A stretch of DNA of 58,430 bases, the filler included, from Dirinaria sp. TL-2023a (taxonomy: Eukaryota): NCBI GenBank assembly GCA_051941275.1. It is 8 parts of 8 records of this genome, joined end to end, with 100 filler letters (N's around TTAATTAATTAA, not from the genome) between each part and the next. Parts side by side here need not be neighbours in the genome. Positions count along the whole stretch, not along the records: positions 21,981 to 29,198 come from JAVEBF010001342.1; 7 more parts are not named here. The stretch is one strand, 5' to 3'. This document shows positions 1 through 58,430 of the stretch, one piece after another. Every line of letters begins with the position of its first letter. The stretch's first letter is position 1. Below the pieces are notes generated by a model. It was not told the origin of the DNA, did no database searches, and worked only from the letters and a program-made list of their open reading frames with translations. Made by a program: the position numbers and the translations under genes.

Positions 1-12167: not shown

Positions 12168-13679
12168 CACCACTTCGAGTGGTGGGCGGAGGAGAATGGA
12201 AACAATACTTCAAAATGTCAAGAATGCTAAACAAAAATCTCGAAAAGAAAACAACTCAAGTGCAAGCAGAGAACGATAGAATGAAGAGCACAAGACCAAA
12301 GGAAAACATATAAGTAAGTCAGGGTTTTGTTGAGCGCAGTATGTTACCAAAAAGAAATGACTCCATCTTAATCCCGGACTAGCTCTACAGATGATTTTCA
12401 TACCAACACTTTTATGAAGGTGGCTCAGCGCTCCATCGGCGAGGAAACTAGAGATCACGTCACGGCAATTGTTGTGCTGGACAATGGCGTGAAGGCTCGC
12501 GGGCCTAGTGAGCACCCCCGAGCACAGGAGGGCAGTAATAAAACCAGAAAGCCCGTGATTTCTGTGGAGAAGGCGCAGGAAAGGGGCACAATAAAGCTGA
12601 CGATGATGGTCCTTGCGCTACTCGGCCAGCGTTCCTGTGACTAGCCTCTGGTAAGGGTGAACTAGCTTCATCGAACTTTCGCCCGAAGAGGTGGCCTTGC
12701 TTGTCACGGGAAAAAGCATTTCCAGAGCCATGCAATCCCGAAACCACCATCTTGGAACTTGCCCCCAAGGGTCTGTAGAATGAAATTGTTTGGCTGCCTT
12801 TCTGACCGGCTGCCAAGCGAAGGATGTTCGCTTGCTTGTGGTACGAGCATGCTGCTTGTGATCGTCAGGGGCTCAAGTGCGGCTGACGGATTCGCTTGAC
12901 GGTCGCTAGTCTTCTCGCCTGGAAACCCAATCGCAATCGATCTGTGGGGGCCCAGAAATGAGAAACAGAGTGATTTCGTTTATGACCTTCTTGCATTCAT
13001 GGCATCTCCACAGTGGCTTCTCGTGATAGTACCTTTTGACCACCATTTTGCAAAGATTGAATCGATCCCATAAGTGAGCTCATGTGCTGGAACAAAAGCC
13101 AAAATCGGCGACTACACGAGTTAGCCACAGAAATCTTAATTCCGGCTTGCTTCATGTTTCATCTCCCGCCCATCTATGCAGGGCTGAAGTTTTATGTGGG
13201 GTACAATCTTAATCAGGCCACTTGCCATTGGGTGTGGGTGCATTCGTGTGAGGGCTGTGCCAAGTCAGGCCACCCACCGAAAATGAGTGGCAATAACAAC
13301 GGCCCTCCCGATCGTCTTGCATTTGATGCTAGACTTTGTGAAGGAAATTATCGCGTGTACGAGACGCATCGACATTTTTTTCATCGTCAACATCGACGCT
13401 GACAAGACTATTACGTACACCGCAATGATACTCATAATCTTATCGTTATGCTCTAACTAATATTTCGAGCTCTGCGTTGTCAACGAATGTCGTCATCAAC
13501 ATCGTAATTTGAAACTGAATTTTGTTTCATGTCTCTTCATGTTAAAACAAATATATGACGTTTTTTTCATGAAAAAGAGTGACTAAATTAATCGAATAAA
13601 GATTTAACACTGTTTGCTCTGATTTGAAAAACAAATTAACACGAAAATTTATTAAACAGACGATACGAAAAATTGAGAA

Positions 13680-14560
13680 TTTTTTTTTTTTTAATTCTTA
13701 CTCGATTCAACACTCACAAGAGGTTTATGCGAGATCTATATACTTATATCGGCGGCGCGTCAGCGCTGCGTCGACTTTTTTCTTGTTACGCGCAGTTTTC
13801 TCTATTCATAATACTAGAAAATCCTTCATGCGAGGACTCTATAGATCTAAGAATTCGAAGAAAAAGCAGTCGTCTGAAATTGACTGAGTAGATTAGTGAA
13901 TAAAATCATGCGTATCGTCGCTGTGACATCAGCGACGTTATCGAGCAGCTTTCTCACATCTGTGATGTTATTCGTTCTTCGTTGCATCTTTAGTCTTTTC
14001 TGTCTTCACGTAGAACACGTTAGTAGCACGTGTCTGATTGTCATGCGATCTTGTTCGCAGTCGCAGATTTCTGTGATCACTTCAGAGACGAGTCGCTCGT
14101 TTAAAAATTGATTGAAATTTATTTTACTCGTTCTCAGCTGTGTAAGCAAAACGCTGTGTGACTTCGCTCGATCATCGTGAAGTCGCATATGACGCTGAGT
14201 TATCGTAGACGTCAACGCGCGATAATGAGCTTCGTTGATGTCTTTTTTTTTCATTTTCTTCGTCATTCTGCGCGAATTTGTTCTTGAATCAGTGCTGCTC
14301 TGACAACAGATTCACACGTCAGTTGATCGAGCAGCGAATATTTGTATGTCTCGTTGATTATTTTATTCGTTTTTTTATTGTTTTTTATTTTTTTGTGATC
14401 GAGTATTCAATGAAATTCGAGTGAAGTTTTTTTTCTCGTATCGTCTCGCACGCGCTCTGTATGCGTCGTAAACGTGACTGATTTGTTATCGAAATCATTG
14501 TGTGTATCATTTTTAATAAGATTTGATTGTTTGAGTAAACTTTATACACTTTGTTTACGC
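13680..14560 (-). mobile_element. Hypermutated 3' fragment of a Tad1/I-like non-LTR retrotransposon (RNase H end, CCHC knuckle, poly(A))
   Basis: Minus-strand remnants FH*ILDHKKIKNNKKTN (like WIPGH.GI.GNE.AD), LLTQLRTSKINFNQFL...CDCEQDRMTIRHVLLTCST* and ILFTNLLSQFQ (like TGLLGQF); stop 13847-13849; T-run at 13680-13692 is poly(A) on the minus strand; truncated by contig end. Confidence 0.85.
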
Positions 14561-14660
14561 NNNNNNNNNNNNNNNNNNNNNNNNNNNNNNNNNNNNNNNN
14601 NNNNTTAATTAATTAANNNNNNNNNNNNNNNNNNNNNNNNNNNNNNNNNNNNNNNNNNNN
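14561..14660. other. Artificial contig linker
   Basis: N44-TTAATTAATTAA-N44. Confidence 0.99.
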
Positions 14661-15094
14661 TTTTCGTTTTAGAAGAGCTCGCGCTTTCTCTCTCTCTATC
14701 ACCAAATTGTTAGGGACTGACAATGATAGGGCCTGTAATGCCTAATAATGTAGGCTTGCTGTACGTACCTAGGTGCTAAAATACCCAATGTAGGCCGGGG
14801 GTAAGCCCTACTGTATGGCCGGCGCTAAACCCGATCGAGCATACCCTCCGCAATGGAACACACCGTGCTAAGGTAAAGAAAGGCATGGAAAATCCATGTA
14901 TGACACAAATCTTACACGAACATATGTATAACTTCCTCGAGTGCTAATGCGGTTTTACTTTAAAAAAGAGAAAAGAAAAAAAAAGGAAACGAAGAACATG
15001 TTTTTTGAGTAAGGTACAGATTTTTCCCTACAACTTTTAACCTGATGATGATCATGACAGCAACAGCCAATGAAATCAAATTAACCAAAATAAA

Positions 15095-16364
15095 TCACGG
15101 TTCATCGGCATGCACCTCTTCCCTGAGTCCACTGCTCTGCTTAGGCCCATTGCCGCCAGCGGCCGCCTGCTGCATTATCGCCTCGTTGACGTCTGCATCA
15201 CCCCCATGATCCTTCAAAAGCGCCTGATTGCCTTCCTCTTCCGTCACGAGCGCGTCTTCATTCTTGTCCTCTGCCTGGTCGGCATCGACGTTCGTGGCGG
15301 CGGCAGCAGCGGCAGCAGCCTCCTTGGCTTCGTGGGCTTCCAACTTCTGGCGAGCGGCCTCTTTGGCCCCGGCAACCACCTCCTCAAAGCCGGCGTGCTC
15401 GGAGTGCTTCTTGTAGTAGTACTCCTTCTTGTCCGTGTTGGCGCTGGGCTTGAGGTCCGGGCTGAGCTTGTCAAGCACGACGCTGAGGATGTTGTCGATC
15501 GATTGCTGGTTGGAGCCATCGCGGTTCCAGATGCTGATGAGGTTCGACTTGAAGCGGACAGAGAACGTCAGGCCGCAGATGTCGTCACCTGTTCATGGTT
15601 AGGGAATTCCCGGCAATGGTGCTGAACAGTGAACGTGGGATGAGGTGGGGCTTACGAGGCTGCAGCACCGGCGCAAATTGTTCCCCGATAGCCAGCATCA
15701 AGACTTCCTGCCAGAATTGCTCGCTCTTGGCCTTCTGCACGCGAAAGATCCAGCAGCCGCCTTTGATATTGCGGGAATCTTCCCAGACAGGCTTGATCCC
15801 GCGCTTGAAGAAGTGGACGGAGTCCTTCATGTTGAGCGCGGCCAGGGGGAAGTTGTTGATTGTGCTCCAGAAGGGCTTCAAGGTGACGATGCCCCCTTTC
15901 ATGAGCGTGAGCCGGTTCTCGTACGAGGAACCCTCGGCATGCTTGTCGAAATAGAAGTTCCAGGCGTACTTTAGTGGCGGTGGACGCATGCGTCGAAGCA
16001 TAGCCAGCTTACGATCTTCGCGCTCAGCGGTGCGTTCCACGGGCGTAATATTGTTCGGGTCTTCAGCGACCGAGGACAGACCGGTGGTCTGGAGGGCAGG
16101 ATGTCTCGACATTTTCTTCTTCTGGTGGTAGCGTGCTTTGGCCTTAGCAAGGGCACTCTTGAGACCGTATTTGGCGCAGTGCTCGTTGTCGGCTCCAATA
16201 AAGTGGAGAGTGCCGGATGCTTCGAGTTGGTTGAAGATATGGGTGATGCGGCCGGAGAGGGTGTTGTCGCGGCCTGGCGAGGGTGGAATTAGCATTAGTT
16301 CGGAATCGGCACCGCGGCGATCGCAGGCCTTGGCGGGCACAGTTGAAGGCAAAGGTGACTCCAT
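15095..16364 (-). CDS. eIF4E-family cap-binding protein, non-canonical (Tyr at the W56-equivalent); intron 15589-15655; start may instead be the ATG at 16112
   Basis: PPLKYAWNFYFDK, KPFW, HFFKRGIKPVWEDSRNIKGGCW, FWQEVLMLAIGEQF, DDICGLTFSVR, ISIWNR, YYKKH. Confidence 0.92.
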
Positions 16365-16420
16365 TGTGCTCGTTGATTGAATATTGGAATGCAATTGGTT
16401 GATGAATAAAGCAGCAGTGG

Positions 16421-16547
16421 GAATGCGTTCAACGCTTCGAATGTGATATTATTGGGGAATTTTGGATTGTAAATGAATGCGTTCAACGCTTCAGACGGAG
16501 TAGGGGTTGGGCAATGCTTGATAGCAATTGAATGCGTTCAACGCTTC
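16421..16547. repeat. Three identical 18-bp quasi-palindromic repeats GAATGCGTTCAACGCTTC at 16421, 16475 and 16530
   Basis: Exact copies with 54/55-bp periodicity just upstream of the eIF4E gene. Confidence 0.9.
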
Positions 16548-17726
16548 AGATGTGATATGGACTGTGCAATGCCAGATTGAAATTGAGAGGATAGCTGTGA
16601 GAATACAGTGGTCGAACAATGCAGATAATATACTTTGGGGAAGGAGAGTGAAATAAGGAAGTAGAAATTTATGGGAGGGAATGGCGCTAGTGTGAAGTAT
16701 CACTCCCAGATAACAATGAGGTCTTTGCTCGAGGGCGAATCAAGAGACAATAGCTCTGTGTATCCCATCCCACTTTTTCATGGTTTCGAGGGAGATTTTG
16801 GATCTCGGCTGTTGCCAGCCCAATCGCTGCAAGACCTGTGTTATCAAGTCCCAGTTCGAGGAAATGGTAAGGCAAGTTCTCTGGCTTCGAGTGGATACTT
16901 CTCAACCAAAGCTCTCGAAGTGAAATACCCTTGTCTGGATGCATACTTTGAGTACGCCGGGACTGAAGGCCCTATACATCCAGTATCCTTGGATATCATT
17001 CACATGGGGATATGACGAGCCAGCACCAGCCATCTCAAATATTTCCTCACATGATTCTCTCTCTGTTTTGCCGTGATTCGAAATGTTGGGCGTCTCCCAC
17101 ATGCAGACAGATGAAGGGAAGCAAGGCGTTTTGGTGAAAATGAGACTGGTGTATGTATTCACTGAAGAAAGCAGCTGTTACTCACCGTGTGTGGTTCAAG
17201 CTTGCGGCTACGCAGTGGTGGTAGAAGGATCCATACAGCTCGGGGCTGCGATAGAGGTTATATAGGTTTCTTGAAGATGATGAAGATGAAGTTGTCATGA
17301 CCCAAAGGGTCACGTTTCCCTTCTTCCAATCCATCTCGAGACGTTCAACGTGTCGTCTCATGCTCGCCCTACACAACATTCCTCCGGCCGGCGCTTAAAT
17401 TAGCGTCACGCTATTTCCGAAGCTAAGTCTTCGCTTACGGCTAGTGCTGTGACAGCCGGAGTGCTGATTACAAAGCATCAAAGACGCAATAAGGGGTAAT
17501 GCTGTCCTCTCACGAATACATGAAAATGAGAATCATCTCGAAAGCTTCCCAAACATGTTGAATTAATTATGTACACATCACTCGCCCATACAGCGTGCGC
17601 TTCCCCAAACCCCTACATCGAACACTCAAGTATCTACATATTCAGTATATGCAACAAAACCCTCTTCCTTCTACTTGAAATGCGTTCGATGATCAAACCC
17701 TGTATCTCGATCTCAAGGATGGACTT

Positions 17727-20700
17727 TCAGATCGGCGCCGGAGTGCCACACTTCGCGCACTGCATCCTGACAGCTCCTCGGCCGGCCATCGCCTTCCAAC
17801 TCCCCTCCCCGCACCGAGTACATTTCAGTTCTCCTCCACCTGGCGCATCGTCTGTCTTGACCAAGCTCTCCTCGCTGCTCAACGCGCTAGCGGTTGTGAT
17901 CTCCCGCTGCAGCGGCACTTCCAAACGATGATGATGTATACTATTTCCATCATCTGCGCTGCCGAAATCTTCGACACTGGTCCCTCCACTGTTGAGCGCG
18001 GAATGGTCGTCAAGATCGGTATCAAGGCTGTGTCCTCCGTTCGTTGCCGAGCGAAGTGGATGGGCCGCACGAGCGGCTTCTGCTTGCGACTTGTACAGTT
18101 CACGGTTCCAGAACATATAACTTTGGTCTCCTTTCAGCATCAACGGGTCTTGCTCGGCGACGAACTGAGTACCTGAATTGCTGTTTTGATGGGTCGAAGC
18201 GACAACATTGTAGGAACTGGAGAGTTTCGCTTCTTCATCGCTGCGCCGGGGGCTAGTAGGTGGGGAAGTGGCGGCTAGGGAGGGCGTGGTGGCTGCAGTG
18301 AGCGGGTGAGAGTTGTTGCCCTGGCGCAGCGTGTAAGTATTATTCGAACTGGACCTTAATGAGCCGGCTCCTAGTGATTTGCGGGGCGAGATACTCCGCC
18401 CGTGCGGCTGCGAGTTTTCAAAACTCCCGTTAGTAGATCCGATGCTTTGGCGCCAGCGATTGATGCGGTCAGTGGAGGGGTGATGATTGCTGGAGAGGGA
18501 TGTCCGACTGTTGCGTGTCGCAACCGAGTTACTCCGTCCAAGCATCTTCTTGCTGAAGCCAGTGTCGTTGCTGCGGAGGCGCTTTTGATACGCACAGTCC
18601 TGGCGGAAAACTTTTATATGGCCCATGTAGTCAGCTGTCACGATGATATTGCCACCAGGGTGTGTCGAGCGAGCGATATAGGCGGGTGATTCTTCGGGTT
18701 TGCTGACGCGGCGGAGTTCTGGGGTTGCAGGCGTGCCAGGTATGCTGGAGTCGGATAGTTTGTGATCGAGTTGACTGGGGGGTTTGGACGAGGAATGGGA
18801 TTCGCTTCGACTGATAAGCTTGACTGGAGGTGGGTTGCATAAGTCGTAAAGAGGGTCGCCAGAGGCACTAAGAAGCTGACGAGTTTTGCTGGGGGCGATG
18901 ATGGCAGCCGTGACAATCGCCGGGTGCGCTTCAAAAACTTCGACAGGTCGCCGATCTTTGTCAACTTCTGGCGAACCGGTAGACCAGATATACGCTTTTC
19001 GATCCTCGCTGCCACAGATTACGTATTTGGCATCCTCGCTGAAGGAGGCATGGATTTGAGAGCACGTGTTTTCGTTGCCTTTCAGTTTGACCTCCAAGCC
19101 TTTGTCTCTAAAATTATATATCCGTACTCGAGAGTCATTGCTTGTAATTAGGAGCTTTACATCGCCATTCGGATCATTGGGCGGATATGTAATGGCTTGT
19201 ATGCCGGTGACTTTGCTACCCTTGGCATTCTTCCCATGGGCAGAGCGGACATGGACTTGGGTCTGATACTTCAAACCTTCAGTCTCATAGAACAGGCAGA
19301 GTCCATTCAGACATCCTGCTATTGAGGTCTTGCCGTCGGGAGAAAACGCGACAGAAGTGATCAAGTCAGGAACTTGGACCCAGAAGGCGACGCTCTTGTC
19401 TGGAATGCTCCACAGGCGAAGTTTCGAGTCCAAAGAGCCAGCTAAGAAAAAGCGATCATCTTTCGGGTGGAACTGTATCGATGTTACGAAGTCATTATGC
19501 TTGAAGCAACATAGACACTCGTTTCTGCTGACGTGCCATAGCCGAACGGTTTTATCCATCGACGAAGAAAGGAGGAAATTGTTCTGTCGCTATTAGAATC
19601 GACCCAAACACCCAGTCTGATTACCAGCAGCAACATACCTTGCTCCATGCGATGTCCAGTATGCTTGCGGTATGTCCTCCATACTCCTGTATTGTTCTTC
19701 TCTTGAACACAGGCGCGCTCAGTCTCACACTGTGCCCTCCCTTTTCGGCTGCGTCCTCGGCTTTTTCGTGCTCAGCGCGATCCTCAGCTGTCGCAATCAC
19801 GGCCCAGACCCTGACAGCGTAGTCCTGGCCTCCAGCAGCTAGGTATCTGCCGTCCTTTGAGAACTCCATGGCCCAGACTGCATTCCCATCCTTCCTTGGG
19901 TCGCCGCTCTTGAAGCCTCCATTCTTGGCTAGTCGTCCACCGCTTTGTGCAAATTCAAGCCCAGTTTTACCCCTCAGCTCTTGTGCGAGAAAAAGCCTGT
20001 TGAATTCTCTCTCCTTCTTTCCGTGGCAGCGAACTTTGATGTACTTCGGTGGTGAGGGAAAGCGAGGTATGAAGCCGATGGGTTGAGAAAAGACATCCGC
20101 ATCCATACCTTCGGTTCTCTTGTCGCCCATATCCGATTCATCATCGAATGTCTCCAAGGCCGTATCCTTCTTCTTCGCAAAGCGGCTGAAGAACGATACT
20201 CGGTTTCTGGTCAAAAGTCAGCTCGCGGTCAATGCCATTTTCGGCTTTTTTGCCCGTCAATCCAATCAAAATGGTCTACCACACATCCAAGCACGAGCAC
20301 TCACCGTTTGTCCTTTGTGTTCGAGTCCGTAGACTCTGCTCTTGCTAGGGCTGGATCGAGGGATGTTCGAGCTGAAGTTGCAGAGTTTCCAAAATCGGGG
20401 GTTATCGAACGTTCATCAGAGGGTGTGGATGCGCGCGCTCGTTGTGGGAGCAAAATTTGTGTGTTTGTGCGACTAAGAATGTGCTGGATTGAAATATGCT
20501 GTCAGCTATTGTCGTTGTACGTCTGGGACTCGTGGATCAGGCGTACATTGGACAGTGGGTCAATTGCAGGCTGCTCTCTCTTGATCTCTGTGGATTCATG
20601 TGATGGCACACCAGGTGCAGTCTGGTAAGTCTTGTTCTGGGATTTGACTAATTTGGCGGGTCCTCGCGCTGGGTTCACGGTCAGCTAAGATCCACGTAAG

Positions 20701-20870
20701 ATGCTTATGGGCGTATCCGAGCTAGTATAGAATATTATTGTCTAACCTTCGGCGGCGGCGCCAGACTTAGGTCTTCCATCTCTCGCATTTAGAGCTGTGG
20801 GTGATGTGATTGGGCTTCGGTTCCGGGCTTGGGGATCAGTGACCCTGATCTGTGGCAGTACTTCTGCCAT
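17727..20870 (-). CDS. WD40-repeat protein, WDR44/Dgr2-Laf1-like (4 exons)
   Basis: AVWAMEFSKDGRYLAAGGQD, GHTASILDIAWSK|NNFLLSSSMDKTVRLWH, CLCCFKHNDFVTSIQFHPKDDRFFLAGSLDSKLRLW, LLITSNDSRVRIY; ATG at 20870 linked by GT-AG introns. Confidence 0.92.
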
Positions 20871-21429
20871 TGTGCTGTATGGTCGGGAAGAATCGACGTC
20901 ATGGAGCGTTGTGTTTTGACATTGCCAAGCGTGCGAAAAGCATATGGTACCCTGGATTTTCAGCAGAATGAGAAGGAAAGGTTGATCGAGATGGCAGGCG
21001 CTCGTTGACAGTAGAATGCTCGACGTGGCGACAAGAGTGGAGGAACCTTGGTGGTGAAGAGGGAACTGGGGGATTGGAGATGATGATACCTTGCCTTACA
21101 TATATAGCACCGTAAATAAAGTAAAGTAAATGTTGGCTTTGGCCGCTCGGGCTTTTCCCAACGGTTGCGCTAATTGCTTTTCGCGCATAAGGAGACTACG
21201 GTAAGGTAAATCCAGCCTTATCGAAACCTTCCGAGCCCCGGGCCCCCGCAACGCCCTCGGCCTCTTCGGCCCAAGCCATCCGTCTTCAAACAGCTCGATA
21301 ACAATAAGGTACCTTGTCCTGTGCCAGAAGTAACCTCCGAGTATATTCCTATTAAACATACTCCGTACTTACTTGTAACCTACCAAAGTGCATAGAGTCT
21401 CACAGATAGTGGATTTTCTCGACATCATA

Positions 21430-21880
21430 ATGGTATTCTTACCTCCACTGCCCCAAAATCCGTGCTACACTGCTGACACTCCCACTCAGTCCAAGGACTC
21501 TTCCTACACCTACGTGCACATGAATCAGCCTCGCACCGCAGACCTCTTTGAGGTACAACTCTCCAGATTTCCCCCAACTTTTCCTCCCTCGCCCGTTAAA
21601 GCCCCTATCTAGGTTTTTTTTTTTTTATTTTTATTTTTTTTTTATATACCTAACCACTGATCTAGGAGTTCAACCGTCCTCCTCAGCTACCTCATGAAGA
21701 GATCTACGTCCCTCCACACCTCCAGCCTCCCAATCCTGAAGATGAGGATGATGTAGTTCCAGATCAACACGCTGCATTCGGGATTACAAGGGCCACACAG
21801 GCACGGAAAGAATCGGTGTGGAAGGACCTAGGCCTGGATGAGCTGGTCAAAAGGGGGCCGACAGGGGACGCAAGCATAGG
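21430..21880 (+). CDS. APC13: Anaphase-promoting complex subunit Apc13, 3' truncated; exons 21430-21432, 21490-21552, 21666 to contig end
   Basis: Spliced product M|SKDSSYTYVHMNQPRTADLFE|EFNRPPQLPHEEIYVPPHLQPPNPEDEDDVVPDQHAAFGITRATQARKESVWKDLGL fits the fungal Apc13 pattern. Confidence 0.85.
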
Positions 21881-21980
21881 NNNNNNNNNNNNNNNNNNNN
21901 NNNNNNNNNNNNNNNNNNNNNNNNTTAATTAATTAANNNNNNNNNNNNNNNNNNNNNNNNNNNNNNNNNNNNNNNNNNNN
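21881..21980. other. Artificial contig linker
   Basis: N44-TTAATTAATTAA-N44. Confidence 0.99.
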
Positions 21981-23023
21981 GGGGTGAGGGGAATTAAGAA
22001 TCAAAAGATGATATGGATTTTAAATGTCCATCGCATCGTATCGCTAGAACGGATAGGGCCGTATTCATGGTATTGGATTGGATATCTGAAAATCGGAATA
22101 TAAAGTACTCCCTCTCAACATCTTCTATCATTGATTCTTAATTTTCTCGCCGTTCCTCTTTTTTATCTCACTCAGTCTTTGAAAGCCCGATTTTATTTTT
22201 TCTCTCGTTTATCTATGACTTAAAAAGGGTGTTTGTGTTGCTACACTCAAGATAGAATTTGATGCGTGTTTCGGTGGATGTATATGGATGTATGTGGGGA
22301 TGGGGATGGAGATGGAGAAGAGGGGAAATAAATGCGTTGGGTTGGGTCGGTTTTAAGGAATATGGGATGTATAAGTAGGTACTAAGGGAGTATGGTGGGT
22401 GAGGGTGATAATCATCGCCTGAGTGGTCAATAAGTTCCCCGTACCATTGCCATCAGAAACCTGTTACTGCGTTGTATTCTTTTTTTTTTTTCTTTTTTTT
22501 TTTTTTTTGATTTGATAATTTCCAGTCTTGCCACAGCCGCTCTGTTAGACAGATCATGATAGCCTTCAAACACTTTATAGGTCAATTGAGACTTGGAAGT
22601 CAGGGATCGAACCTTGGTCGAAGTGAGTATCATGAAATACATCTGTTCTAAGTTGGAGTTTTTAAAAACAGTACGAGTCAACTGACACTAAGGCATGTTT
22701 CAGTGATAGTGTGCTTGCTCCCCCTCGTCCTAACCTATCTAAGGTATAATCTGGTGCACACTCAGGTGAGGGAGAGGGAGGGAGAACTTAGCCTACTATG
22801 TGCTCAACAATATTCAACGCATGCGGTTCAACGATGTTGTGCGACCACACTCTCCCAAACATCAAAATGAATCTAAACTCGCCAAGCAATCAATTTCGCT
22901 AACGCCCAGCTTAGCCAATGTCAGGACGGACAATCTCCGATTTGTAAAGGCACCCTTCTGATCCTCTTAACCGTGTTAAGATAATCAAGGACATGGATGC
23001 GCTGGTAGAGACTCCTCACACCT

Positions 23024-23892
23024 TCATTGTGGCCGCCCCTCCATCTTTGTCTCCGCTTCAACTTTCTCCTGCTGGTCTCCTGAAGAAAGGTATGCGTCAT
23101 TCGCATTCGCTACAGACTGTCGAGCGGATTTTTCTGCCTCAGCCTTGGAAGCATTTACCTCGGCTGATGTAGCGTGGCTGCCCCATCCGTTGGCAACTAG
23201 TTGTTCCGCTTGCGTTGCGGCCTTGCACCCGCTTGCGGTAATCTTGACGTGGTTTTGTCCACTCGATTGTGGCTCAGGATAAGCATTCGAGTTCGCCATC
23301 GCATTAGATATAGGCAATTTGTCCGAAGAGGGAATCTGAAAGCATATGTGATTAGAAATGCAGGCTCTTCTTTCTTCGCTAGGGGTTTCTTGATCCATAC
23401 TAATTGAGCCTTTTGATTTGGACGGCTGCTTGGTTGGGTCATTCGAGCTGGACGGCTGTTGAGGCACCGGCCTATGTGCTTGGTATCTTCCTGGACGTGG
23501 GTGACAAGGCTGTAAGTTCGCTCGGTGATATGCACTTGCAGAAGGCGAGTCTTGTCGTTCAACGCGCGAAACGTACTGTCGATTTCGTTGCTCTTACTGA
23601 CGACCCAGAACCAATGGTCGTACCAGATATCTTTCGGCCTCAGCAAATTTAGAAGCGAATTGACATCGCTTGCGGTGGCGATCAGAAGAGGGAAGATATC
23701 GTCGCTGTTGAGAGCCTCGTGGGTGCCGATGCGCCGAATTATTCCAAGGAGACAGCTGATGTTGGAGCGTTGTGTTTGATACAATGACGGGCCATCCTGT
23801 GCGGCTTTGTGCAATTTTAAGAGCCGCTGAGCTACCACCTGACTGTATGCAGCAAGCTGAGTTACGCTTGCAATCCCGCTTACAACATCCAT
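23024..23892 (-). CDS. HeLo-like/SesA-type helical domain protein with C-terminal two-repeat HET-s-like amyloid motif (267 aa); intron 23336-23400
   Basis: N-terminus MDVVSGIASVTQLAAYSQVVAQRLLKLHKAAQDGP resembles fungal STAND N-terminal/HeLo-like domains; a GTATGG...CTAAT...TTTCAG intron joins the two ORFs in frame; repeats ITASGCKAATQAEQLVAN and VNASKAEAEKSARQSVAN. Confidence 0.8.
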
Positions 23893-25448
23893 CTGGTGGA
23901 AGGTGGGGTTTGAGACGATAACGGCAATTGAGATGACAACACCAATTATTATTTATGTTGGGCACACTCTTGTTGCACTGATCAGGTAGCGATGCATATG
24001 ATCGATCAAGATGAGCCTGATCTTCGATTCCATAGGGTGCAGTGTGCAGCCAGGCGTTTTCAGGCTGCACGGAGATAGCAATAGCTCGACCTAATAAGCA
24101 AGTCCCCTACATTCTGGCTGGTGTTCTGGTCTTTGCTATCGCTATGAGAGTCTGAGGCAACCAGTCGCGTGCAATCTCATTCCGTAAAGCTCCAAACATG
24201 AATGGCTGTCTATCAGGAATTTGGTTTAGATAAGTAATGATAACTTAGAGTGTTTTCCCATTGAAAATATTGGATAAATTTGTATACAAGACTGTTGCAG
24301 TCCCAAGGTTGACTATGTCAGCATACGATGCAGCAATTAATGATCAGGATGTATTGTGGATAGTGGTGTTGTACAATTTGATCGCAGCAGAGAACGTTCT
24401 AGGAGCGAACTGACCAATATATGTGCTCGAGGCCTTGTATCAATACTTTCAACCCAAGGTTTGGCCGAAACACACTAGCCAGATACGGAATCTAAAGTAC
24501 GCCCCGCATGTACATTATGCATCTGTAGTCTATGCAGAGCGGGCGACAAGCGTGGACACACAGCGTGCAATAGGCTCACGTACTGTGCTTGTAAAACCAT
24601 TGAGTATGTGCAAGACGGCAATACCAGAGACTCTGTAGATCTAGACTGATTTCCCACAAGGACAAGTTGCGAAGATGAAAAGGCAAAGCAGCGATGTGTG
24701 ACGAGGTGCCCGATCAATATCTGAGCATTCATGAGATTGGTGCTAGAGACACATGCTTCCTTTGTTGAACATGAAAGCAGGATGATCAAGGTGAAATCGT
24801 GACTCGAGCTTTGTCTGTCATCTGTCATATCATCGCCAGCCCTGGACGAGATCGGCACTGTTGTCCGATTAGGACTAACTCCACAGTCTCTCTAATATAA
24901 AATGTCCTCCCTTATCTTGTCCCTACCCACTACAACTGCCGCGCAATTGCTCTGGTTTTTTGCAGATGAGTGAAGGTGAAATGCTGACTGATCGCAGTTT
25001 AGAAGAAAAATAGTATCGGCGGTTAGATACAGAAAAAGGGTTGCGCACACAAATTTGGTGAAGCGCTCTCGATTAAGTATCCGCCAAAAGATTATTATAT
25101 GCACCACTTACTTAGGGAGTCCAGAACAGTTCGAACACGACACGCGTCAAGCCTTGCTTCAAATTTCGGATCATCCAGTCAACCTCGCGTATCAGTCAGC
25201 GCCCGCGCCGACCTGTCAAAGGGGCAGTCCACCTGCATGTCAGAACCGAAATTTGATGTGCTAGTAGCCAGTTTCTCTTTGCCCCTCCAGCCAACCATAA
25301 GCAACCTGCCACCAGACGCCCCTAATGAGTCGCTCTCAGTTTCTTCACAGTCAAATATCCGGTGCGTCGCGAATGATGGTGCTTACTACAGCCCTTCCGA
25401 TTATGCAGTATGACACACTGAAAGCGTTTTCATTTGCAATCCTGAGTG

Positions 25449-26322
25449 ATGTCCTCGACGGTGAATGCGAATGAAAATGAAGCCGGGACAGCCTCGCAGC
25501 AAGCAGTGGGCAATCGGGACACCCAGATAGCCGGGGAAGGCTCCAATCAAGGAGTGGCCCCTCACTATCAGAACAACAACAACCATATGATCTTTTGCTT
25601 GGATAGAACCACCGCCATTGTTCTCTCTTTAGTTGCTCTTGTCATCGCTGGTGTAGTGCTTGGAGTGGTCTTTGGTCTGAGAGCTTCCAAAAGCAACAAT
25701 AGTGGGTCGCAGTAAGTACTTTTAACACACTCCAGGAACAAACCACATGATTAGTCGTCCTAGCATCATCAATACTACAGTCGCGTCGTCCCTTCCGTCC
25801 ACCACAGCGACTCCTACATCTAAAGCGAGCTGGATCACCTCATCATCCTTATCAATCCGGAGGACAAGTACAACAGTTTTACCTCCACCTCCCAGCCCTA
25901 CCGCAGATGGCGTACATCTGGTGAATTATGTTAATGGGACCGCCGTGGGGAGCGGATTTGCATATTACGCTTCCGCGGTACAAGGGAATAACGGAGCACA
26001 GCCGAATGACTATGCCGGTGCATCGGTAGATGTGGATACCAAGTGGGAGGGTCGAAACATTACAGGTGAGCTCTTATGTCACGGCGTGTGCTCCATAATG
26101 ACATGAGATTCCTATGTTCAGGCTGACTTGACTGCTGTAGGTTATTTTGCAGACACCAAAACCCTTTTCTGGGTCGACATTCATTCGACATCCGCTGCAG
26201 TGAATCAAGCTATCGGCATAGCAGGCAATGGGTACAGGACGTTTGATGTTTACAAAGATGATGGTCGGTTGCTATACAAAGAAGGCGGGGTAGATTTCTA
26301 CTCTATATGTTATTGCCAGTAG
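25449..26322 (+). CDS. Single-pass membrane protein: N-terminal amyloid-like motif, TM helix, Ser/Thr/Pro stalk, about 115-aa ectodomain; introns 25712-25754 (or -25763) and 26066-26140
   Basis: MSSTVNANENEAGTASQQAVGN; TM AIVLSLVALVIAGVVLGVVFGL; GTAAGT and GTGAGC donors join three ORFs in frame; ectodomain DGVHLVN...AYY...QPNDY...WEG...GYF...GIAGNGY...YKDDGRLLY...ICYCQ. Confidence 0.82.
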
Positions 26323-28352
26323 GAGAGGAATATGATGTTCGACATTCCAGCAAAAGTATAGCGAAGCTAGTTGACGTTAAACCTCGATAGGGGATCTCTG
26401 AATATCACGCATTCTTGAATACGATGATCCTTGGTGGAGAATCGCCTTACGATAGTAGCAAATAGGATGGGATGCAGATCTTCTCTCTGCTGTGACGCAT
26501 CCTACATACATACCTACCTTGACTGTTTTGTCGATATACATCGAGCTGCAGCGTCCCCAAAACCAAACGAGTGATAGTGCTTGCAGTCCTCGTACCCCTT
26601 ATTTCGCTATCCGCACTCCCCAGTGCTACATATATCGCAATCCTTGCCCCTTCCTTCCCCCAGACCCCCAAGACGAGAAAAACGGTAATATCACCGTATC
26701 TGGATAATGGGCTCAAAATATGGATAATAGCTTGAATGATAAAGGAACCATATAGAAGGATCGTCAATTAGGATTACTACCGTTATCTAATTTTCAAGGC
26801 CTTCCCAGCGCACATATTTAGAAACGCCATGATAAATACATTGGCTGAACAATTGTCGCAGAAAAATGAACTCTCTCCATACGCTTCATGGTTCCTTTTC
26901 ATGCATCTCAAGGCATGTCATCGCAGTATCAAAGTAACGGAGAGGCCTCCATGGACACCGAGTCCGTCCTATCCGTCATTGACATCAGTTTCTCTTCCTG
27001 ATTCTACAACATCTTCTTTTCGAATTCATTCAATCCTCATACTTCGTCATCGAATTATATGACTGATAATTTCCATTGCCAAAAGCACCTTATTTGAAGA
27101 CTCTCCTGTTAGCGCTCCAGTCACCTTACCTAGTTAGTATTAGTCAGGATTGGTGGTCAGATGGTTCCATAGGCGACGGTTAAGGTAGGTAAGGTAGGTG
27201 ATCCGGAGCCCTTCCTAGAATCATCATAGCCTTCCGTTATTATTTCCAACAACTCCATGCGGCAAACGATGGCACTTGAAAGCGGTTGTTTCGAGAGTTT
27301 CAAAATGAAGCGGCTTTGGCAGTCGGTTCTGTCCTTCATGACATCTACGATCTAATATAGGAGTAAGATTACGTTAATCTCTTCGAAAGACGTTGTGATA
27401 TGGATGCAGTTGTATCGGCCCATATGAAATGAGGTTCATCTGATGTCAAAAAGGACCCTTTCCGGAGAAATGGATGAGGACGAGAAAGGGTTATATGATT
27501 AGAGCCAAATTCCTGCAGTTGTTTGTGAGTCTGTCTATCATCATCATGTTTCCGATCGCAAGCTAGGTGCGAGATCCTCCAATTGCCCATAGATATATGA
27601 CCAAAAATTTCTGCAAACCCGAAGTCCTTCGTCTCTCCCTTCGCTAACGTGTTCGTGCTCATATGGAACTCTCAAAGGGTTGTTGGCAGTGCTTTCTCTC
27701 GTTTCCTTGCGAAAACAGTCTAGTCGATGGTTAGTCAGCAGAGGGGTTCAAAGCACTTTGCTTCCATGCTTTTTACCACCTAAGTACCTTACCTTGGGCC
27801 TCAAACCACTACCTTACTGCAATAGCTAGCTTTCTCACCGTTGCTACTCTAAGAAAGCTTCTCAGGCAGATGAGGAGTTCACGTCTCTCTATGACATCAT
27901 AAGCTATAGCGGTTCAGTATGACCCTGCATATCCCATGCATCTCCTGCAAAACTCCCGTGGACTATGCGTGGGGAAACAACTTTAAGTTACAGCAACACG
28001 AGCTAAGCCGATCCTACACCTTACTCATCTGGGAGTCGGCAGATGGGTGCCAGGTTAGACAACCTCGGAGCTGAAAGAGCAAACCGCAACTCCCCATTCC
28101 AGAAGCGTACCTGGCAAGCGAACATGCAGGCTCGTATGAGACTATTGTGTTCCTGTGGCTTCGGCCTAGATCGCAGAGAATAGAGGAGAAAGCAAGCTAT
28201 ACCGACATCATATCCGCGACCTGTGGACTAAGGTATATAAGTATGGATGTGATCGAGAAGTTTTTTTTTTTTTTTTATTCTCAAAGAACGAACATCCTGA
28301 TCCCAGAGACCTACCAACCAAATCCTGAACTCTCCTCACATACTCTCCCAAA

Positions 28353-28749
28353 ATGCGTCTTCCGATCCTGGCTCTCCCTCTCCTCTCTTTAACCCTGGCC
28401 GCCCCCCTCTCCTCGCGCCAATTCACCGCCCAACTCACCTTCCAAGGCGCAAGCCTCAAGGACGGCTACGGCCTCTCCGTTCCCGGAAACGGGATCGTCG
28501 TCCCCATAAGTCCGTCTTTCCTTCTCCTGCCCCCCAAAAGCTTCTCTACATGCCAGCTTGGGTACCGATGATCTGACAATACTACGTATAGAGAACCCAC
28601 TCAGTGTATCATACATTTCTCTCGGAGGCGGAGCGACGTGTACCGCTTTTGGCGCCGACGGGAGCCAGACCACGCTTTCGGGTTCTACGTTCATGAAGCC
28701 CGTCGGCCCGCCACAGAGGCAGATCAGTGTGACCTGTTCTCAGATATAG
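28353..28749 (+). CDS. Small secreted protein (about 104 aa, 2 Cys); intron 28510-28591
   Basis: Signal peptide MRLPILALPLLSLTLAAP; spliced to NPLSVSYISLGGGATCTAFGADGS...VGPPQRQISVTC. Confidence 0.8.
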
Positions 28750-29198
28750 AGGAGAAAGCTCATGAAGAATATATCTTTATCTAAAAAAAAAAAAAATTCT
28801 CTCCCGAAGATGGGATTTTAATAAATATGTTCCTCGTAAATAGTCTTTGATCTAACTCGATATCTTATCTTCGATCAATTTTCAAATCATGACTTTTACA
28901 GTGCACAAAGGGAATTATCTCTCCGCAAATCAAATCCCCACCCAGTTCTCATGAATCGCCTTTCTAATAATTTTTTACAGAAAAGGCTTCTTTCCTTCGT
29001 AGGCAGAGCAGATGATATCAACACTGATCCACATAAAACATCATAATGTCTATCATCATCCCCCATTTCTTCCTTTCCTAAGTGCACATGATCCTGATTG
29101 GATTCATTGACATACTTAACCCCCCAAAAGGAGTAAACCAAAAACGAAAAATGAATCAAATCATCTAGCTCTACGCTACCCTACCCCTTACCTAGAAC

Positions 29199-29298
29199 NN
29201 NNNNNNNNNNNNNNNNNNNNNNNNNNNNNNNNNNNNNNNNNNTTAATTAATTAANNNNNNNNNNNNNNNNNNNNNNNNNNNNNNNNNNNNNNNNNNNN
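29199..29298. other. Artificial contig linker
   Basis: N44-TTAATTAATTAA-N44. Confidence 0.99.
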
Positions 29299-29648
29299 GG
29301 ATAGGGCTTTTTCTTTATCTGGATATGGGGTTTGTGGGGTTTAATTGAGGTTTCATGACTGATGGTTGATGATGGTGTGAGTTCGTGGTCGAAGGATAGG
29401 GCTTTTTTTTTGGGGTTTTCGAATTCCTTATTTGTGACAGGAGCCAATCAGGATCGCGTGAGATTGAATTAGTCAGCCATGATATCCCACAAGTCTCACA
29501 CACTTCTGAACTACCTTAGGGCTTCCGTTCCTTTCGGGCATCACCTGAAGCCATTCAATTTCGCATTTTATTACGTCGTTTTCAACTGTAGTGGTTTGCC
29601 TTAGCAGTTTGGATATTCAATTTCGATGCTACCTAGTAGGCTAGATAT

Positions 29649-30415
29649 CTATTCAGATTCAGAGGTTTTTGGTATCGCGAACGCGAAAGCAAGTTCGCGA
29701 GGGATGTGCAAGCCTACGCTACTTCCTACTAGACCGAACCATGTCATGAGATATTCGATAGGGCTGACTTCTCTTTCTTCTTCTTTCGAATCTCTTTTCT
29801 GGTCGCCCAGAAGCTCTCGCATTGCTTCTGCCGTATTGCACGGGTGGACGAAGAACGAAGGGAAATCCGTGAGTGGATGGTTCTGTAAACCCTCGATCAG
29901 CTAGCTGTATTTTAAGTTCTTTTGGCGGTTGTCTTTGGAAGGGGTGCCGTACGCCCATTGTTATCCCGCCCATAACACCCGTTCTTTCGAGATTGGATTT
30001 GAAGTTCTTGGGCGTGAGGAGCTTGTACACGGTTTCGATGTTGGTGGGGTTGAGTGAGGAGAGGTTACGAAATGTGAAATATAAAACCGGGACTTGGTAG
30101 CTGGGTGATATTATGATGGAGTACTCGACGCTGGGAGCTTGCATTGGGTAGTGGGACATTGACGCCTTCACGGTTGCTTATGTTAGTTGAGATTTCTGTT
30201 CCGGATACTTCCGCTGGTCGTCCCTTACTTCGTCATGGCTGTCCTCCGGGTTGACCTGCTCTTCCGAGTCATCCTGATCGACATCTGGGTCAGTTTTTGA
30301 CCCACTGCTGTGCGTTTCTCGTTCTATTGCTGGGGAGAGTCTTAGAGTATTCTCACGGGATGGAGATGAGGGATGAGCAAGTCGTCGAGTTACAATCAGA
30401 TTCGGGTGCACATCC
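29649..30415 (-). CDS. ATG10: Autophagy E2-like conjugating enzyme Atg10 (multi-exon; 5' exon(s) not resolved)
   Basis: VEYSIIISPSYQVPVLYF; GVMGGITMG|NHPLTDFPSFFVHPCNTAEAM with the catalytic HPC; EYLMTWFGLVGSSVGL; stop 29649-29651. Confidence 0.88.
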
Positions 30416-32321
30416 TGTGGAAGCGGCGTGTAAGCTTGGTTCTGTGCCAGAATGAAGGATGTGGATGTTATTGGCGCAAGTAATAGCTGTATTCATAGTC
30501 CACAAATATCCACGCGAAGCCATGATACAAGGCAAGCAGAAATGGATTTTCGGATCAAAGGAGAGAAACGAGCATGATTAATGCTGATCCGTGCGGCTGA
30601 AAGCGGAATGCTCATTTTCTCCTGACCACTACGAGACTTGGTCAGGAGCTTATTCAAGATACTCAGATAGGAGGATACAGTCTGACTCGCTAACGGAGAG
30701 CTCGGCCGGAACAAACGGTTCACATCCGTGAAGCGTCAAGCAGGACTGTACCATGCAAATTCAAATCCAAATCATCCATCAACCGTCCTAAGCTGGTTTG
30801 TGGATATGAAAAACGTTGAAGACCAAGCCATGTGCCAGGCGCGAGCATCCAAACTCTCGACTTCCGCTTGCGCTACTCACTTCAGGAGCTCCACGCGGTG
30901 GAATTAGGCTAAAGGAGATTTACGCTTACCTCTTGGTCGACTCGGAAGCTGACATCGGATGGAGCTGCGATATGTGCGTGGTCCGCGAGAACGCAACATG
31001 CCTCTCTGAAATCTGAAAGACAGAGGAGTCCGGAACAAGGCATATTCGACAACGGCTGACGCTAAGCCCGGAACCGAAGGGATATCAATCGCCTTCACAA
31101 CGGAGAAACCAGTAACAAATATTCGGACCCGTGGCTTGTTTGAGTTCTGGTACTGATTGACATCATCGGCGGATACCTGACGCCTGAACGGAAAACCTTG
31201 GCACAGTAAGGCAAGTACTCGCTACGCTACCTACCTTGCAGTACTCCGATACCTTTCAAGTATCGATAAGAAACGCCAATGGGGCATGAATTATGTTCTC
31301 CGGGGTGGTTGTAATCGGGATTTTGGCCCTAGACTCTGATGTGATGGTATGCAGCCATTGAGAGTTTGTCATTAGATATCTTCAATCAATCAACCTCGAA
31401 CCTACATGACCGTCGGAATGGCGGCAAGGTCAAGCCATACTTTGCTGTAGTGTTCGGTGAATTGCGCAATACCTCAAAGCCAAGAAGCCGAGATAAGGGT
31501 ACGATACCTTAACCCTTGGGATAATGGAACCGCTGAGAGTGGGGATAGGTATAATGGAGAGGATGAAAGTTATTTTTTGACCCATTCGACCGCGTAGATG
31601 ATGCATAATAATAATAAAAATACTTGGCATGTAAGACACTACACCACCTGGTCTGCTCAAACAAGGCAAGAAGTACTGGTGTCCAAGTATTCGGTATTCC
31701 TTGTCGTCATCCAATGCTGTGAAGGATCGACAGCACAGCCACATCTCAGACAGGGTCCCGGCAAGCACACGCATGTTGCATCTGCACGATTGGCATATCG
31801 CACCAATTATCGACAACCTCGAAAGTGGGAAAACGCGCGGCGCGATGGTTGAATTGCTGGCGGGGACTAGTGACGCCACAGTTGTGTTTACGGCTGCGGG
31901 AACCAACCACCGAGATTGGGTGAATCCCACATAAAGTCACTCCCTACCCTCCATCTCCTGGCACATATCGTTTCTCGGTTCTTTTGTCCCGCTGTCTCGT
32001 TCGGTCATTCCTTCAATTGTCCTGATGCGATTGCCGTGAATTTTCCGAACGTTCGTTGAGGGTCACTCGATACGGCTGCGATATGTTTATCTAATGGATT
32101 GTTTATATCACTTCAGAAGCCATTCCTCGGACAACCTAAGCACTACTCACCATCTCCACTAAATACCCATCGTCTGGGATCCAGTTGAAATATGCGTGAA
32201 TAGGCTTCTACTGGTATTTACATATCTCAGTATTCTCGTGTTGCATCCGGCCCTTCATCCAATCTCGATACTATCAAACACGCCAAACAATATTTGGAAA
32301 GAGTAGAAGTCACCGAAAATC

Positions 32322-35300
32322 ATGGGTGGTAAAATATGGTCTGGGTGCGAAGCGCCTACCCAACGACTTAGCAAGCCAAAGACAAACACGTCTTCCTCCA
32401 ATCTCCAATCTTTGACCTCCCAGCGATCCGAGCCCTCCACTCCAGTCTCACCCATCCATGGCTCAATGTTCGACGAGGATCCGGTGGTCACGTCTCAGAC
32501 AGGAGATCGAAGGAGTCGACAGAAATCGCGTTCAAAGATCAGGACCTTTCTGCATGGTTCCGGAAACGAAACGGCAGCAGCACAGTCATCCGACGAAGAC
32601 GACAACGGCCAACAAGGGCTTGTCAGTGGAATCAGGAAACGCTTGTCGAGAGGGAGTTCGTATTCATCCCAGTATACCCACAGGAGACAGTCTTCGGCTC
32701 CACTGTCAAATAAGTCCAGCTCTGCGTTGTTGCTCGATGATAGTGGATCTGCCCGAACCGAGCACAAGATCAAGGAGAAGGAATATATGGACAGGGCAGC
32801 AGCCCAAGCTCATGTATCTCTGCCTATCGATGCAGACAAACGTCCCCGTCGAATTAAAGCTCCAATACGACGACGCTCACTGTACACTCCCGGGCTTGCT
32901 ACCCGTACACCTCACGATATGCTGCGAAGGCCGCCTCCTCCTGATCGCTGTGACTGGGAGGCAGAGCGTCAATACTACTTCAATCCTGATCGACCGCGAT
33001 CGTCACCATTGTCAGAGCTTGCCGCACTTGCGGAGTCACGGAGTGCTGCGCTAGCGTTGTCCGAAGGTGGCCGATCTACTCCCGTAGGTTTTAGCCAGCT
33101 GGGTGGGCTTGGATTGGGAACACTGCGTATTACCAACGGCGCTGCCTCTCCTGAGCCTAGTATTGCCTCCAAACCATTGTCCGATTGTGCAAGCCACGAC
33201 GAATATTTTACAGCTTCCGAAGGTTGCAAGAGCGACGATGAAGCACAATCAATCTATAGTAGAGCTGTGAATGAGACTCCTCGGCCACGCAAAAGAGCTG
33301 ACAGTCCTCTCAAATTCGAAAGTTGTAGGAGTGACTCTACCAGCGAACCAGTATTCATACCAAGAGCCTCGGAACCCCTGCCGGACCCGAAATATCATTT
33401 CTATCCTGAGAACGGTCTTCACCAGCGGAAATCTGACACAGAGTCAATGGTTATCTCGCAATCGCCAACGAGTTCTTATAGTATTGCGCAGGAATACATG
33501 TCTGAGCTACCGCCAAGCCCATACGCCCGAGCAAGGTCAAAACAGCCCTCTTCAGGCCACCCGCGTACCCAAGACACTGATGCGCGGCCCGGGAATGACT
33601 CCTGTGTTGACAAGATGCCGTACAGGGTCAGTCGCAATAGCTGTTGTTTCCAGGACGAAGGCGTTGATGTTACAGAAGCACATTCTTCCGATCGCGGCAG
33701 TTGGCGAAATCTAATCAACGGTGCCGAAGGGGTCCAAGCCAGCAGCCGAACGAAAGAGGACGCATATCGTATTCTCAACGGTGATATATTACCAAGAGGA
33801 TCGACTGCTAAGAAGTCGTGCTGTTTCGACTTGGCTCCCGGTGACCGAGAGGTTGAAGACCGACGCGAGTCGTCCTCTACCACAACAACGACCAATACTA
33901 CGCCCTCAGTATCTGGAACCACTAAGCTACAAACCATCAGCAATTGGAGGACAAGCGCAGGAAAGAACGATAGCGGTTACAGTTCTTCCAACGCTTCACT
34001 CGCAAGAACCGGAGATGGGTCCGACGTCAACGGCCCTCAACCGGCAAATCTTAGGGATTTTCTAACAGACCATCGCTCGATTTCTGGTTCTAGAGACATG
34101 CTACAGCAATCATTACGCGGCCTTGAGGCTTATCCGGCAAGCCAACAGGAACCGGCGACTCTTGCTCGGCCATCCCTTACTGTAGTTCCGCGTCCTGCAA
34201 CGACAGTCATAACTACAACCACAACCACTACATCATCCCCAACTCCTCGACGTCAGCATACTGCTCCTACCACATCGACCTCATCAGCGTTGCCTATCAA
34301 TGATGGTGGGCAGTCTCGTCAAGTACCACAGGTCAAGCCGACTGTCGAAACATCTTGCCGATATCCTATTACTCCGCCATTGACGGAGAAGCGGGTCCAA
34401 AGGCCTGTCCCTATTAGTCCAGTGCTCCCCTTCAAGCCCCGCAAGCTACACAAACCACAAAGGCTTTCCAGCACAGCACCGGCAGATCAGCTCGCTGCTG
34501 AGCAATTGCGCAGCATGACAGAAGTCGATATCCCTCCAATCCCACCCGCAGTTGCCTCGAAGCACGCTGAAAGGCTTCGAGACTTTCCTTCCTTGGAGCA
34601 CACATATCCAAGTCTACATCATACCAACTCTAACACTTGCCGATCACCCAGTCCTGCATTTACCAATTTTGTCCCAATCAGATTTCCATCTCCGGCGAAT
34701 TCGATGGAAGATAGGAGTGATGCCATAGTGAACAGCGATTTAGGTTGGCCAACCACAGCGTCAAAGAAGAAGGCCAAAGAACTTAAAGAACAATCCAAGC
34801 GTTCGTCAAAAGGAGCCCGCCGCCAAAGCCAGCCAGATCCAACGGTGTCAATAGCCGACTTTGGTGATGTCGGAGAATCCATAGGCAAAAGCGTCTACGA
34901 TGTTGCCAGAGCTCCTGTCGATTCAATGAAAGATAGAAGCGACGCTATCGTGAACGGTAATTTGGATTGGCCGACTAAAGAGTCGAAGAAGAAGGCTAAA
35001 GAACTTAAAGAGCAATCCAGGCGTTCGTCACAAGCAGACCGCCGCAAAAGTCAATCAGACCCTAGAGGTTCAATCGCTGACTTAGGTGATGATGGAGACC
35101 TTCTCGGTAAAAGCGTCTGCGATGTTGTCAGAGCCCCTGTCGATCAAATTTCGCAATCTGGCAACTCAAATGAGCAAAAGACCAAGGGCATTCCCAGACC
35201 TCAGACTCCAGGCTGTGAAAGACCATTTGAGTCCAGGCATGCTAGCACCGGAAAGCCTCGACCTCAGAGCATGTTTGTGGAGACGGCTCATGGCTCGCCT

Positions 35301-36509
35301 CTAGATGATTTCGGTAGTTTCAAAGCGCAGTACAGCGGCGGGCGTCCACAAAATAACCTTCCTACTCGCAGTTCGTATTCCAATACACCACCAGTACCGC
35401 TCTTACCATCAGCTAGTGAGGCAAGAGAGCTAGAGCGAGGGGCACGAAGGAATCGCCGAAGCGAGGGTCCAAGAGTTCCAGAAGGGTCGCTTTCCGGCGA
35501 TCTACGTCAAACAGTAGCTCCAAATGAGCCTTTGACAAAGCTTGTTCGACCGCAAAGCATGTACGAGGTTGATATAGAGGCTATGAGAAACCACATGCAA
35601 CGTGGGCGATCCTACAACATATCCATAAATGCTCCTAGGCCCAATGAAGCTTTGGATGCATCTCAGCCATCTGGACCGCAGAACGATATTCCACAAAGAC
35701 AGCGCGGACGTACTGAAACTGCCATACATCATGCTGTGGACAAAGATCGTTCTGTTAGACCTCAGACTACTTCTACGTATGTGGAAGCTCCACCAGCTCT
35801 TCCTCCTCTGCCTCCTGCTGGTGATCTTGATCAGTGGCTTAGACACTATGTGCGCAACGAGAACCAGTCCCAATCTGATGTTTTTCAAAGCAACAGCGAG
35901 TCAGACTCGCCAGTATCTGCTTCGACTGCTTCCGATCATTGTGAGGCTCATCGATTCTCCACGGGAATCTCGGATGGTGTGCGAGTGTCCAACAAGCTGC
36001 AGAAGAAGCGGCCAGTATCTACTCAGCCAGACATCTGGAAAAGCGATTCACTCAAAGAAGAGCTCAACAAACGCCGGACTGAAGAAAGAACTGGCAGTGA
36101 GGAAGGCTCAGAGAACTTTGAGATAGCATCTCCTCCCAGTGGTATCTACGACTCGAATGGCCTCAGTGTAGGCGAGATTGCTCGGCCAGTCGCCGCGCCT
36201 TCTCTCCATGATGCACTACGAGCTCACAAAGAGAAAATGTCTCACTCACCCTTTGGGTCTCCATCGCACAGCGGCCAGCAAACGCCTTTGGAACCAAGCC
36301 CGTATCTTATCCAATCAAAAACAGCTTCAGCTGTCCAACAACTCCGGAACCATTTCCAGAAGACAATACCAGCAGACCAGCCTCCCGAGCCTACTCGCAG
36401 AGCCCCTCGATCGCCTCCCAAGCCGCAGACCGAGTCCCAGCGGCCGGCCACATCAGCGCCACAGACGCCAAGGAAGGGCAGTCAAAATACCTCCCCAGAC
36501 TCAACCCCC
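32322..36509 (+). CDS. Large Ser/Pro/Arg-rich, probably disordered hypothetical protein (about 1396 aa to the contig end, 3' truncated)
   Basis: 4.2-kb uninterrupted ORF with short conserved-looking islands RRRSLYTPGLATR, LGGLGLGTLRITNGAASPEPS, DSGYSS, IADFGDVGESIGKSVYD. Confidence 0.85.
34701..35144 (+). repeat. Tandem 222-nt (74-aa) intragenic duplication
   Basis: SM(E/K)DRSDAIVN...WPT...SKKKAKELKEQS...SIAD.GD...GKSV.DV.RAPVD twice, starting at 34701 and 34923. Confidence 0.92.
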
Positions 36510-36609
36510 NNNNNNNNNNNNNNNNNNNNNNNNNNNNNNNNNNNNNNNNNNNNTTAATTAATTAANNNNNNNNNNNNNNNNNNNNNNNNNNNNNNNNNNN
36601 NNNNNNNNN
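36510..36609. other. Artificial contig linker
   Basis: N44-TTAATTAATTAA-N44. Confidence 0.99.
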
Positions 36610-37993
36610 GGACATGCACTTCATCCGGCTTCCAGCCCAGGTATTGCGTGAAGATGCGCAGCGTGAACGCCTCGAGCCCCTCCTCGATCTGCACCAGGTT
36701 CCAGCTGCCGACGGTTTTCTGGATCACAGGTCACGAACGTCAGCTGATCACTTGTGGCTTTCTTCCGAAAGCTTTATACCAACACCAGACATACCAGGTG
36801 AGGATCCTTCGGCCACGGCCCGATGGGAATCCGGAATTTTTGGGCCACGATTCCCGTGTACCCGGCTTTCTCCATCATATCTGGTATTTTGTGGCCTGGG
36901 TTGGGATCCCGTCCGAAATCCGCTATCGCCTGCAACAGTGTCGTGATCCACTTGCTCATCGCGACACCCTCCTTCAGTGTGTCGTCCTCGGAGTAGTAGT
37001 CGATGTCAAAGTCCTGGAACTCGCTCCAACCGCCTGGGTTGGTGAACTTGAAGGCTTGGTCGACGAACTTCTGCCAGTCGATCACGGTCGCTGCCATGTA
37101 TCGGGCATGGACAAAGTCGAAGGGTTTTTCAAACGTCCAAGGCTGTTCGCAGTCGTCGATCTCAAACTTCACGTTCGCAGGGACCCTGTACCTGGATTAG
37201 TGGCACTGTATCCCTCCAGTAGAACGGGAGAAGGGGACGCACCAGCTTGGTTGCGTGGGACTGATGTCGGTGCCGATGATTTCCGTGTTGGGGTACTCGT
37301 CGCCGACATCAATCGCCCAAATGCCGGTTCCGGTGCCGACGTCGAGAATGCGACCCGGTTTATCTCCGATGGGGGCAAAGAAGAGCTTGCCGTTCATGGT
37401 CAGACGAATCATGCCGTGGGTGAGATCGAGGCGATCGAGTTCGCTCTGGTAATCTGGTCAGTCTGTGCCTTCCGTACACGGAGTGCATCACAGACATCAT
37501 CGTTGGGCATAATGTAAGCTACCGGTCAAGTAAGCACGTTGGTATCGAGATCCATAGAGGGTACTAGTCTCACATCCATCCTTGAAGCTGCGAGACCGTC
37601 AACAGAGTTCAACTGACTCGTAGTTCCGCATAGTCAGGAGTAGTAGATCACTCACGCATGATATCTACAATGGTCAATGGGTCAGCCTAGCCGTTGCGCC
37701 AAAGGAGGGATATATAGCCTACCGGCGTCCATTCTCGAAGGGGTAGTTCTCGATGCTGCTCGTCAATGACGCGGTGTACTTGGATCTGGAGAACAGTCAA
37801 AAGGGCCCGGCCTCCGCAAGGCAGGGCTGTTGCTCTTACACTTCGTCGCCCAAGGTCGAATCCGAATCACCAGTGCCGATCTAGTCGATTGTCGGAGTGA
37901 TTAGCTTCCCCAGCTCTACCGGCACAGGGTCACCAGAGGCTGCATGCTCACATCGGGATCCGCCTCAATCCTAGGCTCATCTGTCGAAGCCAT
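36610..37993 (-). CDS. SAM-dependent methyltransferase, LaeA-like/TAM family (many short exons, 3' truncated)
   Basis: YPFENGRR, ELDRLDLTH, RILDVGTGTGIWAIDVGDEYP, IIGTDISPTQPSW|VPANVKFEIDDCE, FDFVHARY, PGGWSEFQD, IPIGPWPKDP. Confidence 0.93.
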
Positions 37994-39478
37994 ATTGTGG
38001 GAATTGCTCTAGGAGTGCAGAGGTGGATAGGGTGGATTGGAGAGGGAAGAATTGTTTCGATGAGAGCGTGCGTGGAGGGTAAAGTAAAGTAATTGAGGTG
38101 GTGTAAGTAAGTGTTAGTGAGCGTTGGATGAACCGAATTGGGTTTCCCTTTCAAGCTTTGTGTCAAGTAGCTGCGACAGGGATTCGACGGGCTGCCCCTC
38201 CATAGAACATGTACTATACCTTCCACAACCCCACGCGAGCCAATCAAACCTTCATCATGATTGGCGGAAGAAGTGAAGTGAATTGGGGATTCTCGCGTAG
38301 CCACATTTGGTGGGAAGAAGCTGGTGAAGAGGGCCAGGGTCAAGGATCGAGATCAACCAATCGGGCCCGGCAGTTGAGAGGTTGATGAATCACACTCGTG
38401 CATTGATGGGAATCCCAGCTCGACTGGATCTGGCAGCGTGCATTGCTCTAATGCTGCGCGTCAGCAGAGCTAAAGTGTGATGAGATAAGTAACCTCGTAA
38501 TCTAAGGCAAGTGAATGTTGGAAAAGGGTCCAGAAGCAGCCCGGCGCCTATCGGCCCGCATCCGTCTCGCTTCTTTCGCCGATGCTCCCCCCGAAAAGCT
38601 TCGGTTCTCTTGCTTCTCAATACCCTGATTGAACCCTACCTTACTAGATCTCTCCTTCGTTCACGCCGTCTCCACTCTCTACTGCACAGTCTCCAGAACA
38701 GAGAATCTATTTCAACAAAGCTACGTATGTGATAAAAGCGATGAGACATGGCGCTTAACTTAAGGATAAAACCCGAGGGACGACAGAATCTCAGATCAAG
38801 ATAAAGGATTGGATAGAACAGGATCAAAAATCAACGATCTTGGATGTTGAATGAAAGCCGGAGGCTGGCCTGATCAGGAGAGTACGGAGCGGAATGAGAA
38901 AGAACAGAAGGAAAGGAAATGTGGAATTATCTAAGGAACCGGGAGTAGTAGTGTGTGTGCCCAGCAAACGCCTTCATTTCTGACTTTGGAGTTTTTTTTT
39001 GCTGGTTTGTAGATTTGGTCGTCCGTACTTTAGTTTCCCGTCTTCATAGATCGTCTAGTCTCAGATCAGTCTAGCGCGGTTCTTGCGGGGCCTCTCGGAC
39101 GTTCAATATTATTATTATACTACTTCGAACGCCTACACATATTACCGTAAGTCTTTCTATACTGATCTTCTCCTGCAGCTATTCGGCTGAATCCATCCGA
39201 ATAATCCTCCTTACATTGGTGTGGGTCGACGACATCTACTCAAGCGAATGAAGAACACGTCAAAGTGCAGGAAAGATTGACATCACGGTATAGCAAGCAA
39301 CCTCTCTGTCACATAAATCTTTCCAATTGCATTTCGTTGCCATTGCCTTCGAAAATACAATCAGCACCACTATATCTCCATTTTTTCTGAGCATGCTGTT
39401 GTTACTCCAAGTACTTAGCATCTACCATACCTGTGAGCAGTGCAGGATCAAGAGCCGCCGGCGTCAGCGATAAAGGCT

Positions 39479-41753
39479 ATGCCAAAGCCAAGACAGAACC
39501 TTGTGCCAGCTGCTTGTAGCGTCTGTCGTAAGCAGAAAGTCAAGGTATGAGATGCGTATCTTCAGTGCAATCATAGCAATAATCAAGTCTCTGGCAGTGC
39601 TCTGGCGAAAGACCGGCATGCCGTCACTGCATCCGGCATCGCGTTCCATGCCATTATACCACCATTGCAGGCGAGACTGAATCACAGGCTGTCAATCGAA
39701 GATGTCATGAGTTACAGAGCCGAGTAACGATGCTTGAGGAGTTGTTCGAGCTTTTGAAGACTTTGCCGAACGAAGAAGCCCAAGCCGTCTTGCAACGAAT
39801 CAAATCTAATGGTGACATCAGCACAATTCTCAGCCATATCAAGGCCGGGGACCTTCTACTTCAGATGGCTGTGGTGCCTGAGACTCGCATGCGATATGAC
39901 TTTCCATATAGATCGGAAATGCCTGAGGATTGTTTTCCGAATAATCCTTATCTAGATTCACTCATCTACGAAGGGGCATCACTCGACTCTACGAAAAGGT
40001 TTCTGGGACGCTTGGGAAGCGCTTACACCAGCACTTCTGCAGATCCGCGTTCCGATGGGTACTCAAGTCCATATCTTAAGCCATTCCATGCAGCGGAGGT
40101 TGTCGACCCTCAACTCTCTCGTGTGAAAGTATCTTCGTGGACCACAGTGTGTCATGACGATGTACTCATGCAAAAGCTCCTGGCAGAATTCCTGCGTTGT
40201 GAATACCACTTTACTGCTGCCTTTCAGAAAGACCTTTTCTTAGAAGACATGGCTTTACAACGAGAAGACTTCTGCTCATCGCTACTTGTCAACATCATGC
40301 TTGGTTATGCCTGCGTATATGACTCCTGGACTCTCTGCGGCTAGTACATCTAACATATGTGTAGGTCTGCTATCCACGTTTTACGGATCGCGCAGAGTAT
40401 TGGAACCCCCATACGTTGTTATATAGCTTTATTGCTGAAGCAAAACGTCTCTGGGAGCTCGAACCCAATGTACCGCGGATCACCACAATACAAGCCGGCA
40501 TACTGTTTAATGTCTTCTATAATCTCTGCGGTTTGGACGAGCTTGGACAGGCGTACAGATTACAGGCCATAGCCTTAGCCCACAAGCTAAGGCTCTTTGA
40601 TAGTACCATCGACGAACATAGTAGGAGAATCTGTCAGGGCAGGGCGTTCACCGCGTGGGCTTTGTATAACTGGGAAAGGTAAGTCGGTCAAGTCTAAATC
40701 GACCGCTTACTAAAGGATCCAGTCTGGTCGGCTTCTCATTCCATTTCTCGCCACTATTGAAAAAGCCTCCGGAATGGCAATTACCAGACCCCTCGGATTT
40801 TGCACGATGGTATGGGGAAGTATGGGTACAATATCCTTTAAGTGGCTATCTTTTACCGTCATATTTTAGTCAAGTCTTCAAAGCAAGATGCGACTTTCGG
40901 ATCATCATGAATGATTTTTGTCAAGCAGCCTACTCGAAAGGCTCCGAAATAAACATTGACAAAGCTTATCAACTTCTGTCGCGGCTAAGAAGCTGGTTTG
41001 ATGACCTATCAGGCCCACTCCGGCCCACAACCATAGTACTTCCTGGACATTTACAGCTTCAGTAAGCATCCCTTCGACCCAACAATCCAATGCTGTAGAC
41101 ACAGAACAAGCGCTCTTGACATGAATTGTCGACTTGGAGTTGAGTTAACATGAGACGATGACAGCATGTATTACCATCATCTTATACTGACGCTTTTTAA
41201 ACCTTTAATGGACACGACAACGAGTTGGCAACCACCTCCTCAGCTGATTGTCGCCGATTCCACTAAATATATTCAGACTCTCGTCCGACTCTATTATCTC
41301 CGTCATGGATTTGAAGCCATGGATCTCTTCATTGTTATACCACTGATGCTTGCCGCTTCTGACTGCCTCGACGAGATCGACGAGCGAATGCCTATGCCAA
41401 AGCTTGAGGCTTTGAGATCTACTCTCTTTCTGGCCGCAAAGGGACTATACAACCAGCGTCGAAACCATTATCTAGCTCAAGCGCTGTTCCGAGTCATCCG
41501 GGGCCGAATGCGCCCGGCTGAAGTCGCTTTACTCAGAGGGTCAATGGATTTGAGAAAGGACGAGGAAGACGAGAGACGGGACATGGCGCAGCCCGTGCGC
41601 AGCCACTGGCCGGTCAATGTTGTTAAAAAGAAGGAAGATTCCGAGTCTCAGATTCTGACTAACCTTGTGGAAAGCTATGCCCACTTGAACATTGAGGGAG
41701 ACTCTGAGCCAGGGCCTATAGTGGTAGAGAAAGGGGGAGAGAAGAAAAACTAA
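39479..41753 (+). CDS. Zn(II)2Cys6 transcription factor with fungal-specific middle homology region (NirA-like family), multi-exon
   Basis: Spliced ACSVCRKQKVK|CSGERPACRHCIRHRVPCHY; FQKDLFLEDM...FCSSLLVN; FIAEAKRLWELE...TTIQAG; TAWALYNW; start approximate. Confidence 0.9.
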
Positions 41754-43819
41754 ACGACGACGCGGTCTTATAGCCTACCTAGACAATGGAGCCATCCCTC
41801 TTCGCAAAAAAAAAAAAAAAAAAAAAAAGCAGACACATGTCTACCAGTCTGCCCGTTTGAACCAAAAACTATTTGAGCATGTTCCTTGGACTCTGCTGCC
41901 GTCCTACCATCTTAGTCCTCATATAGGGGTAGGCCTACGGCGTGCGGTAGCGGATACTAGCGGGCAAAGTGGGCCTTCTTCTTCTTATTCTTCTTCTATC
42001 CCGAATCACTACTTGGCACTCGGCCTTTCTAGCTGCATCATGGGGTGCATCAAAAACGCTCGTGCCCATGCCTGCCCACAACCTTCACCTTCTTACCTGA
42101 GTATGTTTTGCCTCAATTATCAAGATCTCCCGACGGCCAATTGACCGGAGACTTGTCACCGTCCCACAGCGCTCCCAATATGTAAATCCTGATCAAGCAA
42201 TCTTGAACTCCAATAGTGCTTCATTTGCTGCAGTGTGTCAAGACTGCGCAGTTTGTCATCGATAGCCTGCCAAAAGACGATCACTGGTCAGATCCTTGTT
42301 CCCTCAAACCTATTCATATGTGCTTGACTATATATCGAAGTTCTCTTGGTGAATGCTCTTTTCGTCGCTTCAGCATCATCAGAGATCCTACACATGAAAG
42401 CGTTTTGATTAAGACCAACACTTCCTCTTTATTCTCTTCTTTCCTGATTTGTGAAGCTTATTTGAGAGCTTGTGTTTCGCCTTACTCGTCACATCGTTTT
42501 TGTTTGGCATAGATGTCAGCGCTGGTGCCAGGGTAATGAAGTAAGCTACCTATCTCACGACGAGCATCCAATACTACGTAGATATATGTGGAGGAGGGTA
42601 GAATCGCATAGATCTTCGTCATCGTCTATTTGGACATTCGAACTTGTATGCAATACAAACTTGATAAGAATAGCACGACCATCTAAGTCAATAAGTTTGA
42701 AAACAAGCATGAGTTCCTCCACTGTAAGATATGAGATTCAACAGCAGTGCTACATTTACGAAATCTTGAATAATGGGACGAATTCTAATTTTTTTTTTTT
42801 TCTGGGACATTGAAATAGACCCAAGTACCTCGCGTACTGAGATAGATTACGGATATGTCTTGGACCCTTTCTCTTTCCACTCCACCAAAAAATTCCGTTT
42901 CATAAGCCACTCACGACTCACTGCAGCGATGCCCTTGTACCTCGATGTTCGAGCTACGGTATTATGCAGTCGTTGAAAGGAATGGCTCCCGGCCTTAGAT
43001 ACCAAACTGGCAAACTAATTATAACGATCGTGTCTTCGTCCTAGCGTGATGACTCACAACGCCCCTAGACTCGAACCAAGCCCATCCACGTGGAAGATAG
43101 TTTATATCAGTATTAATTAGGCAGTAATGGATATTCGAAGAATATCCCTTTCCCTCTAAAGGAAAATAGTCACTCCCTTAAACTATCTCTCCCACCCCTA
43201 AAAATCATGAAATGTCCCACCCCCCGACCTCCCGCTTGGATATCGAGTATACATTACTTACTACCGTGCCGGGATATCTGTGTTCAGAGCGCGAGGTGTA
43301 CGGGTAAGGAAGGTAGATAGCTACGGCTACGATGCGCAGGCCGCTGGTTTGCGAGGGGAGATGCTGAAAAGAGGTTTGAGGATCGGGGATCGAGGTGCTT
43401 GATGCCTCTGTCACCTGTGGCGGCAAAAATGCATCAGATTTCCGAACAGCAATTGCGGAGCGATGATGAATGTGTCTGCCATGGCGATTTTGGGCCCTGA
43501 ATATACTCCTCCATGATCCCTCCTCCTCTTCGCCTTGTTAGCGCCGCGGGTGACGGTTGTGGATTGGGAGATACAGAGGCGTGGTTGTGGGCCCGTTCGC
43601 GGCCGAGGCGTATCTTCTTGATATTTTCCGTGGATTGATGAGAGTGTTTTCGGGATGGAGATGGGAGAGGGGGTTTTTTGAAGAGGATGGCGGTGCATAT
43701 ATATATGGATGTGCGATCTGGCGGTTTCGACTGCGAGGGTGCGGTGGGGTGATAGGAAGGTGATTTCACACGGGTATGAGGTTATGTAGAGGGCTGAGAG
43801 TGAGGAGTGGGGTTGGTTG

Positions 43820-43919
43820 NNNNNNNNNNNNNNNNNNNNNNNNNNNNNNNNNNNNNNNNNNNNTTAATTAATTAANNNNNNNNNNNNNNNNNNNNNNNNN
43901 NNNNNNNNNNNNNNNNNNN
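43820..43919. other. Artificial contig linker
   Basis: N44-TTAATTAATTAA-N44. Confidence 0.99.
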
Positions 43920-44618
43920 CTCCCCCAAAAAAACCCCCTCCCGGGCAAAGAAGGGATAGATAGCACGTGCAGCAAGCAACGCAAGAAGCCATGACGACAC
44001 ATATTTTCTTCAGCTCCGGAAGCTCCTCTTTCCAATCCCCCCTACTTGGGGGGAAAAGAAAAGTCGCTGATGATGGGCTTCATTATGTATAGTTTTCAAT
44101 CGGAGAGGGCTTTTTAAATGCATTTTGCTCCGGCTGATCCCCCTTCTTTTTTTTTTCTCTCTGGGAGGGTTTTCTGGGAAGGAACGGGATTGGTTTGGGG
44201 ATGTGTGTGGGTTGTGTGTGGGTTGGTTGGTTGGGTGGAGAAGGGGGAAAAGGAAGGCTCGATGATGATGAAGACAATTGTTGTCCAAAAGCCAAATTTG
44301 AGATATATATATATATGGGCAACCTGCTCTTTTTTGCGGTTCATGCAAGATGGGCACGGTTGTCTGTGAGAACTTTGAGAGCTGATCTGAGGGCCTTCTT
44401 TTGGGGGAAGATGGAGAGGGAATGGATCGTTTGGGGAGGTTGGTCGGGGCTATAAGCTTAGGTGAATACGACCAAAAATTTTTTAAAAGTATATATGGCT
44501 TACAAGTGTTATACATGCAATGATTATAGATCTATCAAAAAACCGGTACATACAATTCTCCTCCAAGCACCAAATTAGTCCCGAATCCGACATGCCTCCC
44601 AAATTTCAAACCACATCC

Positions 44619-45582
44619 TCAACCCTGCACAGCAGCAGCAGCATCAGCCTGCTGCAAATGCCACTGCATAACCTTCCGATAAATATCCTTCGCGCCAGTC
44701 TCAATCACGTCGCCATGGCAGGGTATAATCCTCTCAAACCCCCACCCATCAATCCTCTTAACACTCCTCGCAAAACCGACCCTATCGCCGGCGCTAGCGA
44801 CGTACCACAAAAACCTCTTCTGCCAGAGCGCCGTGCCCACGGTATTCTGCATGCCGATAAACAACCTGGTCAGAACCCCACCTCTCGGATCCTCGCCGCT
44901 GCGGCTATACTGTTCGTTCGCAGGCAGATTGAACATGAGATCGGCCTCGATCAACGTGCGATCCGGTTTGTGATAAAACACCAGCTCCTTGTTCGCATGG
45001 CTGTGGACGTACTCGACCTCGAACTCGGCGTCGAAGTCCGGGTCGACTTTCAGCTCGTTTTTATTCTGCGCCGTCCACGTGTGCGCGAAGTCGGTGCCGG
45101 CTTTGGCTCCTCCGGCTTTGTGGTGGTCGGATGACTTGGCGCGCTTTTCAGCCAGGCCCTCGACCCCGAGCAGTTTGGCGCCCGGGTACGCGGCCGCCCA
45201 GTCCGACAGGAAGATGTGGTGCTCGTAGTCGAGCGCCGAGAGGTAGCGCACGTCGTTCCCCAGCGCTTCCACCGTGGACTTGACTTCGGGCGTCAGAGCG
45301 ACGGGGGAGAAGACGGCCAGGGCGCCGGATTGGAGTCGCACTGTTTTTTATTATTGTTATTATTACTATTGTAAGCAGACGCGGTCTTTAAGTAATTGAT
45401 TCATTATGGCACTGGAGAGATAGGGAGAGGAGGGAAGAGGATCATATACCAATCGTCCCCCTCCCCCCGATCTTCAAGCGGCCGAAGCGCGCAAAGGGCG
45501 CCGAGCAGATGGTGATGTTGGGCGTGATCTGCCGGATCACCATCACCTTGGACGGGTCCGGGGGGATGAGTTTGGATGTCAT
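44619..45582 (-). CDS. DUF4336-like metallo-beta-lactamase-fold protein; one intron at about 45342-45449
   Basis: MTSKLIPPDPSKVMVIR...PFARFGRLKIGGRGTI|VRLQSGALAVFSPVALT, ALDYEHHIF, NKELVFYHKPDRTLIEADLMFNLP, FERIIPCHGDVIE. Confidence 0.85.
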
Positions 45583-46471
45583 TATTTTTTAGGAAAAGTG
45601 TTATTATGGCTGTTGGTTTTTTCCTATTGACTGTTGTTTTTCTATTGGTTGTTGTCTTTCTATTAGTTAGAAAATATTCCAATAAGGGGATCTTTCCAAA
45701 GCTAGAGTATATTGGAGGAGGAGGAAATATATGTAGTCATCTTGAACTCTTTGATACCTAAGTACATGCTGTAGTCAAAGATGACGCCATCAAAAAGCGC
45801 AAGACTAGGAAAATTGGACCTCGGCAACCTACATAAGAAGCTCGCGCCTCACGCTAATTACTTTTTATTCAAATCTAATCAAGCCACACAGTGTAAGCAC
45901 CGCCACCGGTCGGTACAGTATTGAGTGCTTGCTACCTCTTTAAGGTAAGACGCTTGTGCGAGAGCACCGGACAAAGTGCCAAATTAAGATACGACCCGAT
46001 GTTCTCACGTGCAAACGATACTCTCATGCAGGTGGTGTTTCGCTTTGTAAGTGCAGGATTTTTGGTTCATGAGTGTTATACCTCAGCTACATACCTAAAC
46101 AGCGATCTGTAGCAGCCGGAGAAGAAGGCGCGAAAAAGAACAAAACTTTTTTTTGCAAGCACTGTTGCGAATACATTGGGTATCGTGAAAGTAAGTTCAT
46201 CCGTAGACGCCTGCACTGAATCGAACGAGGATGTTGTTGTACATGTCATAAGTCCAGGTGCTTTTCCTCCATCAAACCAAGCTATAGCCATGTGCCAGTA
46301 GTTAGCATGCATGCATGCATGCATCGACCCATCCGTGTGTAGCGAATGCATACATACCACTTAGTGCTCCGTGACGAATCTTTGCGACACTCAAGCCTGC
46401 AGCCTGAAGCTGCAAATGTTCACCTACCGAGAGAAGATGACTTCGTTATATCCCAAACCGGCTTCTCAGCG

Positions 46472-49400
46472 TCAATACGGACCGGGGTCGAAACCGAACC
46501 AATCCTGCGATCTTCCAGCTTGGTATGCTTGGCTCAGCATCATTACATCCACGCCGTTCATCGTTAGGATCGGATCCTGAGCCAGAATCGGGTCAATGGG
46601 GCCTAAACGACTATCCGTCTGCACATCCAGTGGAAACGAATTGTCACCATGAGCCATGAAGTCCATAGGTTCCCAGATATCAGGATCGAAGCCTCGAGGA
46701 TCTTTTGACATATGCTCCGGCCAGGGTTGGAAAGAAGGCATGAAATTGGGGGACTGATGCTCCAGCGGCGCAGTCATGATGTCGTCTGTTGAACCGCCGA
46801 TTCTCGGTGCTACAAGCCTGAGAAGGCGGCTTAATTGGTCCCACGAAATTCGCGCAGCGCTACTCGTGGATGCCATCGACAGAAGCCAATTCATCCCCTT
46901 CTTTGCATCTTTCAGCATCTCTTCTGCCTCAGAAGGCATGTGTTTTGCTCGGAATGACATCTCAAGCATCAGCACAGTAACAGCACGTTTGATGTAGTAG
47001 GTAAGGGTCCACCATACTGGGCTCTGACGGATTGACTGAGGATTAGGCTCTGTGGGTAGTAAGGCGAGGACAGCCCGCGCTGAAGAAACGCAAAGACTAG
47101 CGTTGTCGTGATCCGCGTTGACAGATGACTCTGATTGGTGCGGTACAAGCCGGTCTCTGCTGCAGAGCGAGGGCCGATTGATAATCGTTCTCAAGCTGTT
47201 TGAAAGGATAGCGAGTGCCACCTTGAAGGATTCAACGCGAGGGTCTTTCGATGGAATGGTACTATTGAGCGCTGCAGGAAGTGTCATGTGCCATTGCGAG
47301 AGTTGCGCATTCAAGTTTGACACTCGAGCCTGAATCGCCGACCATTTCTCAAGTCGAATGTCCGGACTATAGAGGCTCTCTAGGACCCTTTGACCCAGAG
47401 CATTAAGTTCTAGGTAATAGAAGAAAAAGGTCGTGGTGATCGACTCGCTTGCCTTGTCGTATGGTCGGGGCCCGCACGTACTGGAAGAATGCGTTGATGT
47501 AGTCGAACTTGCCGGACGAGTTTGATGGCCGGCTGGAGACAACGTCTGCGAGCTTGTAGAGATGCCTTCCAGAGCGCCTTCGTCGGGTAGTGAAGGGGGG
47601 AGGGGTACTGGAGCACTGCAGTCTGTCGATTTGACCATTGCCGGCCGTCCGGTCACCAGACACAAGGTGCGTTCAAGCGAAACTATGGCGTACCACATTC
47701 TCACCCGAGTGAGCTTGTCCTCTTCCTTCAGCCCTTGGAGGTGGTTCTCTAAATGCATTCCTAGAGCTTGGGCACTGCGGATAGCTAGTCCAAGAACATT
47801 CCATGCTCTAAATTACCCCATCAGTAAAGACGAAGGGGCCCACTTGATAAAACCTACCGGTTGAGTTGATGGGTTGCAAGAAAATACATGGCTGACAATC
47901 CAAATGTCTCTATTTGGGCAGCGTACACTCGGTCTTCAAACAGCCCTGACTCAGTACCAAGGGACCGCGCCCGTGCAAAAAACAGGAGGTGATCCCGGTC
48001 ATGGCCTGCCCACTCGGCATGAGTAAGGTGAGCGTGGATGGCTCCTATAGCAAGGACTAATTGCAGAACAGGCACAAAAATTCTGAATCGAGACTCTGTG
48101 CGAGGTTCAACGCTGGCCACGTACTGCGAGTATTCATCCAAGAAAACATTTTGATCGAGGACCGGAAAAGACGGATGAATCGTTGCAAAGTAGATATCGA
48201 TGAGGGTATCGGTGGTTGGCTTGATAGGCAGGCCGTAAGGATCGATCTGATCCTCAGCGAATGAGTTGTCTATATCATATAGATATTCGTCTGGCTTACT
48301 CGTGTCTAAGCCGGCATGGTGGAGATCTGTTGGATTGATCTGTGTAGATTCTTGATTATTCCGCTGCTCGAACTTAGATATAGACTCCATTGGTTTCTTC
48401 GTGAGATTCGTTGTCAGCTTTTGCATCCATTGTAGATCAGAGGCTTGGCCTAGAAAGGGTTGTTCGCCTTCTGCGGAAACTGAATGCTGGAGATTGTCCG
48501 CATTCACATGATCAGTTGACCCCATCGAGCCGACACCTGAAGCTACAGACTCGCCGCCACTGTCGCTACCATGGTCAATTGCCGTACTTTGCCCGATTCT
48601 TTTTGATATCGAATCTTCTTTATGCTCAACTTCTGGAGGCTAAGGCTCGTTAGTGTTCGCTATGCCGATTCCTGTCCTACAGATTGTACACACCATCAGA
48701 AGCGCACGCTGTACAGCCGATTGCTGATCTTGGGAGAGATCAGAAACATTACGTAAAAGTAAGTTTTCGTACGCCGTGACCTTTTTCAAGAGTTGTTCAG
48801 TGAGCCTATGGTCCATTAGCAAAATGACTGTTTCATGTCTTGCCCTATCCATACTTCTTCTCTTTGCTCTTTTTTCCGTCCTCGTAATGGCACTCCATGT
48901 CTAAATCGCGGCAGTGTTTGCATGTAGGGCGCTCGCCGTTGCACTTCGACTTCCGAGATCTACAAGGCTCGCATGCCTGACTTACACGCGCGTTTCGATT
49001 TGTTGGGTTATTAGGGCTTACTACTGAAGGCCTGACACGGCTGATGGGTACACCAGTCTCCCGCCTTTTCGCACTCACACCCAAGCCTTCGACGTAGTTC
49101 ACGGAATTATCTGTAGTTCTGAAAGTTTGGCCGGGTAGAAGGCCTTCCTTGGATCGAGCATTCTGCGGCAGAGATGCACCAGAACTTCGTGAATCTTTCT
49201 CATCGTTTGAGTCAGGGGACGACGCGTGTTTGCTTTGTGCCTTGATGGCGACTTTTCTATTAGCTGGTGCCGTTTCAAATGCCTCCAGATATTTTGCGTA
49301 GTTGACGTAATTTTCAGTTTTCTTGTATGCCACCATTTCCTGCTTGTATTTCTCCCATGGTACTGCAGCTTTCTGCTTCCAAGAATCTTTGTCTGCCGGC

Positions 49401-49861
49401 GACATCGCCTGCCATCTCTCGCCTACCTGTCGCGATATATCGATGAAAGGTAGCGACTGGTCTTTCACCTCCTCGCGGACATGGTTCGAGAACAGGACAT
49501 AAGCAGAGTAGGGCCGTTGCGGAGCATTTTCGTCGGGTTTTGGACGGTGCCGGTATCCTCGCTTTCCGGAAGATTCCACTCGGGGTTCATTTTTCGACGA
49601 GATTGATGACGACGCTGGGTATGCCGAGTCGGAGACCGACTTGTTGATCGGAGACACGATTGGTGTGTCTCGCGCCAGCCGGCGCGTGTTTGCGATCTCT
49701 CTTTGGAGCTTTTCCTGATGGACCTCTTCCACATTCAAGGCGTTCAAATCTGCTTCGGTGATCTCGAGCAGCGTTTCCCATGAGTCAAAGCCGGCTTGAA
49801 CGAAGCGATCGTGGTATTGAGAGATGCCGAGCCAAGCCAGCGTTATCTCCAGATCAGCCAT
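46472..49861 (-). CDS. Multi-domain transcription factor: SAM, HMG box, Zn(II)2Cys6 and Fungal_trans domains (4 exons)
   Basis: LGISQYHDRFVQAGFDSWETLLEITEADLNALNV (SAM); PKPDENAPQRPYSAYVLF...VGERWQ (HMG); ACEPCRSRKSKCNGERPTCKHCRDLDMECHY; YFATIHPSFPVLD; RMWYAIVSLERTLCLVTGRP. Confidence 0.88.
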
Positions 49862-51125
49862 GTCAGCGACGCAGTTTGGCAAATTTTGGCTCCGACTCAG
49901 TCACTGCCAGAATGGTCTGCTCTCGCTCAATCGCTTCACACGGTTTCGCGCCTCTTATCAGATGTGGGGCTGGCAGAGCACCGAGCCTCGATGAAAGTTA
50001 TGCATAGAGACAAATGCCATAAGCTAAATACTGCGACCTGCGGAGCAATATGATTCGGGCAGCCGCAGGCTGACGATAGTTTAATGATAGTCTGCTATTT
50101 GAACTGTGTATCGGAGACTGATTGGTGCAACGTAAGAGCATTTGTCGCTGTCGCGTCCTCCTGTAATGGATTAGACGATAGTTTCCTGCAGATTTCCTTA
50201 GAGAAATCATAGGCTGGAGGGAGCCGTGACCAATCACATTCGACAGATACGAACGATGCCGGTGGTATGCGTATGGTAAGGTAAGGCTGCATTACCAGGG
50301 TTGGTATGCATCTTACCCTACACAGTATGGCTTGTACTACCATAGATTTCAGGGTCGCCCGCCTGGAAGGGAGGAAGGCTGAGCTCGGAGGTTGCTCCGG
50401 GGCACCCTTTACCTTTACATGAGGTAAAGCTTTGGGATTTTGTTCAGATACGGTAATGTACCTACCTTACCTTACTGTAGGTATTATTAGTATCGCGCAA
50501 CTGTTTTTAGAGCACAATAGACTGTCCGATGCTATTGCAGAAAAGTACTCCAATCGAGCGAAACAGAAATCCTATAAGCATGAAAATACTCCGGATTCAA
50601 ATCCAAGTGTTCTTTGGTAGCATCACAGTACGTTGAATCCAGCTCCTATCATTTGGAATAGCCAAATTACAGCCGAGCATTGTGTCGAGTCCAGCTGAAA
50701 GGCACCGGAGTCGAGGGAGTACACTGGAGGATAGATAGAAGTACTATGATACCTGATGTTTCCGACTTGGCGTCCTATTCTTGCCCTTTGGTTGCCATTT
50801 CCCTTGTTTCAACAGTGGTATGCGAACATCGAGTCTACTACTGTGCAGCGTGGTGTAGAGACTCTGTAGCTAGAGCGGGACAGATGTCCGAGGGGGCCCC
50901 TCGGGCCCCCTCGGCCGTTTGGTCACAGCAAAGAAGCGAGAAATGAATGATTGGCCGTCGGCTGGACGGAGAGAAGCGTCCGAACCAATTGCCATTTCCA
51001 ACAATCGCATCCCTCAGATCTTATCGTAATTCGGACGGATCTCCGGCACCTCAGATTTCTTGCCATCAGTGTCTGCAGCACTCGCCCGGCGTTGGTATTT
51101 CCCTGTTATCGAGGAGGGGTTTCGT

Positions 51126-51225
51126 NNNNNNNNNNNNNNNNNNNNNNNNNNNNNNNNNNNNNNNNNNNNTTAATTAATTAANNNNNNNNNNNNNNNNNNN
51201 NNNNNNNNNNNNNNNNNNNNNNNNN
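51126..51225. other. Artificial contig linker
   Basis: N44-TTAATTAATTAA-N44. Confidence 0.99.
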
Positions 51226-51292
51226 CTTCCATACTTACCTACATCCCAAACCCCCGGTTTCCCCAATTCGCCAGTACTGGGCGAAACCGACT

Positions 51293-52198
51293 TTACTTAC
51301 TGCTTCTTGTGCGCGTGCCCATGCTGCCCTTGACAGGTGGCGCCTTGGGCTTCATCTTCTTCGCCGCAGCAGCCCCAGCCGGCTTGTTGTCCGCTTTCTT
51401 GGCGGCGGCGGGCGGCGCAGCACTCGCGTCTTTCTTCGGTCGGCCACGCCCTTTCTTCTCCCCTGCTGCTGCTGGCTTTTCCTTTTCCACCTTCTCCTTC
51501 GGGGGCTTCTTCTCCGCTTTCTTGGCCGCTTTATCCTCCTCGGACAGCTTCGGTCGGCCACGCCCTTTCTTCGCCCGCGGCTCCTTCTCAGCTTTGTCCT
51601 CTGCCTTGCGCTTCTCGCCTTTCTTGGGGGATTTCGCCGGTGGCGCGGTGGTGGCGGCGGCGGGCGACTTGGCCTTCTCCCCGTTGGTCGTGACGCCTTT
51701 GTCCTCGTCTGCCTTGGCTTCTTCGGCTTTGGATACGGCGCCGTCGGTCGCGTTGCCGGATCCTTTCTCTTCGACTTCGACTTCGGATTGTTTCTTCACT
51801 ACGTCGTTGCCATCGCGGGCCACGTGCACGGCCGGATCCGAAGGTGAGCCCTTGCGCTTGATGGTGTTGCCGCGTTTGGACTGGATCGCGAGGTCGCCTT
51901 CGGTTTTCTTTTCCGCGAGCTCGCCTGTAGGATGAGCGGAGGAGTACTGCCAGGATACTGGTTGTTGAAGTGTAAGTTAGCGATCAATGTGAAGCTGAAG
52001 GTAAGATGAAATCTCGTCTGTTCCAACGCGCGGCGTTAGATGGATCTGCGCCGTGCTAATGAAGAGTGGTACTCATGAGCACAACACAGTGAGAACTTCG
52101 TGAGAGGTTGGTGAATACGGCAGCGCGATCACAAAAGGCAGGGGGGATTTCCAAATCGTACCTTGATCCCCAACTTCGGGAGTGTCTTCGCCGGCCAT
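51293..52198 (-). CDS. Hva1/DUF2945 Tudor-like domain protein with Lys/Ala-rich tail and two AT-hooks; intron 51958-52161
   Basis: Spliced GDQ|VSWQYSSAHPTGELAEKKTEGDLAIQSKRGNTIKRKGSPSDPAVHVARDGNDVVKKQSE; KKGRGRPK twice. Confidence 0.8.
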
Positions 52199-52767
52199 GT
52201 TGTGTTCGGTAGTGCGCGTTGGGGTGCCGAAAACACGGTGCAGGCCGTCCTTCAAGTGTTCGAAAGCCTCAATTGCTGCGGTGTGGTCGCGCTGTAGATG
52301 CGCGATGTATGCTAGAAAAGTGATGGGTGGTTGGTTGGTGATGGAGGTGAGAAAGAAAAGAAAAGAAAAAGTAAAGTAAAAGGAAAATAATAAAAGAGGA
52401 TGAAATCAGGATGCGCCGAAGAGGTTGGAGTGAATAATGCGTGGGATCGGATCTGGCGCTAAACCGATCGTCGGCAGGGGTTGGACGACACGCCAAAAAA
52501 GGAAGTGGGCGAGATATCGCGCTAGTCCAGATGAAGGCTTAGTTCACCATCCATAGAAGAAGACATGAACCCCTTATTATTGAATCTTGCCCCAGACGAA
52601 TTCCTCGAATTCCTTCCAACTCTATACTATCTCAATCCAGCATTTTTGAGCCACGAAAATCAGGGCAAAACGAATGTGTTGGTCACTTCAATCTCTTTTC
52701 GACTACATGAAGTTATTTGCTATGGAACAAGCGACAAATAGTGGCAATAAACAACCAAAGGTAGACT

Positions 52768-55700
52768 TCAGCGCTTCGTCGCAGCACGATTCGATACATC
52801 GCGCGCAACATAAACATCTCCATAGAGCGTAGCGGTACCCGCGAACAATCTGAACGCGTTCACTTTGCGCTTTTGTCTCAGGCCTGTATCGTGCCCTGCA
52901 CTGTCTCTCATGCTCGATACGAGTCTCTCCAACGCTGCATCTGCGCGCTGTCGTTCGAATCCTGCGAGTTGCAGCAGCTCTCCCTTCATCTTTTCCTCGT
53001 TCACCGATTCGGTGTCTTTGTCGACCGCAGATGGAGTATGGTTGGTGCTCGTACGCTGGTGGAACTCTGCAAAATTGATGCTGTTGAGATTACCTTCTAC
53101 GCGGTCGCGTGCAACGGAGCCAACGTCGTTGTACAGCCGGGTGATGACTGCGAGATGTAAGGAGAGATCCTCTGCGAGATACTTTTGCCACACAGAGCCA
53201 AAACAGTCTTCTGCTGATCGTCGCTGCTCCTTGGACGGCGTCGCAGCTGCGGCACCCACGAGGCAGGTGAGGAACGAAAAAGCAAGATCGCAACTACTGC
53301 CGCTAGCGCCGGTTGAGTGGGCCCACGTGTGAAATGGGATGCTAGGCCTAGCGAAGACACTTGTTGTCGATGAACTCCAGGATGTTTGCGTCGAGAATCG
53401 CGAGCTGTCTACTTGGTGCTGTATATGACCAAGGAGACATGTGCGTAATGCGTCCTGAAGGTGGGATCGATCAGCAGCCGAAGCATCAAGAATCCGAGGA
53501 TGAGCTAGCAGTCCTCGCATGAAGTGGCCGACGACTGCGCGAAAATCCGTAGGTGACGCGACCGTATCTTTCTCATTTAACTCCGAGGCGACGACGCCAG
53601 CTGCGTGCGCTTTCACTCTGTTCGTTGTAATCGGGCTCTCGTCTGTCCCAGCTGTCGCATTCTCGGGTGAGCTGTAATTCAAGTTGCCAAAGTTAGCTGA
53701 AATTTCTGGGCCTCGTTCTCGCTGTTGGCGCTCCTCTGACAGCTCAGGCTCCCAGAGCTCGTGAACTATACGTTGATATTGTGCTAGGTCGGCTTCCGAG
53801 ACCCGAGCTACCGCCGAATCCATATATTCGTCCAGATGGTACCCGCATACTGAGAATACCATCATGTCCCATAGCAGATCTGCCTGTATATCTAGGCCGT
53901 ACATATTGTTGATTGATAGAAACGTGAATACGAAATAGATCATGTATTTGTCTTTTGCTTCTACCTGGCGCGGGAAGATGTCAACCTTTATGGATTCGAG
54001 CTGCGGGAGGAATATCAAAGCCTCTACAGCTGTGGGTGTAAGTTTCCACCTCGGCTTGTTATGGAAACTTTCAAGGGTCGAAAAATAATCTACCAGTTGC
54101 GGGACCAATTCTCCGCGTAGATCCACAAGACTTGCCGTTTCATGAGACCACTCGTAGAAAGGGTTTGGCCACTTCATAGCTGCCAAGCAATAGGCCTCGG
54201 TCGATGCTGACGAGCCATACATCACCTTTCCAATCCAGGTGGGAGTGGCTTCGGCCCAGCCACTTTCAGACTGGCTCAGTAGATGCTGTCCTGCTTGGAT
54301 ACTCGAAATAATGTTCTCGTGAAAGAGACGGTACCATGGAATCGAAGCAATGTATTTCAAAGTCAGAATACCGTACGCCGTGGTCTCGAAAGACGACTCC
54401 GAACCCCATCCACCGCTTTCTGTCTGTTCGAACAAGGTCTGGTTGAGGATTTGGGTCAAGGTCAAGGGAAGCCGTTCACGCAACAACAGGTCTGGTATGC
54501 CATTCAGCCGACCAGTGTCCCAAAGATACAGAAGGCGGGTCAGTGCTTCAGCGAGAAGCATTCTCCCGTACTGGCGAGAAGTATTCTGAAGTCGATCAGT
54601 CGAAGCGCCAACCGTCAGGGAGATCAGTTCCTTACCCATTTATCTCTGGCTTCGCCCCTCCAACAAAGATCGCACAAGAACTTAGCAGTGCTGACTATTT
54701 CAGCAGTATAGTTTTCAACATCAGGAGAGTGTAATAGTCCGCTTAAGACATTGCAATTGGCACTAAAACTCACATCCCTCTCGCCAATATACGTTCGAAA
54801 GTGGCCATCGCTGGTTTTGTAGTAGTCGATCATTTGACGAGGTTTTATTCCTCTGCCTAATAAATTAAGCGTATAGATGGCTTTTCCTGAATCGTCCGCG
54901 TCGGGGGGCATCGAAGGCGCTACCTTACATATCAGCTGGCAAGTAATAGATAAAGGAACCCAAGCTTTACCAAAACCAATCCGCCCATCCTGCTTCTGGA
55001 ATAGTTCTTGCACGTAGTTCCCTATTGCCTCTACATTTGTTTCACCTAACTGAGGAATTTCGAAACCAGCCCCCAACAGGGTTGATAGGGCCTGGGACAA
55101 GGTTACCTTTCGCCAATGATACATCATGGCCCGGTAAGTCTTACCCAGCAACATTCAAACACCGGAATAGGGTGAACATTTGGCACTTCACCATTTCCCT
55201 TTCCTACTCCTTCAGTAATGACGGTGCGAATATAGAGCTCAGCTTCTTCGTCCCAGGTGGAGGCATATATAAGATAGGCTGCGGTCGATGCTGGGGATCC
55301 CATCATGCTCCCAAACCGCTTCTGGTGGCTTATTCTGTCGAAATCGATTCGGCCCACAAGCCCCTCCAATGAAAACGAGAATGTATTCTGAGAATTATAG
55401 AACATCTCTTCGTCAAATTTTCTCATTTTCGATGCTCTCAGTTCTTTTAAAGCTTTCTTCGCTGGAAAGCTGAAGTATATTTGCTCACTCTCCAAAATGG
55501 AGATGAGGGATAGGAATATGAATTCAAACCCAATGTTCAATATTTCATTGACATTCCAAGTTTGTAAATTTACCTCAAGATACAACTTAGCTTGAGAGAT
55601 ACGAGACTTGAGGTCTTCAGGGTCGACATCGGCATGCGGAACTTGTGTCTTGTCGTGGTTGACTAGGGCTATCAAGCATGCCAGTGTTGTCAAAAGATTA

Positions 55701-55939
55701 TCATCGAGATAAGAACCGGTCGCCCATCCACCATCAGCAGATTGGGTGTGCAAGATACGGCGAAAGCATTCTGGGAAAAGCCAGATACCGTTTTTAGATA
55801 CCATAGACACCCAGGCGGTGTCGTAGACTGAGAACCGAACTGAGCCTGAGCCTAGTTGATTAGGACCACATCCATGAGCCAGTTTCTCAATCAACTTCTG
55901 AGCTCTGCTGTTGAGGACTTGGGGATCCATTTCGTGCAT
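52768..55939 (-). CDS. Bifunctional class II/class I diterpene cyclase (CPS/KS-like), 4 exons
   Basis: SVYDTAW; QW-like QSADGGW; GSMMGSPASTAAYL; DADD (DxDD); SFSANCNVL; DKW|N; class I motifs LDEYMD and RLYNDVGSVARDRVEGNLNS. Confidence 0.92.
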
Positions 55940-58430
55940 GGTAGCCGAGGGCAAAAGAGCGGTGAAATCTGATTGACCACAGCGATCTTGTACTCAAATC
56001 CGTGCAATATGGCAGGCAATTCTTGGATTTCAACCACTGCCAGCTGACTGATAAATAACGAGATTAGAATCCGAAGCGTGCTGAGAGAACGAACACCAAG
56101 TATCATAAGGTGTGCTCGCGCTCTGATTTGGGGCCCACGGGTAATTGAATATAATGTCATGTTAATCCCTTGGACCCCACGACTATCGGAAGCCAAATCC
56201 ACTATGAGACTTTGAATCAGCCATCGGCACCAAAAAGTTAAAAAGGCATACATACACACGCACTGCTATGTGCATGTATAGGCGCTGCTAAGTTGGCCGT
56301 CTGCACATGATGTGGTAGCGTGGGGCTCTCGTGGATGAGGATGAAGAGGCAATTGATCAAAGTTCAGTCTTATCACAGTGCATTTTACCGCCAGCGATGT
56401 ACTGTATACTAAAGTACCGAGATCGAGCTCTTGGATCATCAACTAGGGTTTTGCCTGCACTGTCTTGCTACCAGTAAACCCAGTCTTAGTTCTCTGCGGA
56501 TTCGCGTTGCTTCATGACTTGTTGTCTGAACTGAGATTCTGATATCGCTTTTCCCGCCTGGACAGGAGTGAAATGTTTGAACAGAGATACAAATGATCTC
56601 GCTTAAGACGGGTGTCAAAGACCAATGGTGACGATCACAAGCACCCGATAGTGGGGGCCTGGCAATATCGTTGCTGTCTTGGCCTTGGGGAAAAGTTGAG
56701 AACATAGTCGCGACATCAGCGCTCAGTCACGAACTGCTTTCGGACCGAGATCTGTGGAAGTACTTTCGATGTCTCATGAGACTACATGGCGTTGCGAAAC
56801 AGTCGTGTATTATGTTAGCTTCGGCTTCGCCGGCGCTAGAGACGACAGAAGCGGGATCCGCATCCAATGCTGCCTTAGCGCTAACGAGATTGAACAACAC
56901 CTTAAGATCTAGATCAGCTAATCTGCATAGGTAGAACAATCATACGCTCATGTATTTACATACGTTGTACGCGCACAGCCGGTGACAATAACATCACTCG
57001 AGATAATATCGATATACCCGTGACTGCAGGCAGACCCTAGCATCTCAACAATTTTCTTTGCCCCACCTAGGCATTATAGCAATTGGCATATGTAACGTTG
57101 ATAAAACTGAACTCTACATTCTCATTGAGTAAATCGAAGCGGGAATGGAAAAAACCTGAATAGAGCGACGCATCAGTCTCTTTTACGTCTGATCTATCTG
57201 CGAAAAAACGTGCCTTGTTGCATGCTCGAACATATCCAGAAGAAACTCACTCAGCTCACGCATAAAATTAAAGTGGCAGAGATGAGACCAAGTTCTGATG
57301 GAAGAGGGTGTTGGAAATCCTCGGTAACAGGGCTCAGTCAGGGTTCGGTCCAAGCCGCTAGTTTTACCTTATGTCCCTCCCCTTCCCCCCTTAATGCCAA
57401 AAAATTCATCCTACTAAGTAGCCTCCCACTCACACTGTATGTATTCCAACGGCTCGATTTTCGAGAAATTGAGCATTTACTTCTTGCATCATCGCGAATG
57501 GTCTTGTGTGGCTCGAGAGGTTGAGTCACGAGGTATATTTTGCGCTGAGAGTGACACATTCGTAGGTCATCACTGCTGAATATCTTGCGCAAGAAGAAGT
57601 CATAAGCATGTTCAGATCGCATCGAAGAAAGGGAAATGAACTTCCAATAGCCTCTCACGAGCTCCCGAGGCAAACCCACTGGGATTACGCCTGCGTCTCG
57701 AGAGGAATCTCTATCAAGATAGCTCACCGCACATCGAGTCTGGCATTGACCTTTGCTATCGTTGCCGTTTTCGACTTAGCAACCATATTTTACTTATCTG
57801 CTTAGACAATTACGTAAACTATCCTGGAACCCAAGATTCCTGAAGATTCTCGAGGTACATGAGCGTAAGGCACCTTGACCGGGGCCGCATTAACCGACAT
57901 CCCTATAGCCCAGCTGGGGGTGCTCAACTCGGCGTTGACCGAAAATTAATCACGCGAGTTGATCGGGAGTCCGCAGTCCGACCAAACGCTACGCCTTCGG
58001 CTCTTGATTGAAGTCTTATTCCCACTAGAATACCTGCCTCTATCAATGCTCGCTATTTCGCTTTTGTAACTGTTGCGCTCACGTGTGTTGTGCGTGAGCG
58101 TTGAATCCGATCGACAAAAGGCTTGCTAAATGGCCAATGCCGTCCCACGGCATCATGTGCGTACGGCTAACCTTGCCTCCAGATTTGGTTCACCACAAAA
58201 TCCTCCTGGCTCATCATTTTTCAACCTTCAACGACCAGGATCCTACTTATCCGGGTATGCCGGCGCATCGGGTTGACATTAGTTAGTCAAAGTTTCAGTC
58301 ATAGACTCTCGAGCGTGCATCATCTGGCAACTTTCCGCCCCTCCTCTCCTTGCGATTCTCCTGCAGCTGTAATAGAGTGCGTAGAGCATGGCGGGCAAGG
58401 TTGAGACTAGAACGGGCAAGTTTATCACTG

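Follow-up and report, generated by a model that had tools for sequence, protein, structure and literature searches.

The closest described systems to the locus analysed here are HET-S/NWD2 of Podospora anserina and the HRAM pairs. An HRAM effector is defined in PMC4518210 as a HeLo-related protein of less than 310 aa that carries two pseudo-repeats of ~21 residues within its last ~80 residues, separated by a loop of 6-18 residues. In the motif as described there, position 19 (the beta-arch) is a perfectly conserved Gly, positions 5, 8, 10, 16 and 18 are hydrophobic, positions 3 and 20 are large and polar, and position 15 is Arg or Lys (PMC4518210). The single copy in the partner protein, r0, is reported to be nearer to the second effector repeat (r2) and less charged (Daskalov, Dyrka & Saupe 2015, PMC4518210). 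The Pfam family PF11558 (HET-s_218-289) is given as matching only 38 of the 155 HRAM proteins (PMC4518210). Within the literature searched, fungal amyloid signalling is described solely as a route from an NLR to an effector. In the main texts of the open literature searched, no amyloid signalling motif was found on a fungal protein that spans the membrane or is not an NLR.

In animals, membrane receptors take part in such signalling. The PGRP-LC/PGRP-LE-Imd and shrimp SRB2-IMD systems use a membrane pattern-recognition receptor with a cytosolic amyloid motif, and receptor clustering is thought to nucleate the amyloid of the downstream protein (PMC9496462, PMC13506858, PMC10268257). In the RIPK1/RIPK3 RHIM necrosome, a surface receptor can lead through an amyloid step to MLKL, an executioner of the four-helix-bundle type (PMC12881547). 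The claim of the initial annotation that characterised cases use an NLR as the sensor therefore stands for fungi in the literature searched and does not extend to animals, where PGRP-LC/Imd and SRB2 involve membrane receptors.

Locus and gene models

The window is the whole stretch of DNA that was analysed (58,430 nucleotides, joined from parts of eight records) and comes from a Dirinaria sp. MAG. The two genes of interest are annotated by NCBI as hypothetical proteins, and both gene models are identical to those of NCBI. The left gene (minus strand, product P0006, 267 aa) and the right gene (plus strand, product P0017, 248 aa) are divergent with 1557 bp between their ATGs, which bears out the pair with start codons about 1.56 kb apart that had been proposed. 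The features are as follows.

23024..23335, minus strand: left gene exon 2, residues 165-267 and stop; disordered linker, then two-repeat tail
23102..23167, minus strand: repeat r2, residues 221-242; repeat HMM 9e-9; AF2 strands 221-227, 230-231 and 234-241
23186..23251, minus strand: repeat r1, residues 193-214; repeat HMM 1e-10; AF2 strands 193-199, 202-203 and 206-213
23336..23400, minus strand: left gene intron, 65 nt, GT..AG (GTATGG...CTAAT...CAG); spanned in frame by RNA contigs
23401..23892, minus strand: left gene exon 1, coding for residues 1-164, among them the all-helical N-terminal domain; from translation and NCBI model P0006
23893..25448, no strand: divergent intergenic region, 1556 bp; both 5′ UTRs and presumed shared promoter
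25449..25711, plus strand: right gene exon 1; from translation and NCBI model; RNA joint 25711/25764
25455..25517, plus strand: r0, residues 3-23 of the right protein, single copy; left-repeat HMM E 6.7e-5
25608..25679, plus strand: predicted transmembrane helix, residues 54-77; Kyte-Doolittle 19-residue maximum 3.07, best elsewhere 0.87
25712..25763, plus strand: right gene intron 1; removed exactly in RNA contigs
25764..26065, plus strand: right gene exon 2; stalk rich in Ser, Thr and Pro, followed by the first half of the conserved C-terminal domain; from translation and NCBI model; RNA joints
26066..26140, plus strand: right gene intron 2; removed exactly in RNA contigs
26141..26322, plus strand: right gene exon 3; remainder of this domain (its second half), then stop; from translation and NCBI model; RNA joint 26063/26139, equal to 26065/26141 after a shift of the cut by +2

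All three introns (one in the left gene, two in the right) are supported by RNA contigs of a related lichen. These contigs come from one lichen metatranscriptome sample and are 90-96% identical to the window. The joint at the left intron falls at 23327/23404 with 14 letters between, which keeps the frame and adds one codon at the junction. Both genes of the relative are present and correctly spliced in the same RNA sample. In the intergenic region, RNA contigs cover 23908-24186 and 25115-25448, with no cover over 24187-25005, and one contig contains a possible 5′-UTR intron from 25056 to 25115.

N-terminal domain of the left protein

The AF2 model of the left protein, from a run with 116 sequences, has a mean pLDDT of 76, with values of 83-96 in the helical domain (residues 10-150). 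Its helices span residues 3-32, 36-58, 66-84, 90-99 and 101-145. This run replaced an earlier one with 11 sequences, which reached a pLDDT of 53 and gave generic bundles alone in a fold search. The most conserved residues of the domain (~145 residues) lie in the first helix.

The initial annotation assigned a HeLo-like/SesA N-terminus to this protein and expected Pfam to recognise residues 1-150 as such. The expected match did not appear: HeLo, PF17111 and SesA (PF17107) do not match the protein at E<=10, and no HeLo-like/SesA family matches its 10 close relatives. The assignment itself is partly upheld by a transitive profile link. The left family comprises 220 clusters at E<=1e-3, and the best 150 of these are all 97-384 aa long save one 1600-aa ankyrin-repeat protein. 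SesA or PF17111 is weakly matched (E<0.01) by 7 of 148 representatives, with P0146 the sole one above the SesA cut-off (27.4 vs 26.3 bits), and the left-family profile in turn matches P0146 at 3.9e-9. Through this link, the N-terminal domain is likely to be a distant SesA/HeLo-like relative.

Structural comparison is in keeping with a helical bundle of this general shape. In VIA-align the domain superposes on MLKL (4btf) over 96 residues with rmsd 2.2 and Z 11.5, on Rx-CC with Z 10.7 and on the CC-R of NRG1.1 with Z 9.5, but designed helical bundles reach Z 12.0, so that the MLKL- and RPW8-type scores lie within the generic-bundle range. Foldseek with the left model gives no match at E<=1e-3, and PDB sequence searches with the left profiles and the left tail return nothing below E 0.1. 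The domain has in common with SesA/HELL, the MLKL 4HB and RPW8/CC-R an all-helical architecture and a conserved first helix, and it has transitive profile homology to proteins that match SesA or PF17111. It differs in its lack of a direct Pfam match and in fold scores no better than those of designed bundles, and membrane activity is here a prediction. The Pfam result and the generic-bundle scores were counted against the explanation preferred below.

Two-repeat tail of the left protein

The tail carries two 22-residue pseudo-repeats, r1 and r2, with a 6-residue loop (215-220) between them. The two C-terminal pseudo-repeats first noted are present as quoted, and the two-repeat architecture is supported. 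Modelling as a beta-solenoid had been proposed, and AF2 gives two identical strand rungs (7+2+8), 28 residues apart, with pLDDT 73-77. With less than 310 aa, two repeats in the tail and a loop of 6 residues, the left protein has the architecture of an HRAM effector.

The fit at single positions is looser. At the arch (position 19), r1 (..LVAN) and r2 (..SVAN) have Ala in place of the invariant Gly of HRAMs. Gly is found at this position in r0 and in several family members (P0027, P0028, P0037 r2), and some left-family relatives have classical Q-x-hydrophobic-G-N endings. In a hand numbering from the arch residue, A5, C/A8, A10, V18 and N20 fit HRAM positions loosely and Q16 is as in HRAM5. Position 3 is V/I, R15 is present in r2 alone, and r0 has Asn at position 8. 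PF11558 does not match the left tail at E<=10. The Ala at the arch, the Asn in r0 and the missed PF11558 were likewise set against the preferred explanation.

Among 80 scanned left-family proteins of at least 200 aa, the tail HMM recognises nine. The sequences of further tails suggest that repeats may be present beyond these nine.

The right protein

The right protein has one predicted membrane-spanning helix. Ser, Thr and Pro together make up 49-51% of the sequence after the helix in the right proteins (0.49 in the 70 residues beyond it). All six homologues share an invariant N-x-T sequon at N186, and juxtamembrane Cys residues lie on the N side of the helix. Because of the Ser/Thr/Pro-rich stalk, the invariant sequon and the position of the Cys residues, a C-out orientation is favoured. 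The protein is most likely type II, with the N-terminal 53 residues in the cytosol and the stalk and a domain of ~120 residues outside, and the conserved C-terminal domain is probably N-glycosylated. The Lys and Arg residues flanking the helix on the N and C sides number 1 vs 2 in P0017 and 1 vs 1 in the Teloschistes orthologue P0018, so by the positive-inside rule the charges are indifferent to N-in or speak slightly against it. These charge flanks were also weighed on the negative side.

Pfam searches with the protein, its exons and 6 relatives return no relevant family, as do those with both left exons and 11 left relatives, and the C-terminal domain belongs to no family known there. A PDB sequence search with the right-family profile gives nothing below E 0.1. 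Neither Pfam nor a motif scan finds NACHT/NB-ARC or a Walker A motif in the right protein. The description of the partner as lacking an NLR domain and having a transmembrane helix and an ectodomain-like part therefore holds, with one helix followed by a stalk and a domain.

NLR genes were also sought throughout the 58-kb window. No NACHT/NB-ARC was found, and a Walker A motif is absent from all 124 ORFs that are 100 aa or longer. A WD40 gene at 17727..20217 (minus strand) was considered as the C-terminus of an NLR and rejected: its blades lie at the N-terminus, with a Ser-rich region after them and Cys-rich sequence at the end, and a NOD domain is absent upstream. Two long ORFs without Pfam matches, 7991..11566 and 32307..36509, lack Walker A and are not NLRs.

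A motif common to both proteins

The initial annotation placed one motif copy at the N-terminus of the right protein, identical to r2 at 8 of 18 positions. It is present as quoted, without gaps. An in-frame TGA lies two codons upstream of the right ATG, so an N-terminal extension is impossible. The BLOSUM62 score of r0 against r2 is 39; when the right N-terminus is shuffled 2000 times with its composition kept, only two shuffles reach this value. A repeat HMM trained on left-family repeats alone was run against the six-frame window (1436 ORFs, 80,035 aa), where it finds r1 at 1.3e-9, r2 at 1.9e-7 and r0 at 6.7e-5, with the next best at E 2.1. A widened profile gives r0 at 3.6e-5 vs 1.4 for the next best. 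The motif common to the left tail and the right N-terminus is statistically significant.

The motif is kept in the orthologue from Teloschistes, another order of lichen fungi. There, r0 is identical at 12 of 18 positions, vs 43% for the whole protein; the linker from r0 to the helix is not preserved, and the repeat HMM scores the N-terminus of P0018 at 12.1 bits. The motif is also kept in the RNA relative. In exon 1 of the right gene, 7 of the 10 substitutions between the window and this relative fall in codons 6-23, a cluster that could reflect relaxed constraint or diversification and that was counted against the preferred explanation.

As in HRAM pairs, r0 of the window is nearer to r2 than to r1 and is less charged. 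When r0 of both right proteins is compared with 127 left-family tails, the best matches are r2 of P0027 (10/21) and of P0026 (9/21), and an N-domain control scores at most 27 vs 53. The Dirinaria r0 thus resembles the r2 of its own neighbour less closely than the r2 repeats of two foreign proteins of the family, so partner-specific co-variation is unsupported. Predicted co-folding of left residues 185-267 (the tail) and right residues 1-50 has a score of 0.02, which favours neither outcome. Adjacency of the left and right genes is observed in one genome, that of Dirinaria, and the Teloschistes contig ends inside the right orthologue. JGI metagenome contigs scanned with the left and right family alignments give pattern matches and no relative. 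Both the single-genome adjacency and the likeness of r0 to foreign repeats were entered on the unfavourable side.

Proposed mechanism

In position and copy number the motif follows the NLR paradigm, with a single copy at the very N-terminus of one protein and a pair of copies in the C-terminal tail of the other, which has less than 310 aa. The preferred explanation, with a probability of roughly 0.5, is an HRAM-like amyloid-signalling pair in which the trigger is a membrane partner, probably of type II, that is not an NLR. The odds are equally balanced that the locus is a two-gene module of the HET-S/NWD2 type with a single-pass membrane glycoprotein in place of the NLR.

In the proposed sequence of events, the left protein would be a short executioner with a SesA/HeLo-like/MLKL-type bundle of four or five helices, kept inactive while the tail is unfolded. 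The r1 and r2 segments would be HRAM-like pseudo-repeats able to stack as a two-rung beta-solenoid. Residues 1-53 of the right protein, with r0, would lie in the cytosol, and the stalk and conserved domain would face outward. Clustering of the ectodomain, whether through a ligand, wall damage or cell contact, would gather several copies of r0, and the stacked copies would template r1 and r2 in the protein made by the neighbouring gene. Once folded, the tail would free the N-terminal helix of the bundle for attack on the membrane at the receptor site. In this sequence, we infer the topology of the right protein, the formation of amyloid, the direction of signalling and the outcome of cell death.

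The pair shares with HET-S/NWD2 and the HRAM pairs a short helical executioner, two C-terminal pseudo-repeats of ~21 residues with a loop in the 6-18 residue range, an adjoining divergent gene with one extreme N-terminal copy, an r0 nearer to r2 and less charged, and the Gln at position 16 of HRAM5. It differs in that the partner is a 248-aa single-pass membrane protein without NACHT/NB-ARC or repeats, that the left repeats have Ala at 19 and Val/Ile instead of N/Q/H at 3, and that HeLo, PF17111, SesA and PF11558 miss the window protein. With PGRP-LC/PGRP-LE-Imd and SRB2-IMD it would have in common a membrane pattern-recognition receptor with a cytosolic amyloid motif, as predicted here. Those systems are animal, use the cRHIM motif and have an NF-kB output instead of death. 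Their downstream protein is an adaptor with no pore-forming bundle, their receptors have no sequence kinship to the right protein and their genes are not adjacent. The order of surface receptor, amyloid step and MLKL-type executioner would recall the RIPK1/RIPK3 necrosome. Mammals, however, interpose a kinase and phosphorylation between the amyloid and MLKL, whereas here the motif and the bundle are fused directly in one protein, and the template would sit on the receptor.

A broader and more tentative proposal is that lichen fungi have a death-receptor-like pathway, in which a surface membrane glycoprotein would directly nucleate the amyloid that fires an adjacent MLKL-like executioner, with no NLR or kinase. 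If true, no earlier amyloid-signalling module of fungi would have its sensor at the cell surface, and the pair would be the fungal equivalent of PGRP-LC/Imd, coupled directly to a pore-former. Fungal regulated cell death would then be tied to sensing at the surface, with the photobiont, competitors or wall damage as possible things sensed. A membrane-anchored template repeat would make the prion-like relay a general adaptor which, like death domains, could be fitted to other sensors. Two small genes and a motif of 18-22 residues would form a minimal testable system, and its lichen origin would bring in the control of cell death in a symbiosis that is very difficult to approach by genetics.

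Alternative explanations

It is possible, if unlikely, that the amyloid motif is real and that the membrane protein acts downstream as a second component (an anchor, docking site or co-effector), with an unlinked NLR carrying its own r0 that triggers both. Known co-effectors of the SesB/SBP type bear the motif at their C-terminus, whereas the single copy at the extreme N-terminus of the right protein is receptor-like. The extracellular-type stalk and conserved domain also point to sensing over execution, and no NLR or Walker A gene is found in the window. An NLR with the motif may nonetheless exist beyond these 58 kb, a possibility that was counted against the preferred explanation, and the closer likeness of r0 to foreign r2 repeats agrees with this alternative. 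For 57 of the 155 HRAM proteins described in PMC4518210, the NLR is not the adjacent gene, and three-component clusters with one common motif (HELLP/SBP/PNT1) are described in PMC7885112.

Less credible still is a shared segment that serves as a protein-protein or regulatory motif and not as an activating amyloid template, either as a brake that caps the effector tail or in some common non-amyloid use. Negative regulators of the Pirk type with a cRHIM are described for the Imd pathway in PMC9496462. The missing arch Gly of the left repeats, their Ala/Val cores, poor in bulky hydrophobics, and the fast change of r0 between close relatives would all suit such a role. The equal strand rungs that AF2 assigns to r1 and r2 argue for a template instead, as do the relatives with an arch Gly and Q-x-hydrophobic-G-N endings and the feature-by-feature match of the architecture to the HRAM effectors described in PMC4518210.

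A chance likeness between two low-complexity, Ala/Asn/Gln-rich segments of unrelated neighbours is highly improbable and already disfavoured: the motif is short, its identity is only 8/18 and both regions are biased in composition, but composition-keeping shuffles equal its score in just 2 of 2000 cases, the independent profile match to r0 is accompanied by no other in the window below E 1, the Teloschistes orthologue keeps the motif and not the adjoining linker, and r0 agrees with r2 of other family members at 9-10 of 21 positions.

The gene pair and its transcription

The best-supported reading of the two divergent genes is an amyloid-signalling pair in which a membrane protein, encoded by the right gene, supplies the template repeat; its probability is put at about 0.5. 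The window is fungal DNA from a MAG of Dirinaria sp., which is a lichen-forming Lecanoromycete; NCBI lists the two products as hypothetical proteins (Q9191_006944 and Q9191_006945).

Gene models of the pair
23892..23401, minus strand: left gene exon 1, which with exon 2 encodes the 267-aa left protein (P0006)
Between the left exons, minus strand: 65-nt intron (GTATGG, CTAAT branch site, CAG)
23335..23024, minus strand: left gene exon 2, the 3′ part of the P0006 coding sequence
25449..25711, 25764..26065 and 26141..26322, plus strand: right gene exons, encoding the 248-aa right protein (P0017)
Between the three right exons, plus strand: introns of 52 and 75 nt

The initial annotation had placed both genes on one contig with ATGs about 1.56 kb apart. 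The distance is 1557 bp, and the genes lie on a single unbroken stretch (21981-29198) bounded by paired N runs. As an in-frame TGA stands two codons 5′ of the right ATG, the N-terminus of the right protein is no longer than modelled. A short upstream ORF (25325-25474) overlaps this start codon.

A single lichen metatranscriptome sample, sequenced in three RNA-seq runs, provides RNA contigs that cover both genes. The contigs are 90-96% identical to the stretch and thus derive from a relative, not the same strain. Both gene models are confirmed, since the spliced RNA removes the introns. The right-gene joints are 25711/25764 and 26063/26139 (GT..AG; the second matches the modelled intron with the cut +2), and the left-gene joint is 23327/23404 with 14 other letters between, so that the intron is absent in frame with one additional codon at the junction. 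The left and right genes are present and transcribed in a second organism; on adjacency the RNA contigs are uninformative. A 5′-UTR intron is suggested for the right gene by one RNA contig of the relative, which lacks 58 bases (GT..AG) at 25056-25115 (+).

The right membrane protein

No relative of the right protein was found in Pfam or the PDB. The homologues found comprise those of Teloschistes and Lecanora helva and four fragments, all from lichen fungi or metagenome proteins. It had been described as a motif carrier with a transmembrane helix and no NACHT/NB-ARC domain, and this description holds: the helix spans residues 54-77 (Kyte-Doolittle 3.07; elsewhere 0.87), NACHT/NB-ARC matched neither the protein nor any of the window's long ORFs, and Walker A is absent from the 124 window ORFs of >= 100 aa. 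One rival reading, judged unlikely, makes the membrane protein an anchor or co-effector beneath an unlinked NLR.

The 70 residues past the helix are 49% S+T+P and precede a C-terminal domain of ~120 residues, in which one N-x-T is invariant in 6/6 homologues and two more sequons are kept in 4/6 and 4/5. A cysteine lies immediately N-terminal of the helix (C50; C34/C35 in Teloschistes), and there is no N-terminal signal-like segment. The stalk, sequons and juxtamembrane cysteine favour a type II protein, N-in and C-out, as the inferred topology, but the helix-flanking charges (1 vs 2, and 1 vs 1 in the Teloschistes orthologue) do not favour N-in.

The shared motif

The two C-terminal repeats initially reported in the left protein are found as 22-residue units, r1 (193-214) and r2 (221-242), both terminating in Q-x-V-A-N. 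Paired units also occur in the paralogue P0011, in the relatives P0007 and P0026 and in further family members. At the N-terminus of the right protein stands a single unit, r0 (residues 3-23). In P0007, residues 181-201 form a possible third pseudo-repeat (A-N-x-N...Q-I-I-S-N) upstream of r1, 8/21 identical to this r0; a three-rung tail may occur in part of the family.

The arrangement resembles HET-s-related amyloid motifs (HRAMs) as described by Daskalov et al. 2015 (PMC4518210). The left protein is shorter than 310 aa, its two repeats are separated by a 6-residue loop (HRAM range 6-18), the neighbouring gene carries a single N-terminal copy, r0 is nearer to r2 and has fewer charged residues, and Gln at motif position 16 recalls HRAM5. 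It differs in that the "perfectly conserved" Gly19 is Ala in both left repeats (Gly in r0 and several relatives), position 3 is Val/Ile and position 8 of r0 is Asn. The left protein does not match PF11558, which is matched by just 38/155 HRAM proteins (PMC4518210). A second rival reading, a capping, regulatory or non-amyloid role for the motif, is judged somewhat less probable again than an anchor.

The claimed 8/18 ungapped identity of r0 to r2 was reproduced (BLOSUM62 score 39, attained by 2/2000 composition-preserving shuffles). A profile from left-family repeats only, searched against the six-frame window (1436 ORFs, 80,035 aa), recovered r1, r2 and r0, the last at E 6.7e-5 with the next best at 2.1; a widened profile gave 3.6e-5 vs 1.4. 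In P0018, the partial Teloschistes flavicans orthologue (43% identity overall), r0 is kept at 12/18 positions, and the linker to the membrane helix is ~20 residues shorter and unconserved. When r0 of both right proteins was scored against 127 left-family tails, the top matches were r2 units from other left-family proteins (P0027, 10/21, score 53; P0026, 9/21, scores 46-48), with N-domain controls reaching at most 27. Together, the shuffle, profile, orthologue and cross-family scores place the motif in both families, beyond local coincidence, and a chance resemblance is very improbable. Partner-specific r0-r2 co-variation was not demonstrated among these 127 tails, as foreign r2 units outscore that of the own neighbour (score 38).

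Right exon 1 of the window differs from that of the RNA relative by 10 listed substitutions (one further at most). Seven fall in codons 6-23 (N6D, one synonymous, E9G, A15G, G21A and R23Q, the last of two bases) and three in the remaining 69 codons. The arch Gly thereby becomes Ala in the relative, the residue at that position in the window's left repeats. In the left gene, exon 2 is more diverged (34/379 bases) than exon 1 (21/516). Such a pattern is compatible with concerted motif diversification or else relaxed constraint.

The left N-terminal domain

A HeLo-like/SesA N-terminus had been proposed. Direct support failed, as Pfam gave no family for the left protein or 10 close relatives, and PDB sequence searches gave no match; a transitive link stood. 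Against 1.84 billion representatives, the left-family profile matched 220 clusters at E<=1e-3. The best 150 listed are of 97-384 aa, save one ankyrin-repeat protein, and include no NLR fusions. Of 148 representatives, 4 touch SesA (PF17107) and 4 touch PF17111 (formerly Helo_like_N), 7 proteins in total. One of them, P0146, exceeds the SesA cut-off (27.4 vs 26.3 bits) and is matched by the left-family profile at 3.9e-9 over the same region. The domain is likely, but not proven, to be a distant SesA/HeLo-like superfamily branch uncovered by Pfam.

The AF2 model (116 sequences, mean pLDDT 76.3) has five helices spanning 3-145 (pLDDT 83-96). Its tail strands (193-199, 202-203, 206-213 and 221-227, 230-231, 234-241; pLDDT 73-77) form two identical predicted rungs 28 residues apart, coincident with r1 and r2. 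Foldseek gave zero matches at E<=1e-3; its weaker listing includes Rx-CC, NRG1.1 CC-R and the MLKL executioner domain. VIA-align ranked MLKL 4btf fourth (Z 11.5, rmsd 2.2, 96 residues), with Rx-CC at Z 10.7, MLKL 6ux8 at 10.5, NRG1.1 at 9.5 and MLA13 at 8.5; designed bundles came top (Z 12.0), and by the tool's own warning helical bundles commonly give Z < ~13.

Relation to known systems

In the portions of the literature available to full-text searches, amyloid signalling motifs of fungi and bacteria are reported solely on NLRs and their effectors, in line with the earlier statement that characterised fungal cases use NLR sensors, and no fungal transmembrane carrier was found. Animals already have the logic of a membrane receptor leading to amyloid. 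In PGRP-LC/LE a cRHIM lies on the cytosolic side, and aggregation of these receptors is believed to nucleate Imd amyloid (PMC9496462, PMC13506858); the shrimp membrane receptor SRB2 is reported to act likewise (PMC10268257, PMC13506858). The pair therefore adds a variant, not a new principle.

Other features of the window

A WD40-repeat gene at 17727-20217 (-) was rejected as an NLR: the propeller precedes an extended Ser-rich stretch, and the C-terminus is Cys-rich (CxxC...CxxC). N runs of 44 letters occur as seven pairs, with 12 bases between members, which repeat every 7306-7326 bases and interrupt long ORFs; they look like regular masking or tiling, not natural assembly gaps. For both genes of the pair, the longest contig given by the protein database (7218) has the length of the stretch from one such pair to the next.

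Paired N runs
7235-7334
14561-14660
21881-21980
29199-29298
36510-36609
43820-43919
51126-51225

One such run cuts a 1401-aa ORF at 32307-36509 (+), which has no Pfam match even at E<=1. The 1192-aa ORF at 7991-11566 (-) is T/P/G/N-rich, has no Pfam match and begins with > 25 tandem units of 9-10 residues (GTPPPGTNT-like); it probably encodes a mucin-like protein that is secreted or sits in the wall. At 46472-49900 (-), successive same-strand ORFs carry SAM, HMG-box, Zn2Cys6 and Fungal_trans domains and, if a single gene, would encode an unusual SAM-HMG-zinc-cluster transcription factor.

Follow-up and report, generated by a model that had tools for sequence, protein, structure and literature searches.

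In the fungal amyloid signaling pairs described in excerpts of PMC4518210 and PMC12261475, a motif is found at the N-terminus of a sensor and at the C-terminus of an effector, and the two genes are collocated and evolve in concert. Together with an excerpt of PMC5485727, these sources give, for fungi and bacteria, a pair signature of four parts: an N-terminal sensor motif, two C-terminal pseudo-repeats on a small helical protein, adjacent genes, and cognate-specific similarity. For the HRAM motif, the excerpt of PMC4518210 reports two pseudo-repeats of ~21 amino acids within the C-terminal ~80 residues of small HeLo, HeLo-like, or SesA proteins; position 19 of the motif is always Gly, and positions 5, 8, 10, 16, and 18 are hydrophobic. 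The PP motif is given as a GxQxG segment in the excerpt of PMC5485727.

In the portions of PMC12261475, PMC7889193, PMC12881547, PMC5485727, and PMC4518210 that we drew on, fungal amyloid signaling is described for cytosolic NLR sensors and their effectors only. The PGRP-LC/Imd and crustacean SRB2/Imd cRHIM systems, on the other hand, are covered by parts of PMC13506858 and PMC10268257. Literature searches for an amyloid motif on a membrane receptor in fungi returned no such report within the partial texts that they reached. Likewise, six motif strings had no match in the searched part of the PMC9815663 supplements, with the motif-list archives lying outside that search. The pair of genes described here appears to have all four parts of the pair signature, yet in place of an NLR its sensor would be a type II membrane protein.

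Results

The receptor-like gene and its product

The window (the whole stretch of DNA that was analyzed, 58,430 nucleotides from Dirinaria sp. TL-2023a) is a chain of ~7.2-kb contigs with N runs between them (paired 44-N runs every ~7.3 kb), and the real context of the receptor-like gene is positions 21981-29198 only. At 7,218 nt, this piece has exactly the length of the longest contig recorded for P0001 and for the protein of the neighboring gene. Positions 25449-26322 (+ strand) are a fungal gene of three exons, whose splice sites are canonical and whose product has 248 aa. The spliced product is identical at every residue to the database protein P0001, whose source entry is a hypothetical protein from a Dirinaria sp. 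MAG, a lichen-forming fungus. Exon 1 (25449..25711, +) encodes residues 1-87 plus 2 nt and covers the putative cytosolic tail, the transmembrane (TM) helix, and the start of a stalk. Intron 1 (25712-25763, +; 52 nt, GTAAGT...TAG) has the phase-2 donor CA/GTAAGT, which is likewise found at two metagenome loci, L001 and L002 (see below). Exon 2 (25764-26065, +) is separated from exon 3 (26141-26322 with the stop, +) by intron 2 (26066-26140, +; 75 nt, GTGAGC...CTGAC...TAG, with CTGAC as the branch site). A Pfam search of the three exon translations returned only sub-threshold noise at E<=10.

The preliminary description of the gene had proposed a receptor-like layout, and we found every feature of that layout in its place. 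The N-terminal tail has 46 aa, is rich in N, Q, G, and A (N+Q+G+S+A = 0.63), and lies in the ~50 residues before the TM segment. It contains the receptor-side motif R0, VNANENEAGTASQQAVGN (25461..25514, +; residues 5-22), which is conserved in the orthologues P0087/P0002 and P0018 and aligns without gaps to two repeats, r2 and r1, of the neighboring protein described below. The same description had reported a second, partial copy of the motif. The stretch QIAGEGSNQGVAP (25524..25562, +; residues 26-38) does stand 16 residues after VNANENEAGTASQQAVGN and is followed by YQNNNNH, but its status as a copy did not hold up: when the tail was compared with itself, offset 16 was the top diagonal with a score of 24 that was matched by 30% of composition-preserving shuffles (p 0.30), and the orthologues carry a single copy.

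The single TM segment (25608..25676, +; about residues 54-76) is preceded by a juxtamembrane Cys (FCLDR). In the AlphaFold model it is a 22-aa helix at residues 53-74, and the Kyte-Doolittle maximum (3.07) falls on residues 57-75. The Ser/Thr/Pro-rich stalk that follows (25677..25899, +; residues 77-133) is split by intron 1, has S, T, or P at 32 of its 57 positions, and is modeled with pLDDT <55. The ectodomain (25900..26322, +; residues 134-248, 115 aa) is encoded by exons 2 and 3 with intron 2 inside it and is rich in G, A, V, D, and Y. In this C-domain there are sequons at N145 (NGT) and N186 (NIT), and in the stalk at N83 and N91.

The layout of P0001 is repeated in the Teloschistes orthologues P0002 (full-length form P0087) and P0018. 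Their tail motif, [VI][DN]A[ND].N.AG..S.QAV[GA], begins 8-17 residues from M1 and occurs once in each protein, while the rest of the tail varies. Both orthologues also have a juxtamembrane Cys pair, and neither has a Met in the stretch between M1 and the TM segment. Since the architecture recurs in P0087/P0002 and P0018 together with a conserved tail motif, it exceeds what would be expected by chance.

The charges that flank the TM segment of P0001 do not by themselves decide the topology. The TM segment follows a tail of ~50 residues, the sequons and the S/T/P stalk are C-terminal of it, and the C-domain belongs to a family that is otherwise secreted. Because the relatives of the ectodomain are secreted or fused to secreted domains, the domain would be placed outside the cell and the N-terminal tail in the cytosol. 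P0001 is thus a predicted type II (N-in, C-out) single-pass membrane glycoprotein.

The ectodomain family

With the ectodomain as the query, phmmer/HMMER returned 72 representatives at E<=0.001, of which 20 passed E<=1e-10 and 7 passed E<=1e-30; 30 of the 72 were fetched, and an alignment of 32 family members (A1) was built. The ectodomain aligns from end to end across the family. In A1, the columns L140 and G214 never vary, and S151, Y156, P168, W182, E183, F191, F198, and N218 are nearly invariant.

It had been suggested that the ectodomain resembles free small secreted fungal proteins, and the relatives agree with this. Several of the 30 fetched relatives are proteins of 140-190 aa with signal-peptide-like starts, and a hydropathy scan showed signal-peptide-like N-terminal segments in 9 of the 76 family proteins examined. 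In a Pfam scan of 20 proteins, 16 of them members of the domain family, the ectodomain was also found as a C-terminal fusion to CAP (P0053, P0055), to a Peptidase_M10/Astacin metalloprotease (P0042), and to DUF7888 (P0048); P0085 matches DUF7888 below the cut-off. A tandem form of the ectodomain is present in P0073. An internal TM anchor together with an N-terminal tail of at least 40 residues was seen in only five of the clusters examined: P0001, P0002/P0087, P0018, P0060, and P0064. The R0 motif is conserved in the first three of these, and P0064 has another motif-like tail. The receptors of L001 and L002 are further anchored members of the family, with a second motif.

The AlphaFold and Foldseek check that had been recommended for the ectodomain gave a confident all-beta model (pLDDT 89-96) and no PDB match at E<=0.001. 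The top Foldseek match to the PDB was at E 0.058, and Alt a 1 was at E 0.068. The ectodomain has no Pfam family, its PDB sequence profile returned nothing below E 0.7, and the Atlas gave no usable match. In a VIA-wide comparison with 48,161 chains, none reached Z>=5 (top Z 4.8), with small beta-barrels (avidins, dirigent proteins, and PliC) at Z 3.8-4.5. The fold searches being without a clear match, the idea that the ectodomain is lectin-like or a decoy found no support either way. The sequence comparisons place P0001, as a membrane-anchored form, in an unnamed but widespread family of fungal beta-domains that are small and secreted.

The divergent neighbor P0007

The gene next to the receptor-like gene lies head to head with it, 1.56 kb away, and encodes P0007 (23892-23024, - strand; 267 aa). 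P0007 is Q9191_006944, whose locus tag is adjacent to that of P0001. Both proteins of the pair are small (about 250 aa each). Exon 1 of P0007 (23401..23892, -) encodes residues 1-164, which include a helical N-terminal domain, and exon 2 (23024..23335, -), after an intron at 23336-23400 (-), encodes residues 165-267 plus the stop and has a C-terminal tail rich in N, Q, G, S, and A. Two effector-side pseudo-repeats are located in this tail: r1, KITASGCKAATQAEQLVANGWG (23180..23245, -; residues 195-216), and r2, EVNASKAEAEKSARQSVANAND (23096..23161, -; residues 223-244), the latter being the best local alignment of the receptor tail. The r2 repeat is rich in Ala, Glu, and Lys and is drawn by AlphaFold as a helix at low confidence (pLDDT about 45-54).

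The first ~150 residues of P0007 are helical in a low-confidence model (mean pLDDT 53), and for this low-confidence model the structure matches (VIA) were generic helix bundles only (best Z 9.3). An Atlas feature search with residues 1-150 (score 0.95) placed 19 of 30 matches in sets that have PF17111 (PigL_N) on 22-28% of their members, and further look-alike sets have SesA on 13-24% of members. By hmmscan at E<=10, PF17111, SesA, or HeLo was found in none of the 11 members of the P0007 family (alignment A2), and a PDB profile search with P0007 gave nothing relevant. A HeLo-like or SesA identity of the N-terminal domain is thus a lead and not a result.

The P0007 family search gave 11 matches, and the C-terminal tail is present in 3 of them (P0007, P0008, and P0012). 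Seven of the 11 gene models end or diverge at the position of the P0007 intron, and P0017 has a different tail. In the same search, no close homologue of P0007 was found annotated in the Teloschistes genomes.

A motif shared by the receptor tail and the neighbor

We then compared the 46-residue tail of P0001 with P0007. The Smith-Waterman score against r2 was 50, ungapped over 33 residues, versus 29.7+-5.1 in composition-preserving shuffles (z 3.9-4.1, p 0.002-0.003). R0 lies on diagonal 54 with r2 and on diagonal 26, the third best, with r1; the difference of 28 equals the offset between r1 and r2. The similarity of r1 to r2 within P0007 was modest (offset 28, score 38, p 0.022), and the corresponding self-similarity was not significant in P0008 (p 0.20), P0012 (p 0.74), L001 (p 0.28), or L002 (p 0.10). 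No DNA inverted repeat of at least 14 nt was found between the two motif-coding regions. A complex prediction for P0007 residues 180-267 with P0001 residues 1-50 scored 0.02 against a mark of 0.34, which counts neither for nor against an interaction. The alignments show that the tail motif is common to the receptor and its head-to-head neighbor, in register.

The motif was compared with known amyloid motifs. When R0, r1, and r2 were read by eye against the HRAM pattern, no register that was tried gave the conserved G19 together with the hydrophobic pattern. The core pattern of RHIM is [IV]Q[IVLC]G, and a regex search for GxQxG or this core gave no match in any of 11 tails (six receptor and five effector tails). 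The sigma motif is represented in Pfam by the models Ses_B and NACHT_sigma. By hmmscan, neither a sigma motif nor the HET-s PFD (PF11558) was found in the exon-1 translation at E<=10, in P0001, P0018, P0007, P0008, P0012, or P0017 at E<=0.1, or in the 11 members of A2 at E<=10.

Recurrence of the gene pair in metagenomes

A first metagenome scan with the P0007 family (A2) gave 245 pattern matches, none of which was confirmed. A second metagenome scan yielded two loci, L001 and L002, with the same divergent head-to-head pair and intergenic gaps of 389 and 865 bp. In both receptors a tail of 39-43 residues and then the TM segment are encoded in exon 1, and there is no Met in the 38-42 residues from the first Met to the TM segment. 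The phase-2 donor after the TM segment and a phase-1 intron inside the ectodomain are placed as in P0001. The N-terminal domain of each effector shows remote homology to the P0007 family, in collinear order (hhalign E 8.8e-5 and 1.5e-5, 23-25% identity). The L002 effector has an in-frame TAG. The L002 pair is flanked by 7 kb of DNA with 21-25% GC.

The tail motif of L001 and L002, xN....GA.Q.[IL], is unlike that of P0001; the receptor has one copy of it and the effector has two. Each tail matched its own effector (L001, score 39, z 4.4, p 0.0025; L002, score 40, z 4.5, p 0.0025), whereas z ranged from -0.7 to 0.8 for motif-A tails against motif-B effectors and from -0.6 to 2.9 for motif-B tails against motif-A effectors. 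In L001 and L002, R0 lies on diagonals 38 (r2) and 13 (r1), and the difference of 25 equals the repeat offset. R0 therefore bridges both repeats in register at three of three loci. As L001 and L002 are relatives of one another, the three loci represent two independent lineages and not three. The head-to-head pair thus recurs with a co-varying motif.

It had been argued from the receptor alone that the tail motif is its signaling output. That proposal now has strong, if indirect, support, in that the C-terminus of the neighbor has two copies of the motif and the pair recurs with a motif that co-varies.

No NLR-type ORF or Pfam domain was found in 21981-29198, L001, or L002, all of which are short contigs, and Pfam searches of the flanking ORFs of the three loci gave nothing relevant. 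A WD40 gene in the window (17.7-20.2 kb) was considered as an NLR partner and rejected, as it is on another contig and no NACHT was seen.

Discussion

The pair may well be a HET-S/NWD2-like relay of the amyloid type that has a type II membrane protein as its receptor, by analogy with PGRP-LC/Imd. In such a relay, a ligand would cluster the ectodomains and thereby bring the tails together, and the clustered tails could adopt a cross-beta (amyloid-like) fold. The receptor tails in this fold would then template the r1/r2 tail of the neighbor, and the helical domain of the neighbor, once freed, would act on the membrane and cause cell death or another membrane response. A surface receptor, and not the usual internal sensor, may thus switch on a membrane-attacking protein by prion-like templating. 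Here we infer the topology, the interaction between the tails and its amyloid nature, the activity of the effector, and the ligand.

A substantial body of observations counts against the relay. No single comparison goes beyond a p value of about 0.003; the motif does not fit the HRAM, PP, RHIM, or Pfam patterns; the Ala/Glu/Lys-rich r2 is modeled as a helix; the self-repeat is weak outside P0007; the effector of L002 has its in-frame TAG; and hmmscan at E<=10 found PF17111, SesA, or HeLo in none of the 11 members of the P0007 family. It could be that the two proteins are a functional pair in which the motif mediates binding without a self-propagating amyloid, so that the tail recruits the neighbor as an adaptor, through ordinary beta-augmentation or helical contacts, and does not template a change of fold. 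The linkage and the shared motif would serve this explanation equally well, and it would suit the composition and modeled helix of r2, the lack of the HRAM hydrophobic core pattern (as given in the excerpt of PMC4518210), and the absence of matches to known amyloid-motif families. We nevertheless consider it improbable, as one receptor copy and two effector pseudo-repeats at the extreme termini, in N/Q/G-rich sequence, are the layout of amyloid pairs in the excerpts of PMC4518210 and PMC12261475, and partners joined by an ordinary linear motif seldom have to be identical in sequence and register. On the other hand, the tail likeness could be due to chance or composition, with P0001 a mere membrane-anchored member of a secreted family (e.g., a cell-wall or surface protein) and the two genes functionally unrelated. 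The shuffles preserve composition, however, and a second lineage has the divergent pair too, with another motif that is likewise specific to cognate partners. R0 also matches both repeats in the repeat register at all three loci, and the tail motif is kept between the Dirinaria and Teloschistes orthologues while other tail residues vary. Such a coincidence is therefore doubtful, even though the single similarities reach only p about 0.003, the tails are compositionally biased (0.63 N+Q+G+S+A in P0001), the TM-anchored family member P0060 is without such a motif, and the Teloschistes genomes gave no annotated close homologue of P0007.

It also appears unlikely that exon 1 is not joined to the ectodomain exons or that the hydrophobic segment is cleaved, the two outcomes named beforehand as refuting the receptor-like layout. 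The tail, the TM segment, and the ectodomain are in one product in P0087/P0002 and P0018, with no Met from M1 to the TM segment, and the hydrophobic segment, with a length of 22-24 residues, begins after a stretch of about 50. A hydrophobic stretch of this length is long for a signal peptide. A related explanation is that translation starts at Met47, six residues before the hydrophobic segment, which would then be cleaved as a signal peptide to give a free secreted product whose mature form lacks the tail. The sequence LRA/S that follows the segment and the fact that most family members are secreted forms would fit such a start. However, it would leave the match of the tail to the neighbor without an explanation, and the orthologues have no internal Met from which to start in this way and conserve the tail motif at the protein level. 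In L001 and L002, moreover, a single exon encodes the tail and the TM segment, and the 38-42 residues from the first Met to the TM segment contain no further Met. We regard a start at Met47 as very unlikely.

More broadly, and more tentatively, lichen-forming fungi could have an NLR-free class of surface receptors, in which a type II beta-ectodomain protein uses a prion-like tail motif to nucleate the amyloid conversion of an adjacent, dedicated HeLo-like executioner, and in which the motifs co-evolve as private pairs. Such a class would stand as the fungal equivalent of PGRP-LC/Imd and would be the first to connect sensing outside the cell with amyloid-controlled cell death in fungi; it could serve to recognize photobionts, bacteria, or lichenicolous fungi. 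A membrane receptor with a receptor-side motif would carry the principle of the amyloid relay to the fungal cell surface, in parallel with the IMD receptors of insects and crustaceans, and would give an unnamed, widespread family of secreted domains its first functional handle. The pair would be of interest to the fields of fungal immunity and functional amyloids, and it is small enough to suit the established prion assays in Podospora.

The comparison with known fungal systems is drawn from excerpts of PMC4518210, PMC5485727, PMC12261475, and PMC9815663. Like NWD2/HET-S and other fungal NLR-effector pairs (HRAM, PP, sigma, and PUASM), the pair described here consists of adjacent genes, and the extreme N-terminus of its putative sensor has a short motif in common with the C-terminus of a small helical protein (under about 350 aa). 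As in those pairs, the effector has two pseudo-repeats against a single copy on the sensor, and the motif similarity is greatest within cognate pairs, which points to concerted evolution. Unlike NWD2/HET-S, however, the sensor would span the membrane as a type II protein of 248 aa, with its beta-domain outside the cell and with neither NACHT/NB-ARC nor a repeat domain. The motif also differs from those of the known pairs in that it fails the HRAM signature and has neither GxQxG nor a Pfam motif family, and the N-terminal domain of the effector is not recognized by Pfam HMMs. Among its own relatives, most of which are free or fused to CAP, metalloprotease, or DUF7888 domains, P0001 differs in being membrane anchored with an N-terminal tail.

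In function, the nearest analogues may be PGRP-LC/Imd and SRB2/Imd. PGRP-LC is a type II protein with its cytosolic tail at the N-terminus. As in Drosophila PGRP-LC/PGRP-LE-Imd, where the motifs are cRHIM amyloids, and in shrimp SRB2, a short cytosolic motif of a membrane receptor would be common to a downstream partner. The receptor described here, unlike PGRP-LC and SRB2, has no PGRP or scavenger-receptor domain and no cRHIM/RHIM core. In contrast to Imd, its partner looks HeLo-like and is not a death-domain adaptor, and the lineage is fungal.

Comparison of the 32 ectodomain family members in alignment A1 revealed an insertion of 14 to 25 residues in seven database gene models (P0002, P0004, P0005, P0021, P0022, P0053, and P0066), located at A1 columns ~378 to 402, exactly at the site of intron 2 of the receptor-like window gene, P0001. 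The seven models probably keep the intron in the product sequence, and such retention would mean that the intron position is conserved across the ectodomain family.

One or two cysteines lie directly before the TM helix on its predicted cytosolic side, as CC in the Teloschistes orthologues (residues 38-39 of P0087 and 45-46 of P0018) and as FC in the window gene (Cys50, 25593-25595), and these cysteines are candidate palmitoylation sites. P0064, also a TM-anchored family member, has a differing tail (residues 1-50, …HNIAGQGATQEITNN…), and a strongly basic segment lies between this tail and the TM helix; the tail is similar to the second motif-like stretch of the window gene (25524-25562, +).

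The motif-coding regions of P0001 and its divergent neighbour, the putative effector P0007, share an identical 12-nt string encoding N-A-N-[E/D] (within 25459-25475, +, and 23110-23125, -, respectively). The string agrees with the second-best protein diagonal between the two (offset 70), and it is too short to demonstrate gene conversion.

In the metagenome locus L002, the effector homologue carries an in-frame TAG within 8598-8624 (-), where the related locus L001 has a Lys codon; this gene may be a pseudogene, or the TAG may stem from a sequencing error or lie in an intron that was not recognised. The gene pair itself has a GC content of 42 to 54% and adjoins 7 kb (L002 1-7000) of 21 to 25% GC, which is devoid of ORFs of at least 110 aa and looks like an AT-rich, RIP-type isochore.

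Along the window, 44-N runs occur in pairs with 12 bases between them, spaced ~7.3 kb apart (7235-7334, 14561-14660, 21881-21980, 29199-29298, 36510-36609, 43820-43919, and 51126-51225). Most likely, eight separate MAG contigs of ~7.2 kb each are chained together in the window, and genes flanking an N block would therefore not be neighbours. Contigs other than that of P0001 carry genes of ordinary kinds, which encode a WD40 protein, a fungal Zn-cluster/Fungal_trans regulator, an HMG-box/SAM protein, a Kae1/TsaD homologue, eIF4E, and an Atg3/10-like protein (17727-20217, -; 46472-49900, -; 3566-4735, +). On the contig of P0001, a small ORF at 28329-28750 (+) had no Pfam match; its start (MRLPILALPLLSLTLAAP...) resembles a signal peptide, a second frame carries on after it, and the ORF may be a gene for a small secreted protein.
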